A DNA stretch of 64,000 nucleotides from Candidatus Woesearchaeota archaeon. Its GTDB lineage: Archaea; Nanobdellota; Nanobdellia; Woesearchaeales; ARS49. Both the position numbers and the translations under genes were made by a program. The notes beneath the pieces are model-generated. The model searched no databases and had not been told where the DNA came from. It was given only the letters and a program-made list of their open reading frames with translations. The DNA is taken from assembly GCA_038891615.1 (NCBI GenBank), contig JAWADY010000002.1, forward strand, positions 64,994-128,993, in the 5' to 3' direction. Below, in pieces: positions 1 through 64,000 of this stretch (positions within the stretch are counted from its first letter, which is position 1; every line of letters starts with the position of its first letter).

Positions 1-2
1 CA

Positions 3-881
3 ATGTCAAAAAACGTCTTTGCGTTTAAGAAAGCACCGCCAGAATATCCCTACTCCCCATTCCCAAAACCGCCAATATTTCCTTCTGCACCAACATACGG
101 CTATTACGGTGATATAAGTATAGTGACTGAAAAAAGACTTTCTGCGGAGCTGAGCTCATACATAGAATCAAATATCCAAAGCTGCACTGATTGGTCAAGC
201 TTTGCACAGAAAGGGATTGATGTAAAAGTTGGTAAACCATCAGCGGATGTCCTTTTTGGAGACTCTGACACAACAGTCTCGCTTAGGTGGCGAATAGAGG
301 CAAAAAGCGGCCAGGCAGAAGCGGTCATAAACAAATTTGCAGCAAGCATTCCGGTTAGAATGAAGGTTGTACGTAACTATGCTCTCGAGATAGCCTCAAA
401 TGACACCCTTTACTATGACTATGAGCCTAGCAGTGCTCCAGCAGTCCAGGTTTTCAAAAGGGTTGATGGCAAAAGCGACATAATTCAAATCACAGATACG
501 CTTTCAAAAGTTGACACAAAACCGTTTATCTTCAGGTTTGCAAGAAAGAATAGGCCTCCTGTGCTTTTCGATTCTGATATTAAATTGCGATTTAATGAAA
601 TTTTTGCTTGCCCAGGCGATGTTATAAGTTTTGATGGCAAGACATTCAAAATAACTAAACAAAATGGTGACATTCGCTTTTCTTTTGCACCAAATGCAAC
701 AGATTTTGATGAAGATTCTAGTTTATCATTTAATGTTTCTGATAGAGGTGGTGAGCCCTTTCCTTTAAGCACAACTCAGCAAATGGCAAATATTGGTAAA
801 AGAGAACTAAGAATAGAAGTCAGTGATGGTCTTGAAAAAGATTGGTATGATGCAAGCCTGACTTTAAAAACAAAATGTTAA
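3..881 (+). CDS. hypothetical protein, probably 5'-truncated by the window edge; first visible gene of the giant-surface-protein operon
   Basis: The frame is open from nt 3 to TAA at 879-881. There is no hydrophobic N-terminus after the first Met, so the true start may lie upstream of the window. The stop overlaps the next start (ATGTTAA, 875-881). No family recognised. Confidence 0.5.
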   Translation: MSKNVFAFKKAPPEYPYSPFPKPPIFPSAPTYGYYGDISIVTEKRLSAELSSYIESNIQSCTDWSSFAQKGIDVKVGKPSADVLFGDSDTTVSLRWRIEAKSGQAEAVINKFAASIPVRMKVVRNYALEIASNDTLYYDYEPSSAPAVQVFKRVDGKSDIIQITDTLSKVDTKPFIFRFARKNRPPVLFDSDIKLRFNEIFACPGDVISFDGKTFKITKQNGDIRFSFAPNATDFDEDSSLSFNVSDRGGEPFPLSTTQQMANIGKRELRIEVSDGLEKDWYDASLTLKTKC

Positions 882-3800
882 GAAAAGAAGTTATTGGAAT
901 CTTTGTAGTGCTGTTCTTCGTAGTAATTGGAATCGCGGTCATTGCACAGGAAGAAAAAACAGGTTGTTGTTGTGATGAAAATGGAACTGCAATGGATTAC
1001 AGTCCTTTCCATACCCAAAATGAGTGCACTGATCCATTCACCATTCTTGTTCCACTTTCTTCAGAAAACATAAGCAAGTATACTCCTGACAACATCTCAA
1101 AAATATGTATAGACGCTTGTGGTGGTGCAGCCCCTAAGCCTTTACCATTGCCACTTGCTCCAAAAATAACTTTTTTTAAAGCAGAACCGTTGATGGGCCA
1201 AAAGAAATTTTTGCTCACCTGGGAGATAAATCAAACACCAAATGTCATCTATATAGACAGGTGCAAAGGAAATGACTGCACTAATTTTGGCAACATTGCA
1301 ACCTTTGCTGGAACCTCAAGGTCTTATGTCGATGATGATGCAAGCCTTGAGTGGCTAACAAATTACACCTACAGGTTGAGGATTGTCAATACAATTACAA
1401 GCCCACCACAAGAATCAAGCATGACAGCATCCTCAAGCCTTGGCGACATTGAGTGCTGGAATCGATTCGACAAAACTCCTTTCTGCATTTCAGAGTACTA
1501 CTATTGGAATGAGCCTATTCAGAGCTATCTCAAGAATTTTGGCTATTTTGGTTTCAGTTTCACTGATAATTTTGCAAGACAGGTGCGGACTGTTTTTGGA
1601 GTAACAAATCTTGACCACATAGGAAAGCTCGACTCAAGATGTCATGTGGTTGGCATAAACAGACTCAGTCAGTCTTCCTCAAGGTGCAAGAGCAACGAGA
1701 CTTGCCTTGTTGTGGATTCAAACACAATCTGCATAACCCCTTCACCTTGCGATACAAGCTTTAATGCAACCTCTGCTTCTTGTGAAAACACCCCTTCAGG
1801 TACTCCAAGCTATTGTTTCTCTGATAAGAGCCAAAGTGTTATTGAGCGCTGCTACAGTTGTGATAAAAGGATGAGCTGCTATGACTATCGTTCAAAAGAG
1901 GCCTGTGAGAGGGATGCATGCGGAATTGGAGATTGTATATGGAAGCCAACTTATGGAGCAATTGGAGTTGGAGTTTGCATCAATCCTTCTCAAAACAACT
2001 GTCTGCTTTGTGACAAGAAAACAGGAGACCTTCTTTCAGGCTTGGATTCAAAAAAATGGCCTAGTCTTTTGGCTTATAATGAGCTTTTTGACGCCTGCTC
2101 ACAGCTAAAGGCAGAAGCTCTTGGCAAATGCCTTGCCGTGACAGACCCTTCAACAGGAAAAACTTCTCCAAAGACTTGCGAACAAGCAACCTGCAGCGAT
2201 TATAAAACTCAGCAAGAATGTAATGCCGACACTTGTGGGTTGGGAATATGCAAATGGTTTGACTCACCCACCTTCCGCGGCTGTGCAAAGGATGCTGACA
2301 CCCCTCCTCAAGCCCCTGCAACAGATAGTGATGGTGATGGTATTCCTGATTGGTGGGAAATCAAGTATGGTTTGAATCCTAACAATCGTGATGATGCTGG
2401 TAGTGATTCTGATGGTGATGGCTTGAGCAATTTGGATGAATGGTTGCGTGGGACCCTTCCAAACAATCCTGATAGTGATGGTGATGGTGTCTCTGATCTT
2501 AATGATAATTGCCCTGGTACTCCTTCAAACACTTTTCAAGTTGATAGCAATGGGTGCCCTCTTCCTGTTAGTGATACCACTGATTCTGATGATGATGGTA
2601 TTCCTGATTGGTGGGAAAGAAAGTATGGTTTGAATCCTAACAATCCTGCTGATGCTGGTAGTGATTCTGATGGTGATGGCTTGAGCAATTTGGATGAATG
2701 GTTGCGTGGGACTCTTCCTAACAATCCTGATAGTGATGGTGATGGTGTTTCTGATCTTAATGATCAACATCCTGGTACTCCTTCAAACACTCAAGTTGAT
2801 AGCAATGGGCGCCCACCTCAAGGCAATGGCAAGCCGGATTGCATTGATCCAAACACAGGTGAAATAGATCCTGCGTGCGAAGCAGACAAGTGGTCACCTG
2901 AAACAGTCATTATCCCTGTGGGTGACAGAGGGGCTGTAAAATACCTATACATACAAATTACTGACCAGTTCAAAAGCACAGGTGAAAAATTAACTATTGC
3001 GCACTCTGGAACTGGAACAAAGGCAGAGTACTTTCCTAAAGGCTACAGCACTTTTCTTTGCGTTGGTAGCCTTTGCTCACCAAATGTTCGTGTGAACGCA
3101 ACTCCCTTGACTGTTGTAAATGGCTTCTTGACAATAAATGGTAAGCCTCTTGGACTGCAGCTTAAGGATGGTTCCAACATCTTAAGATTCTACTCACAAG
3201 ACCCTGCAAATAATAATGAACAAGTTAAGCAGCTAGAGGTGAATGCCTGCACAGGCTGTCAGGGACCTGCTCTCATTACTCCAATTGATATCGAAGGCGC
3301 AAGAATTGTAAATGGTGAGTATTATACAAAGCTAACACAGCCGCAAATAAAGCTATCCTTTGATGCAAAGGCAGAACTTGTTTTAAAGAGGCTTGTTTTT
3401 GGCAATTCTTTTACTGAGCTTAGCTCAAGCCCACAATCCGGCTTCAGCCAAAACTACACATTACTACCTCCTGAGCTAGCAGAAGCAAAGTATGTTCTGC
3501 AAATAAATGCTCGTGGAGAAAATGGAATCTCGAGCTCTAATACGCCTTACAGCTTCAATTTGACGATAGACAAAACCCCGCCACTCCTTTCATTCAATGT
3601 TGAACAAAACAGCATCTTAGAAAACCCAGACCAGTCTTTTGTGCTTAGCTTTAATGAGCCTGTCTTTGTTACTTCCATTTTTTTCGATGAAGAGCATGTT
3701 GCTCAAAATGGTCGCAAGTATGTTTTTACAAGAAATCTAACCTCTGAACTCAAGCAAGTGAATAGCAGCAAATATAACCTAACTGTTAATGGAATTCCTG

Positions 3801-6355
3801 ATGGGCATGTTGCGCTAAGAGTTACAGCAGAGGATTATGCCGGAAATACAATGGCTTCTGTGCTAAACTTTATTATTGACTCAACAGGCCCGGTCATTTC
3901 TCTGGCACAACCACTATTCGGAATTTCTGACAAGACACCATTTGACATTGTCGTTGAAACAGACCAGCCAGCTATCTGCAGATATTCAACAATTCAAAAT
4001 GTTGACACTGCGAGCATAAGCTATGATGCAATGGCAAAGTTCTACATACCTGAAAAACAAACCGCACAGCACATCATACAAGGCTTTGACGAGCTCACAG
4101 GAAAGCCAGAAAACACGCCCTGGAGGTTCTATGTTGTTTGCAAGGATGGCAAGCAACGCCAGTCTAACGAAACCTTCTGGCTGTCCGTTGATTCTGCTCC
4201 TCCAAAAATAACAGCTGCTTATGCAGAACCAAATCCAATCGTTGAGTACACAGACAGTGAGCTGCTAACAACACTGAAAGTCTCAACAGAACGCAGCTCC
4301 TTCTGCAGTTACAGCACAACAACCACGAGCTTTAGCCCTGAAAATGGTTTTGAAGGGACAGGCATAACTCCAAGGCAAGCGCACAATGCTGTGGTTAAAA
4401 TAACCACTTCTCCGACAACTTATAACATCGCTTGCATTTCACCAACCGATTATGGCAAAGCTGCGCCAAGAACAGCAACAGCAACAATAAAAATCACTGT
4501 TGACGTTGCAGCACCACTAACCATTTCCTGCAGCTATTGCCCTTCATTCTGGAATTCTACCACAAAAAACATATACCTGACCACAAACAAGCGCGCGCAA
4601 TGCTTCTGGACACTTGACAAGACAACCACTTCTTTTGGTACAGTTGGATATGAGCACAGCACCACTCTGAAAGTGCCATCTCTTGGCGAGAAAAAAGTGC
4701 TCTTTAGCTGCAATGCAGGCGCCCAAAGTGCAACCCTTGAGTATTCATTTCTTGTAGACAACAGCCCTCCTGTAATGCTCTATGTTAGTGATAACTCAAG
4801 CCTTAAAGAAGATACAGAGCATAGCTATTTCACAGATAGGTTAAGGGCAGCATGGCTCGGGCAGGATAATGAAAGTGGAATAACACGGTATTATTACTCT
4901 TTAATCGAAAAGGCAAACAACGCTGTTGTGATAAATTGTTCACCTGGCTCTCAACAAAACAATTGCCGATTCTCAACAGTACTTGATGGAAATTTCTTTG
5001 ACATTACGCAGGACCATAATGGAAAGTCGCTCAATTTAACAGACGGCTTTAGTTATTTCTTGAAGGTTTGGCCCCTAAATAGGGTTGGTCTTCTTGGAAA
5101 TCCAATGGACTCGGATGGAGTTGTAATAAACAAAAGCAAAAAGCCAGCTCACTGCAGCGATGGAATAACAAATGAAGGCGAATCAGGGCAGGACTGTGGT
5201 GGAGAGTGCGAGCCTTGTCCTGATGGTCAGCCTTGTAGGTCTGATTCGGACTGTCTCTCAAAAACCTGTATAGAAGGTTCGTGCAAGGCTCCGAGCTGTA
5301 CAGATTTAAGAAAGAATGGTAATGAAAGCTCAATCGATTGTGGTGGGAGCTGTCCAACAAAGTGCGAAGCTGGTAAAAGTTGTAACACTGACAGCGATTG
5401 CAAAACAGGACTAAGCTGTATATCTGGTGCATGCGCAGAACCAACAGCTTGCGAGAATGGTATACTTGATGGGCTTGAAACAGACATTGACTGCGGAAGG
5501 GTTTGTCCAACAAAATGCGCAGCTGGAAAGGGCTGTCTTGATAATAAAGATTGCGCTGATGGGCTATATTGTGTTAGTGGTGTTTGTTCTTCAACAACTC
5601 CAACCGCTGATTCTGATGGTGATGGTGTCACTAATGATCTTGACCAGTGCCCAAACACTCCGAAAGGTGAAAAAGTAGATAAAAACGGTTGTTCAGCAAG
5701 CCAGCGTGACACCGATGGAGATGGCATGAATGATGCTTGGGAGATACGCTATGGCTTTGATCCTGAGAATCCTGCTGATGCTTATACAGATGTCGATGCT
5801 GATGGCCTTAGTAATCTTGAGGAATTCAAGTTAGGAACTGATCCAAGAAACCCAGATACTGATGGTGATGGTTGGAGTGATGGGGCTGAGTTCAAGGCAG
5901 GAACAGACCCTCTAGACCCTGCCTCAAAGCCATCCGCCCCTATTGTGAGAGCTTTGCCATGGCTGTTGCTTGTTGCAATCCTTGCCATAGCCGGTTACGC
6001 AGCTTACAAGTACAGGAAGCAAATTGCTGCAATTTTTGTAAGGAAAAAGGTAATTCCTTTGCCAAAGCCGCCTGTGGTGTGGAGACCGCCACCAAGGCCT
6101 GTCCAAAGAGTTGTGCGTGTTCCAACAAGAGCAGAGTTAATCATTGAACAGCTTAGAAAGATTGCCCGAGCTACAAAGGCTGAAGAAGAGGAATACATTC
6201 CTGTAGAAGAGCTTGCCAGAAGGGCAGCTGCGCTAGAGCCAACAGAAGAAGTACTTAAGCATCTAAAGGCAGCAGTAAGAAAAAGCCCTGAGTTTGCAAG
6301 GGCTGCAGCTGCCCAGCCAAAGCTCAGAGCGATGCTCAAGAAAAAATCAAAATGA
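875..6355 (+). CDS. giant (1826 aa) Cys-rich, Ca-binding-repeat surface protein / putative adhesin with a C-terminal membrane anchor
   Basis: N-terminal hydrophobic signal/anchor (IGIFVVLFFVVIGIAVIA) and a Cys-rich N-terminal third. Three blocks of thrombospondin-type-3-like motifs (DSDGDGxxD, e.g. TDSDGDGIPDWWEIKYGLNPNN). The central part has recurring domain-boundary motifs (DKTPP, DSTGP, DSAPP, DNSPP) typical of tandem Ig-like domains. Three ~48-aa Cys-rich modules follow. A single TM (LPWLLLVAILAIAGYAAY, ~nt 5950-6010) is followed by a ~115-aa K/R/P/A/E-rich tail. Confidence 0.85.
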   Translation: MLRKEVIGIFVVLFFVVIGIAVIAQEEKTGCCCDENGTAMDYSPFHTQNECTDPFTILVPLSSENISKYTPDNISKICIDACGGAAPKPLPLPLAPKITFFKAEPLMGQKKFLLTWEINQTPNVIYIDRCKGNDCTNFGNIATFAGTSRSYVDDDASLEWLTNYTYRLRIVNTITSPPQESSMTASSSLGDIECWNRFDKTPFCISEYYYWNEPIQSYLKNFGYFGFSFTDNFARQVRTVFGVTNLDHIGKLDSRCHVVGINRLSQSSSRCKSNETCLVVDSNTICITPSPCDTSFNATSASCENTPSGTPSYCFSDKSQSVIERCYSCDKRMSCYDYRSKEACERDACGIGDCIWKPTYGAIGVGVCINPSQNNCLLCDKKTGDLLSGLDSKKWPSLLAYNELFDACSQLKAEALGKCLAVTDPSTGKTSPKTCEQATCSDYKTQQECNADTCGLGICKWFDSPTFRGCAKDADTPPQAPATDSDGDGIPDWWEIKYGLNPNNRDDAGSDSDGDGLSNLDEWLRGTLPNNPDSDGDGVSDLNDNCPGTPSNTFQVDSNGCPLPVSDTTDSDDDGIPDWWERKYGLNPNNPADAGSDSDGDGLSNLDEWLRGTLPNNPDSDGDGVSDLNDQHPGTPSNTQVDSNGRPPQGNGKPDCIDPNTGEIDPACEADKWSPETVIIPVGDRGAVKYLYIQITDQFKSTGEKLTIAHSGTGTKAEYFPKGYSTFLCVGSLCSPNVRVNATPLTVVNGFLTINGKPLGLQLKDGSNILRFYSQDPANNNEQVKQLEVNACTGCQGPALITPIDIEGARIVNGEYYTKLTQPQIKLSFDAKAELVLKRLVFGNSFTELSSSPQSGFSQNYTLLPPELAEAKYVLQINARGENGISSSNTPYSFNLTIDKTPPLLSFNVEQNSILENPDQSFVLSFNEPVFVTSIFFDEEHVAQNGRKYVFTRNLTSELKQVNSSKYNLTVNGIPDGHVALRVTAEDYAGNTMASVLNFIIDSTGPVISLAQPLFGISDKTPFDIVVETDQPAICRYSTIQNVDTASISYDAMAKFYIPEKQTAQHIIQGFDELTGKPENTPWRFYVVCKDGKQRQSNETFWLSVDSAPPKITAAYAEPNPIVEYTDSELLTTLKVSTERSSFCSYSTTTTSFSPENGFEGTGITPRQAHNAVVKITTSPTTYNIACISPTDYGKAAPRTATATIKITVDVAAPLTISCSYCPSFWNSTTKNIYLTTNKRAQCFWTLDKTTTSFGTVGYEHSTTLKVPSLGEKKVLFSCNAGAQSATLEYSFLVDNSPPVMLYVSDNSSLKEDTEHSYFTDRLRAAWLGQDNESGITRYYYSLIEKANNAVVINCSPGSQQNNCRFSTVLDGNFFDITQDHNGKSLNLTDGFSYFLKVWPLNRVGLLGNPMDSDGVVINKSKKPAHCSDGITNEGESGQDCGGECEPCPDGQPCRSDSDCLSKTCIEGSCKAPSCTDLRKNGNESSIDCGGSCPTKCEAGKSCNTDSDCKTGLSCISGACAEPTACENGILDGLETDIDCGRVCPTKCAAGKGCLDNKDCADGLYCVSGVCSSTTPTADSDGDGVTNDLDQCPNTPKGEKVDKNGCSASQRDTDGDGMNDAWEIRYGFDPENPADAYTDVDADGLSNLEEFKLGTDPRNPDTDGDGWSDGAEFKAGTDPLDPASKPSAPIVRALPWLLLVAILAIAGYAAYKYRKQIAAIFVRKKVIPLPKPPVVWRPPPRPVQRVVRVPTRAELIIEQLRKIARATKAEEEEYIPVEELARRAAALEPTEEVLKHLKAAVRKSPEFARAAAAQPKLRAMLKKKSK
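2321..2815 (+). repeat. in-frame tandem duplication (258-nt unit, 86 aa) encoding a triple DSDGDG Ca-binding module
   Basis: Copy 1 spans 2321-2578 (TDSDGDGIPDWWEIKYGLNPNNRDDAGSDSDGDGLSNLDEWLRGTLPNNPDSDGDGVSDLNDNCPGTPSNTFQVDSNGCP...). Copy 2 spans 2579-2815 (TDSDDDGIPDWWERKYGLNPNNPADAGSDSDGDGLSNLDEWLRGTLPNNPDSDGDGVSDLNDQHPGTPSNTQVDSNGRP). They are near-identical at the DNA level by eye, with a 3-nt deletion in copy 2. Confidence 0.9.
5153..5593 (+). repeat. three tandem ~48-51-aa Cys-rich modules within the giant protein
   Basis: The modules are CSDGITNEGESGQDCGGECEPCPDGQPCRSDSDCLSKTCIEGSC, CTDLRKNGNESSIDCGGSCPTKCEAGKSCNTDSDCKTGLSCISGAC and CENGILDGLETDIDCGRVCPTKCAAGKGCLDNKDCADGLYCVSGVC. The Cys spacing is conserved. 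Confidence 0.8.
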
Positions 6356-6852
6356 GACTTGGCCAAATAGTTGGGCAAATATTTCTTTTCTTGTTGGCAA
6401 CAATTGTTTTTGTTTTTATAGTTGTTTATGGCTATCGCGCAATAGGCAACCTTGTTGCAAAAGGTGAGCAAGCAGACCTAGTGCGATTCAACAGCGAGCT
6501 CAGTTCCGCAGTTAGTGCTATATCCCTTGACTATGGCAGCGTGCGTTGCCTAGAGCTCAGCCTTCCAAAAAGATATAGAACCTTTTGTTTTGTCGGGCAG
6601 GAGCCTGACATAGGCGCACTTTCCTTGGTCAGCCCATTAATTGCAAGTGCTGTCCAGTCAGGGATTAAGCAAAATGTTTTTTTAATCCCCCCTTCACCGC
6701 TTCAACTATATCTAGAAAAGGCAACGACAAAAGCAGAGGGAGGATTTTTTTGCATAAATACAAGCGGACCAACAAATCGCTTGCTACTCAGGCTTGAAGG
6801 TGGCGCAGGAGGAATTGCAGAGCTACAAAAATGGCAAGGAGCAAGCTGTTAA
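6352..6852 (+). CDS. prepilin-like protein (short basic leader plus hydrophobic helix)
   Basis: N-terminus is MRLGQ/IVGQIFLFLLATIVFVFIVVYGY. The start overlaps the giant-gene stop (ATGA at 6352-6355). Confidence 0.6.
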   Translation: MRLGQIVGQIFLFLLATIVFVFIVVYGYRAIGNLVAKGEQADLVRFNSELSSAVSAISLDYGSVRCLELSLPKRYRTFCFVGQEPDIGALSLVSPLIASAVQSGIKQNVFLIPPSPLQLYLEKATTKAEGGFFCINTSGPTNRLLLRLEGGAGGIAELQKWQGASC

Positions 6853-7820
6853 TTCCAAAGCACAGAAAAGGCCAGATAGAAGCGCCAGTAAGTTGGATAT
6901 TCATACTTATTGCAGGAGCTGTAATCCTTCTTTTTTTCTTTTCAACAACCATTAAGTTGCGTGACATTGCAAAACAAAAGCTTTCAATAACCCTTTTGTC
7001 AAACTTAGATGCACTCATCTCTAGCTCATCCGTTGCAAAAGGTACAAGCCAGCTGCTGCCGATTTATGACCAGCAACTTGTTTTTGAATGTACACAGGCT
7101 TGTCTTTGCGAGCTTTCAGTCCTTGGCGCAAAAAAGCCATTTAAAGACAGGCTGATTTTTGCTCAGCAAAAGGTTTTTGGAAGAAATGCGCTATTTTGGG
7201 CTCTTGACTGGAAGGAGCCATTCAGGATTGCTAATTTTCTTTACATAACAGACAGCTCAAGCAAATATTGGTTGGTTGGGGATTCGAGCAGCGAACCACT
7301 TAAGACAATAAAGTTCCTCCTTCCTAAGAATCTTAGTGCGGAGTTCGTAGACTCCACCCAAAACATCAAGCCAGGAAATTTCAAGAAAAGCAGGATTGTT
7401 CTTTTTGACAAAGCACTGGATGAAAGCCTTGCAGATAGTTTTCCCAAAGCATCTGAGCTAACATTACTTGTTGTCAACACCCAGAACAAAGAGCTTAAGT
7501 GGTACAAGAGAAAAGGTAGCAAGCTGGAAGTGCTGTCAAATGAAGGGGCGGATAACTACAAAAGCATTCCCCATCTTTTGGGAGCAATTTTTAGTGACGA
7601 GCCGCAGCTTTACGCCTGCCAACAAGCAGCTTCTGAGGACAGGAAAGCGGCCATAAAAGAAATCTATGTTGCACGTGTGCAAAAATTGATGCAAATTGTG
7701 CCAGAAGAACGTGGTTGCAGCGCGCTTTACGAAGAGACGTTCAAAAACATTAACGCTCCTGAGGCGCTTGAGGAGATTAATGAGGAATTGCTAAAAAAGA
7801 GTTGTCCAACAATATACTAA
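6831..7820 (+). CDS. prepilin-like protein, 329 aa
   Basis: N-terminus is MARSKLLIPKHRKGQ/IEAPVSWIFILIAGAVILLFFF (K-G-Q-I-E class III-type motif). It overlaps the upstream gene by 22 nt. Confidence 0.65.
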   Translation: MARSKLLIPKHRKGQIEAPVSWIFILIAGAVILLFFFSTTIKLRDIAKQKLSITLLSNLDALISSSSVAKGTSQLLPIYDQQLVFECTQACLCELSVLGAKKPFKDRLIFAQQKVFGRNALFWALDWKEPFRIANFLYITDSSSKYWLVGDSSSEPLKTIKFLLPKNLSAEFVDSTQNIKPGNFKKSRIVLFDKALDESLADSFPKASELTLLVVNTQNKELKWYKRKGSKLEVLSNEGADNYKSIPHLLGAIFSDEPQLYACQQAASEDRKAAIKEIYVARVQKLMQIVPEERGCSALYEETFKNINAPEALEEINEELLKKSCPTIY

Positions 7821-7821
7821 A

Positions 7822-8352
7822 ATGGCAAACAATGCATCTCCAAGCAAAAAGGCTCAGATAAAGATGTTTGAGAATATCGCTGTCCTCGTGATATTCTTTT
7901 TTCTTCTGGCTTTTGGTACAAGCTTTTACTTTACACTTCAAAAAAGTTCCCTTCAGCGTGAAATGGAACGCATTGCGCAGCTTGGAAACATTCAGCAGGC
8001 GCTTAGGCTTACATTCTTACCAGAGCTTGACTGCTCATTTGCTGCTGTACAAACTGAAAATTGTTTTGACAGGCTTAAGTTTGATGCTCTTGCAGATCAG
8101 CTTAAACCAGGTAGCCAGCGATGGCTTGAGTACTCTGCAATCCTTGGTTTTACTAGTATAAAACTAAAGACTGTTTATTCCAGCCTCTCTCCCCCGCCTG
8201 AAGAGAAACTTCTGTACGAAAGAAAGCTGAACGCAACTGCAATTCGCACAGAGATTCCTGTCTTGATTTGTGAAAACGGTTGCGACCCGCTAAATCAAAG
8301 CTATTCCTTCGGCATCCTTGAGGTGACAAGCTATGTTAGAAGGGCAACCTGA
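7822..8352 (+). CDS. prepilin-like protein, 176 aa
   Basis: N-terminus is MANNASPSKKAQ/IKMFENIAVLVIFFFLLAF. The start lies 1 nt after the upstream stop. Confidence 0.65.
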   Translation: MANNASPSKKAQIKMFENIAVLVIFFFLLAFGTSFYFTLQKSSLQREMERIAQLGNIQQALRLTFLPELDCSFAAVQTENCFDRLKFDALADQLKPGSQRWLEYSAILGFTSIKLKTVYSSLSPPPEEKLLYERKLNATAIRTEIPVLICENGCDPLNQSYSFGILEVTSYVRRAT

Positions 8353-8854
8353 TGGCATTGCTGTGTTGAAGGGATTAAAGAGAGCAAAAGGCGGGCAAAT
8401 GGAAATAATTGGTCTAACAATCATCATTCTTCTTGTTATAATTGGGGTGCTTTTTGGAATACAGTTTGTGCTCAAGGCAAAGCCGCCCACAATTGGACGA
8501 GAGTTTAGGGAATCGCAGTACGCAGCCAACTTCCTAAGCACTCTTACAGGTACAACAAGCGCATGTAATGGTTTGAGCATCACACAACTTTTACAGAACT
8601 GCGTGACAAGGACAGGGATTGACTGTCCATCAGGAAAGGGTGCTTGTGAGGAGGTTGAGGCTCTTATAGAAACAATCCTTGATAAAACAATTGGCAAGTC
8701 GGGACAAAACAGAGCATACCAACTTATGGTAAAAGGCAGCAACATTGACATTACTAAGTCTAATCGGGGAGGATGTCCGGGCGAAAAAGAGGTTGCAGAA
8801 CACACACTTCCAACAAGAGCTGGAGTAGTTTCTATACGCCTCGAGTTGTGCTAA
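8333..8854 (+). CDS. prepilin-like protein, 173 aa, Cys-containing
   Basis: N-terminus is ...LKRAKGGQ/MEIIGLTIIILLVIIGVLF. It overlaps the upstream gene by 20 nt and is the last gene of the operon. Confidence 0.6.
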   Translation: MLEGQPDGIAVLKGLKRAKGGQMEIIGLTIIILLVIIGVLFGIQFVLKAKPPTIGREFRESQYAANFLSTLTGTTSACNGLSITQLLQNCVTRTGIDCPSGKGACEEVEALIETILDKTIGKSGQNRAYQLMVKGSNIDITKSNRGGCPGEKEVAEHTLPTRAGVVSIRLELC

Positions 8855-8856
8855 AA

Positions 8857-10827
8857 CTATTTGCTAAAAGGATTTCTCATTTGCTTTGCTACCCAGACTG
8901 GGCTAAAATCTTCATAATCATTATCAGTAAGCTGCTCGAGCTTATCCTTTTCAATGTTGTAAACAAAGATTTCGCAATCTCTGTCTTTTTGTTTCTGTCC
9001 AAAACGAAACCAAGGGCAAGCAGAAAAGGCAATGCCTTTTGAGTCTTGCGACCAAGCAATGTTGTCCTCATTTACAAAAAAATTGTTTGGAATGCTAACT
9101 TTTTTGATGCTTAGTTTTGGCCAATCCGCTATATTGACAATGGTTACAATACTGCTCCCCTTATACCTTATTGCAAAATGTTTCAAATCTGGAGAGTTAT
9201 ACATTGCTAATGCCTGGTCTGGAAGTTTTGTCACAAATTTTGGCTTGTCCACACCGTTCTTACAAGATTCTTTTCTTTTTTTCTGGCAAGAGGCTAAGTC
9301 ATAAAGGGTGGCTTTCTCGAGTGCTAGAAAGTAAAGAAGGTTTTGGCTTTCACCTTTTGGATGATAAGGACTGGCTGCGAGGCTAAAGAACAAGCCAGGC
9401 TTTGCAAAAGTCAGTGCAGTAACATAATATCCCTTTTTTTCAAAAATCTTAAGTTTGATTGGGCTTTCTGATCCAAAGATTTTATAAGCATATATCTTGC
9501 CCTTCTTCTCATTGTTGGCATAAACGAGCCAGTTAAAATCAAACCACTCAAAGGCTTCCCACTCTGATTTGTCGTCGTACCCTGTTGATAAATTCTTTAT
9601 TTTGTTCTCTTCCGTCTTTAAAAGGGGAGCGAGCCTGATAGTCTTCCAGGACTTTTCTGCAACGCATCCACATTGTGGTGAGATCTTTATTTTGTGATAA
9701 AAGGATAACCCAGAACTTTCAGCAACATCCCCAAGCTTTGGAAAGAAGTAATGTAGTTTGTTGTCTATCACCACACCAACAGTTTCTCCATCGCTGCTTT
9801 TTATTAGGTTTTTGGCTTCCTTTTTTTTAAACACAACCACATTATGCGTTTCCTTTAATGGTGACCGTGGATAAACAAAGTTTATTCCGAAGTTGTCATC
9901 TAATCGTGAAATAAAGTATATTTTCTCATCAGTGACCAATGAAGAAAGCCAGATGAAGAATGAGGCTGTTGTGACAAACGCCGACCCTAAAAACCATTTC
10001 CTGTTTTTGCGCCACCAAAGATACCTGCACGCCTTTTTAGCGCTCCATCTTTTCTTTAGATTTGTTTGAAGAAAGCCAGAAATAAGTTTGCGAAGTGGAG
10101 CTTTTTTAAGTCGTTCATATTCTCCAGAAATTATTTTTTCTCGCAACCTTTCACGCTCAGCATCCTCAAAAGGAAAGCTACCAGTTATAAGCTTGTACAG
10201 TGCAACGCCTGCCGCCCAACTATCACTTTGTTGCGATGGCATAAAGCCTTTTAGTAGTTCTGGCGCACGATAGAGCAAGCTACCATAGCAAGGGCCGTAG
10301 TGTAGCTCCTTGCTGTTCGATAGTCCGAAGTCAACAATTTTTATCTTTCCTTCAGAAAGAATGAGGTTTTCAAGGCTCAGGTCACCATGTGTAACACCTC
10401 TTGAGTGCAAAAAGTCAAGTCCTTTACAAATCTGTTCCGCGCATTCAATGAGTTGCTTTTCATCGAGTTTGCCTGCAACCTCGCTCAGCTTTCTGCCTTC
10501 CACATACTCTTCAACAATAAATGGCAGGCCAGTCTTTTCGTCTATGTTAACAAAGTAGATTTTAGCAATATGTTCATGGCCTTTGCCGCGCTCCTCACGC
10601 AACTTTGTAAGAATTTTTGCCTCGCGCTCAAATGTGCTTTCAATGCTTACATTCCTATAAGCTGGAAATGAGCGCGAATGTTTCAGAATTTTTAGTGCAA
10701 CTGTTATGCCTTGTTGAGTATCATAAGCCTTCCAAACTTCTTTAAAAGCGCCGCCACCAATCTTTTCAATGAGTCTAAACTTACCGTTATTAAAAAAAGC
10801 ATTATCCTTAAATTCTTCTTCAGCCAT
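8857..10827 (-). CDS. membrane Ser/Thr protein kinase with a predicted extracytoplasmic beta-propeller (TolB/PD40-like) domain
   Basis: Hanks kinase motifs are present: G-loop GGGAFKEV, VALK, HGDLSLENL, DFG (VDFGLS) and APE (YRAPE). One TM follows (FLGSAFVTTASFFIWLSSLV). The ~350-aa C-terminal part carries repeated IAWSQDSKGIAF / FSPVW-type blades. Confidence 0.85.
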   Translation of the reverse strand: MAEEEFKDNAFFNNGKFRLIEKIGGGAFKEVWKAYDTQQGITVALKILKHSRSFPAYRNVSIESTFEREAKILTKLREERGKGHEHIAKIYFVNIDEKTGLPFIVEEYVEGRKLSEVAGKLDEKQLIECAEQICKGLDFLHSRGVTHGDLSLENLILSEGKIKIVDFGLSNSKELHYGPCYGSLLYRAPELLKGFMPSQQSDSWAAGVALYKLITGSFPFEDAERERLREKIISGEYERLKKAPLRKLISGFLQTNLKKRWSAKKACRYLWWRKNRKWFLGSAFVTTASFFIWLSSLVTDEKIYFISRLDDNFGINFVYPRSPLKETHNVVVFKKKEAKNLIKSSDGETVGVVIDNKLHYFFPKLGDVAESSGLSFYHKIKISPQCGCVAEKSWKTIRLAPLLKTEENKIKNLSTGYDDKSEWEAFEWFDFNWLVYANNEKKGKIYAYKIFGSESPIKLKIFEKKGYYVTALTFAKPGLFFSLAASPYHPKGESQNLLYFLALEKATLYDLASCQKKRKESCKNGVDKPKFVTKLPDQALAMYNSPDLKHFAIRYKGSSIVTIVNIADWPKLSIKKVSIPNNFFVNEDNIAWSQDSKGIAFSACPWFRFGQKQKDRDCEIFVYNIEKDKLEQLTDNDYEDFSPVWVAKQMRNPFSK

Positions 10828-10878
10828 CTCTTTTTTTTAAATTTATGCAAAAATTCTTTAAAAATTTTCCGAACAGCG

Positions 10879-11763
10879 TTATCTTGTTTTCTGGATAACA
10901 GATGGTAAAGCAAGCGCAGGAAGCTGTATGCTCAAGTCGACTATAGAAGCAAGGTGAATGTTTTTCCAGCCGTAACGACGTATTTCCTCAAAAATTCTCG
11001 AAGCTTCGGTTGCCGTTTCCTGTTTTGCATCGAAGACAAATCTGTAGCAAGCGTCAAAAAGCTTGGCAGCCTTTTCATATTGTTTTACAATCTCCTGTTC
11101 AGGAACCGCGCGCTGCTTGACTATCTCTGCAGCAAGATACTTGCACTCGTCACCAATTCTTTCCACACTCCAGACAATGACTGCCTTACGCATAGCCTCT
11201 AGGTGTTCTGATATGACATTTTTTGCAAGATACCTCATGCAGTAATGTGCAAGCCTATTCACATCAATATCGCGCTGCTCTAGATGTTCAAGAGCAGTGT
11301 AATCCCAATTTCGAATAGCTTCTACCGAATCCTCAAGCATTCCTTTTACAAGAAGAAACAACCTCCGATAAAGTGCTGGAAATTCATCTTTTATCTGACC
11401 AGCAACATCACGCAAAATGCAATAGTTGCTCCTTTGTTCAACAGTCTCAAAACCAATTAGCTCAATGAGGGCTTTTTTGACGCGCTGAGGAGTTTCTGCT
11501 TCGAAGTTTGTGATTTTTATTTCATCATAGCCATCCTCATAAAGCCTGACAATAAGCCTTGGCAAGAGGACTCCTGCCTCAGGCGCACTTATTTCTTTGC
11601 TTTTGAAGACCTTTTGAGTGCTTGTTGGAGAAAGCGAAATAAAACCTGGTTGTTCTGACATTTCAATCTCATCTCCTTTCTTTATTCCATACTTTCTTGC
11701 CCATTTCGCAGGAAGACTTACCACAAGCGTTTGCTTGGAAAGCTGAATGACCTTTCTTCTCAT
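10879..11763 (-). CDS. AbrB/SpoVT-domain plus PhoU-like domain transcriptional regulator
   Basis: The N-terminus VIQLSKQTLVVSLPAKWARKYGIKKGDEIEM is a swapped-hairpin AbrB motif. The helical C-terminal ~200 aa resemble PhoU-type repeats. Confidence 0.75.
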   Translation of the reverse strand: MRRKVIQLSKQTLVVSLPAKWARKYGIKKGDEIEMSEQPGFISLSPTSTQKVFKSKEISAPEAGVLLPRLIVRLYEDGYDEIKITNFEAETPQRVKKALIELIGFETVEQRSNYCILRDVAGQIKDEFPALYRRLFLLVKGMLEDSVEAIRNWDYTALEHLEQRDIDVNRLAHYCMRYLAKNVISEHLEAMRKAVIVWSVERIGDECKYLAAEIVKQRAVPEQEIVKQYEKAAKLFDACYRFVFDAKQETATEASRIFEEIRRYGWKNIHLASIVDLSIQLPALALPSVIQKTR

Positions 11764-11910
11764 AATCCTTTGAAATGGTGCTTTGTATATAAAGTTTTCT
11801 ATAGGTATATAATTAAATTTTTATTATATATTTTAAGATAACTTATATATTTTAAGCATAAAATATATACTTTTGTTAATGCACTCACCTAAAAAAAGGA
11901 GGTGAGAAAG
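11764..11910. promoter_or_regulatory. AT-rich divergent promoter region with TATA-like boxes, a 14-bp direct repeat and a Shine-Dalgarno site
   Basis: TGTATATAAAG lies at ~11784-11794, 20-30 nt from the minus-strand ATG. TTATATATTTTAAG occurs twice (11824-11837 and 11843-11856). AAATATATAC lies at ~11861-11870, and AGGAGGTGA at 11897-11905 precedes the ATG at 11911. Confidence 0.55.
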
Positions 11911-12393
11911 ATGTCTGACTTTCAAAAAAAGGATTTGGTAATAATAGCCCATCTCAGGCAGAATGCGCGGATGAAGCTAACAGCAATGTCAAGAAAAACA
12001 GCACTCCCTGTCTCAACAATTTATGACAGGTTACAACTTCATGAAGGAAAGACAATCCTAAAGCATTCGTCTCTCATTGACTTTTCAAGACTTGGCTTTA
12101 GTGCAAGAGTGAATGTTCTCTTCAAACTTGGAAAAACTGATAAACAGGAATTTGTAGCATTCCTATCAAAACATCAGAATGTCAACAGCCTTTACAGGAT
12201 TAATAATGGTTTTGATTTCCTTGCAGAGTGCATTTTTAAGAACATACGAGAACTAGAAGACTTTTTCGAACAACTTGATGCAAGGTTTGACATAAAGCAT
12301 AAAGAGGTTTACCATGTTATTGACGAGCTAAAGCGTGAAGCCTTTTTATCAGACCCTCAATTGATTGAGCTTGCAGGAATTGAAGCAGCCTAA
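11911..12393 (+). CDS. Lrp/AsnC-family transcriptional regulator
   Basis: An HTH N-terminus (DLVIIAHLRQNARMKLTAMSRKTALPVSTIYDRL) is followed by a RAM-like C-terminal domain. The track start at 11902 is a GTG inside the SD site; the ATG at 11911 has proper spacing. Confidence 0.8.
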   Translation: MSDFQKKDLVIIAHLRQNARMKLTAMSRKTALPVSTIYDRLQLHEGKTILKHSSLIDFSRLGFSARVNVLFKLGKTDKQEFVAFLSKHQNVNSLYRINNGFDFLAECIFKNIRELEDFFEQLDARFDIKHKEVYHVIDELKREAFLSDPQLIELAGIEAA

Positions 12394-12493
12394 TCCGCCC
12401 TGAAAGGAAGCAAATGCGTAGTGAATTGCTTGCTCAAACTCAACACACAACAAAGCTTACAAAGCAAACATTTTACGATTTTCAGTAGCAAGC

Positions 12494-12501
12494 TTTAAAT
12501 A
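12494..12501 (+). promoter_or_regulatory. TATA box (TTTAAATA) for the 14-gene prepilin-like operon
   Basis: TTTAAATA lies 43-50 nt upstream of the ATG at 12544. GAGGTG at 12533-12538 is a well-spaced SD site. Confidence 0.5.
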
Positions 12502-12543
12502 CTCTGTACTTACTTTTCTTGAAAAACAAAACGAGGTGTTGAG

Positions 12544-12798
12544 ATGTCAAAAGGTCAAGGCATTTCAATTAATGTTATCATAATAGCTGCGATTGCACTG
12601 CTTGTTCTTGTTGTTCTTTCTGTTATGTTCATAGGCAGGATAGGACTCTTTGGAGTTAAGAGTGTTTCTTGCACAGAACAGGGAGGAACATGTTCTGTTG
12701 ATGTCTGCCCAGCAGGGACAAGGGAGTACACACCTTGGAGGTGCCCTGATACTCCTGAGGGGGCAAAGCAGCGCTGCTGCGTGGCAATAGGGGTGTAA
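12544..12798 (+). CDS. small 6-Cys prepilin-like protein (84 aa), candidate major pilin, paralog 1
   Basis: Sequence is MSKGQG/ISINVIIIAAIALLVLVVLSVMFIGRIGLFG followed by a 6-Cys globular tail ending ...QRCCVAIGV. Confidence 0.75.
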   Translation: MSKGQGISINVIIIAAIALLVLVVLSVMFIGRIGLFGVKSVSCTEQGGTCSVDVCPAGTREYTPWRCPDTPEGAKQRCCVAIGV

Positions 12799-12809
12799 GT
12801 GAATTTTCA

Positions 12810-13079
12810 ATGGCAAAAGCGCAAGGGCTGCCAATAAACACAATCATTATCGTTGCGCTAGCACTTGTTGTTCTTTTAGTCATTGCAGCCATTTTTACTG
12901 GTCGTATACAGCTTTTTGGAAGAGCGCTAAGCAACTGCCCAAAAGGAGAGGGGAAGTGGTGCACAGACAACCCTTCGGATTGCGCAGCTGGCAACGCAGC
13001 AGCAAGTCCGCTAAAAAATTGCAACGAAGATGCTGACCCTGAACCAGAAGGGAGCTATTGTTGCATACCATTGGCATGA
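12810..13079 (+). CDS. small 6-Cys prepilin-like protein (89 aa), paralog 2
   Basis: Sequence is MAKAQG/LPINTIIIVALALVVLLVIAAIFTGRIQLFG with a 6-Cys tail ending ...GSYCCIPLA. Confidence 0.75.
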   Translation: MAKAQGLPINTIIIVALALVVLLVIAAIFTGRIQLFGRALSNCPKGEGKWCTDNPSDCAAGNAAASPLKNCNEDADPEPEGSYCCIPLA

Positions 13080-13366
13080 GAATGGGCAAAATGAGCGGAA
13101 AAAAGGGTGCTGAAGCCATTTGGTACATAATCGCGCTTGTCATTGGGCTAATAGTTCTTGTTGTGCTGGTAGCATTATTTACAGGAAAGGTAAAGCTGTT
13201 TGGCAAGGCAGGAGAAGAAATCGAAAAAGGTGTTCGTGGAAATCTTTGTTTTGAGCAGGGTTTTTGTGAAGCGGGCACTGCTTGTCCTCCTGGTTCAACA
13301 GCAATCCCGCGCCCTGCTGCTGGCTGGACAGATTGCACAGGGATTTGTTGCAAGCAAGTTGGATAA
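13076..13366 (+). CDS. small 6-Cys prepilin-like protein (~96 aa), paralog 3
   Basis: Sequence is MRMGKMSGKKG/AEAIWYIIALVIGLIVLVVLVALFTGKVKLFG with a 6-Cys tail ending ...CTGICCKQVG. The start is chosen at the ATGA overlap (13076). The track start 13058 and the ATGs at 13082 and 13091 are alternatives. Confidence 0.7.
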   Translation: MRMGKMSGKKGAEAIWYIIALVIGLIVLVVLVALFTGKVKLFGKAGEEIEKGVRGNLCFEQGFCEAGTACPPGSTAIPRPAAGWTDCTGICCKQVG

Positions 13367-13398
13367 AGTTTTTATACGCAAGAGCCACTTGATTTTTT

Positions 13399-13512
13399 AT
13401 GCACAAAAGAGGCGTTGAAAAAAGCACTTTGTTATACCTCATCCTAATCCTTATCTTTCTTGCGCTTGCAGCCTATATTCTTGTGAGAATTGCTGGGAGG
13501 ATTTTTGGATGA
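13399..13512 (+). CDS. 37-aa mini prepilin-like ORF (not in the supplied track)
   Basis: My translation is MHKRG/VEKSTLLYLILILIFLALAAYILVRIAGRIFG*. The stop overlaps the next start (ATGA at 13509-13512), and the orientation and operon are the same. Confidence 0.5.
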   Translation: MHKRGVEKSTLLYLILILIFLALAAYILVRIAGRIFG

Positions 13513-14225
13513 GCCTGCTCATTGTCAGAAGGAAGGGAATAACAGAAACAGGATTAGTGGCAATAATCCTTGTCCTTGCCTCTGGCATTGTTCTTGGAGC
13601 TCTTGTCTATCAGTTTACTGTTAAGGGGAAGCAGGTTGGCTCTATCGAGCTTTGCAGACAGAATGTGCTAACTGCTAGCAAAGTTGTAGCGCTTGGCAAA
13701 GCAGATATTTGGCCAATCACCAACTGCTTTACAGAAGACCTTGGCAAACTTCCAGAAAAAGAAGAAGAAGCCATTACTCTGATTGCCGAGGGTATTAGGA
13801 AGTGCTGGTACATGTGGGGCGAAGGAAAGCTAACTCCATGGAGCTCTACATGGCTATCAAGAAACATCATGTGTCATGTTTGTACGATGTTTGAGCCAAG
13901 CGCAGAAGTGAGTATTGAAAAGCTTCATGGTTGGATGAGGACTCACAACATTCCTGGCAAAGAATTAACCTACTATGACTTTTTGAAAGAAGGCTACATC
14001 CCTTTCATCTATCCAGCACTTGAAGAAGAAGCCAAAGCCAAAAAAGTTGACCTCACAAAAGGAATGAAATGGGCTGTCTTTTATGCCTATGGAACGCGCG
14101 CGGATTGGCTAAGATTTCCCCTCATTGGTGGACTTGTGCTTGAAGAACCAAAACAAGGCGTTGCCTTCCTGCCGACAAATGAACTCGGAGGCATATGTAC
14201 ATATACTACGATAAAACTCAAATGA
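13509..14225 (+). CDS. prepilin-like protein, 238 aa (CW..GEG..C.VC family, paralog a)
   Basis: N-terminus is MSLLIVRRKG/ITETGLVAIILVLASGIVLGALVY. The motif ...IRKCWYMWGEGKLTPW...MCHVCTMF is shared with the next gene. Confidence 0.7.
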   Translation: MSLLIVRRKGITETGLVAIILVLASGIVLGALVYQFTVKGKQVGSIELCRQNVLTASKVVALGKADIWPITNCFTEDLGKLPEKEEEAITLIAEGIRKCWYMWGEGKLTPWSSTWLSRNIMCHVCTMFEPSAEVSIEKLHGWMRTHNIPGKELTYYDFLKEGYIPFIYPALEEEAKAKKVDLTKGMKWAVFYAYGTRADWLRFPLIGGLVLEEPKQGVAFLPTNELGGICTYTTIKLK

Positions 14226-15145
14226 AAAGGGCGCAAGTAACAACACAGACACTCTTGGTAGTGCTCGTGCTTTTACTCGTAGCAGCTGTCATCTTTATTT
14301 CTTTTCAGACAAGACTCTTTGGCTTAGCAGAAGCCAAAAGTGCAAAGGATGTTTGCAAAACTTCTGTCTATGCCAATGCGCTGCTTGGAAGAAGTGTTGG
14401 AATCTTTTCTTCGGATATAAAATGTCCAACTCAGTATCTTCAGATAGACAATAGTGATGTTGCACATGCAAAGTTTGAGATTGCAAAAGCTCTGTCAGAT
14501 TGTTGGGAACAATTTGGAGAAGGCAGGCTTGAGCTTTTTTCTGGAGAAGGTGTTTTTTGTTCCGTATGTCATTTGATAACTTTTAAGCACAAAGAAAAAG
14601 CAATAAGCGGGCTTTTAGACTATCTTGCAACTAACAAAAAACCCCTTACTGACAAAAGCTATCTTGATTATCTAACAAGCTATCACACTTCAGGAAGCGA
14701 GGTTCTTAAGGCATATGCAGCTGAAAAGCTCCCGCCTGACATTCTTGACCCATCGCGAGGCAACACCTATGCAACAATCTTCTACTATGTCAAGGGTAAA
14801 GACCATGTGAAGGATGTTATTGAAAGAGCCCAAGCAGCAGCACCTGGCATTGGGCTTGAAGCACTTGGTATCGGATTGATAAAGGCAGGCAGTGCAACAG
14901 CTGGCTTGATTTCAGCAACCGGCATTGGTGCGCCTCTAGGTGTAGTTGTTGCAAAGGTCTCAACAATTGTCGGCGGAGTTTTGATTGTTGGCGGAGCAGG
15001 CTATGCCCTCCTCGCTGGTTGGTTCGGCGGAGTCCCTGTAGAATTCCTCTCACAAGTACGCCTCGAGCCTTACAACGAGCAAACGCTTAAAAACCTCGGA
15101 TGCCAAATCCTGCCTGCAGCTGAAAAAGCAGAGGTTGGAAGGTGA
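14222..15145 (+). CDS. prepilin-like protein, ~307 aa (paralog b) with a Gly-rich hydrophobic C-terminal region
   Basis: The start is taken at the ATGA overlap (14222): MKRAQ/VTTQTLLVVLVLLLVAAVIFISF. It carries the motif ...LSDCWEQFGEGRLELF...FCSVCHLITF. The C-terminal segment is GIGLEALGIGLIKAGSATAGLISATGIGAPLGVVVAKVSTIVGGVLIVGGAGYALLAGWFGG. Confidence 0.7.
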   Translation: MKRAQVTTQTLLVVLVLLLVAAVIFISFQTRLFGLAEAKSAKDVCKTSVYANALLGRSVGIFSSDIKCPTQYLQIDNSDVAHAKFEIAKALSDCWEQFGEGRLELFSGEGVFCSVCHLITFKHKEKAISGLLDYLATNKKPLTDKSYLDYLTSYHTSGSEVLKAYAAEKLPPDILDPSRGNTYATIFYYVKGKDHVKDVIERAQAAAPGIGLEALGIGLIKAGSATAGLISATGIGAPLGVVVAKVSTIVGGVLIVGGAGYALLAGWFGGVPVEFLSQVRLEPYNEQTLKNLGCQILPAAEKAEVGR

Positions 15146-15279
15146 TGAAAAAAGGCATATCCCGCGAGGCATTTGTTTACATACTCTTGGCACTTATTGC
15201 AATCCTCATTGGAGTAATCTTGATAATTTTTTGGGGAGGCGGGGCAGAAAAGGTCCTTAAGTCTCTTGGTTTGGGATAG
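15145..15279 (+). CDS. 44-aa mini prepilin-like ORF (not in the supplied track)
   Basis: My translation is MKKG/ISREAFVYILLALIAILIGVILIIFWGGGAEKVLKSLGLG*. The start overlaps the upstream stop by 1 nt (TGATG). Confidence 0.5.
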   Translation: MKKGISREAFVYILLALIAILIGVILIIFWGGGAEKVLKSLGLG

Positions 15280-15284
15280 CTCAA

Positions 15285-15641
15285 ATGGACAAAAAAGCTG
15301 TTGCAATAGAAACAATAGTCATCCTTCTCCTTGCACTTGTTGCTCTCCTTTTCTTTACAGTCCTTGGAGGAAAGCAGCTTCAATTGGGCAAGAAAATAAG
15401 CTTTTTCATGCCGGGCTGCCCAAAGGGTGTTTTAATAACCACAGAATGTCCATGTGATGGCCAAAAGATAAGTTCAGGTTATTGCTGTGATTTTGGACCA
15501 AGCCAAAAGCCTTGCTTTTGCGTAGAGCGAAATGTTAATAAGTGCGAGGATTACAAAAAGCAAGAGGATTGTGTAAGCAATCCTTGCCAAGTTCAAACTG
15601 CTTGCACCTTTGAACAAGGTGTTTGCAAAAGGGCTGGTTAA
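15285..15641 (+). CDS. Cys-rich prepilin-like protein, 118 aa (12 Cys)
   Basis: N-terminus is MDKKA/VAIETIVILLLALVALLFFTVLGG. The tail is CPKGVLITTECPCDGQKISSGYCCDFG... Confidence 0.7.
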   Translation: MDKKAVAIETIVILLLALVALLFFTVLGGKQLQLGKKISFFMPGCPKGVLITTECPCDGQKISSGYCCDFGPSQKPCFCVERNVNKCEDYKKQEDCVSNPCQVQTACTFEQGVCKRAG

Positions 15642-15645
15642 ATAA

Positions 15646-16071
15646 ATGGCAAAAAAAGGGGTAAGTGGAATACAGGTCGTCATAGCACTTTTGATTGGCA
15701 TCATAGTGCTCTATGTTGTTGTGGCTTTTATGCAAGCACAGTTCAAGAAGGCTGGAAAGAGTATCGAGGAAATAACTCCTTCCACAATCAGCTTTGCGCT
15801 GCAAGGCTGCAGGCTCCAAGCCGCACGAGGTTTTTCTGATGCAGATAAGGATGGATATCCCGACTTTTGTGATGTCTGCGAAGGCGGTGATGACGGAAAG
15901 CACAGCGATGCTGACTGGGTTCCAGATGATTGTGATGCGCATGAAAAAACAAAAGGGCTTCCTGCAAAGGAATGTGGTTGTGAAAAGCCAGAAATGGATT
16001 CTGAAGGCAGGCTGATAAAGAGCTGTGGGAGGCTTCTTTCAATCGAGCCATTTAAGTGCGCGAAAAAATGA
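15646..16071 (+). CDS. prepilin-like protein, 141 aa, with an acidic D-rich/Cys segment
   Basis: N-terminus is MAKKG/VSGIQVVIALLIGIIVLYVVVAF. The segment DADKDGYPDFCDVCEGGDDGKHSDADWVPDDCD looks like a Ca-binding site. Confidence 0.7.
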   Translation: MAKKGVSGIQVVIALLIGIIVLYVVVAFMQAQFKKAGKSIEEITPSTISFALQGCRLQAARGFSDADKDGYPDFCDVCEGGDDGKHSDADWVPDDCDAHEKTKGLPAKECGCEKPEMDSEGRLIKSCGRLLSIEPFKCAKK

Positions 16072-16088
16072 ATTTGGTAAAATGAAAA

Positions 16089-16949
16089 ATGAGCAAAAGG
16101 AAAGGCCAGGAAGAAGTTGGAAGGATGCTTTGGGAACTTGTTGCGCTGATACTGGCAGTAACTGTTATCATTGGAGGGATATTGTTTTTTGGAAGGGCAT
16201 TTGGATTTATTGGTGAGAGCAAAGAGGAACAGGACACAATCTCAAGCTTTTACAGCCTTGCAACAAAACTAAACGAACTGGCGCTGCTTTCAGAGTCATT
16301 CGTTCATGACAGGCTACCACTTTTTATTGGGGAAGGATTTGTAATTGTTGGCTTTGACAAAGCTGGAGATATTTCTGTCAATGGTTGCAGCGATGAAACA
16401 CATCTTGGAGTTCCAGCTACTGACCTCATCCCAAAGCCAGAGTTCTGTGGCGAGTTTGCTTGCATATGCCTCTATTCTGGCATTAGCGAAGAAGTCGGCG
16501 AGAAGCAGCCAATTTCTTGTGCCAAAATTTTCGCTGACAGATTGATTGGCTTGAGTAGTGCGTATCTTGAAAAAAACTATCCCTCTTTTGAGTCTTTTTG
16601 GAAAAACGCAATGGGCTCTCGTAGGGATAAGCCAGAACTACAAAGGTTCATGGTAACAGGGACAGAGCCTTTTAGCACTCTTCTCGAAAAAGACTATCCT
16701 CTTTTCCCAAGCTTTGAAAGCTACCCCTATACCTATTTTGTTCTTCATGGTGAGTGTGAAAACTGGTGGTTTGATGCCAACTTTGGCACACAAAGCCTCT
16801 ATCTTGAAAAAGTGAGGATAAAAGACAGGAACTATTTATTTATCACCGCAGACATCGAGGACTTTGTAAACAAAAGGGTTGCTGCAATAAAGGATTGGCT
16901 AGAGAAGCAAAAGAGTCAAGAGAAAGCCGAGGGAGGGCTGGTTGGTTGA
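16089..16949 (+). CDS. prepilin-like protein, 286 aa
   Basis: N-terminus is MSKRKGQ/EEVGRMLWELVALILAVTVIIGGILFF. Confidence 0.65.
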   Translation: MSKRKGQEEVGRMLWELVALILAVTVIIGGILFFGRAFGFIGESKEEQDTISSFYSLATKLNELALLSESFVHDRLPLFIGEGFVIVGFDKAGDISVNGCSDETHLGVPATDLIPKPEFCGEFACICLYSGISEEVGEKQPISCAKIFADRLIGLSSAYLEKNYPSFESFWKNAMGSRRDKPELQRFMVTGTEPFSTLLEKDYPLFPSFESYPYTYFVLHGECENWWFDANFGTQSLYLEKVRIKDRNYLFITADIEDFVNKRVAAIKDWLEKQKSQEKAEGGLVG

Positions 16950-17784
16950 AATGGTTGTGATTGGCAAGCGAGCCGTTGTTCATCCAGTTGCTCTGACAAT
17001 TGCAGAGCTTATTTTAGCCGCAATTATTGTCCTTGCAATGTACAATTTTGCCTCAAGGGCAAGAGAGCCTGGAAGGCTTGAAAAAGAGTTTGTTGCAAAA
17101 GACCTTGGCTTGCTGCTTGACGCCGTTTCCGTTGGCCAAGGGAGTTACTATTTGGTTTACACATCACCAGCCCTTCATCAAGATTTCAAGATTTCTGCAG
17201 GCGCCCACGAGGTTGTTGTTGATGGCTCAAGGCAGCCCTACGCATCTGGGCGTATAGAAATAAAAGGAGATTCCTTTGGAACAGATAAACTTGTGATCTG
17301 GTCTGAAACTGGAATTCTTGGCACGCCTTCAGCAGTCAAAGGTCACCTGCTACAGCTTCCTTGCGAAAGCCCACTGTCTTTTTCAACTGATAGGCAGCTT
17401 GCGGTAGCTGCTGATGATGGTGCCAAACAACTTGTTGAAAGACTTTTTGTCAAGGACTTAGGGAAAAGGCTGTTGTCAAATGATGAGAAAGGCGCAAGTG
17501 CGCTATTAAAAATTTTCACAGGAACAAAAAATGGGACAGCGAAGGCATATTTTTGGAAGGATGATAAGTCAGCAAGGTCGCTTGCATGCGCCCTTTTGAA
17601 CAGCATTGTCGCTTTTGAAGGAACCAATTCAGCCCTTCTTCTTCCGCTTAATCCTGAGCTTGCACCAAAGCGTTTTGCAGAGCTTGAGAAACAAAAGCCA
17701 GCTGTCTTCCTCGAGCTAGGCCCAGACCTTATTTCAAGCCCTGAACTTGCTCAGGCACTTTATGGTGGTGTTCGAAGTGGCTGA
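16942..17784 (+). CDS. prepilin-like protein, ~277-280 aa
   Basis: N-terminus is (MVE)MVVIGKRA/VVHPVALTIAELILAAIIVLAM. The track start is TTG at 16942; the ATG at 16951 lies 1 nt after the upstream TGA. Confidence 0.6.
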   Translation: MVEMVVIGKRAVVHPVALTIAELILAAIIVLAMYNFASRAREPGRLEKEFVAKDLGLLLDAVSVGQGSYYLVYTSPALHQDFKISAGAHEVVVDGSRQPYASGRIEIKGDSFGTDKLVIWSETGILGTPSAVKGHLLQLPCESPLSFSTDRQLAVAADDGAKQLVERLFVKDLGKRLLSNDEKGASALLKIFTGTKNGTAKAYFWKDDKSARSLACALLNSIVAFEGTNSALLLPLNPELAPKRFAELEKQKPAVFLELGPDLISSPELAQALYGGVRSG

Positions 17785-18325
17785 AAGGCAACAAGCAAAC
17801 ATTTTTAGCAAAAAGGCTCAACTCCTTAGCCATCACACAAAATTTCTTTTCATAAGCCTTCCATTTGTTATTATCTCCGCTCTTGCGTTGTTTCTTCTCG
17901 CAAACAGGTTTCTTGAAATAAGAGTAAATACCTTTCCCCTCGAGGCAAACGCATTTGTTGAAAGCATACTCTACTCATCTGCTGGGCTGGCTTATGTTGA
18001 CAATGTAACCGGGATTACCTATTCTGGAATCATAGACATCACAAAACTTGAAGAAAAGGACATTGGAAAAAGGTTGTCTAAGGCTTTTAACTATGGTGAA
18101 GGGCAAAGTTACCTTGCAGCAAAGCTTCTGATTGGTGATAGGACAATTTTCTATAACAACGAACCAGAAGCACCTTGGTATGACCGCTGGAAACCAAAGG
18201 TTGGGCTCAAGGGTGCTGGCGGAGTGCAATCGGTTACTTTTGTTAAATATGTGCTCATCAAAAATGGAAGTATGTTAGAACCTGCAACCGTTTACATAGA
18301 GTTGCTCAAGCCTGGTGAGGGCTAA
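17747..18325 (+). CDS. prepilin-like protein, ~180-192 aa (start uncertain)
   Basis: N-terminus is ...IFSKKAQ/LLSHHTKFLFISLPFVIISALALFLLA. Candidate starts are 17747, ATG 17762 and GTG 17777, and all overlap the upstream gene end (17784). Confidence 0.55.
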   Translation: MLRHFMVVFEVAERQQANIFSKKAQLLSHHTKFLFISLPFVIISALALFLLANRFLEIRVNTFPLEANAFVESILYSSAGLAYVDNVTGITYSGIIDITKLEEKDIGKRLSKAFNYGEGQSYLAAKLLIGDRTIFYNNEPEAPWYDRWKPKVGLKGAGGVQSVTFVKYVLIKNGSMLEPATVYIELLKPGEG

Positions 18326-18900
18326 TGGTAATAAATGGAAGAAAAGGCGTTGTTGGGGAGCTATTAGTTGCATTTCTCTCTTTTGCAGGCCTTGCTCTTA
18401 CAATCCTACTCTTCACTTTCATATTCTCTCCAGCAGACTTTCCTGGTCCTCAAACTTTGACCGTGCTTAATGAAGGAGAAACAGATGGCAAACTTAGACT
18501 GCTGACCATTCTTCGCTCACCAGTTGTTTTTGATGGGGAGAAAATAGATTTTGCAGACATGATTGCACTTTGGCAAGGAAAGCAAGAGCCGCTCGAAAGC
18601 ATTCTTCACTCAGAGCTTGAAAAGCTGCTTAATAACAAGCTAAGTTATGAGTTCGAGCATGCTGGTGTCAAATTTGTGCGCACTTATGCTTTTGCCATTT
18701 ATAGCATAAAAGACGATTTAAGTCGTGGCAAAGAACTAATGAAAGTAGAGGCAAGCGGCTATTCAGGAGGTAAAGAAATAGCCTCAACTCATGTTGCATT
18801 AAAGGATGGCAATGTGCTTGAGGTTGTGCTATTTTCAAGCGCGCAAAAAAAGCCATCCAAAACTCCTGTTTCGAGCGCTTCATCCATACCTATAAAATAA
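18325..18900 (+). CDS. prepilin-like protein, 191 aa
   Basis: N-terminus is MVINGRKG/VVGELLVAFLSFAGLALTILLFTFIF. There is a TAATG start/stop overlap at 18323-18327. Confidence 0.65.
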   Translation: MVINGRKGVVGELLVAFLSFAGLALTILLFTFIFSPADFPGPQTLTVLNEGETDGKLRLLTILRSPVVFDGEKIDFADMIALWQGKQEPLESILHSELEKLLNNKLSYEFEHAGVKFVRTYAFAIYSIKDDLSRGKELMKVEASGYSGGKEIASTHVALKDGNVLEVVLFSSAQKKPSKTPVSSASSIPIK

Positions 18901-18901
18901 A

Positions 18902-19870
18902 ATGGTCAAATCAAACAAACGCGCAACAATCTTTTTTGAACCACTAATACTTTTGGGGTTAATCGTTGCTCTTAGCATCGCAGCTATTTCTGTTAGCCAA
19001 AAAAGGTCCTCTTTTGGAACAATTGGCAGACCAGCTGCTGACCTTCTTAATTACAATGACTTTGGTGAAGAACTTCTTTTTAAGGTTGAACAAGCAGCGA
19101 GGTTTGCAGTTCGCGATGCGCTTTATGAGTTGGGTGCAAATGGTTGGAGTGCTGAAGGTCCAAACTTAGGTTGTGATAGCCAGCCAATTGGCAAGCCTTT
19201 GCTTATCGAGAGCTTTCCTACACCACAGGAGATTGTTGAAGAACTAACAAAAATTTCTGATAGGAAGCTTAGGGCTTATTCGCTCAGGGCTTCGCAGCTC
19301 CTTGGTCTTGGGAGGTTGGGCTTCCACTTGCCAACAGGTATTGAATATGAGTGGTTTGTTGAGCACTCTGGTGGGCTGTTGAGAGTGAGTGGCATTGCTG
19401 ACAAGCCAGTTACCTTCTCATTTAGCTCATACGAGGTAGGTAAACCAACACTCTACGGCCAGCCGCTGCCACTGCCAACTGCTTCAGTTGTTTTTATTCC
19501 TCTTGAACGTCCAAAACAGCCAGAAGCCCTGCTCTTGCTTTATGGCAATTATTCGATAAGGCCGTCCTTCACAGTCTGGATAGATTACGACCTTTTCGGC
19601 GTCTATGAAAGAATAAAAGAAGGCGTTGAGCAACTCAAAACAATCATTCAGGAAAACAGGGCTCTTGGTTTTGAGGTGACAGACCTGGCGCTCAAAAACA
19701 AAGTCAAGGAGCTGAATTCTGCGCAGGGAGAGCTTGTTTGGCAAGTCCCTAAGAGGACAAGTGAAGATCCGGCTATCTACTCTTTTGTTATTTCTCATAA
19801 GAAGCAGCTTTTAGGATGCAGTCAGCCTATTCAAATAAGGTTTGCGATGAGAATTCCATTAGCTGCTTGA
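18902..19870 (+). CDS. prepilin-like protein, 322 aa; last gene of the operon
   Basis: N-terminus is MVKSNKRA/TIFFEPLILLGLIVALSIAAISV. The start lies 1 nt after the upstream stop. Confidence 0.65.
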   Translation: MVKSNKRATIFFEPLILLGLIVALSIAAISVSQKRSSFGTIGRPAADLLNYNDFGEELLFKVEQAARFAVRDALYELGANGWSAEGPNLGCDSQPIGKPLLIESFPTPQEIVEELTKISDRKLRAYSLRASQLLGLGRLGFHLPTGIEYEWFVEHSGGLLRVSGIADKPVTFSFSSYEVGKPTLYGQPLPLPTASVVFIPLERPKQPEALLLLYGNYSIRPSFTVWIDYDLFGVYERIKEGVEQLKTIIQENRALGFEVTDLALKNKVKELNSAQGELVWQVPKRTSEDPAIYSFVISHKKQLLGCSQPIQIRFAMRIPLAA

Positions 19871-19947
19871 GGAAGAAGACTATTTGTCATTATTCTGAAT
19901 CACACAAATATTTATAAATTGCTTTCTGCTCGAGCAACTCATAAGGG

Positions 19948-21036
19948 GTGGTTGAACTGATAAGAATTCCTTATGCTGATATTGTTGAAAAGATAAAGTC
20001 AAAGACAGGCATGTCTGAAGAGGAGATAAGACACCTCGTTGAAGAGAAGCAAAGACAGCTTTCTGGCTTGATTTCAAAGGACGGAGCTGCGCACATCGTT
20101 GCAAACGAACTCGGGGTTAAGCTTTTTGAACATGGTAGCAGGTTGAAAATCAAAGAGCTATATCCAGAAATGCGAGCAATCGAGACTGTTGGCAAGGTTC
20201 TACAGGTTTTCCTGCCAAAGCAGTTTGTACGTGCGGATAACACTTTTGGAAACGTTGGAAGCTTTACGTTGGGCGATGAGACAGGCCACATAAGGGTTGT
20301 TTGTTGGGGAAAGAATGCTGAAGCAATGGCAGGGCTGAAGGTTGGGGATGTTGTTAGAATAATTTCTGGATATGTTCGCGAAAACAGAGGCCTAAGAGAG
20401 GTTCATCTTAATGACAATAGCTCACTCATTATTAATCCAGAAGGCATTGACATAACCGAGGTAAAACAACCCGCAGCCGCAATAAAAAAAGCAATTAAGG
20501 AACTTTCTGATGGGGATGAGAATATTGAAATAACAGGTACAGTTATACAGGTTTTTGATTTGAAGTTCTTTGAGTCGTGCCCTGATTGTGGTAAGAGGCT
20601 TAAGCAAGAAGGCTCTGAATGGTTTTGTAGGCTTCACAAGCGCGTGGAACCGACTTACTCTCCTGTTTTAAACTTGATCCTTGATGATGGAACAGATTCG
20701 ATACGCGTTGTTCTCTTCAGAAATCAGGTTGAAAGGCTTCTTGACAAAAGCACGCAAGATGTCCTCGCCTATAAGGGCTCTCCTGAAAGCTTTTCAGACT
20801 TCAAAACAGCTCTGCTTGGAGAAGTACTACGGCTCATCGGTCGGGTAAAACGCAATGAATTTTTTGACAGGCTTGAGTTCACTGCACAACGCGTTTTCAA
20901 AATTCAACCTGGTCAGGAAGAAGTAAAAGCCGAAGTGCAACCTGCTGAGACTGAAAGAACAGAGTTTAAGCCTGAAGAGCTTGAATTTACTAGTGCTGAG
21001 CACTGGTCACTGGACAACTCTGCGCAGAATATATAA
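19948..21036 (+). CDS. rpa: replication protein A (RPA)-like ssDNA-binding protein with OB folds and a Zn ribbon
   Basis: The N-terminal helical domain (GMSEEEIRHLVEEKQRQLSGLISKDGAAHIVANELGV) is followed by OB-fold-like segments. The Zn ribbon is CPDCGKRLKQEGSEWFCRLH. The start codon is GTG. Confidence 0.8.
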   Translation: MVELIRIPYADIVEKIKSKTGMSEEEIRHLVEEKQRQLSGLISKDGAAHIVANELGVKLFEHGSRLKIKELYPEMRAIETVGKVLQVFLPKQFVRADNTFGNVGSFTLGDETGHIRVVCWGKNAEAMAGLKVGDVVRIISGYVRENRGLREVHLNDNSSLIINPEGIDITEVKQPAAAIKKAIKELSDGDENIEITGTVIQVFDLKFFESCPDCGKRLKQEGSEWFCRLHKRVEPTYSPVLNLILDDGTDSIRVVLFRNQVERLLDKSTQDVLAYKGSPESFSDFKTALLGEVLRLIGRVKRNEFFDRLEFTAQRVFKIQPGQEEVKAEVQPAETERTEFKPEELEFTSAEHWSLDNSAQNI

Positions 21037-21268
21037 GTTAAGCGATAAGTATTAAAGAATATGAAACAAACACTTGAAAGGTCAGCCCTGCTTTCGAGCA
21101 AGCTTTCGAATGACTCTCACTTAATGCTAAAAGATGTAAAAATGGTTAAAACAGAAGCAGAAAGGATGAAAAAAGCACGCCAATTTAGAAAGTTTTTCAA
21201 CTTTTCGTACAAAAGGCAAATAAAAACCACCTCTTGTAAAAGCAAAAAAGATTTGGAGGCGGTGAAAA

Positions 21269-21517
21269 ATGGAAAAGAAAATGCCTGAAAAGAAATTCAG
21301 GGCAGGCGCGGTTAGCGCAACGATATGGCTAAATGAAGGGTTAAGGGATGGGCAAATAGTCAACTACCCCACCGTGTGCTTTGAAAAGGTATACAAGGAC
21401 AAGTCTGGGCAGTGGAAATCGACAAATTCTTTAAACATGAGTGATATCCCCAAAGCAATAGTTGTGCTCTCAAAAGCTTTTGAGTTCCTTGCGCTCAAGT
21501 CAAAAGAAACTTCCTAA
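21269..21517 (+). CDS. small conserved hypothetical protein (82 aa), possible nucleic-acid-binding protein
   Basis: The SD site GGAGGCGGTGA precedes the ATG. Sequence is KFRAGAVSATIWLNEG...VCFEKVYKDKSGQWKSTNSLNMSDIPKAIVVLSKAFEFL. It lies between the RPA and RadA genes. Its function is a guess. Confidence 0.5.
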   Translation: MEKKMPEKKFRAGAVSATIWLNEGLRDGQIVNYPTVCFEKVYKDKSGQWKSTNSLNMSDIPKAIVVLSKAFEFLALKSKETS

Positions 21518-21538
21518 AAGCGATAAGGTGACCTCATA

Positions 21539-22525
21539 ATGCCTGGAAAGGAAGAAAGTGGAAAAAGAAAGATAACCTCTGTAGCGGACCTTCCAGGCAT
21601 AGGACCAGCAACGCTTGAAAAGCTTGAGGCTGCAGGCTTTAACGACTTGATGTCGGTTGCAGTTGCAACACCTGGCGAGCTTGTTGGAGCTGCAGAGATT
21701 TCAGAAGCAACTGCAAAGAAAATAATCTCAATTGCGCGAGCTAATCTTGAAATGGATTTTGCTTCAGGCGATGAACTTCTAAAGAGACGAGAAAATGTCA
21801 TGAGAATAACAACTGGCAGTAGCGCGCTTGACAAGCTTTTGGGCGGCGGGGTGGAGACTGCAGCCCTGACAGAAGCTTATGGGATGTATGGAAGCGGAAA
21901 AAGCCAGCTAGGCTTTGCGCTCGCAGTTAGATGTCAACTTCCGGTTGAAAAAGGTGGGCTTGGAGGATGTGCTGTTTTTATCGACACAGAAGGGACTTTC
22001 AGGCCAGAAAGGATATCTCAAATAGCCACCGCTCTTGGAATGTCTCCACAAGAAGTTCTAAAGAACATCAAAGTTGCACGAGCAATAAACGCAGACCATC
22101 AAATGCTTCTTGCTGAAAAAATTGAAGACTTGATAAAGAATCAAGGTTTGCCTGTCAAACTTGTTGTAATAGACAGTCTGACTGCTCATTTTAGGGCAGA
22201 ATTCGTTGGGCGAGGCACCCTTGCAGACAGGCAGCAGAAAATAAATAGGCACATGCACAGACTGCTGAGGCTCGCAGAACAGTACAATCTTGCGGTCTAT
22301 GTAACAAACCAGGTCATGTCAAAGCCTGATGTGTTCTTTGGAGACCCAACCGAAGCCATCGGTGGTAACATAGTTTTCCACAACAGCACCTACAGGCTCT
22401 ATCTAAGGAAAGGAAGAAAAGGCACACGTGTTGCAAAGATGGTTGATGCCCCAAACATTCCAGAATCAGAAGCCGTTTTCGTCATTGATGAGAGCGGTGT
22501 CCGTGACGCAAAAGGGCTTGATTGA
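21539..22525 (+). CDS. radA: DNA repair and recombination protein RadA
   Basis: An N-terminal HhH domain (LPGIGPATLEKLEAAGF) is present, with Walker A GMYGSGKSQ and Walker B KLVVIDSL. The RecA/Rad51 core length is typical (328 aa). Confidence 0.93.
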   Translation: MPGKEESGKRKITSVADLPGIGPATLEKLEAAGFNDLMSVAVATPGELVGAAEISEATAKKIISIARANLEMDFASGDELLKRRENVMRITTGSSALDKLLGGGVETAALTEAYGMYGSGKSQLGFALAVRCQLPVEKGGLGGCAVFIDTEGTFRPERISQIATALGMSPQEVLKNIKVARAINADHQMLLAEKIEDLIKNQGLPVKLVVIDSLTAHFRAEFVGRGTLADRQQKINRHMHRLLRLAEQYNLAVYVTNQVMSKPDVFFGDPTEAIGGNIVFHNSTYRLYLRKGRKGTRVAKMVDAPNIPESEAVFVIDESGVRDAKGLD

Positions 22526-22754
22526 TTTTTGCTGGATAAAAAGGCATCGCAGCAATGCGACTTTGCGGCGAATTAAGATACAAAATGTTTGAGCTGGAAT
22601 TCAGAACTATGTTGCAAACCTTGAATAGGATTGAACATTTTGTGCACGGCAACGATAGGTTTAAATACGCCTAAGTCAAAGATTTTCAATGTTGTGTGTA
22701 GCTTATTCTACATGCAGCTCAATACAAAAATCGAAGAAAGGGTGAATAGATAAA

Positions 22755-23099
22755 ATGTACGGAAATTTTGGTGGGAGAGATTTCCGACCAAGAGGGGGCA
22801 TTGCTCCCATAAAGGTTGGAGAAGAGCTTGATGTAACCATCGAAGCTGTTGGAGAGAAAGGGGATGGCATAGCCAAAAAAAATGGCTTTGTCATCTTTGT
22901 GCCAAACACAAAGCAAGGCCAAAAAGTCCGCATACGAGTGACAAAAGTCCTTGCAAAGGTCGGTTTTGCAGAGGTCGTTGAAGCAGCCAAGGAAGCCCCT
23001 GCCCCAGCAGCTGAGCCAGCTGTTGAAGAGGTTGCTGAAGAAGCTCCTAGCTCTCCAGAAGACACTGAGACCTTTGGTGAAGAAGAGACAGAGGAATAG
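22755..23099 (+). CDS. TRAM-domain protein with an acidic C-terminal tail
   Basis: The segment GEELDVTIEAVGEKGDGIAKKNGFVIFVPNTKQGQKVRIRVTKVLAKVGFAEVV matches the TRAM beta-barrel pattern. Confidence 0.8.
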   Translation: MYGNFGGRDFRPRGGIAPIKVGEELDVTIEAVGEKGDGIAKKNGFVIFVPNTKQGQKVRIRVTKVLAKVGFAEVVEAAKEAPAPAAEPAVEEVAEEAPSSPEDTETFGEEETEE

Positions 23100-23104
23100 T
23101 TACG

Positions 23105-23117
23105 TTTTGTTTTTTTT
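23105..23117 (+). terminator. oligo-T tract (archaeal terminator-like)
   Basis: TTTTGTTTTTTTT occurs immediately after the TAG of the TRAM gene. Confidence 0.35.
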
Positions 23118-23156
23118 CGCAAATTTTTTATTATTCTTTTTATGCGGTCATGACTA

Positions 23157-23705
23157 ATGAGACTTTTTGTAGCAGTTGGTTTGCCGAAGGAGGTAAGTGA
23201 GCACTTGCACGAGCTCGCAGTGGCGCTTGCTTCTGAGCCTTCTGCTAAGGTTGCCCTTGCCGCTGGAAGCCATCTAACATTAAAATTTCTTGGAGAGCAA
23301 CCAGAAGAGAAGCTAGAAGAAATAAAGAGCCTGCTTTCTGAAATTAGTTTTGAGCCATTCGAGGGAGCGCTCAATGGTATTGGATGGTTTCCTGGAGGAA
23401 AAAGGATGCGTGTTATCTGGATTGGGATAAAACCAGAAGAAGCATTTTCTAAACTTCAACAAAAGGTGGAAAGCTCGCTTAAAAGCTTTGGCAAGGCAGA
23501 AGAAAGAGCCTTTTCTCCTCACATCACTTTGGCAAGAGTGAAGGCTATTTTTGACAAGGCTGCCTTTGCAAAAGCTGTTACAGAGCTCGGCAAGAGAGTG
23601 AAACAGCTTCGCTTTGTAGTTACCAGCTTTAGCCTTATGAAATCGACTCTAACCAAAAAAGGGGCTGTTTACGAGGAGTTGGCTAAATTTGTTGCAAAGG
23701 CTTGA
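23157..23705 (+). CDS. thpR: RNA 2',3'-cyclic phosphodiesterase / 2'-5' RNA ligase (2H phosphoesterase, LigT/ThpR family)
   Basis: Two H-x-T-x motifs are present: HLTLKFLG and HITLARV. Confidence 0.88.
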   Translation: MRLFVAVGLPKEVSEHLHELAVALASEPSAKVALAAGSHLTLKFLGEQPEEKLEEIKSLLSEISFEPFEGALNGIGWFPGGKRMRVIWIGIKPEEAFSKLQQKVESSLKSFGKAEERAFSPHITLARVKAIFDKAAFAKAVTELGKRVKQLRFVVTSFSLMKSTLTKKGAVYEELAKFVAKA

Positions 23706-23814
23706 CAGAAATCTTTATAAAGGCTATTCAGTCGAATCTTGACAAAATAACCAACGCACAAAGCCTGCTTGGCTTTGCGCATCGGCTGTTGAGGTAGCCA
23801 AATTTGTTTATAAC

Positions 23815-24417
23815 ATGGCAGTCGAATCACAGTTTTTGGTCCCTCAAGAACTCTATCTTAAGTCCGGCATACACATAGGGACAAAGTTTAAGACTAGGTA
23901 TATGGCCCCCTTTATTTACAAGACAAGGCCTGACGGGCTTGCCGTGCTCAACCTGCAAAAAATAGACCAACGAATAGGTATTGCAGCAAACCTTCTCGCA
24001 CAATTTGCTCCAGAAGACATCGTTGTTGTTAGCAGGAGAGAGAATAGTTGGAAGGCTGTCAAGGCTTTTGGCAAGGTTGTTGGCTGCAGGGTGTTCGCTG
24101 GAAGATATCCCCCTGGAATAATTACAAATCCTAGGCTTGAAAGCTACATGGAGGCAAAGATTTTTCTTGTTACTGATGCCTGGCCTGATAGAAATGCAAT
24201 AAATGATGCTCTTTCGCTTGGTATCCCTGTAATTGCGCTCTGCGATACCAATAACACTGCAAACAACATCGACCTAGTCATTCCATGCAACAATAAGGGG
24301 AAGAAAAGTCTAGGTTTGCTTTTTTTCATACTAGCGAGGGAATATCTCCGAAGACGAGGTCTTCTTGGCAAGGACGAGGAGCCTAAATTTACCCTCGAAG
24401 ACTTTGTTGAGGAATAA
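23815..24417 (+). CDS. rps2: 30S ribosomal protein uS2
   Basis: The sequence LYLKSGIHIGTKFKTRYMAPFIYKTRPDGLAVLNLQKID...VIALCDTNN is the archaeal S2 pattern. Confidence 0.92.
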   Translation: MAVESQFLVPQELYLKSGIHIGTKFKTRYMAPFIYKTRPDGLAVLNLQKIDQRIGIAANLLAQFAPEDIVVVSRRENSWKAVKAFGKVVGCRVFAGRYPPGIITNPRLESYMEAKIFLVTDAWPDRNAINDALSLGIPVIALCDTNNTANNIDLVIPCNNKGKKSLGLLFFILAREYLRRRGLLGKDEEPKFTLEDFVEE

Positions 24418-25162
24418 TTTTATCGACGGCAGCTTTTAGCCCTTCCGGCACAATCTCAAAAAGAAGTTCGCGTTCTCCAGCAATACTCCTGTGCTTGCGA
24501 AGGATTGCTTTTCTCAGTCCACCATGACCAATCTGAAGCTCAATAAGACACTTGCTGCCATACTTCAGAATGTCTCCTCCTACCATTGCCATCCTGCGGC
24601 CGCTGGCATGATTGCCATGCCACGCCAAAGGCTGTTCTAGCCTTTCCTCACGCTCAAATGTGCTATAAACCTGGTTTGTAAGAAGGACAGGGATTTTCTT
24701 CTTTCTCGCGATTTCAGTTAAGCCTGCAACCTGTAAGCCAAGCTCTCTATTAAAATTTCCACTACTGTTTCCTATCTTCCTTTCGAGCCTGTAGAGCATG
24801 GATATAGTATCGACAACAATCAATCCTATTTTCTGGTTTACCAGACTTTTCAGCCTTTCAATGCTTCTTTTTTGTTGTTGAAAGGTTGTTGGGTTTAGAA
24901 AAATTATTTTCTCTAAAATTGGCTTGTAGTTTTTGGCAAGCTGTTTCAGTCTTGCTACCGAGAAACCTCCTTCTGTATCAACAAATATTGTTTTTTTCCC
25001 ACGCTCTGCCGTTGCAATAGCAGCCAAAAGAGCGAGTGTTGTCTTTCCTGCCCCTGCAGGTCCATAAATTGTCGTAACAGCATCCTGCTCGTATCCACCT
25101 TCCAAAAAGGCATCAAGCAAAGAAGAGCCTGTCGGAACTCTCTGCTCGGTCAAGGTTACCAT
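24389..25162 (-). CDS. radB: RadB-like (RadA paralog / KaiC-fold) ATPase
   Basis: Motifs are VPTGSSLLDAFLEGG, Walker A GPAGAGKTT and Walker B LIVVDTIS. There is no N-terminal HhH domain. The 3' end overlaps rps2 convergently by 29 nt. Confidence 0.8.
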   Translation of the reverse strand: MVTLTEQRVPTGSSLLDAFLEGGYEQDAVTTIYGPAGAGKTTLALLAAIATAERGKKTIFVDTEGGFSVARLKQLAKNYKPILEKIIFLNPTTFQQQKRSIERLKSLVNQKIGLIVVDTISMLYRLERKIGNSSGNFNRELGLQVAGLTEIARKKKIPVLLTNQVYSTFEREERLEQPLAWHGNHASGRRMAMVGGDILKYGSKCLIELQIGHGGLRKAILRKHRSIAGERELLFEIVPEGLKAAVDKIIPQQSLRG

Positions 25163-25299
25163 TTTGGATTAATTTTTTTTCAGATTTTATAACCTTTTTG
25201 TCTGTTCTGAGCGCATTCACAAAATTGAAACGAAACCATTGCCAAAGTCAGAGAAAAGTTTTTTAAGCCCTTTTCCGCACGCAACTAAAAAAGAGCACC

Positions 25300-26553
25300 A
25301 TGAACCCTATATTAAGTTTTTTTGTATGGACTGCTATATGTATTTCCCTTTACTTTTCAGTCTTTTGGCTACTTGTATTCATTGAGGGAGATGTTCAAAC
25401 AAGGCAGCGCACTACAAAGCTAAAGCGCTTTCCTTACATCTCCGTTGTAGTTCCTGCATTTAATGAGGAAACTCATATTACCGAAACCCTCCATTCCCTT
25501 CTCAATCTAGATTATCCAAAGAAAAGGCTTGAAATAATTGTAGTGGATGATGGGAGCACTGATCGCACAGCAGAGATGGTCCAAAGCATAGCCAGGAAAT
25601 TCAGCGACAGGAAGATAAAACTTATTCGCAAGGTAAATGGGGGAAAGGGAAGCGCGCTGAATGCAGGGCTCAAAAAGGCCAAAGGGGAGTTATTTGTCTG
25701 CATGGATGCGGATTCTATTGTGCTGCCTGACGCCCTCCGCAAAGCACTCATCCACTTTGAACCTGATGTGGCAGCAGTCCTGCCATTGCTGAAAGTGAAG
25801 AATCCAAAAGCTGTTGTTCAGAAAATGCAATGGTTTGAATACCTTATCAACATGTTTTACAAGAAGCTTCTTTCAAAGCTAAACTGCATTCATGTCGCAC
25901 CAGGCCCCTTCTCCGTCTACAGAACAGCCGTCCTTAAGGAGGTTGGCGGATTTGATGAGCACAATCTTACTGAAGACCTTGAGATGACCCTTCGTTTGCA
26001 ATCAAAGAACTATAGAATCGTTCAGCTTGATAACACCAGCGTGTACACAATCTCACCACATTCTTTTAAAGAGTTTTATAAACAGCGCAACAGATGGTAC
26101 AAAGGAACTCTTCTTAACCTTGCAAAATATAAACATATGATTTTTAACTCAAAGTATGGCGATTTCGGCCTATTTCAGCTTCCTTCTGTCCTGCTTACAG
26201 GGGTTGTTGCACTGATCCTTTTCTCCTCTTTTGTGTGGGACAAGCTAAAGCCTTCTTTCGATTTTCTGTACAGGCTCAAATTCGTTAACTTTGATTTTAT
26301 GACGCTACTCCGTGATTTTCATTTTGAAATAAAATTCTTAGATTTAGACATCCGATGGCTCTTCACTTTTGCGATTGTCATGACTCTCGCAATTTTCATC
26401 CTTATCAAGTCCCATCAGCTGACCAAGGAGCGCATTAAGCCAAAAAGCACCATCCCGCTTTTGATCTATCTTTTTGGTTACTATGCCCTGCTAACCATTG
26501 TTTGGATAACTGTTCTTTTTGAACTCGCAATTGGCAGAAGGCAGAGGTGGTAG
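25300..26553 (+). CDS. membrane-integrated processive family-2 glycosyltransferase (cellulose/chitin/PNAG-synthase-like)
   Basis: The D, DxD, TED and QxxRW motif set is present: VVDDGSTD, CMDADS, LTEDLEMT and KQRNRWYKG. TM helices flank it at the N- and C-termini. Confidence 0.88.
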   Translation: MNPILSFFVWTAICISLYFSVFWLLVFIEGDVQTRQRTTKLKRFPYISVVVPAFNEETHITETLHSLLNLDYPKKRLEIIVVDDGSTDRTAEMVQSIARKFSDRKIKLIRKVNGGKGSALNAGLKKAKGELFVCMDADSIVLPDALRKALIHFEPDVAAVLPLLKVKNPKAVVQKMQWFEYLINMFYKKLLSKLNCIHVAPGPFSVYRTAVLKEVGGFDEHNLTEDLEMTLRLQSKNYRIVQLDNTSVYTISPHSFKEFYKQRNRWYKGTLLNLAKYKHMIFNSKYGDFGLFQLPSVLLTGVVALILFSSFVWDKLKPSFDFLYRLKFVNFDFMTLLRDFHFEIKFLDLDIRWLFTFAIVMTLAIFILIKSHQLTKERIKPKSTIPLLIYLFGYYALLTIVWITVLFELAIGRRQRW

Positions 26554-27249
26554 ATGGTTGAACGTACGATAAGCAAATCTAAATACATTCTTGCAGCTCT
26601 AATAACTGGCGTAATCTTTTTGCTTGGAATTGCCCTTGGCTTGGTTATTGAGGGCAAGAGGGTAACTTATGTTCAGGATTTTATGGATTCCCAACGAATT
26701 GAATTTACGAGCTCACAACTCCAATACAGCTATTTGAAGGAGCTAAACAGGAAGGATGATTGTCCTGCAATTTACGAGATATTTTATTCAAACCTGCGAA
26801 ACCTTGAGCGAACAGGAGCCCGCTTGGAAGGATACGCAGTCAACAGCAAAATAAATGACGAGGCTTTTAATCGCTTAAAGAGGGAGTACGTGCTTGAGGA
26901 ATTGCGATACTGGCTTCTTGCAAAACAAGCCAAAGAGTTGTGTGAAGACAAATTTATTACAATGCTGTATTTCTATTCGGATGATGAGCACTGTCCCCGC
27001 TGTGGCGACCAGGAATTCGTGCTGAACTATCTCAAAAAGGCTTTTGAACAGAAGCTACTTATTTTCTCACTTGATGAAAGGCTCAATGAGCCAATGATTT
27101 TGATTCTAAAAAAGCAATACAATCTAACAACTTTTCCAACCCTTATTGTTGAAGAAAAGAAATATGCTGGCTTCACTTCAAAGGATATCCTTCTTAAAGA
27201 GCTCTGCAGCAGACTTGATGCTCCACCTTGTGAGGCTTTAAGAAAGTAA
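26554..27249 (+). CDS. membrane-anchored thioredoxin-fold protein with a CPRC active site (putative extracytoplasmic thiol-disulfide oxidoreductase)
   Basis: An N-terminal TM (YILAALITGVIFLLGIALGLVI) is present. The thioredoxin-like core is ITMLYFYSDDEHCPRCGDQ...TTFPTLIV (CxxC plus a cis-Pro loop). The start immediately follows the GT2 stop. Confidence 0.7.
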   Translation: MVERTISKSKYILAALITGVIFLLGIALGLVIEGKRVTYVQDFMDSQRIEFTSSQLQYSYLKELNRKDDCPAIYEIFYSNLRNLERTGARLEGYAVNSKINDEAFNRLKREYVLEELRYWLLAKQAKELCEDKFITMLYFYSDDEHCPRCGDQEFVLNYLKKAFEQKLLIFSLDERLNEPMILILKKQYNLTTFPTLIVEEKKYAGFTSKDILLKELCSRLDAPPCEALRK

Positions 27250-27255
27250 AATTTC

Positions 27256-27645
27256 CTAGCAAGGTTCGCTCATCTCTGTAAGTGGTATCCTTAAGAGCCT
27301 TTCAAGCCTTTTTGCTTCTGCCAGTTCTGGCAAAAGCTCTCCGTTCTCAAACTTGCGAAGCACTGATTCCCTCACAGCAATCCTTGATGCAAACTCCTTT
27401 TGGGTCAAGCCTGTCTTTTCCCTCGTAATCCTCAATTTTTCTCCAAAATCGCTTACAACCCGCTCTATCGCCTTTTTTTCTGCAGGAAAACTTTGAGGTT
27501 TTGCCTGACTCTTTTTGACGGCTTCAGTTGGCAAAACAGTCAAAACTTTTCCAAACCGGCTGCAGCTCTTGCAAAGCCAAAGCTCTGCACCTTCAACTAA
27601 ACACCTTGCAAAGCTTTTTGTCCGATTACATATTTCACAAAGCAT
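27256..27645 (-). CDS. mbf1: multiprotein bridging factor 1 (aMBF1), Zn ribbon plus HTH
   Basis: The N-terminal Zn ribbon is CEICNRT...CKSC. The C-terminal cro-like HTH is GLTQKEFASRIAVRESVLRKFENGE. Confidence 0.88.
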   Translation of the reverse strand: MLCEICNRTKSFARCLVEGAELWLCKSCSRFGKVLTVLPTEAVKKSQAKPQSFPAEKKAIERVVSDFGEKLRITREKTGLTQKEFASRIAVRESVLRKFENGELLPELAEAKRLERLLRIPLTEMSEPC

Positions 27646-27653
27646 AGGTTTAA

Positions 27654-28064
27654 CTACCCTTTCATCACCTTTACTACAAGCTTTCGCGCTCTTGGGCCAT
27701 CAAATTCACAAAGCCAGATTCTCTGCCATTCTCCAAGTGCAAGCCTTCCATCAAACACTGGTATTGCAAGCGAAGGGCCAATAAGACTTGCCTTTAGATG
27801 GGCCGTGGCGTTGTCATGAACCCTTCCATGTGCCCAACCCCCTTTCACCTTTTCAGGAGCAAACATTGAGAGCACTCTTAGAAAATCCTCCTTTATTCCT
27901 GGGTCTGCGCTTTCGTTTATCGCAAGGCAGGCTGTTGTGTGTTTTAGCCAAAGAAAAGCAACTCCAGAACTTGTGCCCAAGACGGTCTTTTCTATATCTT
28001 CAGTTATATCAACAATTTCTTCCTTTTTTGTTGTTTGAAAGCTTAACTCAATCATTCTCGACAT
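27654..28064 (-). CDS. YjbQ/UPF0047 family protein (secondary thiamine-phosphate synthase-like)
   Basis: The sequence HTTACLAINESADPGIKEDF...ATAHLKASLIGPSLAIPVFDGRLALGEWQRIWLCEFDGPR fits the family pattern. Confidence 0.85.
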   Translation of the reverse strand: MSRMIELSFQTTKKEEIVDITEDIEKTVLGTSSGVAFLWLKHTTACLAINESADPGIKEDFLRVLSMFAPEKVKGGWAHGRVHDNATAHLKASLIGPSLAIPVFDGRLALGEWQRIWLCEFDGPRARKLVVKVMKG

Positions 28065-28133
28065 TTTAACATCTCAGCACTTTAAAAACTTTCTTCAGCA
28101 AGATTTAAAAATGTACCCACCTACTTAAAAAGA

Positions 28134-29213
28134 ATGGTTCAAAAAGAGGAGCTAAAAAAAATTATTTGTTCAGCGCTTTCTTCTGGAATATCTCGTAAGG
28201 AGCTTGAAAATTTTCTTGCAGAGTTCGGTTGGCCACAAGAGATGGTTCATGAATATATCAACATCGACTGCGACAACCTCCCAATAATTTATGTTCGTGG
28301 AGTATCAAAAAGCTTTGGGAAGCATCAGGTTCTGCAAGATGTTACTTTTCATATCAATAAAGGTGAAATACTTGGTATAATCGGCGCAAGTGGCGTCGGA
28401 AAGACAACCCTTCTTAACATCATTGTTGGTTTTGTTCAACCAGATTCTGGAGAGATTGTTTTAAATATTCCACATAAGCCTGGCTGGGGTGGTTCGCGTG
28501 ATGTCAAAAGGATGTTTGGGTTTGCAGCGCAAACCCCTAGCTTTTATCCACACCTAACTGCGCGCGAAAACATTGAACACTTTGCCGCGCTCTACGGCTT
28601 CACAAAAGCTGAGCGCAGGCTAAGGGCAGAATCACTGCTAAAGCTCGTAGGACTTTCAGATTTCGCAGAATTACTTGCTTCACAGTTGTCTGGTGGAATG
28701 CAAAAACGTCTTGATATAGCCTGCGCCCTTGTGCACAACCCTCCCATTCTAATACTAGATGAGCCTGTTGCTGACATTGATTTGCTTCTTAGGCAGCAAA
28801 TGTGGAACTTAATAAAAGCAATAAACAAGCGCGGCACAACGGTCATTATAGCTTCACACTTCCTTCTTGAGCTTGAAAGCTTGTGCACAAGAATTGCGCT
28901 CTTGCACAAAAAAAAGATTACACAAATTGGAAGTCCTCCAGAGCTCAGCTCGGCTCTTCTAAAAAAGCACAGGATGACCTTGGAGCTAGCCTCACGCAAC
29001 TATACCCAACTTTTTTCAGAACTTGCCCGCGACCCAAAGCTTAAGTGTCAGTTTTTTATTCAAGAAGGCAAAGCGGTGTTGTTGACAGAAAGTCCTGAAG
29101 AACTTCTACACGCGCTTGTGCACATACTTGAACGCTCAAAAGACACTCTGCTAGAGTTGAATATTTCAAAGCCAACATTAAAGGAGCTGTTTGAGGTAGT
29201 GGAAAAGGGATAA
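28134..29213 (+). CDS. ABC transporter ATP-binding protein (ABC-2/DrrA-like) with N- and C-terminal extensions
   Basis: Motifs are Walker A GASGVGKTT, signature LSGGMQKR and Walker B ILILDEP. Confidence 0.9.
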   Translation: MVQKEELKKIICSALSSGISRKELENFLAEFGWPQEMVHEYINIDCDNLPIIYVRGVSKSFGKHQVLQDVTFHINKGEILGIIGASGVGKTTLLNIIVGFVQPDSGEIVLNIPHKPGWGGSRDVKRMFGFAAQTPSFYPHLTARENIEHFAALYGFTKAERRLRAESLLKLVGLSDFAELLASQLSGGMQKRLDIACALVHNPPILILDEPVADIDLLLRQQMWNLIKAINKRGTTVIIASHFLLELESLCTRIALLHKKKITQIGSPPELSSALLKKHRMTLELASRNYTQLFSELARDPKLKCQFFIQEGKAVLLTESPEELLHALVHILERSKDTLLELNISKPTLKELFEVVEKG

Positions 29214-29217
29214 TGCG

Positions 29218-30954
29218 ATGAGCGCGCTAATTGAACTAATACGAAAGAATCTCCTTCTTCTTGTTAGGGCTAGGGCTTCAGCATCGATTGTTGTATTTGG
29301 GCCGATGCTAGTGATATTTGTGGCTGGGCTTGCATTCGACAATATCGGTACCTATAACGTGCGAGTCGGGGTCTATTCTGCACACTTTAACGAGCTCTCA
29401 GAGTCCTTTGTGCAAACGCTCTCAAAGAACAGCATGAAGATTTCGCGTTTTGATTCCGAAAACAGCTGTGTTGACGCAGTCAGAGGAGGAGCGCTTCATA
29501 CCTGTATCGTCTTTTCGCCAGATTTCACTCTTGGTAAAGATGCAGCAAATGAGCTTTCCTTTCATATAGATCCCTCTAAAATAAACCTTGTCTGGGTGAT
29601 TCTTGAATCCCTTTCCTCAGCTGTCGCTGAAAGGACAAGGGAGCTTTCACTTAATCTTACCTCTGTTGCAATCAGAGCTATTGAGATAACTGATAATGAA
29701 CTCTCTGGTAAAAAACCCGTTGTTATCCAGCTAGCAACTGAAAACGAAGAGGTTTCGCAAAAGGCATCAGAGATAAGAGAGCGTCTTGGCCGACTTGATC
29801 TCGGCATTAATAAGTCAGCATTTGGAATTGAGGTTATGTCAAAAAGGCAAGAAGACATTCAAAATCATCTAGAAGAACTCAAGGCAATCTCAAATGAACT
29901 CGTGGGCAGCGTCGCTGAAAGGTTGAACAGAGCCAAAGATCTCGTTGAAAGTAGCGAACTGAACTCCACGATAAAAGAGAACATAACCGAAGCTCTGGCA
30001 AGGGCAAGGAACAGCCTTTCTTCTTTTGTCTCAACAATAAATCTAACAATGAATGCAACAACCACAAGCTTTGCTGAAGTTAACGCTTCATTACAGAACC
30101 TTGTTTATCATGTTGAAACAACTGCCAACAAGCTTCAAGCAGTAGAAGAAACAAGAAATAGAGTCTTTGCAACTCTTGAAGCAGCAAAAGCAGAGCTGGA
30201 CAGTTCACTACTCGGAATTGCTTCTATTCAAAACTCCCTCAACAAAATTTCATCCATACTCTCAATGGTTCAAATTCGTGAACCAGAAAAGATTGTCCAA
30301 CCCATCACAACTGTAATAAAGCCAGTTGTTGCACAAAAGACTTATCTGAACTACATTTTCCCAATCCTTGTCATTCTTATTCTCATGTTCACCGCGCTTT
30401 TACTTGCTCCAACTTTGATACTCTTAGAGAAAAAATCAGCAGCCTTTTTTAGAAACTTCATGGCTCCAACTCCAGGTGTTGTACATCTTGGTTCAGTCTT
30501 TATAAGCTCTGGAATTATCCTTATCTTACAGCTTGCAGTACTCTTGGGAATCGCAGCCATAGGTTTCAAAGCTCAAATTACAACAAACATTGTCGCAACA
30601 GCAATAATCCTTTTCATTTTGCTCATCCTTTTTATAACTCTTGGAATGATTTTGGGATACCTTTTTAATTCAGAAGAAACGGCAATGCTAGCGGCTATTG
30701 CACTTGGTTCTGTTTTTCTCTTCCTGTCAGACATAATCATCCCCATAGAGACCATGCCACCGGCTATAGAAGGGATGGCAAAACTGAACCCCCTTATCCT
30801 TGGCGGCCTTGCTCTTCGAAGAGCTATCATTTTCGGTGCGACACTTCAAGAACTATGGAAGGAGGTTGCAATTTTAGGAGGATATATTCTTGTCGCAGGA
30901 CTTTTTGTTTTAGCAGCTTATTTATCAGGCAAGAGCAGGCAAAAAAATATTTAA
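29218..30954 (+). CDS. ABC-2-type permease with a large coiled-coil extracytoplasmic loop (YhgE/Pip-like architecture)
   Basis: An N-terminal TM is followed by a ~330-aa helical loop and 5 C-terminal TMs. It lies immediately downstream of the ATPase. Confidence 0.8.
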   Translation: MSALIELIRKNLLLLVRARASASIVVFGPMLVIFVAGLAFDNIGTYNVRVGVYSAHFNELSESFVQTLSKNSMKISRFDSENSCVDAVRGGALHTCIVFSPDFTLGKDAANELSFHIDPSKINLVWVILESLSSAVAERTRELSLNLTSVAIRAIEITDNELSGKKPVVIQLATENEEVSQKASEIRERLGRLDLGINKSAFGIEVMSKRQEDIQNHLEELKAISNELVGSVAERLNRAKDLVESSELNSTIKENITEALARARNSLSSFVSTINLTMNATTTSFAEVNASLQNLVYHVETTANKLQAVEETRNRVFATLEAAKAELDSSLLGIASIQNSLNKISSILSMVQIREPEKIVQPITTVIKPVVAQKTYLNYIFPILVILILMFTALLLAPTLILLEKKSAAFFRNFMAPTPGVVHLGSVFISSGIILILQLAVLLGIAAIGFKAQITTNIVATAIILFILLILFITLGMILGYLFNSEETAMLAAIALGSVFLFLSDIIIPIETMPPAIEGMAKLNPLILGGLALRRAIIFGATLQELWKEVAILGGYILVAGLFVLAAYLSGKSRQKNI

Positions 30955-30976
30955 ATTGCCGCAATGAAAAAAGAGC

Positions 30977-32398
30977 ATGGTGCTTAAGCTCTATAACACC
31001 CTTTCAAGGCGGAAAGAGATTTTTAAGTCAATAAAACCAGGCAAGGTAGGCTTCTACACCTGTGGTCCAACGGTTTATGATTATCCTCATATTGGAAACT
31101 ATCGCGCCTTCATATTTGCAGATATCTTAAAGCGCTATCTGACCTACAAGGGATATGCAGTAAAGCATGTCATGAACATCACTGATGTTGATGACAAAAC
31201 CATAAGTCGTTCAAGGCAGGAAGGTGTAACACTAAAGCAACTGACAACCAAATACGCCAATGCCTTCTTTGAAGAACTTGCACTACTCAACATAAAGCCA
31301 GCAACTGTTTATCCACGTGCAACAGAGCACATTCCCGAAATGGTTGCAATGATAAAAGCTCTTATGGCAGCCGGACTTGCGTACACCGCATCTGATAACT
31401 GCATTTATTATTCGATATCAAAATTCAAGGACTACGGGAAGCTTGCTGGAATTCGAATGGAAAAACTCCGGCCCGGAGCTTCTGGCAGAGTGGTGAGGGA
31501 TGAGTATGAAAAGGAGCGCGTGGAGGATTTTGCGCTTTGGAAGGCATGGCGTCCTGAGGATGGTGATGTTTTCTGGGAAACTGAATTAGGAAAAGGAAGG
31601 CCTGGTTGGCATATCGAATGTTCGGCCATGTCAACAAAATACCTGGGTTGCCCATTTGACATACACTCTGGAGGCGTGGATCTCATCTTTCCACATCATC
31701 AGAATGAGATAGCACAAAGTGAAGGGGCTGGATGTAAAAAGTTTGTAAACTATTGGCTGCACAACGAATGGTTGCTTGTTGAAGGGAAAAAGATGTCAAA
31801 AAGTCTTGGCAATTTCTACACCCTCAGAGATTTGCTTGCAAAGGGTTATGACCCAAAGGCAATAAGATATATCCTTCTTGCCACACATTACAGACAAAAG
31901 TTAAATTTCACTTTCAAAGGCCTTGAGGCTGCTGAGAGGTCTCTTCAAAGGATATGGGATTTCGTGGCAAGGCTTGACAGCCAGCCTCTTTCTGTGAAGA
32001 AACCAGCAGCCATAGATGGCATTATTTCCAGGACAAAGGCAGCCTTTGAGGCAGCGATGGATGATGACCTCGATATATCAAAAGCACTGGCAGCAATCTA
32101 TGCTCTTATAACAAAGACAAACAAGCTCATCGATGACCAGAGGCTTGCAAGAGAGGACTGCCAAAAAATAAAAAAATTTTTGATAACAATTGACAGCATT
32201 CTTGGGATTCTTATACCGCCGCCACAGGACGAGCTTGCGCCAGAACTTAAAGCTCTCATTGAAAAGCGTGAGGCAGCAAGGGCGGCTGGAGACTGGGCAA
32301 AGGCTGATGCGATACGCCAGGAGCTAGCTCAAAAAGGAATTCTTCTAGAAGACACTCCACAAGGAGTGCGCTGGAAAAAGGTCAAAGCACTATCCTGA
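30977..32398 (+). CDS. cysS: cysteinyl-tRNA synthetase
   Basis: Motifs are the HIGN variant of HIGH (YPHIGNYR), KMSKS, and WHIECSAM (Zn site). Confidence 0.95.
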   Translation: MVLKLYNTLSRRKEIFKSIKPGKVGFYTCGPTVYDYPHIGNYRAFIFADILKRYLTYKGYAVKHVMNITDVDDKTISRSRQEGVTLKQLTTKYANAFFEELALLNIKPATVYPRATEHIPEMVAMIKALMAAGLAYTASDNCIYYSISKFKDYGKLAGIRMEKLRPGASGRVVRDEYEKERVEDFALWKAWRPEDGDVFWETELGKGRPGWHIECSAMSTKYLGCPFDIHSGGVDLIFPHHQNEIAQSEGAGCKKFVNYWLHNEWLLVEGKKMSKSLGNFYTLRDLLAKGYDPKAIRYILLATHYRQKLNFTFKGLEAAERSLQRIWDFVARLDSQPLSVKKPAAIDGIISRTKAAFEAAMDDDLDISKALAAIYALITKTNKLIDDQRLAREDCQKIKKFLITIDSILGILIPPPQDELAPELKALIEKREAARAAGDWAKADAIRQELAQKGILLEDTPQGVRWKKVKALS

Positions 32399-34793
32399 GC
32401 TCTTTCCCAAACCTTATTTCTGTAATGTTGTGCGTCTGCTGGAGCTCTTTTTCAGCAGGAGCGAGGCTTTCCGGAAACACAGCCAATTTTACAGAACTTT
32501 TGAGACTTAAGCCTTTTTCCTTTTTTGCCTTCCATATCGCGCTGTTTACAGAAAGAAGATCTTTGGTCGCTAAAGCAGGTTTTGCAAGAATTTTGGCTTT
32601 TGGAAATTTTTCTGTATGTATCTCTTTTCCTGTCAGTCTCTCATAGATTGTGCTTGTTATCATTGGAATGACTGGTGCGAGGAGCTTGAGAAGCGTTTCA
32701 AGGCAGTGATTTAGTGTTTGGATTGCTCCTGCCTGCTCAGCAATGCTCCAGCTTTGATTACTATTATATGCACGACCTTTTACAAGCTCAAGGTAATTCG
32801 ACGCAAAAGTTTCCCATATGAAATGTCTGATGGCAATTACAGGTTGATGGAAATCGTAGTTTTGATAGCGCTCGTTTGCAAGCTTCACTAGCTCGTTAAG
32901 TTCAAACAAAATCCATTTATCTAACTCCCGCAACTTTGGTTTTTCTCTTTTGCTCTTAAGCTCTGGAAGCTCAAACATTGAAATAAATCTGGCAATATTC
33001 CAAAGTTTTGTCAGTGTTTTTCCAGCCGCTTCAATACGCTCAAAGTTACACCTGAAATCACCCTTTTCCAAGTTTCCTTCAACAGCAGCCCATAGTCTAA
33101 ATGGCTCTGCACCAAAACGGTCAAGTACCTCTTTAGGCTCTATGACATTTCCTGCAGACTTCGACATCTTCTTGCCGGACTCATCAACTACATGATAATT
33201 TATCCAGACATCTCTGAATATTGGTTTCCCAGTCAAGAGATAGCACTTTAGCAAAGTGTAATAAAGCCATGTGCGTACTATCTCTTTGCCTTGGGGCCTT
33301 AGTGAGCATGGTGCTGCTTTTTCAAAAAAATCTTGAGCTCTTGACCACTTTAGAATGTACAATGGGCTGTTTGAGCTGTCAAACCATGTATCTAAAACCC
33401 TTTCCTCTCCTTTGAAACTCTTGCCTTTGCACTTTGGGCAAGCGTCGATTGGTGGCCCCTCCTTCCATGGTTGATAATACCTTGGTCTTTTTTCAATCGG
33501 TGGAACAACTCTGTAACCACAGCCAGTGCATTGCCAAAGTGGAATTTCTGTTGCATAATATCTTCGACGTGATATCGGCCAATCAAGCGATACAGACTTA
33601 ATCCAATCTAAAAGAAGCTGTCTTGACTCTGGAGAAAAAAATCTCAGCGCATGAGCTATCTTTTCCATCCTCGATTTATACTCGACCTGTTTTAGGTAAA
33701 ACTCTTCCATTTCTATGAACTCAATAGGATCTTTCGAGCGCTCACAAACAGGGCTCCTGTGAAGGATCTTTCGTTGTTTCACAAGAAGCCCCTCACCTTT
33801 CAAACGCTCAATCATGGCCTTTCTCGCAACATCAACAGGGAGCCCAGCCAAAAACTGAGCGTGCTCATTCATCGTGCCATCCTTGTTTATTGCAATGACT
33901 GGCTTCAATCCCATCTCTCTAAAGAACCTGATGTCACTCAAATCTCCTGCTGAGCACATCATGACAAGGCCAGTCCCTTTTGTTGGGTCGGCAAGTGGAT
34001 GAGCCTTTATCGGAACCTCTTTATTAAAAATTGGAGTTATTGCTGTCTTGCCCTCAAGGTGGCTGTACCTCTTGTCTTCAGGATTATATATGACCATCGC
34101 ACAAGTGCATATTAATTCTGGCCTGGTTGTTCCAACAATAATTTTTTCTCCACTCTCCTTTACTGTAAAAACTATGTCGTTAAAATCAGTTTCTTTGAGC
34201 TCGTACTCTATTTCAGCATCTGCAAGAGTTGTTTGACAACCAGGACACCAGTTGCTTATCCTTTTGTCCTCATAAATAAGCCCTTTGTTCCACAGCCTAA
34301 TGAATGTCTCCTGTGTCAAAGCCCTATAGTCTGGACTGTCGGTTGAATATGCATCACCAATCTTGTCGCCTTCATTCCAGGAATTAAAGCTTATACCGCA
34401 TCTCAAAAAATAGTTGATGGATGCCGTTGATGCCTTTTCAAGAATTTTTTTGCAAAGCTCGAGTGCTTTTCCCCTTGGAATTGAGTTGAGTTTCACCTTG
34501 AATTCCTTTTCAGCAGCCATTTCAATAGGCAAACCATTCTTGTCAAGGCCAAGCGGGAAAAGTACGGCATCCCCTACCATTCTATGGTAGCGTGCGAACA
34601 TATCCATCAAGACATAAGTAGTTAGTTGGCCGATATGAATAGGGGTATTAACATATGGAGGTGGAGTGTCTATGCTGAAAACCTTTTGTCCCCTTTTTTT
34701 CTTGAAAGCATAAATTCCAGAATCCTTCCACTTATTGTACCTATCAGCTTCAAGTGCCTTGCTCCAAGCTGTTTCTTTTAGCTTAGTCGCCAT
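32382..34793 (-). CDS. valS: valyl-tRNA synthetase (class Ia)
   Basis: Motifs are IDTPPPYVNTPIHIGQ (HIGH region) and KMSKSAGN. The 803-aa length fits archaeal ValRS rather than IleRS or LeuRS. The 3' end overlaps cysS by 17 nt. Confidence 0.85.
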   Translation of the reverse strand: MATKLKETAWSKALEADRYNKWKDSGIYAFKKKRGQKVFSIDTPPPYVNTPIHIGQLTTYVLMDMFARYHRMVGDAVLFPLGLDKNGLPIEMAAEKEFKVKLNSIPRGKALELCKKILEKASTASINYFLRCGISFNSWNEGDKIGDAYSTDSPDYRALTQETFIRLWNKGLIYEDKRISNWCPGCQTTLADAEIEYELKETDFNDIVFTVKESGEKIIVGTTRPELICTCAMVIYNPEDKRYSHLEGKTAITPIFNKEVPIKAHPLADPTKGTGLVMMCSAGDLSDIRFFREMGLKPVIAINKDGTMNEHAQFLAGLPVDVARKAMIERLKGEGLLVKQRKILHRSPVCERSKDPIEFIEMEEFYLKQVEYKSRMEKIAHALRFFSPESRQLLLDWIKSVSLDWPISRRRYYATEIPLWQCTGCGYRVVPPIEKRPRYYQPWKEGPPIDACPKCKGKSFKGEERVLDTWFDSSNSPLYILKWSRAQDFFEKAAPCSLRPQGKEIVRTWLYYTLLKCYLLTGKPIFRDVWINYHVVDESGKKMSKSAGNVIEPKEVLDRFGAEPFRLWAAVEGNLEKGDFRCNFERIEAAGKTLTKLWNIARFISMFELPELKSKREKPKLRELDKWILFELNELVKLANERYQNYDFHQPVIAIRHFIWETFASNYLELVKGRAYNSNQSWSIAEQAGAIQTLNHCLETLLKLLAPVIPMITSTIYERLTGKEIHTEKFPKAKILAKPALATKDLLSVNSAIWKAKKEKGLSLKSSVKLAVFPESLAPAEKELQQTHNITEIRFGKELRIVL

Positions 34794-35192
34794 TCAAAAC
34801 ACCAAAGACATTCCTTTTATACTCTTTTCAATTTCATAATAGCTAAGGCGCCCAAGCTTTGCACTCCTTGCCCTCTCACAAATGCTGGAAAAGAACCGCG
34901 TCATCTTTTCTTCAAGTTCCTCAATGTCGTTGCTTGTTCGTACGACAACAGTCCCTGCAAGAGGGCCTTCATCTTCCACAAAGCTAATTCCAGAATCAGC
35001 CTTTTTAGCCTTATTTCTTATTTCCGAAATGACCTCTTTTGTTAGGATGGCAGGCTCGATGATTTTACATCTTTTGACAAATGCCTTTTCCTTGCCTGCC
35101 GAATTGACGATGACCCTGAAACTTACCTCTTCAGTCCTTGGATCAAACTGCTCAACCTCAATTTTTTTGTAGCTTATATCGACGAACTGCAT
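34794..35192 (-). CDS. hypothetical protein, 132 aa, co-transcribed with valS
   Basis: The stop directly abuts the valS start. No family recognised. Confidence 0.55.
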   Translation of the reverse strand: MQFVDISYKKIEVEQFDPRTEEVSFRVIVNSAGKEKAFVKRCKIIEPAILTKEVISEIRNKAKKADSGISFVEDEGPLAGTVVVRTSNDIEELEEKMTRFFSSICERARSAKLGRLSYYEIEKSIKGMSLVF

Positions 35193-35398
35193 GAGATGGC
35201 ATTTTGGATTTTATTTTATAAGTCTTTCGCAAAAGGTTGTCATGAAGCAGGCTCAGCTTTGGACTTCAAAAGCTATTTTTCATTTACTTTAAGCCCCTTT
35301 TTGCATTTTCTCTGACAAAAATATCTGTATGATTGCGCTTAAGTTTTCAAAATTTGAATTCCGCGAGCGTTAGTTTAATAAATTCACAGCCCTAGAAT

Positions 35399-36628
35399 GT
35401 GCAAATGGCATTATTGATTGAGAGATACGCTCCTCAAAGCCTTGCACAGATACCGCAGCCAGGGATTTCAGTTTTGCGCAACTGTGTAAAAAAACAGCTT
35501 GAAGGCAAGCTCAGTGGCAAGGCAGTTTTTATTTACGGGCCAACCGGTTGTGGAAAAACAACTGCTGTCAAATGTCTTGCAAGAGAGCTTGGACTTGAGC
35601 TTTTTGAACTAAATGCCTCTGATTTCAGGTCTTCAAAAGACCTAGAAGTGACGCTGATGCCAGCAGTTAGTCAATCGAGTCTTTGGGCTGCCAGCCGGTT
35701 GATACTTCTTGATGAGCTTGATGGCCTTGACCCCTCAGAAGATGGAGGCGCGGTTGGCACAATTTTAGCAGCGATAAAGCTTTCAAAACATCCAATTGTG
35801 CTTGTTGCAAACGAGCCGTGGACAGCTCAGCTGGCTCCGCTCCGCGAAAAGGCAATTCTCATCGAGTTTCAAAAAATACCAATTAAAATTATTTTCAACA
35901 CCCTCAAGAACATTTGTCAGAAAGAAGGAACGGCTTATGATATGCAGGCACTTGCATTGCTTGCCCAAAAGTCATCGGGGGATCTTAGGTCAGCACTCGT
36001 GGATCTTGAGCTTTTGTTGCCTAGAGGCGTGGCGCTAAAAGATGTTCAAGAGCTTGCATCAAGAGATGCATCCAAACAAATGAGCGAAGCCCTTTTTACA
36101 ATCTTTAAGCAGACAGACCCAAATGCGGTTGTTGGTGCTTTTGACAAGACAGGCGAGGAACTAACTACTTCAATGCTTTGGCTGGATGAAAATCTTCCTC
36201 GAGAGTACCTTAATCCAGCAGACCTTGCGCGGGCTTATGAAGCCCTAAGCAGAGCAGATGTTCATCTTGGAAGGATAAGACGCTCCCAACATTGGAGGCT
36301 GCTTAACTATGCAGGCATCATGATGACCTCAGGCGTTGCTGTTGCCAAGTCAAGTGTCAATGCTTACGCGAACAGATACACAAAAACAAAAAGGCTTTTC
36401 AGGCATTGGCAACTCAACAGGCAAAATAGTATTGCAAAATCAATAGCCAGCAAGTTTTCTGCTTTAAGCCATCTGTCAACAAGAAGAGCATTTCAGACAT
36501 TGCCTTTTTTGAAAAGGCTGCTTTCTAGTGCTTTTGGGGATGCTGTCGCAAAAGATGTTGGTTTAACAGATGAAGAGGTTGGCTGGCTTTTAGGAAAGGC
36601 AAAGGCAAACGGGCTGTACTTACAGTAG
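35399..36628 (+). CDS. rfcL: replication factor C large subunit-like AAA+ protein
   Basis: Motifs are RYAPQSL, Walker A GPTGCGKTT and Walker B LILLDELD, with a helical lid. The TATA-like TTTAATAAA at ~35373 suggests a near-leaderless mRNA, so the ATG at 35405 may be the true start. Confidence 0.75.
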   Translation: MQMALLIERYAPQSLAQIPQPGISVLRNCVKKQLEGKLSGKAVFIYGPTGCGKTTAVKCLARELGLELFELNASDFRSSKDLEVTLMPAVSQSSLWAASRLILLDELDGLDPSEDGGAVGTILAAIKLSKHPIVLVANEPWTAQLAPLREKAILIEFQKIPIKIIFNTLKNICQKEGTAYDMQALALLAQKSSGDLRSALVDLELLLPRGVALKDVQELASRDASKQMSEALFTIFKQTDPNAVVGAFDKTGEELTTSMLWLDENLPREYLNPADLARAYEALSRADVHLGRIRRSQHWRLLNYAGIMMTSGVAVAKSSVNAYANRYTKTKRLFRHWQLNRQNSIAKSIASKFSALSHLSTRRAFQTLPFLKRLLSSAFGDAVAKDVGLTDEEVGWLLGKAKANGLYLQ

Positions 36629-36667
36629 CGTTAGTTATTTAAAGCACACCAAGCTTTTGCACATAAA

Positions 36668-38152
36668 ATGAAATACGAGGATGTCATCAATCTTGCACTT
36701 AGAAGGGGAATCTTTTTCCTCTCTTCAGAGATTTATGCAAACGCACCAGCAGGCTTTTATGATTATGGTCCTTATGGTGCTGCAATAAAGCGAAAAATCA
36801 TTGAGCTCTGGCGTAAGCAATTCGTTCAGAAAGAAGAGATGCTCGAGATTGATGGTTCTGTGCTAATGCCCGAAGAAGTTTTTATCTCTTCGGGCCATCT
36901 AAGAAGTTTTGCAGACCCTATAACAAAATGCACTAAGTGCAGTTCAACTTTCAGAGCGGATACTCTTTTAGAAGAAGAGGGCAAGCTAAAGCTAAAAGAA
37001 GGGGCAAGCGTTGAAGAGCTGACAGCCGCGCTAAAAAAGCTTGGTCTTCTCTGTAAGAAGTGTAAAGGTCAGTTGTCAGATGTCTTTCGTTCAAGTCTCA
37101 TGGTCAAGGCAGAAGTTGGAATAGCAAAAAAGTCTCCACTTTATCTTCGGCCAGAAACATGTCAAAGCATTTTTTGCGACTGGGCCAGGCTGCTAAAAAC
37201 AATGAGGATTTCACTTCCAAAAGGGATTGCACAAACAGGCAGAGCTTTCAGAAACGAGATTTCACCAAGGCAGACTCTTCTTAGACAGGTAGAATTTTCT
37301 CAGATGGAAGCAGAGATTTTCTTTGACCCAGAAAAGATAAACGAATTTGGACGTTTTGAGGAGCTTGAAAACTACGAGTTGCGTCTCTTACGCATTGGCA
37401 AGAAGACTGTTGAGAATGTCTCTTGTCGAGATGCTGTTAACAAGGGGCTTGTTTCAGGAAAGCTCATAGCATATTTCCTTGCAAGGCTTCAACAGCTGTA
37501 TACAAGCTTTGGCTTGCCACTCCATTCAATGCGCTTTCGTGAGATTGACAAAGATGAAAGACCTTTTTATTCTAAAGAGACTTGGGATTTTGAGGTTGAA
37601 ACTTCTCTTGGGTGGCTCGAGCTCGTTGCGAACAATTACCGAACGGACTACGACCTCAAAGGTCATGCAGCCGGTTCTGGTAAAGATCTCAGCTTTGTTG
37701 ACGAGAAAGGAAGAAAGTTCATTCCGCATATTTGGGAGGTTTCAGCAGGGCTTGACAGAACCTTTTATGCAATACTTGAACACGCGTACAAAAAAGAAGG
37801 CGAAAGGACACTTCTCACTCTAGCTCCAAAGATTGCTCCGCTTCACGCAGCAGTCTTTCCTCTTCTCTCAAACAAGCCAGAGCTAATAACAAAGGCTCAA
37901 ACGGTTTATAGGAAACTTCTTGAAAGCGGCTTTGAGGTTGTTTACGATGAGACAGGAAGCATAGGCAAAAGGTACGCAAGGATGGATGAAATCGGCTGTC
38001 CCGTCTGCATAACGATTGACTTTGAAAGCCTTACAGCAGAAGATGTGACAATTCGCGATCGCGATACTACAAAGCAAAAACGCATAAAGATTGCCAATCT
38101 TCCAAATGCGCTCGCGAGCATTACCTCAGGAACACCATTTGAAAAGATTTAA
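36668..38152 (+). CDS. glyS: glycyl-tRNA synthetase (archaeal/eukaryal alpha2 type)
   Basis: The sequence RRGIFFLSSEIYANAPAGFYDYGPYGAAIKRKI is the hallmark N-terminus, and the class II core plus anticodon-binding domain are present. Confidence 0.93.
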   Translation: MKYEDVINLALRRGIFFLSSEIYANAPAGFYDYGPYGAAIKRKIIELWRKQFVQKEEMLEIDGSVLMPEEVFISSGHLRSFADPITKCTKCSSTFRADTLLEEEGKLKLKEGASVEELTAALKKLGLLCKKCKGQLSDVFRSSLMVKAEVGIAKKSPLYLRPETCQSIFCDWARLLKTMRISLPKGIAQTGRAFRNEISPRQTLLRQVEFSQMEAEIFFDPEKINEFGRFEELENYELRLLRIGKKTVENVSCRDAVNKGLVSGKLIAYFLARLQQLYTSFGLPLHSMRFREIDKDERPFYSKETWDFEVETSLGWLELVANNYRTDYDLKGHAAGSGKDLSFVDEKGRKFIPHIWEVSAGLDRTFYAILEHAYKKEGERTLLTLAPKIAPLHAAVFPLLSNKPELITKAQTVYRKLLESGFEVVYDETGSIGKRYARMDEIGCPVCITIDFESLTAEDVTIRDRDTTKQKRIKIANLPNALASITSGTPFEKI

Positions 38153-38190
38153 AAGGTCAGCGCTCTCGACTTTTTTTCGCCGGGGTTAAA

Positions 38191-38264
38191 GGGGCAGTAA
38201 CTCAGCCCGGGAGAGTGCACGGCTGAAGACCGTGGTGTCGCCGGTTCAAATCCGGCCTGCCCCA
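38191..38264 (+). tRNA. tRNA-Phe (GAA)
   Basis: The hand-folded cloverleaf is GGGGCAG/TA/GCTC..GAGT region/CACGG-CTGAAGA-CCGTG/GTGTC/GCCGG-TTCAAAT-CCGGC/CTGCCCC-A. CCA is not encoded. Confidence 0.9.
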
Positions 38265-40454
38265 TTAGCCAAATCTAAGGGTTGCTGCCATTATTCTTAG
38301 GGCAATAAAGTTGAAAAGCAGAATCACAAATAGTGCAACGATGGTGTAAAGTGCTGTGCTTCTTATAAGATTCCTTCCAAGCACATAACGCTCGCCAAGC
38401 TTGTCAGCGCCGTTTTCTATGCCGTTTGCAAGGATAGTGAGTATTGCAATAATTTCAACAACATAGATGCCAACAACGAGCTGGAAATAATAAGTCGGTA
38501 TACCATCGCCAAGCAAGCTTGCAATTGAACTAAGCTTTTCTCCAACATCAGGAGTCTGGAGCTTTGAGAATTGGTGTGACAATGCGCCAATGATTGTTGT
38601 TATCATTGATGTTATCCCAATAACTATCCCTGCGATGGTGGGTGCAAGGAAGTTTATTTGTGATTTCATGTCTGCAATTATGTCAGCCATAAGGTCCTTT
38701 AGACGCTCATTAACCCTGTGTATCTCTTTTATGTACCTAGAGACATTCATGAGTGCTTGAGCAGCTATCTTTGGACCTTTCTTTATGCTTTCAACAAGCA
38801 CCTTCATTGAACTTTCCACTACTGCGCTCGGGAAGTATGTTAGTGCACCAATCCGTGGATGAAATATTGCGTCTCTCAATCCAAGTCCAAGCTTTCTTAT
38901 GTTCGTGGAGATGACGGCAAAGAAATTTCCTGAAACAGTTTCTCCCATAACCTCCGCAACGTTACCAACTGCCATTTCGGCAGGAATTCCATCACCAAGT
39001 CTATTTCCAAGTTGGAAAAGGGCAGATGCAAACTCTTCTTCAAGCCTTTTTGTTCGTTCTCTTATTTTTATCACATTGCTGCTTCTCATCCTAAAGTATA
39101 TGCCAAACCCTAACCCAAGCGCAAGTGGGAAAAGAAGAGATATGACAGAAGCACCAAGCCCATAAGGTCCGAGCTTTTTACCTACCAACCTTATCGAATC
39201 CCTGTATTCGAGAAGGCAGATAAGTCTTTTACATGTTGTTGTTTCTGTTTCAGCACCAAAACCCATATCAAATTCTGGTGAAAAGGCGTGAATAAGTAGC
39301 GGTGACATTGCGCCGATGAAGAGAACGCCTGCTATAACTACTGCTACAATTGCGGGATTAATTGTAAGTTCTGTTCTTCCAATCTTCAAAATAATGTTTT
39401 TGTACCTTTTCAGCTCTGGATTTATTTCTGAGATGTCGACATCTCCATATCCAGTTGGCCTTGTTGAAAGAATGTTTGTGCCCAGATGATAAACTCCAAG
39501 TGGCAGCAGTATGTTGTACAGAATGGCAACGTGATACCACTTTACTCCTTCGATAAAGCTTACAAGGAGAGGGAGTATAACAAGTCCAAGAACTGGAAGG
39601 ATTATTCCTAACATATGAAGGGTTGTTATTGGGCTCTTAAGATTATGGGCATAGTGCAGCATCTTTTCATAAGTCTCCTCAAGAATAACATCGAGGCTTT
39701 TGTCAAGGAGAGCCAGTCTTGCCTCTTCAGTAGGCTCGTAAAGCGAACCTTCAATAAGATGGAATGCTTCTACAAACTCTCTGTTCCAGTTTTTCCAGCC
39801 TTCAAGATAAACATCAAGGCTTTCCTTTACTGTATCATAAATTCCTGATTCTACATTCCACAAGACTTTCTTAAGGTCTAGAGAAAGAGGAGGCGCAAGG
39901 TGTTCTGAAGCAAATTGCAATGCAAGCTCGAGGTTCGAGGTATGCCGCATGTAGGTAACAACATAGAAAATGCATAGCACCATCTGATTTGATGCACGCA
40001 TTCTCCAGGTATTCGCAATTGTATATGGAAGATTTCCGAGAAGTGGAAAAAGCAGTATGCCAACAATAGTGCTCAGCATCGCGAAGAAGAACGAACCAAG
40101 AAGTATTGATATTAAAATTCCAAAAAGCATAACTGCAAGCGGTGCAACCGTTGAAAAGGCAACAGCCTCTTCAGGCCTTATTTCAAGGTGTGCAGTCTCG
40201 ATAGCCTCTTTTAGCTTCTCAAGCCTTTCTGTTTTGAGCCTAAGTCTTATCAGCTTTCCAGAGAACCTGCAGAGCTTTTCATAAAATGTCAGAGGTCTGG
40301 GAAACATTTCCTCCTTAAATTCCCTATACTCTCTTGTGATTATCCTTCTTGGAATTTGAGGAGGGCTCTGACCTAACTCCTGCTCAAGTCTTTCTTTGTA
40401 TTTTTGAACGAGAGACTTAACTTCTTCTTTTGCTCCTGGAGAGAGGTTGTTCAC
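38265..40454 (-). CDS. FlaJ/PilC/TadC-family polytopic membrane platform protein of a type IV filament system
   Basis: This 729-aa multi-TM protein has two cytoplasmic helical domains and lies immediately downstream of the ATPase. The GTG start is preceded by GAGGTGG. The stop abuts tRNA-Phe. Confidence 0.75.
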   Translation of the reverse strand: MNNLSPGAKEEVKSLVQKYKERLEQELGQSPPQIPRRIITREYREFKEEMFPRPLTFYEKLCRFSGKLIRLRLKTERLEKLKEAIETAHLEIRPEEAVAFSTVAPLAVMLFGILISILLGSFFFAMLSTIVGILLFPLLGNLPYTIANTWRMRASNQMVLCIFYVVTYMRHTSNLELALQFASEHLAPPLSLDLKKVLWNVESGIYDTVKESLDVYLEGWKNWNREFVEAFHLIEGSLYEPTEEARLALLDKSLDVILEETYEKMLHYAHNLKSPITTLHMLGIILPVLGLVILPLLVSFIEGVKWYHVAILYNILLPLGVYHLGTNILSTRPTGYGDVDISEINPELKRYKNIILKIGRTELTINPAIVAVVIAGVLFIGAMSPLLIHAFSPEFDMGFGAETETTTCKRLICLLEYRDSIRLVGKKLGPYGLGASVISLLFPLALGLGFGIYFRMRSSNVIKIRERTKRLEEEFASALFQLGNRLGDGIPAEMAVGNVAEVMGETVSGNFFAVISTNIRKLGLGLRDAIFHPRIGALTYFPSAVVESSMKVLVESIKKGPKIAAQALMNVSRYIKEIHRVNERLKDLMADIIADMKSQINFLAPTIAGIVIGITSMITTIIGALSHQFSKLQTPDVGEKLSSIASLLGDGIPTYYFQLVVGIYVVEIIAILTILANGIENGADKLGERYVLGRNLIRSTALYTIVALFVILLFNFIALRIMAATLRFG

Positions 40455-40482
40455 TAGTCCACCTCTTTTTGCAATTTAGCCC

Positions 40483-42753
40483 TTATCCAATCGCGAATTC
40501 CTTTTTAATACTCCTCTTGAGCCACTCATTCCATTCGAAAAATATTCTTTCTGTATCAAGCCTTCCAACTTCCTCAAGTATCTTATCCGAGATGTTGTGG
40601 AAGGCATCATTTGCAGTTATAACAAACTTTGCCTCAAGAATGTCTGGTCTTTTGAGAGCTCTGGCTGTCTCAACCAGCGTTTCTTTGATTCTTGCTCTTA
40701 AGTTTATGTTCTCCCACACTGCATCCCAGTTGCCAGCCCATTCTTTTACATTTGAAGCAATTGCCTTTAGCACATCGCTGTCGCCAGCAAGAAGGTCTTG
40801 TGTTGGCTGCAGCGTGTCTGTGCGCACATCGTATCTCATCAAATCAACGAAACCTTTCTCTGCAAGAGGGTCTTCTTCCCAAAACTTTCTTACTTCTGTG
40901 ATTTGGGTTATCCTTCTCCACCTATGCAGGCCATCTGGACTTCTTATCGGATTTGCCACAACAATGAGATCTGTCGCCTTAAAGGATGTTCTTGGAACAC
41001 CAAGGTCATTAACAACTCTATCAAAGACACCGTACGGGCTGTCGCCGTGAATCGTTCCAGCAACGACATTTGCGAGGGCACCAACTCTCATTGCTTCGTA
41101 GAGCGCGCGAGCCTCAACAGACCTTACTTCTCCTATGATAAGGCTGCTGTCTCCCAGCCTAAGTGTTGTACGCAAGCCTTCTTCTGCAGGCACTTCTGTT
41201 GTTCCACGGGTCAATGCGCTGGCTACCTTCATAGATTGAATGTTGTAGCCAAGCTCGCGCAGAGAGCTAACTGGTAACTCAAGTGTATCTTCTATGGTCA
41301 ATACTCTTATCCTGCGCATTATCTCTGTCATAAGCGATGCCAGAAAAGATGTTTTTCCTGCAGATCTTGTACCTGCGATTAGCATTGTTCGCGCGCCATC
41401 GATGCAAAAGCTCAGAATGCCTGCGCCAAGAGGGCTAATCATTCTGTTTTCTATGAAAAGTGGAAGAGTCCATGGCTTGTCGCGATGCCTCCTGAAGCTA
41501 TACGCAATACCTGTTGGGTTCAATGGAGCTGTTATTGCCGCAATCCTTGCACGCGCTCTTGGTATAATAAGTTCTGTATCAAGAATTGGATTTGCCTCAT
41601 CAAAAGGCCTATTCGAGAGAAGTCTCAGCTTTGAGGCCCAGCTTTCAGCCTCGCTTGCTGTTGGCACAATGTTTGTCATGCAGTCAGCATAATCAGCCTG
41701 TACAACAAATATTGGAATCCTGCCCATGGGACTGTTAACCGAGATATCCTGTATTTTTTCATCCTGAAGAAGAACTTCAACAAGTCCAAAGCCAACTGTG
41801 TACCTCACTAGGATGTTTGCAAGCTCCTGCAGTTCTTTTTCTCGAAGTTTCAGGCCGCGATACTCCGCAAGTTCCTCAAGAAGGTCAGAACCAATCCGCT
41901 CAAAAACCTGCCTCATACGCTCCGGGTCTACGAACTCTGAGCGTTTTGGCTTGTGTTCTACGATAATATTTCTCGCAGAATCAAGGAGCTCATACTTCTC
42001 CTCACTAAGCTTGAATTCTGGAGGAATAATATGATAAAGGTATTGTACCGTGTTCGGTAGGGAAAAGATGTTGACTTCTGTTCCATTTACAATGTAGCTC
42101 TCAAGCAGCTCTGCATCCGGCGGAAAGCTTGACATTAGTTTGGTAAACATAAAGTCTGGCTTTATTGTCGGCGAAAATATTCTTCTATAAATGTCCCTCT
42201 CGCCAACCTTGTATCCTGCTAATTGCTCTTTTGCAAGCTTGATGAGTGTTGTTTGTTGGAGTAAGCCAAGTGCGTCCTCCACTGCCTTAAGATAGCGCTG
42301 CAGGCACCTCTGGCCTTCGGGAGAGGCATGCTTAAGATATTCTCTTTCTCGTCTTGCAATGCGCTCCAGCTCAACATAAGCTCCCACAGGATCGCTTTTT
42401 AGCATTGTATGTAGGATTGACTGCAGCTCTGTGTATCTCCTTGTTAACCATTTCAAGCACGTCATATCAGATAAGAAGCCATACGCCAATCTTCTGCGTA
42501 GCAGCTCCTTGTACGCAATTGCTATCTCATTAAGTATTGCTGTTTGAGTGCCATCATATTCATAATCGCGCTTTTGCACAAAAACAATTCTTGTAACTGT
42601 GCCAACCTCTGCAAGAATGTCAATTGTCATTGACATTGTTTTTGGAGAATCTTCAATTGAGGGAAAAAATGTGCAGGCCTCTGCATCTATTCTAAGAATT
42701 ATCTCCTCACCTTCTCTTATAATCTCGTAGCTGAAACAACCTCTATCAGGCAT
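40483..42753 (-). CDS. FlaI/PilB/VirB11-family type IV filament assembly ATPase with an enlarged N-terminal region (~756 aa)
   Basis: Motifs are Walker A IAGTRSAGKTSFL, Walker B/Asp box RVLTIEDTLEL and His box VAGTIHGDSP. The start is set to the ATG at 42753, preceded by GAGGTGGGAGG; the track start at 42780 is a TTG. Confidence 0.85.
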   Translation of the reverse strand: MPDRGCFSYEIIREGEEIILRIDAEACTFFPSIEDSPKTMSMTIDILAEVGTVTRIVFVQKRDYEYDGTQTAILNEIAIAYKELLRRRLAYGFLSDMTCLKWLTRRYTELQSILHTMLKSDPVGAYVELERIARREREYLKHASPEGQRCLQRYLKAVEDALGLLQQTTLIKLAKEQLAGYKVGERDIYRRIFSPTIKPDFMFTKLMSSFPPDAELLESYIVNGTEVNIFSLPNTVQYLYHIIPPEFKLSEEKYELLDSARNIIVEHKPKRSEFVDPERMRQVFERIGSDLLEELAEYRGLKLREKELQELANILVRYTVGFGLVEVLLQDEKIQDISVNSPMGRIPIFVVQADYADCMTNIVPTASEAESWASKLRLLSNRPFDEANPILDTELIIPRARARIAAITAPLNPTGIAYSFRRHRDKPWTLPLFIENRMISPLGAGILSFCIDGARTMLIAGTRSAGKTSFLASLMTEIMRRIRVLTIEDTLELPVSSLRELGYNIQSMKVASALTRGTTEVPAEEGLRTTLRLGDSSLIIGEVRSVEARALYEAMRVGALANVVAGTIHGDSPYGVFDRVVNDLGVPRTSFKATDLIVVANPIRSPDGLHRWRRITQITEVRKFWEEDPLAEKGFVDLMRYDVRTDTLQPTQDLLAGDSDVLKAIASNVKEWAGNWDAVWENINLRARIKETLVETARALKRPDILEAKFVITANDAFHNISDKILEEVGRLDTERIFFEWNEWLKRSIKKEFAIG

Positions 42754-42867
42754 GTGAAGTCCTCCCACCTCTTTGAGCAAAGGTTTTTAGCACTTTGACA
42801 TGGTTACACAATTTATTATCCTGCTAAGCAAAACCTTATTAAAGCAAATTTATAAGCTTTTGCAAAA

Positions 42868-43368
42868 ATGCCTGAAGAACTGCTGCCGCCGATAGGAACT
42901 AATATCGCGCCTGAACCCGCAAGCCAAGCTACAGAGCCATCCCAACAGCCAAAGCGCCTTTTCAAGTCAAAAATGCCAGAAACGACAGAGCTTTCATCGC
43001 TGCGTGAGGAACTTCTATCACTCAGCACCCGTCTAAGAGTGTCCGAAGAGCGCTATGTTGACTTTCGAAGAAAGCTTCAACTTCTAGAGCAAAACCTTCT
43101 TTCAAACCACAAACGGGTAATGGAAGAAATAAAGCTCCTGCTCTCAGAAACAACAGAGCTAAAAAAGAAGATTGATGAGATTGAAAACAAACTCCTTCTT
43201 ATTGTAAAGGAATTACAACTCACAGCAAAAAGAGAAGATGTGGAAGTAATGAAAAAGTATTTTGAACTTTGGAGCCCAGTTAGTTTTGCAACAATTTCTC
43301 AGGTTGAGAAAATGATTGCAGAAGCGCTACAGGAACGGCAAGGAGATGCCGAAGAAGAAAAGACATGA
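42868..43368 (+). CDS. coiled-coil protein, 166 aa, divergent from the ATPase gene
   Basis: Heptad-rich sequence (LREELLSLSTRLRVSEERYVDFRRKLQLLEQNLL...IDEIENKLLLIVKELQL). No enzymatic motifs. Confidence 0.6.
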   Translation: MPEELLPPIGTNIAPEPASQATEPSQQPKRLFKSKMPETTELSSLREELLSLSTRLRVSEERYVDFRRKLQLLEQNLLSNHKRVMEEIKLLLSETTELKKKIDEIENKLLLIVKELQLTAKREDVEVMKKYFELWSPVSFATISQVEKMIAEALQERQGDAEEEKT

Positions 43369-43470
43369 TGACTTGCCCTAGAGCAGCTTCTCACTCCAAT
43401 CTTCAAACCAGAAACCTTTATAAAAGCCACATTCCAAATTCGTTCAAGAGCAAGCTTAAAAGAGGAAAAG

Positions 43471-44184
43471 ATGCCTTTGTTCGGCCTTTTTGGTAAAAAA
43501 AAGGAAACCCCTCCTTCGCCTTTTGAAGGGCTTAAGCAAGAGCTTGCACCTCCCCTTGTTCAACGAGTCATTTCGCTTCAGCAACAAGGCCTTTCAAACA
43601 GCCAAATCATCGAGGCTCTCCAAAGAGAGGGCTTTGCTCTTGACAAAATTGTGGAAGCATTGAATCAAGCCGCTGCACCTCCGCCTGCTGGGCCCATTCC
43701 TACGGAGATGCCACAAGCCCCTCCACCAACTCCACCGTCAGAGCTTCCTCAAGCTCCTCAACCAGTGCCTGCACCGCCTGCAATGTATCCTGCTGAATAT
43801 CCTGAATATACCTATCCAGCTTACCCAGCCTATCCTGCTGAAGAAATACTTTCCCGAGAGAATGTTGAGGCAATTGCTGAGTCGATAGTTGAGGAGCGTT
43901 GGAAGGAGGCTACAAAAGAGCTTACAAAGTTGAGTGAATGGAAGGAAGCTTCAACAAGAAGACTTGACAAGCTTGAGCAGTCTCTTACGGACCTTAAAGC
44001 TGACATTGATAACCTTCACAAAGCACTCGTTGCAAAAATAAGCGAATACGACAAGAGTCTCATTGATGTTGGCGTAGAACTTAAGGCGATGGAAAAGGTT
44101 TTTCAGAAAGTGCTTCCAAGCCTAACAGAATCTGTTTCAGAACTATCACGAATTACGCAGCGGGTAAAAAAGGCAAAGAAGTAA
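43471..44184 (+). CDS. coiled-coil protein, 237 aa, with an N-terminal amphipathic peptide and a Pro-rich linker
   Basis: The N-terminus is MPLFGLFGKKKE. A small helical module (GLSNSQIIEALQREGFALDKIVEALNQA) is followed by a P-rich spacer and a C-terminal coiled coil (...EYDKSLIDVGVELKAMEKVFQKVLPSL). Confidence 0.6.
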   Translation: MPLFGLFGKKKETPPSPFEGLKQELAPPLVQRVISLQQQGLSNSQIIEALQREGFALDKIVEALNQAAAPPPAGPIPTEMPQAPPPTPPSELPQAPQPVPAPPAMYPAEYPEYTYPAYPAYPAEEILSRENVEAIAESIVEERWKEATKELTKLSEWKEASTRRLDKLEQSLTDLKADIDNLHKALVAKISEYDKSLIDVGVELKAMEKVFQKVLPSLTESVSELSRITQRVKKAKK

Positions 44185-44312
44185 CTTCATAGTGCATTTC
44201 GTTGGGCACTTTTGCGCCCAAATCATTGCAGCTTATCTAAATTTTTATGAGATTTTAATTTTTAAAGGCGAGAACAGTTATATTTTTAAACAGCCTCCAT
44301 CTCTTTTGTTGA

Positions 44313-45506
44313 ATGCTAATTGGTCTTGTTGGTAAGCCTTCTGCTGGCAAAAGCACTTTCTTTAAGGCACTAACTCTCGCGGAAGTTGCCATTGCACCGT
44401 ATCCTTTCACCACGATAAAACCAAATGAGGGCGTTGGTTTTGTTCGAGTTGATTGTGTTGAAAAGGAATTTGGGGTTGCCTGCAATCCTCGCGAGGGTTA
44501 TTGTAGCAATGGCATTCGTTTTGTTCCAATCAAATTGATGGATGTTGCCGGGCTTGTGCCAGGCGCGCATCTTGGGAAAGGACTTGGGCTTCAATTTCTT
44601 GACGACCTTAGGCAGGCAGAATGCCTTATACATATTGTTGATGCTTCTGGAAGCACGAATGAAAAAGGCGAGGTTGTTGCTCCAGGGAGCTACGACCCTT
44701 CATATGACATAAAATTTCTTGAGCATGAGCTTGACATGTGGTTTCTTGAAATCATAAAGCGTGGTTGGGAAAAGGTTGCCAAGCTATCTCAACAGACAAA
44801 AAAAGAAGTTTCTACAATTCTTGCAAGACAACTCTCTGGTTTGAATGTGAGTGAAGAGCTTGTCAGGGAACTTATATCAAAACTTGGTCTAGACCCTCTT
44901 TCTCCCATGTCCTGGAGCGAAGAAGTTCTTCACAGCCTTGCTATTGATCTTCGTAAAAGGACAAAACCCCTACTCATCGCAGCAAACAAGGCAGACATTC
45001 CTGAATCTGAAAAGAATATAAAGAGGATGGTTGAGCTCTTTCCAGATAAGGAAGTGGTTCCATGCTCTGCAGAAGCAGAGCTCGCGCTCAAAGAAGCAGC
45101 AAAGGCAGGTTTAATAAAATACTTGCCAGGCAGCAGTGATTTTGAAGTTGTTGGAAAGCTTAACGATAAACAGGCCGCTGCACTTGAATTTATTAGACAG
45201 AATGTGCTTAAAAAGTACGGAAGTACGGGTGTACAACAAACTCTTGATGATGCTGTATTCAAACTTCTTGGTTACATTGCAGTATTTCCTGGTGGTGTAA
45301 ACAAACTTGCAGACCAATTTGGGCGTGTTCTTCCGGATTGTTTTCTCATGCCAAAAAACAGCACAGCACTTGACTTTGCATTCAGAATTCATACAGATCT
45401 TGGAAAGGCGTTTGTAAGAGCAGTTGATGTGCGCTCGAAAAAAACAATTGGTAAAGACTATTTGCTAAAGCACAGGGATGTCATTGAGATTGTTGCAAAG
45501 GCATAG
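44313..45506 (+). CDS. Obg-family GTPase (YchF/Ygr210-like) with a C-terminal TGS domain
   Basis: Motifs are G1 GKPSAGKST, G3 DVAGL and G4 NKAD. The C-terminal beta-grasp is ...KDYLLKHRDVIEIV. Confidence 0.85.
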   Translation: MLIGLVGKPSAGKSTFFKALTLAEVAIAPYPFTTIKPNEGVGFVRVDCVEKEFGVACNPREGYCSNGIRFVPIKLMDVAGLVPGAHLGKGLGLQFLDDLRQAECLIHIVDASGSTNEKGEVVAPGSYDPSYDIKFLEHELDMWFLEIIKRGWEKVAKLSQQTKKEVSTILARQLSGLNVSEELVRELISKLGLDPLSPMSWSEEVLHSLAIDLRKRTKPLLIAANKADIPESEKNIKRMVELFPDKEVVPCSAEAELALKEAAKAGLIKYLPGSSDFEVVGKLNDKQAAALEFIRQNVLKKYGSTGVQQTLDDAVFKLLGYIAVFPGGVNKLADQFGRVLPDCFLMPKNSTALDFAFRIHTDLGKAFVRAVDVRSKKTIGKDYLLKHRDVIEIVAKA

Positions 45507-45550
45507 TTGCAAAACTTTCAGCCCCTTCAAAACGCATTTGTCAGACCCAT

Positions 45551-46705
45551 CTAAACTTTGAAAAGCCTTTCATGCAGCTTGCTAAAAGCTTTTAATCGCT
45601 CAAGAAATCGGTGCCATGCGCGCCTAGGAATACGCGCTCCCGCTGCCGGGATGTGGCCTCCAGCTGCTGCTTGAGCAATCCCTCGCACAGCCCGGTCAAG
45701 GAGTGCATTAACCTTTACTTTTTTGTCACTCCTTCTTCCGCTGACATCCCACCAGCCATCAGCACGCCGATAAACGATGAGCGTACGGTGAGGGTGCCTA
45801 AAGGCTGCTATTGTGCTAAGCGTAGAAGAGATTTTGAGTGGTGAACTTGCATCATAAAAAACTATTTCTCCAGGAGGAGTATTTCTCACAGCAATGTCAA
45901 ACCTTTTTAAGTGGCCCTTCAACTCATCATTCATTTTCTTTGTAATGAGTTTGAATGCGTTTATAATCTCCAAAGGGCTCTTTGCATCATAGACAACCTT
46001 CCAACATTTTTTTACACCATCTTTGCTGTACTTTATTGCTGATTGGATTGCATTGGCCGCCTTTCCAAAAGCACTCCTCCACACATCCTTTCCAATCCTA
46101 AGTCTTTTTTTGGCCGCAGCCTTTTGAACAAAGCCCTTCCAACAATTATAACCTGCATCCGCAACAATTCCTATTGCTGCAATCCAATCAAACGAAGAAA
46201 TGTCAGCAACGGTCATTCCAAAATCGTATGCAAGTTTTGAGCTGCAATAGCTCGCAGCCTCTTTTGTTGAGAAAAGCTGCGGTTTTATCAAAAGACCATT
46301 TTTAATTGTTTTTGAGTACAAAGGGTGATGGTCAAGGATAAGAAGCCTTGCAAAACTTGAGATGCTTTTTACGATATTCTTTAGTTGATCAAGCGCAAGG
46401 TCTGTTGTTATAACCATGCTAATCCTTGCTCTTTTTAGTTTTGAAATTGTTGCTTTGTTTGGTCTTCGTTCAGGTTCTGAAATAACAAGTTCTGGTGACC
46501 TTCCCCTCACCGCTTCAATGAGTTTCGAAATGATTACTGCAGAGCACAGCCCATCAGGGTCTGCATCATGAATTATTGCAACCCTTCTTCCTCGTGTTGA
46601 AGCAAGGAATCTTACAAAGCTACTCTCCAGCCTTTCACGAACCTTTTCAAGCGATTTATGCTTTCTTGTCATATCCTCTCTTGCGTTTGAACGCAAATAT
46701 GCCAA
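45551..46705 (-). CDS. DHH-family phosphoesterase (RecJ-like)
   Basis: Motifs are IIHDADPDGLCS and LILDHHP. The track start is a TTG; the ATG at 46672 is an alternative. Confidence 0.8.
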   Translation of the reverse strand: MAYLRSNAREDMTRKHKSLEKVRERLESSFVRFLASTRGRRVAIIHDADPDGLCSAVIISKLIEAVRGRSPELVISEPERRPNKATISKLKRARISMVITTDLALDQLKNIVKSISSFARLLILDHHPLYSKTIKNGLLIKPQLFSTKEAASYCSSKLAYDFGMTVADISSFDWIAAIGIVADAGYNCWKGFVQKAAAKKRLRIGKDVWRSAFGKAANAIQSAIKYSKDGVKKCWKVVYDAKSPLEIINAFKLITKKMNDELKGHLKRFDIAVRNTPPGEIVFYDASSPLKISSTLSTIAAFRHPHRTLIVYRRADGWWDVSGRRSDKKVKVNALLDRAVRGIAQAAAGGHIPAAGARIPRRAWHRFLERLKAFSKLHERLFKV

Positions 46706-46736
46706 AATGACAGCTTGTCAACTCTTGGCAGTGCTT

Positions 46737-47123
46737 TCAAGAATCACTGCCTTTTTTTCTCATACGCTCAAAAGTCGCAGCGATATCAATTATGTACTTC
46801 CCATCAGCAACTTTAAATATCAATGGCTCATTTTTAAAAAGCCTTACGAGGTCTAGTTCGTACTTTCCTGGCTTCAGAACATTAATGCTCTCCAAGTCAA
46901 GCACAACTGGTTTTTCTGGCTCTTCAAGTCCTATAATTTTGAAGATGTCAGATTCGATTTCTTTCTTTTCCTTTTCTGAAAGAGGGCTCGCTGGCCCTTC
47001 TGGTTGCTTCAGCTTTTCTTTCTTTATGAAAAAGAAAAGCTTCCCACCACAGGAACAACCCTTTAGTATCGCAGAAGAGCCATCATCGTAGAACGTATTG
47101 CACCGTACGCATTGGTGTGGCAT
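46737..47123 (-). CDS. Zn-ribbon-containing protein (archaeal DUF2072-like)
   Basis: The N-terminus is CVRCNTFY...CSCGG. It belongs to a conserved three-gene unit with the two upstream genes. Confidence 0.65.
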   Translation of the reverse strand: MPHQCVRCNTFYDDGSSAILKGCSCGGKLFFFIKKEKLKQPEGPASPLSEKEKKEIESDIFKIIGLEEPEKPVVLDLESINVLKPGKYELDLVRLFKNEPLIFKVADGKYIIDIAATFERMRKKGSDS

Positions 47124-47126
47124 TTG

Positions 47127-47507
47127 CTATCTTTTTTTCCTCTTTTCTTGTGTAAAAAGTTCAATTTTGTGAGGGTCTTTCTTTATCTTCTTGACTATGC
47201 TGGCTGGCCCGATTATGGTCATTCCCTGCCTGTTTCCCAAAAGAAAGCTAAGGACGTTTTCGCGGAATTTCTTAATTCCTGAGAAGTTGCCTTGTTGAGG
47301 ATTTATAACTGCAAGCTCTATCCCTTTGAAATCCTTATTTATCTCTTCCATTGTTGCTTTTATAAGTTCAGCCTCTTCGTCCTTCGATAATCTCCCCTGA
47401 AAAAGAACTATCTTGTCTTCTTTTGCGACATTTAACAACTTTCTTATTCTTCCAACAGAGCTAAGCTGTTCAAGCTCACTATATGGAATGAATTGCAGGG
47501 TCACCAT
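47127..47507 (-). CDS. conserved archaeal protein (DUF2073-like)
   Basis: Assignment rests on recalled family resemblance and its conserved position between the GTPase and the Zn-ribbon genes. Confidence 0.55.
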   Translation of the reverse strand: MVTLQFIPYSELEQLSSVGRIRKLLNVAKEDKIVLFQGRLSKDEEAELIKATMEEINKDFKGIELAVINPQQGNFSGIKKFRENVLSFLLGNRQGMTIIGPASIVKKIKKDPHKIELFTQEKRKKR

Positions 47508-47508
47508 C

Positions 47509-48147
47509 TTATTTTCTCAGAAGCTCGTATAATTTTTCATAAAACTCGTTAATGTTCTTGCCATATTTTGCAGATATGCCAATAACATCGTATTGAGGAA
47601 AGGCTGTCTGAACCCTTTTCAGCTTGGCACGCTTGAGGTCTATCTTGTTTGCAGCGATTAGCACAGGTATTTTTCGAGCAGCAAGGTTCCCAACTATTGT
47701 TATGTTAACTTGTGAATAAGGGTCCTGAGTTGCATCTAATACGAGTACAACCCCGTCAACATCATCCAGCCACTTTATTGCTTCTATCACTCCTTTTGTT
47801 GCTTCGCGCGCCCTGCGCTTCGCTTTTGATTCAGGCAGCCCACTTTTGATGAAATCCTCATAATCTATTCTTGTTGCAATCCCTGGCGTATCAACAAGAC
47901 TAAATTGCAGTTCCTTGCCCTTCTTTAGTTTTATTACAATTCGCTCTTTTACATTGACCTCTCTTGTTTCGTGCGGAACTGGACTGACCTTTCCCATTTC
48001 TTTGCCAATCCAGTCCAAGCATATCTTGTTCGCAAGAGTTGTTTTCCCTGAATTTGGAGGACCATAAAGGCCAAGTTTAAGGGACTGTCTTCTTTTGAAA
48101 AGCTCGCCAAAAAGACCTCCGAAAACGCTCTTCAACAGCTTTAACAT
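47509..48147 (-). CDS. small GTP-binding protein
   Basis: Motifs are G1 GPPNSGKTT, G3 DTPG and G4 NKID. Confidence 0.85.
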   Translation of the reverse strand: MLKLLKSVFGGLFGELFKRRQSLKLGLYGPPNSGKTTLANKICLDWIGKEMGKVSPVPHETREVNVKERIVIKLKKGKELQFSLVDTPGIATRIDYEDFIKSGLPESKAKRRAREATKGVIEAIKWLDDVDGVVLVLDATQDPYSQVNITIVGNLAARKIPVLIAANKIDLKRAKLKRVQTAFPQYDVIGISAKYGKNINEFYEKLYELLRK

Positions 48148-48243
48148 CTCTGCACCGCTTTTGCAATAAACAAAATAGGTTTTTATTTAAAACTTTCTAA
48201 AGAGAAAAATAAAAACTCAAGGCAAGAGAAGAAGTCAAATGCT

Positions 48244-48471
48244 TTAGCGACCCCGCGCCATCTTTGCCCTTGAGATATCTCCCTTTTTGTCAATGAAATA
48301 AAGATAACCTGGCTCTTTTTTGACTCCAACTTTCGCGACAAGCTCAGGCTTTCCTCCACGCCCCTTCCTGCCCCGTGCCATCTTGACCCTACTGACATTT
48401 CCCTTTTTGTCAACAAAATAAAGATATCCTTCTGCTTTTTTGACACCAACTTTTGCAACCTTTTCAGCCAT
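48244..48471 (-). CDS. highly basic 75-aa protein made of two tandem ~40-aa repeats
   Basis: The sequence is MAEK[VAKVGVKKAEGYLYFVDKKGNVSRVKMARGR]KGRGGKPEL[VAKVGVKKEPGYLYFIDKKGDISRAKMARGR]. The ATG at 48471 is preceded by an SD-like GGGGGT; the track start at 48477 is a TTG. Confidence 0.65.
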   Translation of the reverse strand: MAEKVAKVGVKKAEGYLYFVDKKGNVSRVKMARGRKGRGGKPELVAKVGVKKEPGYLYFIDKKGDISRAKMARGR

Positions 48472-48562
48472 TTTCAACCCCCTTTAATTTTCTTTTCAAA
48501 TCGACGATAAAAGCGTCTTTGAAGCAAGAAACAGTTCTAGTTTATAAAGTTTGCGTCTTTCT

Positions 48563-48787
48563 TCATCCCTTACTTTTGCGTGCTTTCATTCGTGGTTTTA
48601 GGTGGGCTATTTTGTGCCTCTCTTTTCCAAGGTACCATACAGGTCTCAAAAGCTTCTGAAGTTTTGCAGCAGTTTCGAGAGATTCTGTATACTCTCTAAA
48701 TATTTTCTTTCTACTATGTGGTATAAGTGGTTCTATCTTTTTTGCTTCTGCAAGTGCCAACTCAACGATAGACCTCTTTTTTGCCAT
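48563..48787 (-). CDS. small basic hypothetical protein, 74 aa
   Basis: ATG start and a K/R-rich sequence. No family recognised. Confidence 0.45.
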   Translation of the reverse strand: MAKKRSIVELALAEAKKIEPLIPHSRKKIFREYTESLETAAKLQKLLRPVWYLGKERHKIAHLKPRMKARKSKG

Positions 48788-48875
48788 TTCCTCAAATCTT
48801 AGCCTTGTATCTTTTGTATAAAAATGCTTCGGCGAAAGGCATTTATATCCTCCAGCCGTTCTTGAGGTGGGGAAA

Positions 48876-50066
48876 ATGAAATTTGCACATCTTGCAGACT
48901 GTCATATCGGTGGATGGCGTGAGCCTGTTCTCCGTGAACTGAACAACAGAGCATTTTCAGAAGCTGTTGCGCGATGCCTTGCAGAAAAGGTCGACTTTGT
49001 ACTCATAGCAGGAGACCTTTTTAACACCTCACTGCCTGCACTTGATAGTCTTAGGAGCGCTGTTGCTGGCCTTCGCGAACTGAAGGAAGCTGGAATTCCA
49101 GTTTATGCAGTTCCTGGTAGCCATGACTATAGCCCAAGTGGCAGGACGATTGTTGATGTGCTTGAGAGTGCAGGGTTGCTTGTCAATGTTGTAAACGAAG
49201 AAGCAAATTTTGTCGTAGATAAAAAGACTGGAGCAAAGCTCATAGGACTTCCTGGTTGGAAGGGTGGGCTTGACCAATCACTCTTCTCTTCAATTGACAA
49301 AAGTGCACTTGAGGCTGAAAAAGGTTTCAAGATCTTCCTATTCCACACGACGGTGAAGGAGCTGATAACAAAAGATTTTGAAATGATTCCATCTGTGCCA
49401 GCTTCAGCTTTTCCAGAAGGGTTTGACTATTATGCAGGTGGTCACATTCACATTGTCAGCAGGCACAGGTTTGGGAAGGGGTTTATGGTCTATCCAGGGC
49501 CGCTCTTTCCGAACAACTTTTCAGAGCTTGAGAAGCTGGGAGCGGGAGGATTTTTCGTATATGAAGATGGCAAGCTTGAGCATGTAAGACTCGAGCTCTG
49601 TCCTGTTCGGCCTTTAGTCTTGGATTGCAATCACAAACGGCCAGCTGAGATTTGCCAGGAGATTGCACACAGGATAGACCAGCTTGAGCTTAAAGGGGCC
49701 TTGCTGCTTGTCAGGCTTTATGGAAGCCTGGCTGGGAAATCTACAGAGATTCCTTTTAACGAGTTGTTTGCACGCGCATACGAGAAGGGTGCACTCTTTG
49801 TTCTCAAGAATTCTCATCAGCTCATAAACGAAGAACTTGCAAAGACCGAAACTGTTTCGGGAACTGTTGAGGAAATAGAACAGAGTGTGATTGAAAGCTT
49901 TTCAGGAAAAGGCCCTTTTACAAAGGAAAAAGAACGCCAGCTTCTTGCCGCCATTATGCAGGTGCTTTCTGCTGAAAAAGCCGAGGGTGAAACTACTGTT
50001 GATTTTGAGACAAGACTGAAAAAAGCCGTTGCAGGGGTCTTAGGCATAACACAGGAGGCACACTAA
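48876..50066 (+). CDS. mre11: Mre11/SbcD-family metallophosphoesterase (DNA double-strand break repair nuclease)
   Basis: Calcineurin-like motifs are present: HLADCHIG, GDLFN, PGSHD and GGHIH. The start is set to the ATG at 48876 after GAGGTGG, with TATA-like TTTATAT at ~48842. Confidence 0.8.
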   Translation: MKFAHLADCHIGGWREPVLRELNNRAFSEAVARCLAEKVDFVLIAGDLFNTSLPALDSLRSAVAGLRELKEAGIPVYAVPGSHDYSPSGRTIVDVLESAGLLVNVVNEEANFVVDKKTGAKLIGLPGWKGGLDQSLFSSIDKSALEAEKGFKIFLFHTTVKELITKDFEMIPSVPASAFPEGFDYYAGGHIHIVSRHRFGKGFMVYPGPLFPNNFSELEKLGAGGFFVYEDGKLEHVRLELCPVRPLVLDCNHKRPAEICQEIAHRIDQLELKGALLLVRLYGSLAGKSTEIPFNELFARAYEKGALFVLKNSHQLINEELAKTETVSGTVEEIEQSVIESFSGKGPFTKEKERQLLAAIMQVLSAEKAEGETTVDFETRLKKAVAGVLGITQEAH

Positions 50067-50074
50067 GAAAATTT

Positions 50075-51385
50075 CTATGGGCTTTTTCTAAGCATTGTTC
50101 GTGGAAAGGGTATTGCATCTTTTATGTTGTCAAGTCCACAAATCCACGATATGACGCGCTCGATGCCCATCCCAAATCCAGAATGTGGAACAGAGCCATA
50201 GCGTCTTGTGTCAAAATACCATTCGTAATGTTCTGGATGTTCGCCGCTCTTTTTTAGCGCTTCTTTCATTGCATTGATGTCAAGGTCTCGTTGCGAGCCT
50301 CCAATTATCTCGCCGTACCCTTCAGGCGCGAGCATGTCAAAACAGAGTGCCGTCTTAGGATCTCTTGGGTCTGCTGGCTTATAAAATGCCATTATCTCCT
50401 TTGGATAGTTCGTTACGATGAGAGGCCTGTCAAAATGCTTCATTATTTTGTTCTCTTCAATTGTCCTCAAGTCCTTGCCCCACTGCACTACCAATCCTTC
50501 TTTTTTCTTCAAAAGCTCAAGGACTTGTGTATATGTAAGCCTAGGAAAAGGTGTTTTTACCTTTTTGAGCTTCGACAGTTCTTGCCCAAGCTGTGTTAGT
50601 TCTGAGCTGTTTTCCTTTAACACAGCCTTTACAACGTGCTCAACGAGCTCTTCGGCTTGTTTAATAGCTCCGTCCAAGTCCTGCCACGCTGTTTCGACCT
50701 CTGCCATCCAGAACTCTGCAAGGTGTCTCGAGGTTTTGCTCCGTTCTGCTCTAAAGCATGGACTAATTGTGAATATCTTTTCAAGTCCAAAAATTCCTGC
50801 CTCTGCATAAAGCTGCCAACTTTGAGTAAGGTATGCAATGTCGTCAAAGTATTTTAGCTGGAAAAGGGTTGCTCCCCCTTCGCAAGCAACTGGGGTTATT
50901 ATAGGTGGAGACCATTCGTAGTAGCCTCGCTCATAGAAATAATCTCGTACCGCCTTGAGGATGGTTGAGCGAATCTTAAGGATGTTTGTTAGCTTTCTAC
51001 TTCTTAACCAAAGATGCCTCACATCGAGGAGAAACTCCTGACTAAGATCCTTTGCTATTGGGAATCTCTCTGCAATATGAACAATTTTCAGGTCTGAAAC
51101 TTTTAGCTCGTATCCTGTTGGAGCCCTTTCATCTTTTACAAGCTCGCCCTCAACAATAAGCGAGCTTTCCATTGTTACCTTTTCCGCATTACTGAATAAC
51201 TCCTTTGGCACATTTTCTTTCTTGACAACACATTGTATGATGTTGGAGCTATCTCTTAAAACAATAAACACTTTGTCCGCAAACTTCCTTTCGCGATAGC
51301 ACCAGCCTCTAAGCCTAACCTTTCCTTTACCTTTTTCAAGTGCTTCTTGTATCGAAATAATGCCGTCTTTTTCAGCTACTGCCAT
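50075..51385 (-). CDS. asnS: asparaginyl-tRNA synthetase
   Basis: A class IIb core is present, with FRAERSKTSRHLAEFWMAEVETAW (AsnRS-type motif 2 region) and GFGMGIERV (motif 3). Confidence 0.85.
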   Translation of the reverse strand: MAVAEKDGIISIQEALEKGKGKVRLRGWCYRERKFADKVFIVLRDSSNIIQCVVKKENVPKELFSNAEKVTMESSLIVEGELVKDERAPTGYELKVSDLKIVHIAERFPIAKDLSQEFLLDVRHLWLRSRKLTNILKIRSTILKAVRDYFYERGYYEWSPPIITPVACEGGATLFQLKYFDDIAYLTQSWQLYAEAGIFGLEKIFTISPCFRAERSKTSRHLAEFWMAEVETAWQDLDGAIKQAEELVEHVVKAVLKENSSELTQLGQELSKLKKVKTPFPRLTYTQVLELLKKKEGLVVQWGKDLRTIEENKIMKHFDRPLIVTNYPKEIMAFYKPADPRDPKTALCFDMLAPEGYGEIIGGSQRDLDINAMKEALKKSGEHPEHYEWYFDTRRYGSVPHSGFGMGIERVISWICGLDNIKDAIPFPRTMLRKSP

Positions 51386-51431
51386 TTTTCCTTTAAATTA
51401 AAGAACTCTTTTAAAGTTTTCCAGTCGTTCG

Positions 51432-52739
51432 TCAGGGCACAACTCGTTCTGGGTCCCTTGGAAATAGCACTCCTTCTCGGATGTTTCCAAGCCCAAGTAT
51501 GTTTTTTACAAGTCTGTCAATGCCAAGCCCGAAACCGCCATGTGGAGGCATGCCATAGCGGAATGCTTCTAGATAAAATGCAAAATCCTTCGGGTCTAGC
51601 CCTTTACCTTTCATCTGCTCAACAAGCTGGATGTAGCGATGTTCGCGTTGCCCTCCTGAAGCAAGCTCCTCTCCACCATACTCGAAGTCAAAGCTCCGTG
51701 ACAGTCCATTCTCTGCCATTATGTAGAAAGGTTTTATCTTGAATGGAAACTTTGTGATAAAGTACGCCTTTGTGCCGTACCTTTTTTTCACAAGTTCTCC
51801 CAAAAGCTTTTCGTCTTCTGCCCCTATGTCCTCGTCTTCTTTTATCTTTGAGCCAGCTTCCTTGAGCATGTCCAAGGCTTCGCTGTACCTTATCCTTGGA
51901 AATGGAAGCTGAGGAGGCTCCAAGTGAATATCAAAAAGGCCCAGCTCACGCGCGAATTCAGATTTTATTTTTCCAATAACAAAAACAAACAACCTTTCAA
52001 GAAGTCTTAGCACATCCTCTTCATCTTTTATGAATGCCATTTCGAGGTCAAAATGCGTGAACTCTGTGAGATGTCTCGTTGTATGCGATTTTTCTGCCCT
52101 AAAGCTTGGCCCTATCTCAAAGACCTTGTCAAAGCCCGAAGCAAGCACAGCCTGTTTGTACAGCTGCTGGCTTTGACTCAGAAAAACTTTTTTGCCATAG
52201 TAATTTACTTGGAAAAGGGTTGCTCCTCCCTCTGCCCCTGCACTTATGAGTTTTGGCGTTTGTATTTCAATAAAACCCTCTGAGTTAAGGAAAGCGCGGA
52301 TTGCAGCATTTAGTCCTGAACGTATTTTAAAAATTGCCAGGTTTTTTCGGTTTCTTAGATCAAGTAGTCTGTTGTCAAGCCTTTTGTCAAGGCCAGTAGG
52401 AATCTTCCCGGAGAAGTCGATTGGAAGCACTGGTTCGCTTTTACTTATTACCTCAAACTTTTCAAGAACAAGCTCTTTTTCTCCAGATTTGAGCTTTGAC
52501 TCAGCCATTTTCCCCTCTGCAACGATTACAGATTCCTTTGGGATCTTTTCAAGCTCAGACATTTTTTCAAAATCTGGAAGAGCTGTTAGCTGAATCTCCC
52601 CTTCCCTATCACGGAGCCTGACAAAAGCAATCTTTCCAATGCGTTTTATGTCAGCCGCCCACCCTGCTACTACAACTCGTGTTCCAGCAGCCTTTTTCAG
52701 CGCCTCGCTTGAATAAATCCTTCTTGCTAGATCTATCAT
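51432..52739 (-). CDS. aspS: aspartyl-tRNA synthetase (archaeal type)
   Basis: Motifs are FRAEKSHTTRHLTEFTHFDLEMAF and GFGLGIDRL, preceded by an N-terminal OB fold. Confidence 0.85.
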   Translation of the reverse strand: MIDLARRIYSSEALKKAAGTRVVVAGWAADIKRIGKIAFVRLRDREGEIQLTALPDFEKMSELEKIPKESVIVAEGKMAESKLKSGEKELVLEKFEVISKSEPVLPIDFSGKIPTGLDKRLDNRLLDLRNRKNLAIFKIRSGLNAAIRAFLNSEGFIEIQTPKLISAGAEGGATLFQVNYYGKKVFLSQSQQLYKQAVLASGFDKVFEIGPSFRAEKSHTTRHLTEFTHFDLEMAFIKDEEDVLRLLERLFVFVIGKIKSEFARELGLFDIHLEPPQLPFPRIRYSEALDMLKEAGSKIKEDEDIGAEDEKLLGELVKKRYGTKAYFITKFPFKIKPFYIMAENGLSRSFDFEYGGEELASGGQREHRYIQLVEQMKGKGLDPKDFAFYLEAFRYGMPPHGGFGLGIDRLVKNILGLGNIREGVLFPRDPERVVP

Positions 52740-53374
52740 TTTTTCCGTCCTCTGCTTCTGCCTTTGAGCCTGAGCTTCAATGCAAGGTCTTCAAGTTTTT
52801 CCAGCCCATATTTCAGGCTATCAAACTTTTTTCTTAAAGGTTGGTTTCTAAAATCAAATAGGGTCAGTTGTTCATGAATCCCTTCAACAAATGCCTTTAT
52901 CTCAAGCGCAGACCTTTCATTGCCTTTTATCACAGAATTTATGGCTTTTCGCACAAGCTCGCCCACCATATCACAAAGTCCTAGAAGATATATATCTATG
53001 TCAACGCCAAGTTCTTTGGGAGAGAAAAGTCGCTTCTCACTCGCCCAGCCATAGTAGCAGGAAGCCTCAACATACTCTTCCAGAGCCTCTGCATAAGCAC
53101 CAATCATTGCAAGATGTTTGTCACCCTTTACAAGGCTTTCTGCCTCTTTTATTCTGCTTTTTGCAACCCTTAGTGCAGCTGCTGCCGAAGCGAGGTCTTC
53201 TCTATGAAGTGCATAAATTGCCTTTTTGCTTTCCTTTAGAATATCTCTTGATTTCTTTATAAGCTCTTCGCGGGCATAATCAAAAGCCTCTAGCTTCTGC
53301 CTCATGAGCTCAAAAGTCTTTTTGTCAATCATTACTGTAGTTTGTGAGCGCAGCCCTTTTAAATCTATTGCCAC
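52736..53374 (-). CDS. translin-family nucleic-acid-binding protein
   Basis: This helical protein carries YLLGLCDMVGELVRKA (the translin signature region). The start is GTG, and the stop overlaps the aspS start by 4 nt. Confidence 0.75.
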   Translation of the reverse strand: MAIDLKGLRSQTTVMIDKKTFELMRQKLEAFDYAREELIKKSRDILKESKKAIYALHREDLASAAAALRVAKSRIKEAESLVKGDKHLAMIGAYAEALEEYVEASCYYGWASEKRLFSPKELGVDIDIYLLGLCDMVGELVRKAINSVIKGNERSALEIKAFVEGIHEQLTLFDFRNQPLRKKFDSLKYGLEKLEDLALKLRLKGRSRGRKK

Positions 53375-53399
53375 GCACTGCTCTGAAACAAAGAAAAGG

Positions 53400-53407
53400 T
53401 TTATATA
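53400..53407. promoter_or_regulatory. TATA box (TTTATATA), possibly bidirectional (translin gene leftward, six-gene operon rightward)
   Basis: It lies 26-33 nt from the GTG at 53374 on the minus strand and 45-52 nt upstream of the ATG at 53452. AGAGAGGT at 53433-53440 is a candidate SD site. Confidence 0.45.
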
Positions 53408-53451
53408 CTCTCATTCTTCAAAAAAGCAAAAAAGAGAGGTTAAAAAACCTG

Positions 53452-54003
53452 ATGGCCGCGACTGTTCTTGGAAATGTCATTGAGTTTTTTAATAGAATAG
53501 GAATTTACGATGTCGTGCTACCCTTTCTTCTCGTTTTCACAATTGTTTTTGCAATCTTTGAGAGAACAAAGGTTCTTGGAACAGAAAAGATTGATGGGGA
53601 AGTTGTTACAAAAAAGAACCTTAATGCAATGGCTGCCTTTGTAATTGCATTTTTTGTAGTAGCTTCAGGCCAGGTTGTGGAGACAATCACAAAGGTTTCT
53701 GCAAACATGGTTGTTCTTCTCTTTCTTGTGATATTCTTCCTAATGCTTGTTGGCACACTTTACAAAGAAGGAGAATTTGTTGAAAAGGGACTTGAAGGCT
53801 GGCCAAGAAATGTCTTTATTATAGTTCTTACCCTTGGAATCATTCTTGTTTTCCTAGACGGAATAAAAGCAGCTGACGGTCGGAGTTGGTTACAGGTTGC
53901 AACAGATTACCTTCAGCTGAACTGGTCCTCACCTGCTGTTGCCTCAGTAGTGCTCATCCTTCTCGTCATATTCATAATAAACTGGCTAACAAAGGGTAAG
54001 TAG
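53452..54003 (+). CDS. polytopic membrane protein, paralog M1 of an unrecognised family
   Basis: It has 4-5 TMs. The N-terminal motif is IGIYDVVLPFLLVFTIVFAIFERTKVLG. The start is set to the ATG after the SD site. Confidence 0.7.
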   Translation: MAATVLGNVIEFFNRIGIYDVVLPFLLVFTIVFAIFERTKVLGTEKIDGEVVTKKNLNAMAAFVIAFFVVASGQVVETITKVSANMVVLLFLVIFFLMLVGTLYKEGEFVEKGLEGWPRNVFIIVLTLGIILVFLDGIKAADGRSWLQVATDYLQLNWSSPAVASVVLILLVIFIINWLTKGK

Positions 54004-54579
54004 GTGATGCAAATGATTTTTCGGCTTCAATTTGGGCCTTATGGCATAGGTTTTAGGGACCTTTTTTATAGACTGCAGGTTTTGGGCGTGTTTGATGTTC
54101 TGATACCTTTTGTTCTAATCTTCACCATTCTTTATGCAGTCCTTCAGAAAGTAGGAGTGTTCAAAGAGAAGAAGTTCAATATTCTCATCTCGCTTGCAAT
54201 AGCTCTTCTCGTAGTTGTCCCTCATGTTGTTGGAGGCTATCCTGCTGGCTTTGATGTAGTTGAAATCATAAACCGCTCGCTCCCGCAAATAGCCTTCCTC
54301 CTCATAGCTTTTGTTCTTTTTCTCATAATGGTTGGGCTTGTCTGGAAGCCACAGAAGGGAACGGAACTTGTGTTTCAAGGGGCTCTTGTTCCAATCATTG
54401 TTGCGCTTATTCTCTTTTTCATCTTTAGCAGTGCGATTTATCAGCAAGCCATTCCGAACTGGCTTTGGTGGATTCTTGATCCAACCTTGCAGATGTTCGT
54501 TGTGATTTTGCTGATATTCGGGCTTGTTGTGTGGTTTGTGACAAGCGGAGCAAAGGAAGAAAAAGAGGGAAAAGATTAA
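54004..54579 (+). CDS. polytopic membrane protein, paralog M2
   Basis: The motif is LGVFDVLIPFVLIFTILYAVLQKVGVF. Candidate starts are GTG 54004, ATG 54007 and ATG 54013. Confidence 0.7.
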   Translation: MMQMIFRLQFGPYGIGFRDLFYRLQVLGVFDVLIPFVLIFTILYAVLQKVGVFKEKKFNILISLAIALLVVVPHVVGGYPAGFDVVEIINRSLPQIAFLLIAFVLFLIMVGLVWKPQKGTELVFQGALVPIIVALILFFIFSSAIYQQAIPNWLWWILDPTLQMFVVILLIFGLVVWFVTSGAKEEKEGKD

Positions 54580-54594
54580 AAGAGCTAGTGAAAT

Positions 54595-55158
54595 ATGGCA
54601 ACCCTGCTTGACCTAGGCCTTGTGAGAACTTTTGACGCCCTGTTTCCTTTCCTTTTTGTCTTTGTTGTTGTTTATGGCGTCCTAAGCTACACAAAACTTC
54701 TTGGCGAGAACAAAAGTGTACATGCAATAATTGCATTTATACTTGCCATAGCCGCCCTATTCTCCCGCATTGCTCTAAAGACAATAACCCTCATGGCCCC
54801 ATGGTTCGTTATTCTTTTTGTTTTCGCGATATTTGCAATAATGACTTATCAGCTCTTTGGTGTTAAAGAGGAAGAGATATCTGGACTTTGGAAAAAGTGG
54901 ACAGCTGGTGGTAGCACCATCTTCTATTGGTTATTGGCACTCATACTTATGATAGGACTTGGCTCGTTGTTCACTGTCCTGCGCGAAGAAAGGGCACCAC
55001 CTTTTTTCATCCAAAATGCCACTGTTACTCCAGGCATTCCAGAAGCCCGGATTAGCTTTTGGTCAACAGTATTCCATCCAAAAGTTCTTGGAGCCGCACT
55101 TCTTTTCTTGATAGCATTGTTCGCCATAAAGAGCCTCACAGAGCTTCCAAAGAAATAA
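54595..55158 (+). CDS. polytopic membrane protein, paralog M3
   Basis: The motif is VRTFDALFPFLFVFVVVYGVLSYTKLLG. Confidence 0.7.
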   Translation: MATLLDLGLVRTFDALFPFLFVFVVVYGVLSYTKLLGENKSVHAIIAFILAIAALFSRIALKTITLMAPWFVILFVFAIFAIMTYQLFGVKEEEISGLWKKWTAGGSTIFYWLLALILMIGLGSLFTVLREERAPPFFIQNATVTPGIPEARISFWSTVFHPKVLGAALLFLIALFAIKSLTELPKK

Positions 55159-55167
55159 CCTTAAATT

Positions 55168-55779
55168 GTGAAAATGGTAGAAATAATAGATCGGTATTCT
55201 CGTTTTGGCAAAAATCTCTTAAAAATCACAAGTTTTGTATTGGGCTACAAGGATGTTTTTTCTTTAGAAAAACTAATCACTCTTATTCACGAGTGGCTCG
55301 TTGAGGAAGGCTATGCAACACGGGATGATGAGAAGTTTGGTGAGGTGTTTTATTTGCAAAAGGACAACCCTGTTGCAGGCAATGAGTACTGGATTCGTTG
55401 GAGGCTTGAGAAAACCCCCTTTCAAACAAAGCTTTGGAAATATCTTCTTGATATCGATATACACGTTCTTGGATTAAAAAAAGTTGAGCTTGTTGCCGGA
55501 GGGAAAAAGCTTGAAGCAGATAAGGGAAAGGTTGAGATTGCTGCAGACTTTGGCTTACTTCTTGACCCACAAAATTTGCTTGAGGCTCCGGTTATTAAAC
55601 CATTTAAAATGCTTGTGCTAAAGGGCTTTCTTAAGGCGCAGTTTTCAAAGCACAAAGAAGCAGTCTTCACTGATGCTCAAAGGCTTCAAGATATGTTAAA
55701 ATCCTATCTCCGTCTTGAGACCTACTTGACTGAAAAAGGGCTTCCGGAATTCCTTGGCAAAAGGCCGGAGGCAAGATAA
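55168..55779 (+). CDS. soluble hypothetical protein, paralog S1 of an unrecognised family
   Basis: Shared pattern: ...LITLIHEWLVEEGY...YWIRWRLEK...LDIDIHVLGLKKVELV...GKVEIAADFGLLLD... Confidence 0.65.
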   Translation: MKMVEIIDRYSRFGKNLLKITSFVLGYKDVFSLEKLITLIHEWLVEEGYATRDDEKFGEVFYLQKDNPVAGNEYWIRWRLEKTPFQTKLWKYLLDIDIHVLGLKKVELVAGGKKLEADKGKVEIAADFGLLLDPQNLLEAPVIKPFKMLVLKGFLKAQFSKHKEAVFTDAQRLQDMLKSYLRLETYLTEKGLPEFLGKRPEAR

Positions 55780-56280
55780 ATGGTAGTGAAGATAGACATA
55801 CCAGTTTCAATTATACGCTATGCTGGGCTTTTTCAAAAGGAAAAACTGCTTAGAACAGTTCGTGGCTGGCTTCTTTCAGAGCGCTATCTCTTTAGTGAGC
55901 CAAAGCATAAGTACAGCAGCTCTCCAACTGGTGCAACATTAGAGGTGCGGTTTGAAGGCGATAGAAAGGTAACAAGCTATGTGCGCTTCAAAATTGTTGT
56001 AGATATTCTGATTAATGAAATGAAGGATGTACAAGTTGTCAAGGATGGCATTCAAACAGTCCTTCAAGAAGGAAAAATACTTATCGAAACAAAGGGCACT
56101 TTGGAATTGGATTGGCAAAATCGTTTTGGAGGTTCAAAATTTCTTCAGGGCTTACACGACTTTTATCTAAAGTACATAATAAAGAAAAAAATTGATGAAG
56201 TATGGTGGGGAGCTCTTTATTCCAAAATATTTAAATTGAACTCAGTCATTAGAGAAGCAATAGGCTTTGAAACAGTCTGA
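55780..56280 (+). CDS. soluble hypothetical protein, paralog S2
   Basis: Shared pattern: ...LLRTVRGWLLSERY...EPKHKY...LEVRFEGDRKVTSYVRFKIVVDILINEMKDVQVV...GKILIETKGTLELDWQNRF... The start abuts the S1 stop. Confidence 0.65.
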   Translation: MVVKIDIPVSIIRYAGLFQKEKLLRTVRGWLLSERYLFSEPKHKYSSSPTGATLEVRFEGDRKVTSYVRFKIVVDILINEMKDVQVVKDGIQTVLQEGKILIETKGTLELDWQNRFGGSKFLQGLHDFYLKYIIKKKIDEVWWGALYSKIFKLNSVIREAIGFETV

Positions 56281-56290
56281 GGTCGCTCTG

Positions 56291-56806
56291 ATGCCAGAAC
56301 GCGAGACAATTGTTGACAAAGAACGGTTAGAGTATGAAGGACCATTTGAGCTTTCTGCTTTTTATCAGCTTCTCCAGAGCACAATTGCTGAGCTTGGTTA
56401 TGGCGTAAGGGAAAGAAAGCATTCCGAAGCGGTTTCGAAGGAAGGAAAGCTAATCTATCTTGAGCTAGAGTGTAGAAAGGTGCTATCAGAGGACTATGCT
56501 AGAGCTCTTATTCTGCTAAATGTTCAGCTTATAAATGTCAAAGACATCGTTGTTGAGGGCAAAAAATATCAGACAGGAAAGATTAGCATTGTTCTTGATG
56601 GCATCCTTGAAACAGACTATGAAGGAAGATGGGAGGAAAAGCCGCTTCTTCTCTTTCTCAGGACTCTTTATGACAAATTTATTTTTAAAACAATAACTGG
56701 TGGATACGATAGAATAATCCGAGAAGATGCAAATAGGCTGAAAGACATTGTCAGTGCATTCTTTAACATTTCTGCCTTTAGGGTGCCTCAACGTGCCTCT
56801 GCCTAA
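56291..56806 (+). CDS. soluble hypothetical protein, paralog S3
   Basis: Shared pattern: ...LLQSTIAELGY...ERKHSE...LELECRKVLSEDYARALILLNVQLINVKDIVV...GKISIVLDGILETDYEGRW... The ATG at 56291 is preceded by GAGGT; the track start at 56267 is a TTG. Confidence 0.65.
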   Translation: MPERETIVDKERLEYEGPFELSAFYQLLQSTIAELGYGVRERKHSEAVSKEGKLIYLELECRKVLSEDYARALILLNVQLINVKDIVVEGKKYQTGKISIVLDGILETDYEGRWEEKPLLLFLRTLYDKFIFKTITGGYDRIIREDANRLKDIVSAFFNISAFRVPQRASA

Positions 56807-56875
56807 ACTCTTGGAAATGTTTTTAAACAGTTGTTTTAGAAAGCTATTCTGAGATAGAGCTGCCTAAAAGCTGAC

Positions 56876-56959
56876 GCCTCCGTAGCTCAGTAGTGGAGCG
56901 ACTGCCTTGTATCTGTGCAAGAAAGCAGTAGGTCAGGGGTGCGAATCCCCTCGGAGGCT
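56876..56959 (+). tRNA. tRNA-Thr (UGU) with a 12-nt intron at the canonical 37/38 position
   Basis: The acceptor is GCCTCCG/CGGAGGC and the anticodon stem is ACTGC/GCAGT. The loop reads C-U-UGU-A, followed by the intron TCTGTGCAAGAA (56912-56923). CTTG of the loop pairs with CAAG of the intron and leaves a 3-nt AAA bulge (relaxed bulge-helix-bulge). The T-loop reads TGCGAAT. Confidence 0.8.
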
Positions 56960-57058
56960 TCATTCTTATTTAACCAGCCGCAGGAAAACTTCATATTCTC
57001 TTTAAGCTTTGCTAAGCTTTCAAAATGTTTATATAACAAAAGAGGTGCTCAATATTTT

Positions 57059-57712
57059 ATGGAAACAAGCAAATGCGGCAGGTTTATTGTTCTTGATGGC
57101 ATTGATGGTTCTGGAAAGAGCATGCAAGCAAAGGCACTCGCTTGTTACCTTTTTGACAAATCAAAAGAGTACAATGTCCTTCTCACGCGCGAGCCTTTTA
57201 ATTCAGACTATTGTGCTGAAATTCGTAGGCTACTCAAGGAAGGAAAAACTCCTTATGAAAACGCCGAGAAGCTCACAGAACTTTTTGTTGCTGACAGAAA
57301 ACTTCATGCTGGCCTGATAGCAAAGTGCCTTTCTGCAGGCGTTCATGTTGTGTCGGACAGGTATAAGTATTCAACCTTTGCGTACCAACAAGCGCAAGGC
57401 TTAAACCTAGACCGCCTGATTGAAATGCACGCTTCTTTGCTTGTTCCTGACATTGCAATAATTATTGATATTCCTGCCAAAGTTGCACTCGAGCGCATCA
57501 AGGACAGCCCTAAAAGGTCATATTACGAGGTTTTTGAAGCTCTTTCCTTTCAAGAGGTCCTACGGCAGAACTTTCTATCACTTCGCAAGAGCTTACCAAA
57601 TGAGCGGATTGTGATTATTGATGGAAACAAGCCTGCAGTTGAGGTCTTTGAATCGATAAGGAAGGAAGTGGACAAGCTGTATGGCTCTTGTGGTCAAAAG
57701 AAACTTTTATAA
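57059..57712 (+). CDS. tmk: thymidylate kinase
   Basis: Motifs are the P-loop FIVLDGIDGSGKS, LLTREP and DRY. The track start at 56915 lies inside the tRNA, so the start is moved to the ATG at 57059 after AGAGGTG. Confidence 0.9.
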   Translation: METSKCGRFIVLDGIDGSGKSMQAKALACYLFDKSKEYNVLLTREPFNSDYCAEIRRLLKEGKTPYENAEKLTELFVADRKLHAGLIAKCLSAGVHVVSDRYKYSTFAYQQAQGLNLDRLIEMHASLLVPDIAIIIDIPAKVALERIKDSPKRSYYEVFEALSFQEVLRQNFLSLRKSLPNERIVIIDGNKPAVEVFESIRKEVDKLYGSCGQKKLL

Positions 57713-57809
57713 AAAAGCTATTGCTTCGTTGCTTAAAAGAGGAAAATACTTTTGTTTGTCAAAAAGAACTACTGATGCGAACAGTGTCTGATTGGTTGAG
57801 GTGATTGTG

Positions 57810-58286
57810 ATGGAAATAAAAGAAGCCTATGAACGCTTGCGAAAACGTTATCCTGAACTCCCTCCATTCCAACAGCTTGATTTTGAATTTGAGCTTTCAA
57901 CGATTGAAAAGGAGAGATTTGAAGAGCCTTTCATTCTTAGGCTTATCTGCAGTAGGATAAGCGAAAAAGTAAGCCCGCTGAAGGATTTTTTTGATCAGCT
58001 CCTTCAGCCAGAAGCTACATCCTTTAGCAGCATCTACGAATCACGCTGTTTCACAGAAGCTGAGAAACATGAAATTCTCGATGTCTACAAAAAATATATG
58101 CTTTTTGTCAGAGCACTTGATGAAGCCCTTCTTATGCTCGATGATAAAAAATATGTGGAAGTCGTTAAACTCTCCTTGTCAGAGTGGCCTGATGTGAGAA
58201 AAGCAGTCCTACCTTTTCTGAAGAAGCTTCGTGAATGCTGGAAGACGCCGTTTGAAAAGAAAAGAATTCTTGAATATCTTGGTTAA
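57810..58286 (+). CDS. hypothetical protein, 158 aa
   Basis: The ATG at 57810 is preceded by GAGGTGA. The protein is helical and acidic. No family recognised. Confidence 0.55.
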   Translation: MEIKEAYERLRKRYPELPPFQQLDFEFELSTIEKERFEEPFILRLICSRISEKVSPLKDFFDQLLQPEATSFSSIYESRCFTEAEKHEILDVYKKYMLFVRALDEALLMLDDKKYVEVVKLSLSEWPDVRKAVLPFLKKLRECWKTPFEKKRILEYLG

Positions 58287-58294
58287 ACTTGCGC

Positions 58295-58930
58295 ATGAAA
58301 ATAATCTTGTTCGGTCCACAAGGCTCTGGAAAAGGAACGCAGGGCAGACTCCTTAGTCAAGCTTTTGGTATTCCACATATTGATGTTGGAGAGCTTTTGC
58401 GCAAGGAACTTGAAAAGGGAACAGAGCTTGGCATGCGGGCAAAGAAAGTTCTTGAGCATGGAGGCTTTGTAGAGGATGGTGAGATTTTCAAACTTGTGAA
58501 GTCAAAGCTGTTAAGCAGCGAGTCCGAAAAAGGGTGGATTCTTGATGGTTTTCCAAGGACGCTAGAACAGGCAGACTTTCTTGAACAGGTTGCAAAACCT
58601 GATATTGCTATACTTTTGAAGATTCCTGACCGTATTGCAATCAAAAGACTTTCCAGCAGAAGACAATGCCCAAAGTGCGGAAGGGTATACGGCTTAGATA
58701 TTCCCCCAAAAAAGCGAGGGAGGTGTGATGAGTGCGGGGAAAGACTTCTTAGGCGCAAGGATGACAGTCCTGCAGCAATAAGAAAGCGGCTTAGACTTTA
58801 TCACAAAGTTACAGAACCAATACTTAGGCGTTACAAGAAGCAAAGGCTTGTTTACGAAGTTGATGCCTCAGGGGCTATTGAAGAAGTTTTTAAGGAGCTT
58901 TGTTCTGTTGTTAGAGAGTTCTCTGAGTAA
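58295..58930 (+). CDS. adk: adenylate kinase (long, bacterial-type, with a Zn-binding lid)
   Basis: The P-loop is GPQGSGKGT. The lid is CPKCGRVY...CDECG. Confidence 0.92.
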   Translation: MKIILFGPQGSGKGTQGRLLSQAFGIPHIDVGELLRKELEKGTELGMRAKKVLEHGGFVEDGEIFKLVKSKLLSSESEKGWILDGFPRTLEQADFLEQVAKPDIAILLKIPDRIAIKRLSSRRQCPKCGRVYGLDIPPKKRGRCDECGERLLRRKDDSPAAIRKRLRLYHKVTEPILRRYKKQRLVYEVDASGAIEEVFKELCSVVREFSE

Positions 58931-59895
58931 CGATAAAATTTATTATTAAAGAGTTGCCTAATAAACTCTGTTGCGTAGCTTCCTTTTGGAAGGTCAAAAT
59001 TTAGCTGTAACTTCTTTTTGCCAGGATTAAGCTCGTCTGGTTTTGGCCCTTGAACCACAAGCCCCTGCGCTTCTATCCAAACTTTCCGTGTGCTTCCTTC
59101 ACAGCTTAGCTCTGGGAATTGCTTGATTATAAAATCCTTTGTTGTCAGACTCTCCCTTTTCAAAATGTTCTTTACAAGTGGCTCTTCTGAAGTATCAAAG
59201 CCAATTATTGGAAGTACGGCTTCAGGTTCAATGTCTTGTGCCTGCCTTAAATATTCTTTTGCCATCTCATTCCACAGCCAGCTTTGGTAGCTTGCCACAA
59301 AAAACTTTAACAGCTTTAGATGCACTTGCTTGAGAGCACCAATTGGATCAGAAGGAACTTCTTTTAACCGCTGCTTAACAGCAGGGTATTTTTTAGCAGC
59401 AAGTTCAGCAGCCTTTGCCCATTCTTGATGTAGAATTGCCCTACCTATTTCGAGTCCGTCGCCCCTAAACCTTTGCTCCCCGAAAAAGTTCACAAAGTAC
59501 TTTTTTATCTCCGGCATAGAATCAATGCCGCGCACAACAATTTCAAACCGATTTCCAACATTGCTTCCAAGCGAGATTGGTTTTTTTCCCCGACCAAGAA
59601 AGGTTAGCTCGATGCCCTGGCCTAATAATCTGGCTCCAACTTTTTCCAATCTTTCTTTTCCTATTCCTTTAACAGAACAAATCTGCTCTGTGATTGCTCT
59701 TTTATCTTTATTTCCAGCCCATCCAAACATGCGAAGCCGAAGCCCTAGCTTTTCAGCAATCACCTGCAACGCCTTGAGGGTTGTCCAATTCCTCTTTTTC
59801 AACACAAAGTATGCAAATTTACCATCCTTTTTTGGCTTAAGGTTCATAAGTTCTTTTACTACAAAGTCCTCTGGAATTTGCTTTAATTTGAACAT
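58852..59895 (-). CDS. truD: tRNA pseudouridine(13) synthase TruD
   Basis: The sequence IPEDFVVKE...GWAGNKDKRAITEQ includes the catalytic Asp region. The 3' end overlaps adk by 79 nt. Confidence 0.88.
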   Translation of the reverse strand: MFKLKQIPEDFVVKELMNLKPKKDGKFAYFVLKKRNWTTLKALQVIAEKLGLRLRMFGWAGNKDKRAITEQICSVKGIGKERLEKVGARLLGQGIELTFLGRGKKPISLGSNVGNRFEIVVRGIDSMPEIKKYFVNFFGEQRFRGDGLEIGRAILHQEWAKAAELAAKKYPAVKQRLKEVPSDPIGALKQVHLKLLKFFVASYQSWLWNEMAKEYLRQAQDIEPEAVLPIIGFDTSEEPLVKNILKRESLTTKDFIIKQFPELSCEGSTRKVWIEAQGLVVQGPKPDELNPGKKKLQLNFDLPKGSYATEFIRQLFNNKFYRYSENSLTTEQSSLKTSSIAPEASTS

Positions 59896-59927
59896 GATGC
59901 TCCCTCTCGAATGTAATTAAAGGCAAA

Positions 59928-60032
59928 CGCGCCCGGGAGGATTTGAACCCCCGATCTCCAGGTTAGGAACCTGTCGCTCTATTTGTCCGAGCAGAAAAGT
60001 GCTTTCTGCCCACCAGACTGAGCTACGGGCGC
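59928..60032 (-). tRNA. tRNA-Arg (CCU) with a 31-nt non-canonical intron in the D-loop
   Basis: Read from the reverse complement. The acceptor is GCGCCCG/CGGGCGC. The D arm is GCTC-AGTCTGGT[31-nt insert]A-GAGC. The anticodon arm is (A)CAGG-TTCCTAA-CCTG(G), and the T arm is GGGGG-TTCAAAT-CCTCC. The insert (plus-strand 59981-60011) contains a 7-bp hairpin, GCAGAAA/TTTCTGC. Confidence 0.75.
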
Positions 60033-60112
60033 ATTGAAAGGAAAGCTCTTTTAGTGTTTTTAAATATTCTCACCAGCTGTCAGTGCCTTCTTAGCCCTTG
60101 CCAAATAGCTGC

Positions 60113-61969
60113 TCAAGATGAGCTGCCAAGCATTCTTTTCAAAAGCTCTGCAATCTTTTGGCCAGGTGCCTTTCCTCGAAGCTTTGACATAGCAATGCCC
60201 ATTACAGCATTGAAACCAAGTCCTGCCTTTTCAGCAACAAGCGCCTTTAGTTCCTTTTCCAATTCCTTTTCAGAAAGCTGCCTAAACTGGCCAAGCACTT
60301 CTTTAACAGGCTTTGCGGTTGCAAGGATTGGCAAAATGGCTTCTTTTGAAATCTCGCCCTTCTCAAGCGCAGAGAAAATGCTTTCAAAATCCTCTTCGCT
60401 AAGCCAAATCTCAAGATTGAACTCTGCTTTAACCTTCTTTTCAACCGTCATGAGCAGCTCAGCTATGTATGCTGGCTTGAGGGTTTTGAACTTATTAACA
60501 AACCTTTCAAAAATGTCTATACGGTCACTTTTTGCAACTAACTCAGCAAGGTCTTTTGAAAGTCCGAGCTTTCTATACCTTGCAATCTTTTGTTCAATGA
60601 GCTCCGGAAGGGCTATGCCGGAAAGCATCTCTTTTGTAATTGTGATAGGAGGAATGTCTGTTTCTGGATACATTCGCGCAGCCCCTGGCATAGGTCTAAG
60701 GTAGCTTGTGCTTCCATCAGCATTTGCTTTTCTAACTTCTTTCGGAACCCCTTCAAAAGCCTCAAGCGCACGTTGTCTTACAGCCTCCAGCGCAGAGAAC
60801 GCCTGTTGCCTATGACCTGCTACGACAATCACAAAGCCATCTCCTTTCCCGCATCCAAGAGCTTTTGCAACCTTTGCCTTTTCCTCACTGCTTATACCAT
60901 ATCCAGGCAATTCGTCCGAATGCAGTATTCCTCCAACCCCTGCTGCAACAGCAGCCCTTTCTGAAAGTTCTGTTCCAAAACGCCTGCCAGGTTGAAGCTC
61001 CTTGCCAAAAATTCCTTCAAACAATGGCAACTTAAGTGCAAAAGCGCTTCCATTGCTTTGAATTGTTGACTGAATGAGCTTTGATTTTGTGCCTTCCAAC
61101 AATGCTCTGACATCGACAGGTACGACCTTTTTGATTGCCTCTGCCTTTGCGCCCCTTAACTTAAGTTCATCCTTAATAGCAAGCAGACCAAGTTGGCGTC
61201 TTACTTCGTTCTCAACAAGCACAGGTATCATCCCAAGTTCCTGGCATCCTTTTATCTCTATTCTCTCACCACCAGTTATGGAAACATTTACATCCTGCCT
61301 TATTGTCCCAATCCCGCGCTTTACACTTCCTGTGCTCCTAAGTAGCAGCCCTAGTTTCTCAGCAGCCTCTTTTGCCTGTTCTGGACTTTTTATGTCAGCT
61401 GCGGTTCCTATCTCAATCAAAGGGATGCCGAGCCTGTCAAGCCTATAAATGATATGCTTGTGACCTCTTTCCTCTTTTATTATCCTCGCAGAATCCTCTT
61501 CTAAGCAAATTGTTTTTATTCCAATCCTTCCTTGGCTTGTTTCAATCTCGCCATCGAGTCCAACAAGAGCTGTTCTTTGGAAGCCTGTCGTGTTTGAGCC
61601 GTCAATAACAATCTTTCTCATCACCCTAACTTGGTCAACAGGTCTTGCCTTTAAAAGAAGGCTTACTTGCAGTGCAGTTCTAAGAGCAGTTTCATTAAAG
61701 CTTTCCGGAGGGCTCTCATCAAGTTCAACCAGGCAACTGACATCTCTATGCACTTCGTAGATAAAGCTTAACCCTTTCATTTGCTCAGCAAGTGCCGCGA
61801 GGTCAACTTCTCCAACCTCTCCTGGCAGGGCCCTAAGCTTTCGCAAAATTGTGAAGTCAGGGCTGCTTTCTTTAATTATTGTAGGGCATTTACAAAACAG
61901 TTTTTTGCCTTCGAGCTGTTGATGGACCTCAAGCCCTACCCTAAGACCAAGCTTTGAATAGTCTGCCAT
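60113..61969 (-). CDS. gatE: Glu-tRNA(Gln) amidotransferase subunit E
   Basis: The N-terminus GLRVGLEVHQQLEGKKLFCKCP is characteristic. The 618-aa length and the GatB-like C-terminal YqeY-like tail also fit. Confidence 0.92.
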   Translation of the reverse strand: MADYSKLGLRVGLEVHQQLEGKKLFCKCPTIIKESSPDFTILRKLRALPGEVGEVDLAALAEQMKGLSFIYEVHRDVSCLVELDESPPESFNETALRTALQVSLLLKARPVDQVRVMRKIVIDGSNTTGFQRTALVGLDGEIETSQGRIGIKTICLEEDSARIIKEERGHKHIIYRLDRLGIPLIEIGTAADIKSPEQAKEAAEKLGLLLRSTGSVKRGIGTIRQDVNVSITGGERIEIKGCQELGMIPVLVENEVRRQLGLLAIKDELKLRGAKAEAIKKVVPVDVRALLEGTKSKLIQSTIQSNGSAFALKLPLFEGIFGKELQPGRRFGTELSERAAVAAGVGGILHSDELPGYGISSEEKAKVAKALGCGKGDGFVIVVAGHRQQAFSALEAVRQRALEAFEGVPKEVRKANADGSTSYLRPMPGAARMYPETDIPPITITKEMLSGIALPELIEQKIARYRKLGLSKDLAELVAKSDRIDIFERFVNKFKTLKPAYIAELLMTVEKKVKAEFNLEIWLSEEDFESIFSALEKGEISKEAILPILATAKPVKEVLGQFRQLSEKELEKELKALVAEKAGLGFNAVMGIAMSKLRGKAPGQKIAELLKRMLGSSS

Positions 61970-62085
61970 ATTAGCTAACCTTCAAACAGGGCGCTCATTC
62001 ACTTCTTGAAATTCCTTGGCTATAAAAAGCTGATGCCGCAAGCTTTTTAAGCACAGCATTTTTAGCTATTAAAAAGAGGGAAATA

Positions 62086-62475
62086 ATGGTTTTTATTTCG
62101 TCGTTTGGTGTGGCAGAGGCGCTTTGGCTAGCGTTTATGGCTCTTATTGGAACTCTGCTTCTTATGCTGACTGCAAAGGTGTTTAAGCTCAACGCGAGCT
62201 TTGAGCAGGCACTCCCTGTTTCTATTCTCTCATTTGCTATTGTTTGGGTTGCAGCACTTCTTTTTTCACAACTTGACTTACTTGGTGTTGTGCTAAGCTG
62301 GTTTACAAGTGTAGTAAGTAGCATATTACTGGTCAAGTGGAGATACAAGCTTGGCTTAGGCTGGTCTGCCGCAGTATGGCTTGTTTGGGCAATGCTAAGT
62401 TTTGTTGTTGGATTTGCGCTCGGACTTATAGCACCAATTTTCTTTCCAAAATCTTTCTTAGTGCAGCCACTTTAA
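62086..62475 (+). CDS. small membrane protein, 129 aa
   Basis: Four hydrophobic helices. No family recognised. Confidence 0.5.
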   Translation: MVFISSFGVAEALWLAFMALIGTLLLMLTAKVFKLNASFEQALPVSILSFAIVWVAALLFSQLDLLGVVLSWFTSVVSSILLVKWRYKLGLGWSAAVWLVWAMLSFVVGFALGLIAPIFFPKSFLVQPL

Positions 62476-62822
62476 TCCTTATTCCTGCTGATAAGAGCGA
62501 TGAGTGAAGCAACAATCGTTAGCCCCAGAATCGATTCAAGAAAAGTTTTCACAACTTCTGTACTGCCATATTTGCTGTACAATATATAAGCCGCTCCAAA
62601 CCCAACAAAAAGGGGTATTGGGAGGTATTTACGAGTCAGCTTCTCAAAATATCCTCTCTTCAATCTCGCCTTGTATTGCTGAAGCTTGATTTTCTCAGCA
62701 AGCTTTGGATTCTTTTCAAGAGCTTTTTTTATTGCTGCTTCCCACTCTTGACTCATTTCGTTTTTGGAAAAAAGCAACAAATATAAAATTTTTGTGGATG
62801 TTTTTTGTCTCAACGCTTCCAA
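62472..62822 (-). CDS. small membrane protein (start uncertain)
   Basis: Two C-terminal TMs. The internal Met at 62756 is an alternative start that avoids overlap with the upstream gene. Confidence 0.45.
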   Translation of the reverse strand: MEALRQKTSTKILYLLLFSKNEMSQEWEAAIKKALEKNPKLAEKIKLQQYKARLKRGYFEKLTRKYLPIPLFVGFGAAYILYSKYGSTEVVKTFLESILGLTIVASLIALISRNKD

Positions 62823-63043
62823 ACAACAGCTCCCCTTTTATGGACCTCCTTCACCCTGTGCAAAGGTATTTCAGCTTCTTTGCCTTCACGCTCAATCACA
62901 ACAAAATTTCCCTCAATGCGCTTGATTGAAGTATATGGAAGCTCAACAAGCCTGCCAAGGTCGATGAAGCAAAAAGAGTACTCCTCAGGCCTTTCCTTTG
63001 GGTCCCACTTGATTTTATTAAAAAGTTCTTTTATTGTTTTCAT
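62810..63043 (-). CDS. DUF504/MJ1316-domain protein (RNA cyclic-phosphate-end recognition domain family)
   Basis: This 77-aa protein has IKWDPKE...FVVIEREGKEAEIPLHRVKEVHKRGAVVWKR, which matches the recalled family pattern. Confidence 0.7.
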   Translation of the reverse strand: MKTIKELFNKIKWDPKERPEEYSFCFIDLGRLVELPYTSIKRIEGNFVVIEREGKEAEIPLHRVKEVHKRGAVVWKR

Positions 63044-63083
63044 GAGTGCTTATCTTAGCAAAATCACATAGGTGCAACGCTTT

Positions 63084-64000
63084 CTAATCTATTTTTTCAA
63101 GCCTTTCTGAGACTTCCCCAACAATGCTTTTTTGAAAAAGCTCTTCTATCATATCCTTTGGATAGTTTGAGAGCAACCATGCAAGCTTAACAAAAGCAGT
63201 CTCTGGGCTCATATCTGTGTGATTACCAATAACCCCGAGCTTCTGGAGTCTTCGTCCTGTTGAATAGACATCAAGGTCTATTCTACCATAAATTGTTTGA
63301 GAAGCCATTGCCACAACAGTACCAGAGCTCACAAGCCTTGAAATTGCCTCTGCAATCTTTGAGTGTTCTTTCGTTGCAACATCGCTCTCATTTATTGGTG
63401 CATGGCCAAGACCCGTGCCTTCAATGACAAGTCCATCATAGCCCTTGAAGGCAAGAAACTCCTCAGCAGACATGTTTGGATGAACTTTCAGCAGCCCAAC
63501 TTTTACAGCCTCGTTTATATATGTTAGCTTTGGTTCACGCTTTGACCTTCTCTCATAGTCTTCTCTCAAAAATTCAATTTTTCGTGATGAAAAATCTACC
63601 TTTGCCCACGGAATTGTTCCAATTGCCTTAAAGGCATCCCTTCTGCTTGAGTGCATCTTTCTACATTTAGTTGCTGGAAGCACAATACAACTTTTGTCTT
63701 CAATGCTTTCGTGCATGCAGACAACCACGCCTGCGAAATCCGCTCTTGCAGCAAAAAGGCAGGCAGAGAGAAGGTTTAGTGCTGCATCAGTAGATGGTCT
63801 ATCAGAGCTTCTTTGGCTGCCAACTAGAACAACAGGAATTGGTAAGTTCTGAAGCATGAATGAAAGCGCTGCAGAAGTGTAGTGCAGTGTGTCAGTGCCA
63901 TGGGTTATCACTATTCCCCGTGCACCAGCCTTTATTTCTTTTACAATTTCCTGAGCAAGAATGTTCCAGTGATGAAAACGCATGTCCTCTGAAAAGATGT
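63084..64000 (-). CDS. gatD: Glu-tRNA(Gln) amidotransferase subunit D (asparaginase-like), N-terminus beyond the window end
   Basis: The sequence ITHGTDTLHYTSAALSFML...VVLVGSQRSSDRPSTDA is the asparaginase/GatD motif. The frame stays open to nt 64000. Confidence 0.88.
   Translation of the reverse strand, partial: IFSEDMRFHHWNILAQEIVKEIKAGARGIVITHGTDTLHYTSAALSFMLQNLPIPVVLVGSQRSSDRPSTDAALNLLSACLFAARADFAGVVVCMHESIEDKSCIVLPATKCRKMHSSRRDAFKAIGTIPWAKVDFSSRKIEFLREDYERRSKREPKLTYINEAVKVGLLKVHPNMSAEEFLAFKGYDGLVIEGTGLGHAPINESDVATKEHSKIAEAISRLVSSGTVVAMASQTIYGRIDLDVYSTGRRLQKLGVIGNHTDMSPETAFVKLAWLLSNYPKDMIEELFQKSIVGEVSERLEKID

What the first reader, a model, noticed from the sequence alone, without database searches (positions are those of the whole stretch)
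1..8854. An 1826-aa Ca-binding, Cys-rich surface protein is translationally coupled to four prepilin-like genes
Seen in sequence: six same-strand ORFs are chained by overlaps or near-zero gaps (ATGTTAA at 875-881, ATGA at 6352-6355, 22-nt overlap, 1-nt gap, 20-nt overlap). The second ORF encodes 1826 aa with an N-terminal signal/anchor, three thrombospondin-type-3-like DSDGDG blocks, Ig-like-looking repeats, Cys-rich modules and a C-terminal TM. The four downstream proteins each start with a short basic leader, a G/A-Q motif and a ~20-aa hydrophobic helix (RKGQIEAPVSWIFILIAG..., KKAQIKMFENIAVLVIFFF..., KGGQMEIIGLTIIILL...). Established knowledge: such N-termini define archaeal class III signal peptides of type IV pilin-like proteins, and TSP3 repeats bind Ca2+ in adhesins. 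Inference: this is an adhesin plus minor-pilin module, possibly a cell-cell or host-attachment device. That architecture is not one I can match to characterised archaeal pilus loci (Aap, Ups, Epd, Bas, archaellum).
Basis: partly seen in the sequence, partly recalled or inferred. Interest (0 to 1): 0.75.

Follow-up and report, generated by a model that had tools for sequence, protein, structure and literature searches.

The report
Conserved Woesearchaeota pilin-plus-giant-protein operon
This is a real operon, conserved across uncultivated Woesearchaeota archaea, that encodes five pilin-like proteins around a giant membrane-anchored surface protein; it is a good but unproven candidate for the organism's attachment apparatus, and a new variant of a known kind of archaeal pilus locus.

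Summary
The window comes from a Candidatus Woesearchaeota MAG (GCA_038896715.1). The six ORFs are real genes and part of a seven-gene unit, U-A-G-B-C-D-E. U is a Sec-secreted Cys-rich protein. A is a 395-aa pilin-like protein cut by the window edge. G is the 1826-aa giant. B-E are the four small proteins.

The gene order and near-zero spacing recur in dozens of species-level genomes. At least 208 genomes carry family C, which has about 2,200 clusters at 50% identity. Families A-E keep a [KR]-[GAS]-Q site directly before a hydrophobic helix, which is the class III signal pattern. The AF2 model of C has a 47-residue N-terminal helix followed by a beta-sheet. No HMM library or solved fold matches these proteins.

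G always has a Sec signal, an invariant GCCC motif, FN3/Ig-like domains and three Cys-rich modules. It ends in a TSP3 block, one transmembrane helix and a 106-271-aa basic cytoplasmic tail, so it is cell-anchored. Two of its three TSP3 blocks are a lineage-specific duplication.

Short candidate major pilins, about ten more pilin-like genes and a TadA/FlaI-type ATPase with a candidate platform protein lie in the same window.

Best reading: a minor-pilin set plus a surface adhesin or envelope protein of a type IV filament system. Processing, assembly and binding are untested. Comparative surveys have already described similar architectures in other archaea.

The parts
1..881 (+). 3' part of gene A. 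The full gene is 395 aa and starts 306 nt before the window. It encodes a pilin-like protein with a class-III-like N-terminus (KISKKGQ|LTVAIILGLGILIVVAFLIYVV).
   Evidence: L001 8820-10007. Orthologs sit immediately upstream of the giant gene in 30 loci. [KR]-[GAS] in 25/33 orthologs and Q next in 24/33. Two conserved Cys.
875..6355 (+). Gene G, the 1826-aa giant type I membrane protein. In order: Sec signal, invariant GCCC motif, FN3 domain (~98-188), Cys-rich head (190-475), lineage-specific TSP3 insert (480-645), Ig/FN3-like stalk (650-1420), three 8-Cys modules (1427-1571), conserved TSP3 block (1579-1670), TM helix (~1687-1709), and a 118-aa basic cytoplasmic tail.
2321..2791 (+). Tandem 258-nt duplication inside G that encodes the two central TSP3 blocks. 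It is absent from all 11 aligned orthologs.
   Evidence: 213-nt copies, 92% identical; occupancy 0.00-0.02 over residues 501-650.
6352..6852 (+). Gene B, 166 aa, pilin-like (MRLGQ|IVGQIFLFLLATIVFVFIVVYGY). Its start overlaps the stop of G (ATGA).
   Evidence: Family consensus K-[AG]-Q in 51/58 orthologs. Two invariant Cys.
6831..7820 (+). Gene C, 329 aa, the largest of the four downstream pilin-like proteins (HRKGQ|IEAPVSWIFILIAGAVILLFFF). The model shows an N-terminal 47-residue helix, a beta-sheet, an alpha/beta subdomain and a helical C-terminal part.
   Evidence: [KR]-[GA] in 77/82 orthologs. Four invariant Cys.
7822..8352 (+). Gene D, 176 aa, pilin-like (SKKAQ|IKMFENIAVLVIFFFLLAFG).
8333..8854 (+). 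Gene E, 173 aa, pilin-like (RAKGGQ|MEIIGLTIIILLVIIGVLFG). It is the last gene of the unit. A convergent kinase gene ends 2 nt downstream.
   Evidence: [KR]-[SGA]-Q in 69-71/75 orthologs. Six conserved Cys.
12544..13366 (+). Three tandem short pilin-like genes of 84, 89 and 91 aa (12544-12798, 12810-13079, 13091-13366). They are candidate major pilins.
   Evidence: This family lies downstream of E in 56 loci and directly adjacent in about 25.
13509..19870 (+). About ten further genes with class-III-like N-termini. This second pilin-like block ends at the RPA gene.
   Evidence: Pfam found no family in the nine proteins of this block that were scanned. The same block lies next to the operon in L007.
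38265..42780 (-). Candidate assembly machinery: a 765-aa TadA/FlaI-type secretion ATPase with a long N-terminal extension (40483-42780) and an adjacent 729-aa polytopic membrane protein, the putative platform (38265-40454).
   Evidence: T2SSE on both the precomputed and the direct Pfam scan. NCBIfam TadA 1e-31 and FlaI 7e-31. PDB 2OAP at 5.5e-24, CpaF and FlaI. The membrane protein has no family hit, so calling it the platform is an inference.

Best explanation
The region is the core of a lineage-specific type IV filament (TFF, type IV pilus-like) surface locus of Woesearchaeota/Nanoarchaeia.

Genes A, B, C, D and E encode pilin-like proteins. A short basic leader would be cut after [KR]-[GAS] by a class III signal peptidase. 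That would expose a Q-initiated hydrophobic helix that first sits in the membrane and then packs into a filament core.

The five genes are a fixed set in a fixed order and are tightly packed with each other. They are therefore most likely a minor-pilin set that forms a defined complex. That complex would prime or cap a filament built from the short pilins encoded just downstream, powered by the TadA/FlaI-type ATPase and the putative platform protein elsewhere in the genome.

The giant protein G and the upstream Cys-rich protein U are exported by Sec. G stays anchored in the cell's own membrane by its C-terminal helix and projects a disulfide-rich FN3/Ig stalk of about 1,650 residues. Its basic tail reaches into the cytoplasm. 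G is made in fixed proportion with the pilin-like set and probably works next to it, either as the cell-surface contact (adhesin) component or as an envelope component of the same apparatus.

Shown: gene structure, conservation, the N-terminal motif, domain content, topology signals and the presence of an ATPase.

Inferred: cleavage, filament assembly, complex formation with G, Ca2+ binding, and any role in host or surface attachment.
For: 1. Real, conserved genes. Orthologs of G, B, C, D and E are found in L003, L005 and L007 at 23-62% identity. HMM mapping over 82 loci gives U-A-G-B-C-D-E in 23 of the 49 loci with at least 7 kb of upstream sequence, and G-B-C-D-E or subsets in most of the others.
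2. Conserved tight packing. The median distance from the upstream stop codon to the first codon of the next gene's hydrophobic helix is 3.5-29 nt at all six junctions.
3. Conserved class III-type site. The last K/R before the helix is followed by G/A/S in A 25/33, B 51/58, C 77/82, E 71/75 and D 59/80 orthologs. Q follows in 24/33, 45/58, 69/75 and 55/80 for A, B, E and D. Q at +1 is the pattern of Pfam Class_IIIsignal (recalled from memory).
4. Clustering. A FlaFind-like scan of all 228 ORFs in the window put 12 of 15 hits inside 6831-19870 on the + strand.
5. Structure. The AF2 model of C has pLDDT 91.4, with helix 22-68 followed by an eight-strand beta region.
6. Extracytoplasmic domains. 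Every family has an even number of conserved Cys: 2, 2, 4, 2, 6, 12 and 66.
7. Machinery. A TadA/FlaI-type ATPase and an adjacent 729-aa polytopic membrane protein are in the window.
8. Candidate major pilins lie downstream of E in 56 loci and are directly adjacent in about 25.
9. G's topology is conserved. A C-terminal TM helix plus a 106-271-aa tail with 28-51% charged residues was found in 57 of 64 loci. Ig-like (SiiE BIg, 1.8e-6) and FN3 domains are present, and the C-terminal TSP3 block is conserved.
10. Precedent. Archaeal T4P loci with five or more minor pilins plus adhesin-like or S-layer-like large proteins are known (PMC4858521; preprint).
Against: - No pilin, class III signal or TadE/G HMM reaches significance for any of A-E or the short pilins. 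The best is Tad at E=0.14 on A's N-terminus.
- No prepilin peptidase was seen. Precomputed Pfam calls for the window region from ~19.2 to ~61.4 kb and for L001, which adds 10 kb upstream and reaches window position ~16.4 kb, list none. A GxGDxK motif scan of the window and all loci also found none.
- The ATPase is 30 kb away, and no ATPase or platform lies within 10 kb of the operon in any of the other loci.
- G's C-terminal anchor and cytoplasmic tail do not fit a pilus-tip adhesin of the PilY1 type.
- There are no expression, processing or imaging data.
Confidence: 0.55

Rival explanations
1. G is mainly a cell-envelope (S-layer-like) protein, not an adhesin. The co-encoded pilin-like proteins would build a short membrane-rooted pseudopilus or collar. 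That structure would organise or penetrate the layer, for example by opening the envelope for the filament or anchoring G arrays.
For: - G has the classic archaeal S-layer-type layout: Sec signal, a long Ig/FN3 ectodomain, and a C-terminal TM helix.
- Conservation is spread along the ectodomain rather than low at the membrane-distal N-terminus. The most conserved 50-residue bin (301-350, 49% identity) lies in the N-terminal Cys-rich region, and the GCCC motif and many cysteines there are invariant. That is unusual for a host-binding tip.
- Makarova et al. describe S-layer-like proteins with a C-terminal TM helix and conserved cysteines inside T4P loci. The 2026 preprint suggests such proteins prime the cell wall for filament passage.
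Against: - Tight, conserved spacing with five low-copy-type pilin-like genes is unexpected for a very abundant lattice protein.
- A 106-271-aa conserved cytoplasmic tail is not, to my knowledge, a usual S-layer feature.
- Size and domain content vary widely between orthologs, from 1014 to 2828 aa for complete copies and from 20 to 200 Cys.
- No homology to a known S-layer protein was found.
Confidence: 0.2
2. A-E are not processed pilins. They would be ordinary bitopic (N-in, C-out) membrane proteins that form a membrane complex with G and U, independent of any TFF machinery. On this reading the N-terminal motif is a topology or anchoring signal only.
For: - No pilin HMM or pilin fold match.
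- The ATPase, platform and peptidase are not linked to the operon in any locus.
- The window's own B lacks K/R at -2.
- C has a large, non-pilin-like alpha/beta plus helical C-terminal part.
Against: - A plain signal anchor needs no small residue followed by Q between the basic residues and the helix. Yet [KR]-[GAS]-Q is kept in five separate families across dozens of species.
- The same motif is seen in the adjacent short 84-120-aa proteins, which look like typical pilins.
- A TFF ATPase is present in the genome.
Confidence: 0.12
3. The pilin-like set forms a type II secretion-like pseudopilus. Its job would be to push Sec-exported cargo such as U, or shed forms of G, through the envelope rather than to build an adhesive filament.
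For: - A fixed set of four or five pilin-like proteins, one of them large (C, 329 aa), resembles in number and size the GspH-I-J-K set (my own knowledge).
- A Sec-secreted Cys-rich protein U is co-encoded.
Against: - To my knowledge no T2SS-like secretion has been shown in archaea, and there is no outer membrane or secretin to cross.
- Short candidate major pilins in several tandem copies fit a filament better.
- G is membrane-anchored.
Confidence: 0.05

Closest known systems
Epd pilus locus of Methanococcus maripaludis / archaeal TFF 'system 1' (Makarova et al. 2016 clade 1)
   Same: One co-transcribed cluster combines several class III signal (minor pilin-like) proteins with large adhesin-like proteins. 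The major pilins can be encoded separately (PMC4858521; preprint).
   Different: - No detectable sequence relationship by Pfam or NCBIfam.
- The Epd cluster carries its own ATPase, two platform genes and a dedicated peptidase. Here none of these is in the operon, and the window holds a single candidate platform gene.
- The Epd large proteins carry the PilY-type DUF2341 domain. G does not, and G has a C-terminal TM helix plus a cytoplasmic tail.
Archaeal TFF 'system 2' (for example Haloferax and Archaeoglobus Pil loci)
   Same: The ATPase has an extended N-terminal region: here it is 765 aa and its T2SSE core starts at ~370. There is a single platform gene, multiple pilin-like proteins and, often, large adhesin-like proteins. 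The best PDB match of the ATPase is Archaeoglobus fulgidus GspE2, 2OAP.
   Different: - System 2 is described mainly in Euryarchaeota, and Woesearchaeota are not discussed.
- The pilin genes here are unlinked to the ATPase.
- No ATPase phylogeny was made, so the assignment is untested.
Thermoproteales T4P loci (subclades 4B/4G) with an S-layer-like protein (arCOG05471 type) and Cys-rich minor pilins
   Same: A large protein with a single C-terminal TM helix and conserved cysteines is encoded among several small predicted minor pilins. Nearly all components are cysteine-rich.
   Different: - A different phylum.
- Homology could not be tested because no arCOG profiles were available.
- G has a long conserved cytoplasmic tail and TSP3 and FN3 content that are not reported for those proteins.
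Bacterial type IVa pilus minor pilins plus PilY1 (fimU-pilVWXY1E), and T2SS GspH-I-J-K
   Same: A fixed set of four or five minor pilins is encoded together with a large Ca2+-binding non-pilin surface protein. The set primes assembly and presents the adhesin (my own knowledge; Nguyen et al. 2015, as cited). One member of the set is much larger than the others (GspK/PilX compared with C).
   Different: - No sequence or fold similarity.
- PilY1 has a beta-propeller and vWA domain and no membrane anchor. G has neither domain and is membrane-anchored.
- Archaea lack the secretin and outer membrane.
Giant Ca2+-binding repeat adhesins and TSP3 surface proteins (Salmonella SiiE; Myxococcus MtsD and CglD)
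   Same: BIg-type and FN3 beta-sandwich repeats (2yn3 at 1.8e-6) and TSP3 DxDxDG repeats.
   Different: - The matches cover repeat units only, and NCBIfam scores are far below the family cut-offs for MtsD and CglD.
- Those proteins are bacterial and are not type I membrane proteins with cytoplasmic tails.
- Most of the TSP3 content here is lineage-specific.

Membership tests
Archaeal type IV pilin-like proteins (class III signal peptide substrates) | A short, positively charged leader ending in [KR]-[G/A/S], followed immediately by a hydrophobic helix of about 20 residues | tested here: met
   Seen in A, C, D and E of the window. B fits only at family level. The site is conserved in 25/33 to 77/82 orthologs per family, with Q next in most. 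A custom FlaFind-like scan clusters 12 of 15 hits in 6831-19870.
Archaeal type IV pilin-like proteins (class III signal peptide substrates) | Recognition by curated pilin or class III signal models (Pfam Class_IIIsignal, Pilin_N, TadE/G; NCBIfam archaeal models) | tested here: not met
   No family at E<=0.01 for any of A-E or the short pilins. The best is Tad at E=0.14 on A's N-terminus and BasB at E=0.032 on D.
Archaeal type IV pilin-like proteins (class III signal peptide substrates) | Pilin architecture: a long N-terminal alpha-helix packed against a beta-sheet domain | tested here: inconclusive
Archaeal type IV pilin-like proteins (class III signal peptide substrates) | Cleavage by a class III signal peptidase (PibD/FlaK/EppA) encoded in the genome | tested here: inconclusive
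   No Peptidase_A24-type gene in the precomputed Pfam calls for window ~19.2-61.4 kb or for L001, which spans 10 kb upstream to window ~16.4 kb. No GxGDxK polytopic ORF in the window or in any fetched locus. The rest of the 344-kb contig and of the MAG was not examined. Cleavage itself cannot be tested with these tools.
Type IV filament (TFF) system | A secretion ATPase of the TadA/FlaI/PilB family plus a polytopic platform protein | tested here: met
   ATPase at 40483-42780(-): T2SSE 1.5e-12, NCBIfam TadA 1e-31 and FlaI 7e-31, PDB 2OAP 5.5e-24. The adjacent 729-aa multi-TM protein has no T2SSF hit, so its platform role is inferred. Both are 30 kb from the operon and are not linked to it in other genomes.
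Bacterial PilY1/PilC-type pilus tip adhesin | A C-terminal beta-propeller with a Ca-binding site (Pfam Neisseria_PilC / DUF2341-type domains), soluble with no membrane anchor | tested here: not met
   Pfam and NCBIfam scans of G list no PilY1/PilC or DUF2341-type family. G has a conserved C-terminal TM helix and cytoplasmic tail.
Thrombospondin type 3 (TSP3) Ca2+-binding repeat proteins | DxDxDGxxDxxD repeats recognised by PF18884/PF02412 | tested here: met
   TSP3_bac at 8.1e-21 (74 bits, cut-off 25) in three stretches, and ten DxDxDG motifs. Only the C-terminal block is conserved in orthologs. Ca2+ binding itself was not tested.
Amuc_1099 family pilus-like system protein (NCBIfam NF042425) | A full-length match to the 321-position equivalog model | tested here: not met
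   The whole-protein score of 59.6 bits exceeds the cut-off of 50. However, it is the sum of four short stretches, and the best covers only profile positions 106-152, which is the TSP3 repeat part. This is repeat sharing, not family membership.
Archaeal S-layer-like proteins associated with T4P loci (arCOG05471 type) | Sec signal, large ectodomain with conserved cysteines, single C-terminal TM helix | tested here: met
   The architecture is met in G and 57 of 64 orthologs. Sequence homology to arCOG05471 could not be tested because no arCOG profiles were available.
Epd (system 1) / system 2 archaeal TFF classes | ATPase clade membership by phylogeny and characteristic arCOG pilin families | not tested
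   Only descriptive traits are available. The single candidate platform gene and the N-terminally extended ATPase resemble system 2. No tree or arCOG assignment was made.

The most novel reading that the evidence does not exclude
The operon encodes a Woesearchaeota/Nanoarchaeia-specific cell-contact organelle that is not simply a pilus. A five-member pilin-derived pseudopilus would be physically coupled to a giant transmembrane protein, whose conserved basic cytoplasmic tail links the outside contact to the cell interior. The embedded receptor-type kinase module found in about 22 of 74 loci could be one route for that link. This would be a new functional class of type IV filament machinery, used by these ultrasmall archaea to dock onto and exploit host cells.
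Probability: 0.15. Interest if true: 0.85.

Novelty: new variant of a known kind. Interest (0 to 1): 0.58.

Why it matters
Woesearchaeota and their relatives are among the most widespread uncultivated archaea. They are thought to live attached to hosts, but the molecules they use for attachment are unknown.

Makarova et al. (2016) could find TFF ATPases in nanoarchaea but not the cognate pilins. Castelle et al. (2021) found a 51-family module shared by Woesearchaeota and Pacearchaeota, most of it without known function.

This locus gives a concrete, testable candidate. It is a seven-gene unit, with an adjacent pilin block, present in at least 208 species-level genomes. One of its families alone has about 2,200 clusters at 50% identity and no entry in Pfam or NCBIfam.

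It provides targets for metaproteomics, antibodies, cryo-ET and structure prediction. It could also seed new family models for annotating thousands of 'hypothetical' DPANN proteins.

Tried and rejected
- **HMM libraries.** Pfam and NCBIfam scans of all pilin-like proteins, full length and N-terminal peptides alone, gave nothing significant.
- **Homolog search with E.** It returned only E itself, because of the word-index limit.
- **AF2 of the giant's N-terminal head (residues 25-480).** Only 12 sequences were available. The model reached pLDDT 69.8, and only the FN3 domain is reliable, so the Cys-rich head remains unassigned.
- **Giant-family profile against PDB sequences.** Only SiiE BIg and titin FN3 were found.
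- **Prepilin peptidase and linked machinery.** A search for a GxGDxK polytopic ORF, and for an ATPase or platform near the operon in the other loci, found none.
- **Tandem Repeats Finder.** It missed the TSP3 duplication, which repeat finder then detected.
- **Intermolecular disulfide idea.** I considered a disulfide between the invariant GCCC of G and the pilin-like proteins. Every family has an even number of conserved Cys, so there is no support for it.
- **Mobile element or virus origin.** Rejected. GC content is uniform and synteny with core genes is conserved: RNase P p30 upstream, RPA and RadA downstream.
- **Literature.** Searches found no paper that describes this locus.

Full report
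**1. Observation**

The six + strand ORFs exist exactly as described (translations). Their junctions are also as described: ATGTTAA at 875-881, ATGA at 6352-6355, a 22-nt overlap, a 1-nt gap and a 20-nt overlap. The giant ORF (875-6355, 1826 aa) has an N-terminal hydrophobic signal and one further TM-like segment at ~1687-1709. It has ten DxDxDG motifs in three blocks and 78 cysteines. Pfam finds TSP3_bac (8e-21), Big_13 and TSP_3 in it, and nothing in the other five proteins.

**2. Source and true extent**

An exact-match look-up places the window on contig JAWACO010000001.1 (344 kb) of GCA_038896715.1. NCBI names the proteins 'Candidatus Woesearchaeota archaeon'.

The DNA upstream (L001) shows that ORF 3-881 is the 3' part of a 395-aa gene. 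Its product starts MVGIKISKKGQLTVAIILGLGIL, so it is a fifth pilin-like protein. A 340-aa Sec-signal, Cys-rich protein (U) is encoded 1 nt upstream of it. I call the unit U-A-G-B-C-D-E.

The unit ends at 8854, where a convergent Ser/Thr kinase gene stops 2 nt away.

**3. Conservation**

- Family C (ORF4) has 52 word-indexed homologs, and every source name given is Woesearchaeota or Nanoarchaeota.
- A profile of family C finds 2,187 clusters at 50% identity with E<=1e-3 among 1.84 billion representatives.
- A scan of one genome per GTDB species found 208 genomes that encode a relative.
- In L003, L005 and L007, orthologs of G, B, C, D and E lie in the same order at 23-62% identity.
- HMMs built from these four loci and run over 82 loci recover U-A-G-B-C-D-E in 23 of the 49 loci with at least 7 kb upstream. 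Most of the rest show G-B-C-D-E or subsets.
- The distance from each upstream stop codon to the first codon of the next gene's hydrophobic helix has medians of 3.5-29 nt at all six junctions. The leaders must therefore abut or overlap the preceding gene in most genomes. This supports co-transcription and probably coupled translation, but it does not prove either.

**4. Are A-E pilin-like?**

Evidence for:
- In each family the last K/R before the helix is followed by G, A or S: A 25/33, B 51/58, C 77/82, E 71/75 and D 59/80. Q usually comes next. This is the [KR]-[GAS]|Q class III layout. A plain membrane anchor would not need it.
- A crude FlaFind-like scan of all 228 ORFs of at least 60 aa in the window gives 15 hits, and 12 of them lie in 6831-19870 on the + strand.
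- The AF2 model of C is confident (pLDDT 91.4, pTM 0.84). It shows a 47-residue N-terminal helix followed by an eight-strand beta region, then an alpha/beta subdomain and a helical C-terminal part.
- All families carry an even number of conserved cysteines. This fits disulfide-bonded extracytoplasmic domains.

Evidence against membership in known families:
- No curated pilin or class III model matches.
- No prepilin peptidase gene was seen in the stretches for which precomputed Pfam calls were available, nor by a motif scan of the window and all loci.
- The window's own B begins MRLGQ and lacks K/R at -2.

**5. The giant protein**

Eleven true orthologs of 1392-2487 aa, all from the same lineage, align over the whole length. 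All other database hits are TSP3-repeat matches to unrelated bacterial proteins.

Conserved features:
- a Sec signal and an invariant GCCC motif a few residues into the mature protein;
- an FN3 domain (confident in AF2, with Foldseek FN3 hits);
- a Cys-rich head whose fold was not resolved;
- an Ig/FN3-like stalk (SiiE BIg at 1.8e-6, titin FN3);
- three 8-Cys modules and a C-terminal TSP3 block;
- one TM helix and a basic cytoplasmic tail of 106-271 aa, seen in 57 of 64 loci.

Residues 480-645, which hold the two central TSP3 blocks, are absent from every ortholog. They arose by a 258-nt tandem duplication whose copies are still 92% identical. Heavy Ca-binding content is therefore not a defining trait.

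The conserved type I topology means that G stays anchored in the producing cell's membrane.

**6. Surroundings**

- Three tandem genes for short pilin-like proteins of 84-91 aa lie at 12544-13366 (KGQG|LPINTIIIAALALIVLVVL type). This family lies downstream of E in 56 loci and directly after E in about 25. I take them as candidate major pilins.
- About ten more genes with class-III-like N-termini follow, up to 19870.
- In the window and about 32 other loci, a regulatory insert separates E from the short pilins. It holds a kinase-fold protein (Pkinase on the - strand in 4 loci, an APH-like ~610-aa protein in 18), an AbrB-PhoU protein and an Lrp/AsnC regulator.
- A 765-aa TadA/FlaI-type ATPase and an adjacent 729-aa polytopic membrane protein lie at 38265-42780 on the - strand.
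- No such machinery lies within 10 kb of the operon in any other locus.

**7. Mechanism**

Most likely (0.55), A-E are substrates of a class III signal peptidase and form a defined minor-pilin complex. That complex would prime or cap a filament of the short pilins, assembled by the ATPase and platform. G, and perhaps U, would be made in proportion and act beside the complex as the contact (adhesin) or envelope component. Every step beyond gene content, motifs and topology is inference.

Rivals:
- G is an S-layer-like envelope protein and the pilin-like set is a short collar or pseudopilus (0.20).
- A-E are unprocessed bitopic membrane partners of G (0.12).
- The set is a secretion-type pseudopilus (0.05).

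**8. Comparison with known systems**

Makarova et al. (PMC4858521) modelled archaeal T4P loci with at least five minor pilins plus PilY-like adhesins (Methanococcus). They also modelled loci with a large S-layer-like protein that has a C-terminal TM helix and conserved cysteines (Thermoproteales). They noted that nanoarchaeal pilins could not be identified.

Sivabalasarma and Albers (bioRxiv 10.64898/2026.04.22.720090) report large adhesin-like proteins in several TFF classes. They describe 'system 2' as having N-terminally extended ATPases and a single platform gene, as is seen here.

The kind of system is therefore known. What is new:
- the lineage;
- families unrecognised by any library;
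- the fixed seven-gene organisation;
- the long conserved cytoplasmic tail of the giant protein;
- separation from the assembly genes.

Castelle et al. (PMC8204110) reported a module of 51 protein families widespread in Woesearchaeota and Pacearchaeota, most without known function. They do not mention pili. These families may belong to that module, but I did not test this.

**9. Verdict**

This is a new variant of a known kind, with interest 0.58. The main gaps are proof of processing, the location of the peptidase, any expression data, and what G binds or builds.

Noticed in passing
window 12544-19870 (+): A second block of about 13 genes with class-III-like N-termini. It includes three tandem short (84-91 aa) candidate major pilins at 12544-13366, and it ends at the RPA gene. 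The same block follows the operon in other genomes.
   Followed up: partly
window 38265-42780 (-): A TadA/FlaI-type secretion ATPase (765 aa, with a long N-terminal extension) next to a 729-aa polytopic membrane protein that has no family hit. These are the probable TFF motor and platform. They lie 30 kb from the operon and are not linked to it in other genomes.
   Followed up: partly
window 8857-12393: A regulatory insert sits between gene E and the short pilins. It contains a receptor-like Ser/Thr kinase (8857-10827, - strand; TM at ~278-298 and a ~350-aa C-terminal part outside the cell), an AbrB/MazE-PhoU protein (10879-11763, - strand) and an Lrp/AsnC regulator (11902-12393). AbrB-PhoU and AsnC recur in 30 of 74 loci. 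The kinase-fold slot is filled by an APH-like ~610-aa protein in 18 loci and by a Pkinase in 4.
   Followed up: partly
L001 3375-7735 (upstream of the window): Two surface proteins (510 aa, lipoprotein-like with Ig repeats; 734 aa) share a 75%-identical 290-aa Cys-rich C-terminal domain. They flank a 143-aa pilin-like gene (L001 5094-5525) that resembles window 15646-16071. Both small proteins carry an Asp- and Cys-rich stretch (DADVDDVPD / DADKDGYPD) that resembles a TSP3 motif.
   Followed up: partly
window 2321-2791: A recent 258-nt tandem duplication (92% identical) inside the giant gene created the two central TSP3 blocks. The insert is absent from all 11 orthologs. Tandem Repeats Finder missed it.
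   Followed up: yes
window 56876-56959 (+): Rfam finds a tRNA here (57.7 bits) that ARAGORN does not report. It is 84 nt long, so it may contain an intron.
   Followed up: no
window 53344-56806 (+): Six consecutive small genes without a Pfam family: three apparently related polytopic membrane proteins of similar size, followed by three soluble proteins.
   Followed up: no
window 50075-52739 (-): Two adjacent class II aminoacyl-tRNA synthetase genes (435 and 436 aa), both with the tRNA_anti-codon and tRNA-synt_2 domains.
   Followed up: no
loci L010, L012, L014 and about 30 others: Many GTDB representative records titled 'uncultured Methanosarcinales archaeon' (and one titled 'Thermoplasmatota') carry this Woesearchaeota-type operon. 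The record titles probably reflect placeholder or wrong taxonomy.
   Followed up: no
window 875-6355, residues 30-33 of the giant protein: An invariant G-C-C-C motif lies a few residues after the predicted signal cleavage site in all 12 aligned giant proteins. Its role is unknown. Cysteine parity in the partner families gives no sign of an intermolecular disulfide.
   Followed up: partly

What the first reader, a model, noticed from the sequence alone, without database searches (positions are those of the whole stretch)
8857..12393. A regulatory island (sensor Ser/Thr kinase, AbrB-PhoU, Lrp) is wedged between the two prepilin-like gene blocks
Seen in sequence: three genes separate the adhesin/pilin operon (ending 8854) from the 14-gene pilin operon (starting 12544). 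The first is a Hanks-type kinase with one TM and a ~350-aa beta-propeller-like ectodomain, whose stop lies 2 nt from the pilin-operon stop in convergent orientation. The other two are an AbrB-PhoU fusion regulator and an Lrp/AsnC regulator, the latter sitting directly upstream of the pilin promoter. Established knowledge: Lrp-family and AbrB-type regulators (for example ArnR/AbfR-type control in Sulfolobales) and Ser/Thr phosphorylation (ArnC/ArnD) control archaeal surface filaments. Inference: this trio may form a dedicated sensory switch for filament and adhesin expression.
Basis: partly seen in the sequence, partly recalled or inferred. Interest (0 to 1): 0.55.

Follow-up and report, generated by a model that had tools for sequence, protein, structure and literature searches.

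The report
Kinase-regulator module inside pilus locus
A membrane protein kinase and two DNA-binding regulators lie between the adhesin and pilin gene blocks of this Woesearchaeota genome, and distant relatives keep the same layout but carry a different kind of kinase in the same slot, so kinase and regulators probably form one unit controlling surface filaments.

Summary
Genes 8857-10827(-), 10879-11763(-) and 11911-12393(+) encode a Hanks-type kinase, an AbrB-PhoU regulator and an Lrp/AsnC regulator. They sit between an adhesin block of pilin-like genes and a 13-14-gene pilin block in a Ca. Woesearchaeota MAG.

The adjacency is not accidental. Five deeply diverged relatives (RPA about 50% identical, AbrB-PhoU 30-36%) keep the whole roughly 20-kb layout. 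In four of them Lrp overlaps the first gene of the pilin operon.

The kinase gene itself is found only in this species. Relatives carry a membrane-anchored APH-like (protein-kinase-like) gene in the same slot on the opposite strand, and two of those have a PD40 propeller ectodomain.

Across 67 AbrB-PhoU genes of Woese-/Pace-/Nanoarchaeota, 22 immediate downstream neighbours are kinase-like, against 7 of 777 other ORFs. Six more are remote homologues, and phosphatases are also common. About 88% of these neighbours are convergent.

The 14-bp repeat is real, but it occurs only in the regulators' own conserved divergent promoter, not upstream of pilin genes. Only two PD40-like blades of the ectodomain are detectable.

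Verdict: this is a real, conserved kinase/AbrB-PhoU/Lrp module. Control of the pilus genes is plausible but inferred. I rate it a new variant of a known kind.

The parts
8857..10827 (-). Hanks-type Ser/Thr protein kinase with receptor architecture, 656 aa. Found only in this species.
   Evidence: Pfam Pkinase E=6e-43. NCBIfam gives domain-level similarity to PknB-type and Bud32 kinases, with no equivalog. The only full-length match in 5.8 billion proteins is itself.
10015..10776 (-). Catalytic kinase domain (residues 18-271). It is a non-RD kinase: the catalytic loop is HGDLSLEN, which lacks the usual Arg and Lys.
   Evidence: Motifs were read from the translation.
9931..9996 (-). Single predicted transmembrane segment (residues 278-299, WFLGSAFVTTASFFIWLSSLVT). 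The flank before it is basic and the flank after it is acidic.
   Evidence: Hydropathy 1.60, and it is the only uncharged stretch of 18 or more residues. A dedicated TM predictor was not available.
8860..9930 (-). Probable ectodomain (residues 300-656) with 6 Cys. It is an orphan apart from its C-terminal end.
   Evidence: No Pfam hit at E<=0.5. The single-sequence AF2 model is unusable, pLDDT 32.
8875..9198 (-). Two PD40/TolB-type beta-propeller blades (about residues 544-651).
   Evidence: 260 library hits, all to this stretch, and the top hits are PD40 propellers. hhalign against a PD40 propeller profile gives probability 97%, E=2e-11, with one alignment spanning two blades.
10828..10878 (-). 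51-nt spacer between the AbrB-PhoU stop and the kinase start. It has T5 tracts and a TTTTTAAA box about 33 nt before the ATG, and no clear SD. Either co-transcription or an own leaderless-type promoter is possible.
Evidence: Sequence read.
10879..11763 (-). AbrB(SpoVT/MazE)-PhoU fusion transcription regulator, 294 aa. AbrB domain nt 11626-11733. PhoU domain nt 11128-11367, with a conserved E201xxxD205 motif.
   Evidence: Alignment A1 has invariant or near-invariant positions including E201 and D205. PDB PhoU 4q25 matches weakly, E=0.03.
11764..11910 (.). Divergent control region. AbrB-PhoU BRE/TATA at 11785-11799 (GTATATAAAGTTTTC, read on the - strand). Central palindrome TATATAATTA at 11806-11815. 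Two 14-bp direct repeats at 11824-11837 and 11843-11856. Lrp TATA, which is the inverted repeat copy, at 11859-11869. SD-masking hairpin CTCACCT-N9-AGGTGAG at 11884-11906.
   Evidence: An alignment of the same region from 11 species shows both TATA boxes invariant and the central element conserved. The window has an extra insertion of about 18 nt, which is the second repeat copy.
11911..12393 (+). Lrp/AsnC (feast/famine) family regulator, 160 aa.
   Evidence: Pfam AsnC_trans_reg 31.7 bits, with the HTH below cut-off. Near full-length alignment to the NCBIfam Lrp model, below equivalog cut-off. 44-52% identical to the Lrp of the syntenic relatives.
12394..12543 (+). 150-nt spacer between Lrp and the first pilin gene. 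It has T4 tracts (about 12470-12485), TTTAAATA at 12494-12501 and SD GAGGTG at 12533-12538. The pilin block therefore probably has its own promoter here, unlike four relatives in which Lrp overlaps the next gene.
   Evidence: Sequence. Comparison with L074 and L076-L078. Promoter assignment is inferred.
875..8854 (+). Context: adhesin block. It comprises a 1826-aa TSP3/Big_13 protein and four pilin-like genes (166, 329, 176 and 173 aa).
   Evidence: Orthologues are in the same order in L007, L074 and L076-L078.
12544..19870 (+). Context: block of 13-14 pilin-like genes with class-III-signal-like N-termini.
   Evidence: A homologous block follows Lrp in the relatives.

Best explanation
The three genes are one conserved signalling and regulatory module embedded in a conserved pilus/adhesin locus of about 20 kb in a Woesearchaeal clade.

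Shown:
- An Lrp/AsnC gene and an AbrB-PhoU gene are transcribed divergently from a conserved AT-rich control region with two TATA boxes and palindromic or repeated elements.
- In four relatives the Lrp side of that region heads the pilin operon itself.
- The slot 3' of AbrB-PhoU, next to the adhesin operon, always holds a membrane kinase-type gene.
- In relatives this gene is an APH-like kinase, and in two of them it carries a PD40 propeller loop.
- In this species a Hanks-type kinase with a PD40-like C-terminal domain has displaced it, inserted in the opposite orientation downstream of AbrB-PhoU.

Inferred mechanism:
1. The kinase senses an extracellular cue, for example host or surface contact, through the propeller-like ectodomain.
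2. It then changes the activity of AbrB-PhoU, and possibly of Lrp. This could be by Ser/Thr phosphorylation or by direct binding through the PhoU domain.
3. The regulators act on the operator repeats in their own promoter and on the adjacent pilin and adhesin operons, switching filament and adhesin production.
For: Gene identities.

Synteny of the whole locus in L007, L074, L076, L077 and L078 at 25-52% protein identity.

The kinase-type gene in the slot:
- Family f630 has invariant D/N/D catalytic motifs (KDAHPxNW ... ALDFE).
- Pfam APH is above cut-off in one member, and nine of the 65 downstream neighbours match APH.
- The AF2 model of P0292 matches APH(2'')-Ia (Foldseek E=4.6e-5, TMt 0.47) as well as TolB and DPP-IV propellers.
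- PD40 is inserted between TM1 and TM2 in P0292 and P0293.

The general rule:
- 22 of 67 immediate downstream neighbours of AbrB-PhoU genes are kinase-like, against 7 of 777 other ORFs.
- A further 6-member family is homologous to the f630 kinase-like domain (hhalign 95.9%).
- Other partners are His_Phos_1, HAD, PHP, DHH and guanylate kinase enzymes.
- True Pkinase partners with Lrp upstream recur in L071 and L075.

Link to the pilin operon: Lrp overlaps the next gene of the pilin operon in L074 and L076-L078. In those relatives the f630 gene follows the last adhesin-block gene on the same strand after about 33 nt.

Control-region architecture is conserved in 11 or more species.

Precedents from the literature:
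- B. subtilis AbrB is phosphorylated by Hanks kinases, which alters its DNA binding (Kobir et al. 2014, as cited in PMC6213207).
- The Sulfolobus archaellum network uses the kinases ArnC and ArnD (PMC5300886).
Against: - There is no experimental or expression data, and the organisms are uncultured.
- The kinase substrate is unknown.
- No operator copy lies upstream of the pilin or adhesin genes in this window. Here a 150-nt spacer with its own TATA separates Lrp from the pilins.
- The Lrp/AbrB-PhoU pair occurs without pilins in about 10 lineages. Many AbrB-PhoU partners are phosphatases or nucleotide enzymes rather than protein kinases. The module may therefore serve a phosphate-related role not specific to pili.
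- Partner genes are mostly convergent (58 of 66), so they are neither co-transcribed with nor promoter-sharing with AbrB-PhoU.
- The TM segment is only borderline hydrophobic, and most of the ectodomain has no assignable fold.
- The enrichment statistics rest on my own crude ORF calls and on related, non-independent genomes.
Confidence: 0.5

Rival explanations
1. This is a phosphate or nucleotide-status module rather than a pilus switch. AbrB-PhoU senses phosphate or a phosphorylated metabolite through its PhoU domain and is paired with any phosphoryl-transfer enzyme. Its position inside the pilus locus is inherited synteny without regulatory meaning for the filaments.
For: Partners include histidine phosphatases, HAD and NT5C enzymes, PHP, DHH, PEP-utilising enzyme and guanylate kinases. 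The PhoU ExxxD motif is conserved. The pair occurs away from pilins in about 10 lineages. No operator copy lies at pilin genes in the window.
Against: In four relatives the Lrp promoter is the pilin-operon promoter, and the f630 kinase-like gene is the last gene of the adhesin operon. The locus order is kept across very deep divergence. The partner in this clade is a membrane receptor-type protein with an extracellular PD40 domain, which does not suit sensing of cytoplasmic phosphate.
Confidence: 0.2
2. The kinase acts directly on the pilus apparatus or on pilin-like proteins, for example the assembly ATPase or platform, and not through the two regulators. Lrp and AbrB-PhoU would be an independent transcriptional pair.
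For: In relatives the kinase-like gene is co-oriented with, and probably co-transcribed with, the adhesin operon rather than with the regulators. A T2SSE ATPase is present in the window.
Against: The kinase-like partner stays next to AbrB-PhoU in many lineages that lack pilin or adhesin genes nearby. In this genome the kinase is co-directional with AbrB-PhoU, 51 nt downstream.
Confidence: 0.15
3. The adjacency is accidental. A lineage-specific kinase gene, possibly acquired horizontally, landed by chance between two operons next to two unrelated regulators.
For: The kinase has no homologue in relatives. Its best kinase-domain match is a bacterial Pkinase-PD40 protein at 29% identity. Its G+C is slightly low, 0.396 against 0.426.
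Against: The insertion replaced, at the same position, a different kinase-type gene that is conserved in five syntenic relatives. Kinase-like genes are about 50-fold enriched at this position relative to other ORFs in the same loci.
Confidence: 0.05

Closest known systems
Archaellum regulatory network of Sulfolobus acidocaldarius (kinases ArnC, ArnD and ArnS; regulators ArnA/B, ArnR/R1, AbfR1)
   Same: Ser/Thr phosphorylation together with DNA-binding regulators controls expression of a type-IV-pilus-like archaeal filament, and the regulators are encoded beside the filament locus (PMC5300886, PMC5007285, PMC6396743).
   Different: No homology to Arn proteins was shown. There is no FHA/vWA pair. 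The regulators here are AbrB-PhoU and Lrp. The kinase is a receptor type with an ectodomain. The phylum is different (DPANN).
Bacillus subtilis AbrB controlled by the Hanks kinases PrkC, PrkD and YabT
   Same: An AbrB-fold (swapped-hairpin) transcription factor has its DNA binding modulated by Hanks-type Ser/Thr kinases (Kobir et al. 2014, as cited in PMC6213207).
   Different: In Bacillus the kinase and AbrB genes are unlinked and AbrB has no PhoU domain. Here the genes are adjacent and the factor is an AbrB-PhoU fusion. Phosphorylation was not tested.
Bacterial PhoU in the PhoR/PstSCAB phosphate signalling complex
   Same: A PhoU-fold protein that communicates with a kinase (own knowledge: PhoU contacts the PhoR sensor kinase and PstB). 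The PhoU domain and an ExxxD motif are present.
   Different: Bacterial PhoU has no DNA-binding domain, has two PhoU repeats and works with a histidine kinase. Here only one PhoU repeat is detected, it is fused to AbrB, and the partner is a Hanks or APH-like kinase. The protein is far below the NCBIfam PhoU cut-off (24 against 130 bits).
Receptor Hanks kinases with beta-propeller sensor domains (bacterial Pkinase-TM-PD40 proteins such as P0002; M. tuberculosis PknD from own knowledge)
   Same: The architecture is a cytoplasmic Hanks kinase, one TM and an extracytoplasmic propeller. The best kinase-domain hits (P0002, P0060, P0096, P0116, P0119) carry PD40/DPPIV_N domains.
   Different: Identity is only 29% and covers the kinase domain alone. 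Only two blades are recognisable here. The host is archaeal. P0002 sits in a bacterial context.
Archaeal SpoVT/AbrB-PhoU transcription factors (for example T. kodakarensis TK2245; the PhoU family of P. furiosus)
   Same: The same two-domain architecture is annotated as a regulator class in Euryarchaeota (PMC7325993, PMC6316755).
   Different: In the papers found, those proteins have no described link to kinases or pili. The homologues found here are confined to Woese-/Pace-/Nanoarchaeota at 24-38% identity.

Membership tests
Hanks-type (eukaryotic-like) Ser/Thr protein kinase | Pkinase domain profile above the curated threshold | tested here: met
   PF00069 scores 147.5 bits against a cut-off of 31.7, E=6e-43, residues 18-271.
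Hanks-type (eukaryotic-like) Ser/Thr protein kinase | Catalytic residues: Gly-rich loop, VAIK Lys, alphaC Glu, HRD Asp, catalytic-loop Lys and Asn, DFG, APE | tested here: inconclusive
   Read from the translation. GGGAFK, K46, E69, D149, N154, D166FG and APE190 are present. The HRD Arg is Gly and the catalytic-loop Lys is Ser (HGDLSLEN, resembling RIO and Bud32; weak RIO1 and Bud32 hits). The kinase is probably active, but activity was not tested.
Receptor kinase with PD40/TolB-type beta-propeller ectodomain | Several PD40 repeats forming a closed propeller | tested here: inconclusive
   There is no Pfam PD40 hit. Two C-terminal blades are detected by phmmer and hhalign (E=6e-14 and 2e-11). 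The first 245 or so residues are unassigned, and the AF2 model failed.
Receptor kinase with PD40/TolB-type beta-propeller ectodomain | Transmembrane helix placing the sensor domain outside the cell | tested here: inconclusive
   One uncharged 22-residue segment with hydropathy 1.60 and positive-inside flanks. No dedicated predictor was available.
AbrB/MazE/SpoVT swapped-hairpin DNA-binding domain | Domain profile above threshold at the N-terminus | tested here: met
   PF04014 scores 30.3 bits against a cut-off of 24.7, residues 11-46. The motif VSLPxKW...GIKKGD is conserved in 18 homologues.
PhoU (phosphate signalling accessory protein) | Two PhoU repeats with E/DxxxD metal-binding motifs; equivalog score | tested here: not met
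   Only one PhoU repeat is detected (PF01895, 32.7 bits, residues 133-212). NCBIfam phoU_full scores 24.3 bits against a cut-off of 130. One ExxxD motif is conserved. The protein contains a PhoU domain but is not a PhoU orthologue.
Lrp/AsnC (feast/famine regulatory proteins) | N-terminal HTH plus C-terminal RAM (AsnC_trans_reg) domain | tested here: met
   The RAM domain scores 31.7 bits against a cut-off of 25. The HTH_AsnC domain scores 22.4 bits, below its cut-off of 27. The NCBIfam Lrp model aligns over residues 6-139 of 149. The protein is a family member, with no equivalog.
Archaellum regulatory network (Arn) of Sulfolobales | Homologues of ArnA (FHA), ArnB (vWA), ArnR or the ArnC/D kinases next to the filament operon | not tested
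   No direct comparison with Arn proteins was run. No FHA, vWA or ArnR-type domain appeared in the Pfam results for the locus. One faint ArnB_C hit (E=0.39) on an unrelated coiled-coil protein at 43471-44184 is noise. I treat Arn as an analogy only.
APH/protein-kinase-like fold (the f630 partner family in relatives) | Catalytic HxDxxxxN and metal-binding D motifs, and a bilobal kinase fold | tested here: met
   D475, N480 and D493 are invariant. Pfam APH scores 29.8 bits against a cut-off of 23.2 in the L031 member. Foldseek hits APH(2'')-Ia with E=4.6e-5, TMt 0.47, from a model region of pLDDT 75-90. hhalign aligns the N-lobes with the window kinase at E=3.7e-4.

The most novel reading that the evidence does not exclude
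AbrB-PhoU regulators paired tail-to-tail with a membrane kinase-like protein (APH-like or Hanks-type, often with a PD40 sensor) or with a phosphatase form a widespread, so far undescribed signal-transduction system of DPANN archaea. It would be a functional counterpart of two-component systems. The PhoU domain would act as the module that receives the phospho-signal or docks to the kinase, and AbrB would act as the output. In one Woesearchaeal clade this system would be the master switch of the host-attachment pilus/adhesin locus. The kinase swap in this genome would be a natural experiment showing that the kinase input is interchangeable.
Probability: 0.3. Interest if true: 0.8.

Novelty: new variant of a known kind. 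Interest (0 to 1): 0.6.

Why it matters
Woesearchaeota and other DPANN archaea are thought to live attached to hosts. Pili and giant adhesins are their obvious contact organs, yet nothing is known about how these are regulated.

This locus provides a concrete candidate sensor-to-promoter pathway. It has defined DNA elements and proteins that can be tested in vitro without culturing the organism.

The broader pattern is that AbrB-PhoU factors are almost always paired with a kinase-like or phosphatase gene. This would assign a working hypothesis to a common but uncharacterised class of archaeal transcription factor. It also points to a large family of membrane APH-like proteins as signalling kinases.

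The in-place replacement of one kinase family by another is unusually direct comparative evidence that the kinase and the regulators are functionally coupled.

Tried and rejected
1. I looked for orthologues of the kinase to test synteny directly. There are none, only 100%-identical copies from the same population, so I switched to AbrB-PhoU as the anchor.
2. The search for related loci with the 18-sequence alignment failed because it had no sufficiently conserved stretch. A 7-sequence alignment worked.
3. Pfam on the ectodomain alone gave nothing at E<=0.5. PDB sequence search gave nothing meaningful. The single-sequence AF2 model had pLDDT 32 and was discarded.
4. I tested whether the window ectodomain derives from the PD40 loop of the f630 proteins P0292 and P0293. 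BLASTP gave E=0.006-0.04 for one blade and hhalign gave probability 4-9%. This is not significant, so I treat the shared architecture as parallel, not as shown homology.
5. I searched for the 14-bp repeat and its 11-nt core upstream of pilin genes. There are no copies outside 11824-11870.
6. An NJ tree of AbrB-PhoU proteins had long, unresolved branches. I did not use it to infer gains and losses.
7. Profile comparison of the other partner families (fam3, fam6 and singletons) with kinases found no signal. They remain unknown.
8. G+C of the kinase gene as a test of horizontal transfer showed a small, uninformative difference.
9. Rfam finds only two tRNAs in the window and none in the region.
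10. Literature searches for an AbrB-PhoU link to kinases or to DPANN pili found nothing relevant. The library is incomplete, so this is not proof of novelty.
11. I looked for a cognate PP2C or FHA gene in the rest of the window. None appears among the top Pfam families, but that list is truncated at 25.

Full report
**What is there**

The window comes from a Candidatus Woesearchaeota metagenome-assembled genome (GCA_038896715.1, contig JAWACO010000001.1).

*Kinase, 8857-10827(-), 656 aa*
- Pfam Pkinase covers residues 18-271 (E=6e-43).
- Reading the translation gives a Gly-rich loop, K46, E69, D149, N154, DFG166-168 and APE188-190.
- The catalytic loop is HGDLSLEN, so it is non-RD and lacks the usual Lys. 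This resembles RIO and Bud32 loops, and weak RIO1 and Bud32 hits appear.
- One 22-residue uncharged segment (278-299) follows a very basic stretch and precedes an acidic one. Its hydropathy is borderline at 1.60.
- With the kinase domain necessarily cytoplasmic, a single TM would put the last 357 or so residues (six Cys) outside the cell.

*AbrB-PhoU, 10879-11763(-)*: an AbrB/MazE-type N-terminal domain plus one PhoU repeat, both above Pfam cut-offs.

*Lrp/AsnC, 11911-12393(+)*: the ATG at 11911 with a GGAGGTGA Shine-Dalgarno is the likely start. NCBI calls the protein at 160 aa.

*Junctions and flanks*
- The kinase stop is 2 nt from the stop of the last adhesin-block gene.
- The flanking genes have [KR][GA]-plus-hydrophobic-helix N-termini typical of archaeal type IV pilin-like proteins.
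- A T2SSE-type assembly ATPase lies at 40483-42753.

**Ectodomain**

- Pfam finds nothing in the ectodomain.
- An exhaustive HMMER search finds 260 proteins, but all match only the last 65 or so residues. The top hits are PD40/TolB-type propellers.
- A blade profile finds one canonical unit.
- hhalign against a PD40-propeller alignment gives 97% probability (E=2e-11), with one alignment covering two consecutive blades.
- The first 245 or so residues remain unassigned, and a single-sequence AlphaFold model was useless (pLDDT 32).
- The best kinase-domain relatives (29% identity) are bacterial Pkinase-PD40 receptor kinases.
- "Beta-propeller-like ectodomain" is therefore plausible but only partly shown.

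**Synteny test**

The kinase has no full-length homologue other than identical copies from the same population. I therefore used AbrB-PhoU as the anchor:
- 18 homologues at 29-37% identity, those with a source name being Woese-/Nanoarchaeota or 'uncultured archaeon' MAGs;
- 63 species-level loci;
- further loci from exact look-ups.

Five genomes (L007, L074, L076, L077, L078) keep the entire layout. In order, this is a giant adhesin, four pilin-like genes, a gene in the kinase slot, AbrB-PhoU, Lrp, a run of pilin-like genes and RPA.

They are distant from the window. RPA is 49-52% identical, Lrp 44-52%, AbrB-PhoU 30-36% and the adhesin-block proteins 25-44%. Partial contigs L016, L020, L015, L022 and L028 show pieces of the same arrangement.

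In L074 and L076-L078 the Lrp gene overlaps the next gene by 8-14 nt, and pilin-like genes follow on the same strand with only small gaps. There the Lrp promoter is the pilin-operon promoter.

**The kinase slot**

In all five syntenic relatives the gene between the adhesin block and AbrB-PhoU is not a Hanks kinase. It belongs to a family of 630-1085 aa that I call f630 (found in 13 loci in the first survey). The gene lies on the adhesin-operon strand, about 33 nt after the last pilin-like gene, and is convergent with AbrB-PhoU.

Evidence that f630 is kinase-like:
- Members have N-terminal TM segments, a helical TPR-like region and a C-terminal domain with invariant D, N and D in the pattern KDAHPxNW...ALDFE.
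- Pfam APH is above cut-off in one member and matches nine of the 65 downstream partners.
- hhalign aligns the f630 N-lobe with the N-lobe of the window kinase (E=3.7e-4).
- An AlphaFold model of P0292 (pLDDT 75-90 in that domain) hits aminoglycoside phosphotransferase APH(2'')-Ia (Foldseek E=4.6e-5, TMt 0.47).

Two members, P0292 and P0293, both in fully syntenic loci, carry a PD40 propeller of about 370 aa inserted between TM1 and TM2.

So the slot holds a membrane kinase-type protein, which in two relatives and in the window has a PD40 sensor. In the window's lineage it was replaced in place by a Hanks-type kinase with analogous architecture, but on the other strand, 51 nt downstream of AbrB-PhoU. 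I could not show that the two PD40 regions are directly related.

**A wider rule**

Among the first downstream neighbours of 100 aa or more of 66 AbrB-PhoU genes, 58 are convergent. Most of those have 3' ends that abut or overlap. The background for convergent pairs is about 16-21%.

Pfam and profile analysis of these neighbours gives:
- 13 f630 members;
- 3-4 further APH-like proteins;
- 5 Pkinase proteins in relatives (L068 twice, L070, L071, L075), plus the window kinase;
- 6 members of a family homologous to the f630 kinase-like domain (hhalign 95.9%);
- 4 histidine phosphatases;
- 3 HAD or NT5C enzymes;
- PHP, DHH, PEP-utilising enzyme and guanylate kinases.

Counting only firm kinase-like calls, 22 of 67 neighbours are kinase-like against 7 of 777 other ORFs in the same loci (odds ratio 54, Fisher p=2e-20). 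Four of those seven lie only 2-4 genes further downstream.

Caveats on these numbers:
- My ORF calls are crude (ATG-only, greedy).
- The genomes are related, so the p-value is inflated. The partners do, however, come from at least three distinct kinase-like families.

Lrp is the divergent upstream neighbour in 14 of the first-survey genes plus L076-L078. In about 10 of those lineages no pilin genes are nearby. True Lrp/AbrB-PhoU/Pkinase trios recur in L071 and L075. The module is therefore portable, and its embedding in a pilus/adhesin locus is specific to one clade.

**The 14-bp repeat**

TTATATATTTTAAG is exact at 11824-11837 and 11843-11856. The 11-nt core recurs inverted at 11859-11869. 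No other copy exists in the window, none upstream of pilin genes.

Aligning the Lrp/AbrB-PhoU intergenic regions of 11 species shows three things:
- Two TATA boxes are invariant: (G)TATATAAAnTTTTC for AbrB-PhoU, and AAAGTATATA for Lrp, which is the window's inverted copy.
- A central TATATAATTA palindrome is conserved.
- The window has an extra insertion of about 18 nt that creates the second direct repeat.

Relatives also carry (T)TCCGG(A) inverted repeats in the Lrp leader. The window instead has a hairpin, CTCACCT-N9-AGGTGAG (11884-11906), over the Shine-Dalgarno. The repeat is thus part of the regulators' own, probably autoregulatory, control region and is not a pilin-gene motif.

**Mechanism**

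*Shown:* gene identities, conserved order, displacement in the kinase slot, conserved control-region architecture, and Lrp heading the pilin operon in relatives.

*Inferred:* the kinase senses an external cue through its propeller-like domain. It then modifies or binds AbrB-PhoU (and perhaps Lrp), which act at the AT-rich operators to set transcription of the pilin and adhesin operons.

*Precedents:*
- Hanks kinases phosphorylate B. subtilis AbrB and change its DNA binding (Kobir et al. 2014, as cited in PMC6213207).
- Ser/Thr kinases control the Sulfolobus archaellum network (PMC5300886, PMC5007285).
- Bacterial PhoU contacts the PhoR kinase (own knowledge).

AbrB-PhoU fusions are a known but uncharacterised archaeal regulator class (TK2245; the P. 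furiosus PhoU family; PMC7325993, PMC6316755).

*Main rival:* AbrB-PhoU modules deal with phosphate or nucleotide status, and their place in the pilus locus is only inherited.

**Novelty and verdict**

None of the three proteins reaches an NCBIfam equivalog threshold. The searchable literature has nothing on AbrB-PhoU/kinase pairing or on pilus regulation in DPANN.

Each component belongs to a known kind. What is new is the conserved pairing, its placement in a pilus/adhesin locus and the in-place kinase swap. I rate it a new variant of a known kind, with interest 0.6. I am confident (about 0.8) that the genes form a functional unit, and less so (about 0.5) that the unit works as the pilus switch described.

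Noticed in passing
window 48148-48875 (with 46737-48147): A 728-nt gene-free gap lies beside OapC- and OapB-like genes (Pfam PF09845, PF09846) and a small GTPase. It contains a direct repeat of about 102 nt, present twice (48251-48352 and 48371-48472, 76% identity, period 120). This may be a replication-origin region.
   Followed up: partly
window 38265-42753 (-): A T2SSE-type secretion/pilus ATPase (40483-42753, E=1.5e-12) sits next to a 680-aa protein with no Pfam hit, probably the membrane platform. This looks like the assembly machinery for the pilin blocks, and it lies about 20 kb away from them.
   Followed up: partly
window 11884-11906: The hairpin CTCACCT-N9-AGGTGAG in the Lrp leader pairs with the Shine-Dalgarno sequence. 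Relatives lack it and instead have (T)TCCGG(A) inverted repeats at the equivalent place.
   Followed up: partly
loci L007-L075 (relatives): 58 of 66 genes immediately downstream of AbrB-PhoU homologues are convergent. Most of their 3' ends abut or overlap, by up to 54 nt. This is far above the background of about 16-21% and suggests antisense or termination coupling. In the window the tail-to-tail junction has moved to the kinase and the last adhesin-block gene (8852-8859).
   Followed up: partly
window 53452-55158 and 55174-56806: There are two runs of three tandem genes that look paralogous. The first run encodes membrane proteins of about 185 aa and the second encodes proteins of about 170-200 aa. 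The first two genes of the first run gave no significant Pfam hit, and the other four were not shown individually.
   Followed up: no
L076-L078, about 9.5 kb downstream of f630: The pilin operon of three relatives includes an Amidase_3 (N-acetylmuramoyl-L-alanine amidase-type) gene with a pilin-like N-terminus. This would be a possible cell-wall-cutting component of the filament system. No counterpart was noticed in the window.
   Followed up: no
window 11729-11744 and 12454-12469: A 16-nt inverted repeat (88% complementary) flanks the divergent promoter plus the Lrp gene. One arm lies inside the AbrB-PhoU coding start and the other in the Lrp-pilin spacer. By my rough estimate this is close to what chance would give.
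   Followed up: no
L009/L010, L014, L048, L068: Several genomes carry two or three AbrB-PhoU paralogues within 10 kb, each with its own convergent partner. In L068 there are two, each facing a Pkinase. This suggests the two-gene unit duplicates as a whole.
   Followed up: no

Follow-up and report, generated by a model that had tools for sequence, protein, structure and literature searches.

A conserved cluster of pilin-like genes in Woesearchaeota with a putative role in cell-cell attachment

The gene run and the island around it

The DNA considered here (the window, 64,000 nucleotides) comes from a contig of a Candidatus Woesearchaeota MAG, and this origin confirms a DPANN-type archaeon where an earlier, sequence-only reading had supposed a small-genome, symbiont-type host. 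Between positions 12544 and 19870 the window carries 14 tightly packed open reading frames (ORFs), all on the plus strand, termed P01 to P14. In the NCBI record of this contig 13 are called, all but a 37-aa ORF at 13399-13512, and the NCBI comparison found identical proteins on several assemblies. The number of same-strand ORFs, their sizes (37-322 aa) and their richness in cysteine are all as first described; from P01 to P14 the Cys counts, all even, are 6, 6, 6, 0, 6, 6, 0, 12, 8, 6, 2, 0, 0 and 2. The spacing of -8 to +32 nt holds at its upper end, and its lower end becomes -23 nt with the NCBI starts because the start of P12 was chosen differently. The promoter elements claimed for 12494-12538 were also found on reading the sequence, namely a putative archaeal TATA-like box (TTTAAATA, 12494-12501, plus strand) and a putative Shine-Dalgarno motif (GAGGTG, 12533-12538, plus strand) 5 nt ahead of the ATG at 12544. 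Directly upstream lies a gene for a Lrp/AsnC-family transcription regulator (11911-12393, plus strand, by Pfam), which probably regulates the operon; a homolog directly precedes the mini-pilin genes in eight related loci, and the other flank is conserved as well, with RPA downstream in seven. A second possible regulator, an AbrB/MazE-PhoU domain protein (10879-11763, minus strand, by Pfam), has a homolog at the same place in seven related loci.

The 14-gene operon belongs to a larger island, a point that the sequence-only reading did not include. Four further pilin-like genes lie at 6352-8854 on the plus strand and at least two more just upstream of the window start, so that the 14 of the run become about 20 with their neighbours. 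The four are U1 (6352-6852, MRLG/QIVGQIFLF, the slash marking the predicted cleavage site; family in 12 loci), U2 (6831-7820, 329 aa, HRKG/QIEAPVSWIFILI; 14 loci), U3 (7822-8352, SKKA/QIKMFENIAVLVI; 15 loci) and U4 (8333-8854, RAKGG/QMEIIGLTIII; 15 loci). They are preceded by the gene for a giant, Cys-rich surface protein of 1826 aa (875-6355, plus strand; Pfam TSP3_bac 8e-21, Big_13), a candidate adhesin with a Sec-type signal, TSP3 and Ig-like repeats and a C-terminal membrane anchor; in 10 related loci a homolog precedes U1. The window opens with the C-terminal part of U0 (3-881, plus strand), a 395-aa protein without a Pfam match (gene at 8820-10007 of L026), whose N-terminus, MVGIKISKKG/QLTVAIILGLGILIVV, falls upstream of the window.

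Shared N-termini on dissimilar proteins

All 14 products start with a short leader that is rich in K/R, has G or A as its last residue and is followed by a hydrophobic helix, and these N-termini support an assignment to the archaeal class III (prepilin-like) signals, with predicted cleavage after the G or A. It is quite improbable that they are instead plain signal-anchor (type II) membrane proteins that stay uncleaved and belong to an envelope complex specific to the lineage, in which the motif would only reflect positive-inside leaders and bear no relation to type IV filaments. When the four proteins encoded at 6352-8854 are included, a [KR][GA] pair lies no more than 10 residues ahead of the hydrophobic segment in 17 of 18 proteins, the exception being U1 with R-L-G, in which residue -2 is L here and K/R in the homologs. 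Because K, R, G and A abound in these leaders, shuffled versions already match in about 8 of 18, which would suit simple anchors, but over 5000 trials (mean 8.1) they never exceeded 15, and the shared architecture first claimed for these 14, or 18, proteins is upheld. Elsewhere in the window, outside both clusters, just one of eight ORFs with an N-terminal hydrophobic segment matches (a non-overlapping set that includes the giant protein at 875-6355 and one probably spurious antisense ORF). Across 19 related loci the pattern fits 191 ORFs on the cluster strand versus 13 on the opposite strand, and 40% of those on the cluster strand have Q at +1. The pattern thus holds up as a real one that greatly exceeds chance and has been conserved in evolution. 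Consistent with plain anchors, no cluster protein matched the pilin models of Pfam and NCBIfam or the sequences of solved pilins, no A24 prepilin peptidase is encoded in the window or the 10 kb beyond either end (84 kb), and homologs of P12 (17762-18325, KKA/QLLSHHTKFLF), the weakest class III candidate, often lack the [KR][GA] motif; these points also count against a filament. Against them stand proteins of 37-44 aa that are leader and helix alone, and are implausible as anchors, and a type IV filament (TFF) ATPase in the window that has no other obvious substrates. In a comparison by eye with the FlaFind pattern, several N-termini, including those of the KGQG-type mini-pilins, would fail it.

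The smallest proteins are the most uniform. P01 (12544-12798, 84 aa, MSKG/QGISINVIII...), a candidate major subunit, is a paralog of P02 (12810-13079, 89 aa) and P03 (13091-13366, 91 aa), as seen by sequence comparison, and each of these mini-pilins has 6 Cys. Over 21 mini-pilin sequences from different genomes conservation is highest in the N-terminal 35 residues and the +1 Q is invariant, as expected of a filament-core helix. P04 (13399-13512, 37 aa, absent from the NCBI annotation) and P07 (15145-15279, 44 aa) resemble micro-pilins, P04 having no head domain, and tiny class-III-like ORFs occur at the position of P04 in related loci.

The ten larger proteins have mutually unrelated heads and only the pilin-like N-terminus in common. 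P05 (13509-14225) and its paralog P06 (14222-15145) represent a family with 3,615 representatives in metagenomes, marked by six conserved Cys and a CW..GEG...C..C motif. P06 has an extra Gly-zipper hydrophobic hairpin, and its AF2 model, the sole usable structure model (pLDDT 66.6), places a 58-residue helix (2-59) before beta strands and short helices and found no fold relatives, none among solved pilins. The extra hydrophobic segments of P06 are unusual for a pilin and count against its reading as a filament subunit. P08 (15285-15641) has a 12-Cys head; P09 (15646-16071, 8 Cys) carries a TSP3-like DxDxDG motif, read by eye, and has a paralog at L026 5094-5525; and P13 (18325-18900) is a pilin-like protein of 191 aa. 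Pfam and NCBIfam gave no match for any of the 14 P proteins, and the searchable literature yielded no description of the cluster, in agreement with the earlier statement that it fits no described system.

Candidate assembly machinery and conservation

About 20 kb from the cluster, on the minus strand, the window encodes a type IV filament/secretion ATPase of 765 aa with a long N-terminal extension (40483-42780; Pfam T2SSE 1.5e-12). Its matches in the PDB are afGspE (5.5e-24), CpaF (1e-19) and FlaI (1e-10), and among NCBIfam families it is nearest to TadA (1e-31) and FlaI (7e-31), with weaker similarity to BasE (2e-12) and ComGA (7e-10). Adjoining it, also on the minus strand, is a polytopic membrane protein of 729 aa (38265-40454) with about eight predicted transmembrane helices and two soluble loops; it had no family match in the searches, and its position and topology make it a candidate TadC/FlaJ-type platform. 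As none of 19 loci has this pair less than 10 kb from the cluster, we infer the functional link between ATPase and cluster; archaeal pilin sets are often encoded away from the ATPase/TadC pair (PMC4858521). The match to ComGA, together with the scavenged nucleotides needed by DPANN archaea (PMC8204110) and the prey contents that murein hydrolases could release (PMC9723730), would suit a scavenging lifestyle served by a pseudopilus of the competence type that takes up DNA or nutrients, as the Gram-positive ComG does. Such a device is, however, highly unlikely, given that the match falls far below those to TadA and FlaI, that no ComEA, ComEC or DprA-like genes occur in the window or the related loci examined, and that adhesion is what the giant, adhesin-like protein and the large number of heads point to.

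The ordered gene set recurs in 18 other species-level genomes of Woesearchaeota and Nanoarchaeota, with the order (giant protein, U1-U4, mini-pilins, micro-pilin, P05, P06, micro-pilin, ..., P10-P14) kept in L005 and L008-L025. Homologs scattered without conserved order had been named beforehand as evidence against the proposal; the order is retained. The proposal of a pilus or pseudopilus built from prepilin peptidase substrates is thus partly supported, by the N-termini, the ATPase and membrane protein, the DPANN host and the gene order, and lacks a match to pilin models, a pilin fold relative and an A24 peptidase in the 84 kb.

Wall-hydrolase modules, known systems and a possible function

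Of the domains that could be recognised in 149 cluster proteins, most are of murein-hydrolase type (SLT five times, M23 twice, Amidase_3 once), and in the relatives these sit on pilin-like N-termini; two GDSL matches both fall below the Pfam curated cut-off, and TPM, FlgD_ig, CHU_C and Gly-zipper occur once each. The modules in the relatives did not figure in the sequence-only reading. In L005, L018, L020, L023, L024 and L025 the cluster ends with SLT proteins (445-1180 aa), and P14 (18902-19870), their relative at the same position, has an N-terminal module in common with them and no SLT domain. P11 (16951-17784) joins a pilin-like N-terminus to an Amidase_3-like domain that has no zinc ligands. 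With hhalign, the P11 family could be aligned over its full length to a bona fide member of Amidase_3 (probability 98.9%, E 2e-17). P10 (16089-16949) is without the C-terminal GDSL/SGNH match of two relatives. Because subunits of the relatives bear domains of murein-hydrolase type at the positions of P11, P14 and, with less support, P10, the ancestral device probably engaged bacterial cell walls; in this genome the domains appear deleted (P10, P14) or are predicted to be catalytically dead (P11), and would therefore have a binding or structural role at most. Large murein-like lytic transglycosylase proteins of Woesearchaeota and Pacearchaeota have been described as 'module 98' (PMC8204110; PMC9723730). 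They belong to the same lineage, and SLT proteins end the cluster in the six loci above, but those papers mention neither pili, class III signals nor the gene cluster, and in the window itself P14 is without the SLT domain and P11 without the amidase zinc ligands.

Enzyme-type modules on such N-termini, and ten unrelated globular heads with only that N-terminus in common, might also indicate surface display without a long filament, in which class III signals merely anchor a set of binding proteins and pseudo-enzymes, joined in relatives by enzymes, at the cell surface, or in which a short pseudopilus-like stalk or raft might form where a partner cell is touched. For Sulfolobus sugar-binding proteins, assembly by the Bas system (bindosome) has been proposed. 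As there and in other binding proteins with class III signal peptides (SPIII), functional proteins carry class III signals and the TFF ATPase and platform are encoded separately, but the Woesearchaeal cargo does not consist of substrate-binding proteins tied to ABC transporters and includes mini- and micro-pilins. SPIII-bearing proteins have been argued to widely functionalise TFF machineries (bioRxiv 10.64898/2026.04.22.720090). We nevertheless regard display as rather unlikely, since three tiny-headed paralogs with an extremely conserved helix and head-less subunits of 37-44 aa suit a filament core and have no obvious use in display, and the ATPase, weakly similar to BasE, is nearer TadA and FlaI.

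The Epd pili of Methanococcus maripaludis (archaeal TFF 'system 1') offer a further comparison. EppA substrates of Methanococcus have leaders of 5-13 aa ending in G, with Q at +1, and a 74-aa major pilin accompanies larger minor pilins (PMC3875500); Epd has an 11-gene cluster, with about ten pilin-like genes genome-wide (PMC3875500; bioRxiv 10.64898/2026.04.22.720090). Alike are the short G-ending leaders with frequent +1 Q, the very small major pilin (84-91 aa for the candidates here), minor pilins of 130-300 aa, the many pilin-like genes per genome, the multi-gene cluster transcribed as one unit (here predicted) and an ATPase of the TadA/FlaI clade (PMC3875500; bioRxiv 10.64898/2026.04.22.720090). 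The Woesearchaeal proteins, in contrast, have neither a DUF361/Class_IIIsignal match nor the conserved +5 Glu, their heads are predicted to be disulfide-rich, no EppA-type peptidase was seen in the 84 kb, 14-20 pilin-like genes lie side by side instead of being scattered, the ATPase and a single 729-aa platform candidate (versus two platform genes) lie 20 kb off, and a candidate giant adhesin and murein-hydrolase-derived modules are associated with the cluster. The cluster of 14 genes, which had been called exceptionally large, is real, but the 13-17 pilin-like genes in the most fully sampled loci make this the lineage norm, and the Epd cluster has 11.

Bacteria build minor-pilin or tip complexes with a large adhesin, such as FimU-PilVWXE-PilY1 of type IVa pili, and also GspH-K of type II secretion and modular pilins. 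By analogy, at least four minor pilin-like genes here adjoin that of a very large non-pilin surface protein (the giant protein and U1-U4), and unrelated globular modules on a common pilin N-terminus may be likened to modular pilins. The bacterial proteins have no sequence or detectable fold relation to the Woesearchaeal ones, their leaders are of the G/F(T/S)LxE rather than the archaeal class III type, and the head types here are far more numerous.

With a probability of roughly 0.6, we read the 14 genes as making up most of a conserved super-cluster of TFF subunits for cell-cell attachment that is specific to the Woesearchaeota/Nanoarchaeota lineage. The products would insert into the membrane by their N-terminal helix, and an A24-type prepilin peptidase, encoded elsewhere, would cut the K/R-rich leader after G or A, so that about half of the products would have Q at +1, like Methanococcus EppA substrates. 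The TadA/FlaI-like ATPase (40483-42780) and the neighbouring polytopic protein would draw the subunits out of the membrane and assemble them into a polymer. The disulfide-knotted mini-pilins P01-P03, possibly with the head-less micro-pilins P04 and P07, would form the bulk, and the ten larger unrelated proteins, U0-U4 and the giant TSP3-repeat protein would provide the minor or tip subunits and the adhesin, each minor or tip subunit retaining just the common pilin-like N-terminus. The likely function is attachment to another cell, and the cluster may be a pilus-type device to hold other cells, possibly bacteria, because some subunits in the relatives carry enzymes that cut bacterial cell walls.

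The pilin-like array and its N-terminal signature

Fourteen ORFs, P01–P14, occupy positions 12544–19870 on the + strand, with spacings of −23 to +32 nt between the genes, and encode, in order, proteins of 84, 89, 91, 37, 238, 307, 44, 118, 141, 286, 277, 187, 191, and 322 aa. The sequence-only reading had described them as a 14-gene operon of pilin-like proteins, and this description is borne out by the dense packing of the ORFs and by the leader motif [KR][GA], which is present in 17 of 18 proteins when U1–U4, four pilin-like genes at 6352–8854, are counted with them; the exception is U1, with R-L-G. Thirteen of the 14 genes were called independently by NCBI, several other assemblies carry identical proteins, and the window sequence is identical to part of JAWACO010000001.1 from GCA_038896715.1 (Candidatus Woesearchaeota archaeon). 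P04 (13399–13512, +, 37 aa) is the one gene that NCBI did not annotate; many related loci carry tiny class-III-like ORFs at the same position, and P04 is likely a missed gene.

The first gene, P01, is preceded by a TTTAAATA box (12494–12501, +) and by GAGGTG (12533–12538, +), and the gene after P14, which encodes RPA, has an A/T-rich box of its own, from which we infer that P01–P14 form one transcription unit. The neighborhood in the window consists of typical archaeal housekeeping genes, i.e., those for RadA, RPA, ribosomal protein S2, and several aminoacyl-tRNA synthetases, and the GC content is uniform at about 0.43. Two of the synthetase genes, of the class II Asp/Asn/Lys type (436 and 435 aa), are adjoining paralogs at 50075–52739 (−). 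A mobile-element or viral origin was ruled out because the composition is uniform and chromosomal synteny with RPA is kept across species. Rfam returned no elements in the pilin-cluster region, and a scan for bacterial promoters and terminators, whose model is not applicable to archaea, gave no enrichment.

The leaders of P01–P14 and U1–U4 are 4–20 residues long, rich in K and R, and end in G or A, after which a helix of about 20 hydrophobic residues follows, which is the arrangement of a class III signal, i.e., a prepilin-like leader. When the leaders were shuffled, on average 8.1 and at most 15 of the 18 matched the motif, and among the other window ORFs with an N-terminal hydrophobic segment (a non-overlapping set outside the clusters) one of eight did so. 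In 19 related loci, 191 motif-fitting ORFs lie on the cluster strand versus 13 on the opposite strand, and of these 191, 123 have G and 68 have A at −1. Moreover, the +1 residue is Q in nine of the 18 window proteins and in 77 of the 191, and is invariably Q in the mini-pilins, P01–P03. In a comparison by eye, N-termini of the KGQG type would presumably fail the FlaFind pattern.

The Pfam search (E ≤ 0.1) gave no meaningful match for the 18 proteins and no pilin or archaellin N-terminal model, and NCBIfam gave none for the eight proteins tested. That the array encodes plain signal-anchor membrane proteins, which would agree with the silence of the pilin models, is quite unlikely given the shuffling and strand counts. 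A beta-defensin match of P01 (Pfam, E 0.0045) was rejected as a coincidence of Cys pattern.

Among known systems, the cluster resembles the EppA-processed pilins of Methanococcus maripaludis, which have short leaders ending in G, a +1 Q, and a very small major pilin (PMC3875500), in that it combines the same kind of leader and +1 residue with a very small candidate major pilin. Unlike the Epd pilins/DUF361, with their QxSxExxxL motif, the cluster proteins do not conserve E at +5 and do not match PF04021. The cluster is best filed as an archaeal type IV filament (TFF) whose workings would be closest to the Methanococcus Epd/Tad-like pili and which stands outside every defined pilin family.

Protein families and the conserved island

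Within the array, P01, P02, and P03 are mutually paralogous (E 1e-15 to 1e-8), as are P05 and P06, which have the motif CW..GEG...C..C in common. The ten larger families are mutually unrelated once the N-terminal helix is removed, so that their sole common part is the pilin-like N-terminus; the idea that U1–U4 and P10–P13 are duplicated modules was ruled out in this way, using hhalign. Profiles of the P01, P05/P06, P10, P11, and P12 families found no match among PDB sequences. A structure model of P06 (pTM 0.64) has a helix at residues 2–59 followed by beta strands and short helices, and gave no significant match to solved structures; the long predicted N-terminal helix would be compatible with a pilin. 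The single-sequence prediction for P11 was unusable (pLDDT 37).

Two of the proteins have further elements. P06 (gene 14222–15145) has at residues ∼207–271, before its last conserved Cys, a Gly-zipper-like hydrophobic hairpin that is not found in P05; one P06 relative matches Gly-zipper_YMGG, and it is unusual for a pilin to have another element that inserts into the membrane. P09 (15646–16071) and a 143-aa paralog at 5094–5525 of L026, the stretch of the same contig upstream of the window start, have a DxDxDG..D..CD motif, recognized by eye, for which Pfam is silent in P09 and which resembles the thrombospondin type 3 (TSP3) calcium-binding repeats of the 1826-aa Cys-rich surface protein encoded at 875–6355, hereafter the giant protein.

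At 50% identity, the P05/P06 family is represented by 3,615 sequences, of which 359 have E ≤ 1e-30, and all its named members are Woesearchaeota hypothetical proteins. This count comes from an index-free search; a trimmed-domain query gave 14, and word-indexed searches found three proteins with full-length P06 and two with a P11 alignment, which we attribute to hydrophobic N-termini swamping the word index.

A P06 homolog of 26% identity led to the related locus L005, and a scan for the P01 motif in one genome per species yielded 18 more, L008–L025, from Woesearchaeota, Nanoarchaeota, and 'Nanoarchaeia' MAGs. According to iterated profiles, the mini-pilins have a member in all loci and the P05/P06 family in 17–19, followed by U3 and U4 (15 each), U2 (14), U1, P10, and P11 (12 each), P12 (11), P13 (7), and P14 (3). 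A check of related MAGs for conservation of the operon, as the sequence-only reading had proposed, thus found its order to recur in L005 and L008–L025, and the operon to be part of a larger island found across species. This order starts with the giant Cys-rich protein, U1–U4, one to four mini-pilins, and a micro-pilin of 35–58 aa; then come P05, P06, a second micro-pilin, and variable and Cys-rich small proteins, and finally P10, P11, P12, P13, and either P14 or a larger protein. The best-sampled loci have 13–17 class-III-like ORFs each. Several cluster-bearing contigs (L019, JAFCCF010000001.1, as well as L008, L009, L010, L013, L015, L020, L021, and L025) have odd record labels, 'Candidatus Aminicenantes bacterium' or 'uncultured Methanosarcinales archaeon', and mis-binning or mislabelling of the MAGs is the probable cause.

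The U genes run directly into the P genes in distant relatives; in the window and in relatives nearer to it, the two groups are separated by a PhoU/AbrB gene and an Lrp/AsnC gene. Lrp is directly upstream of the mini-pilins in eight loci, and RPA directly downstream of the cluster in seven. Between the U and P groups of the window there is also a gene for a 656-aa Ser/Thr protein kinase (8857–10827, −), which has a single TM segment as well as a large C-terminal domain. L010 (from contig CAZJXP010000001.1) is the only related locus with a homolog in the corresponding position, and the kinase may act as a sensor for the system.

The island extends beyond the window start, where a P09 paralog and U0, a 395-aa class-III-like protein whose C-terminus is encoded at 3–881 of the window, are found, U0 being immediately 5′ of the giant protein. 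At 3375–8818 of L026 are genes for a 510-aa lipoprotein (LAGC lipobox) with Ig-like repeats, a 734-aa secreted protein whose N-terminal region is rich in repeats and whose Cys-rich C-terminal domain is common with the lipoprotein, and a 340-aa secreted protein. As these three surface proteins precede the pilin-like genes, the whole can be regarded as a surface-protein island of about 26 kb. A competence-type uptake pseudopilus is a highly improbable reading of this island with its candidate adhesin.

Murein-hydrolase domains in the related clusters

A Pfam scan of 149 cluster proteins from 18 loci identified only SLT in five members, Peptidase_M23 in two, GDSL in two (both below Pfam's curated cut-off), Amidase_3 in one, and TPM, FlgD_ig, CHU_C, and Gly-zipper in one each. 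The SLT proteins of the relatives, of 445–1180 aa, have class-III-like N-termini, occupy the last position of the cluster, and retain the catalytic E-S motif. The P14 of the window lacks the SLT domain, with its E-S ... GLMQ ... AYNxG motifs, and in both P14 and its L010 ortholog the whole SLT insert is missing; the N-terminal module of the two is common with the SLT proteins (probability 95.8%, E 7e-9), and the C-terminal module matches weakly (E 0.003).

The P11 homolog of L025 is a bona fide Amidase_3 (PF01520, 1.4e-16, plus PDB amidases), and the rest of the P11 family, the window P11 included, can be aligned to it along its full length (289 columns; hhalign probability 98.9%), the family profile alone finding no PDB amidase. 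P11 has AADDG where the L025 member has DPGHG, and KIFTG where it has SLHVG; the zinc-binding His/Glu/His catalytic residues are thus lost, and the window P11 is presumed to be a pseudo-enzyme. Two relatives of P10 have weak C-terminal GDSL/SGNH matches with no counterpart in the window P10.

Since hydrolase domains are joined to class-III-like N-termini in the relatives, the ancestral system appears to tether cell-wall-degrading domains to pilin-like helices. Judged from their sequences, the hydrolase-type domains are deleted or dead in the window genome. Large SLT proteins were reported in earlier work, together with 51 co-occurring unknown families that make up a module specific to Woesearchaeota/Pacearchaeota (PMC8204110), predation on bacteria was inferred (PMC9723730), and Sec or Tat signals were found in only 32% of archaeal peptidoglycan hydrolases (PMC12352652). 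Neither these three papers nor the 2026 archaeal TFF census draw a link from the hydrolases to class III signals or to the pilin cluster.

Candidate assembly machinery and the proposed contact apparatus

A 765-aa ATPase is encoded at 40483–42780 (−), with matches to Pfam T2SSE (1.5e-12), to afGspE 2OAP (5.5e-24), CpaF (1e-19), and FlaI (1e-10) in the PDB, and, below the model cut-offs, to the NCBIfam models of TadA (1e-31) and FlaI. The adjoining 729-aa protein is predicted to have about eight TM helices, with two soluble loops of some 140 aa. Neither the family searches nor the PDB gave a match for this protein, which is a candidate TadC/FlaJ-type platform by its position and topology. Two coiled-coil/Pro-rich ORFs (166 and 237 aa) at 42868–44184 (+), divergent from the ATPase gene, have no Pfam match above threshold and are possible accessory or regulatory partners. 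In no locus is the ATPase/platform pair within 10 kb of the pilin cluster; in archaea, pilin sets are often encoded apart from ATPase/TadC pairs (PMC4858521).

Peptidase_A24, the prepilin peptidase family, was found nowhere in 84 kb, comprising the window ORFs and the called genes up to 10 kb beyond each end; in the window the scan covered all ORFs of at least 265 aa and most shorter ones, with some small or polytopic ORFs at 53344–58930 inspected by eye only. This region begins with an array of six consecutive ORFs (53344–56806, +), for which the source's precomputed Pfam record lists no family: three paralog-like polytopic membrane proteins (53344–54003, 54004–54579, and 54595–55158) and three soluble proteins of 166–203 aa (55168–55779, 55780–56280, and 56267–56806). 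An 84-nt tRNA follows at 56876–56959 (+), detected by Rfam (57.7 bits) and unreported by ARAGORN, that overlaps the listed start of the ORF 56915–57712 and may be an intron-containing archaeal tRNA.

Taken together, the cluster is probably, with a probability of roughly 60%, a lineage-specific super-cluster of type IV filament subunits. The filament reading proposed from sequence alone is partly supported: it is favored by the signature, the cluster conservation, and the ATPase, and it is weakened by the missing pilin-model matches and the lack of an A24 peptidase in the 84 kb. We consider a bindosome-like surface display without a long filament unlikely. In the filament reading, P01–P03, perhaps with the micro-pilins P04 and P07, would form the core; the larger proteins, U0–U4, and the giant TSP3 protein would serve as minor or tip subunits and adhesin. 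From the computational evidence we infer that an A24 peptidase would remove the leaders, after which the distant ATPase/platform pair would polymerize the subunits under control of the adjacent Lrp regulator. The filament would serve to attach the archaeon to a partner cell, and the hydrolase ancestry of the cluster proteins points to bacterial walls as the target.

A bolder reading, which we put forward as tentative, is a previously undescribed Woesearchaeal organelle, namely a TFF that acts together with a giant adhesin and has numerous minor subunits that either are murein hydrolases or descend from them (lytic transglycosylase, M23 peptidase, amidase, and possibly SGNH esterase). If this is true, DPANN archaea would use the organelle to attach to bacteria and breach the bacterial cell wall, with the catalytic parts decayed into binding modules in the window genome. 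It would also provide an explanation for the 'large SLT proteins' and for a large part of the lineage-specific dark proteome of Woesearchaeota/Pacearchaeota, and class III signals would be an unrecognized export route of many archaeal peptidoglycan hydrolases.

Within the DPANN archaea, a superphylum of small genomes, Woesearchaeota belong to the most widespread groups, and they are not known to have a cultured member. The cluster is a candidate for their contact apparatus that is concrete, conserved, and open to testing, and it gives about ten uncharacterized protein families a common N-terminal logic. The P01 and P05/P06 families can act as marker genes for metagenome surveys of the system, and the small disulfide-rich pilins suit structural work. 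In addition, the Woesearchaeal murein transglycosylases noted earlier (PMC8204110, PMC9723730) are now placed inside a pilin-like operon, and class III signals may serve some of the archaeal peptidoglycan hydrolases in which no Sec/Tat signal is recognized (68%; PMC12352652).
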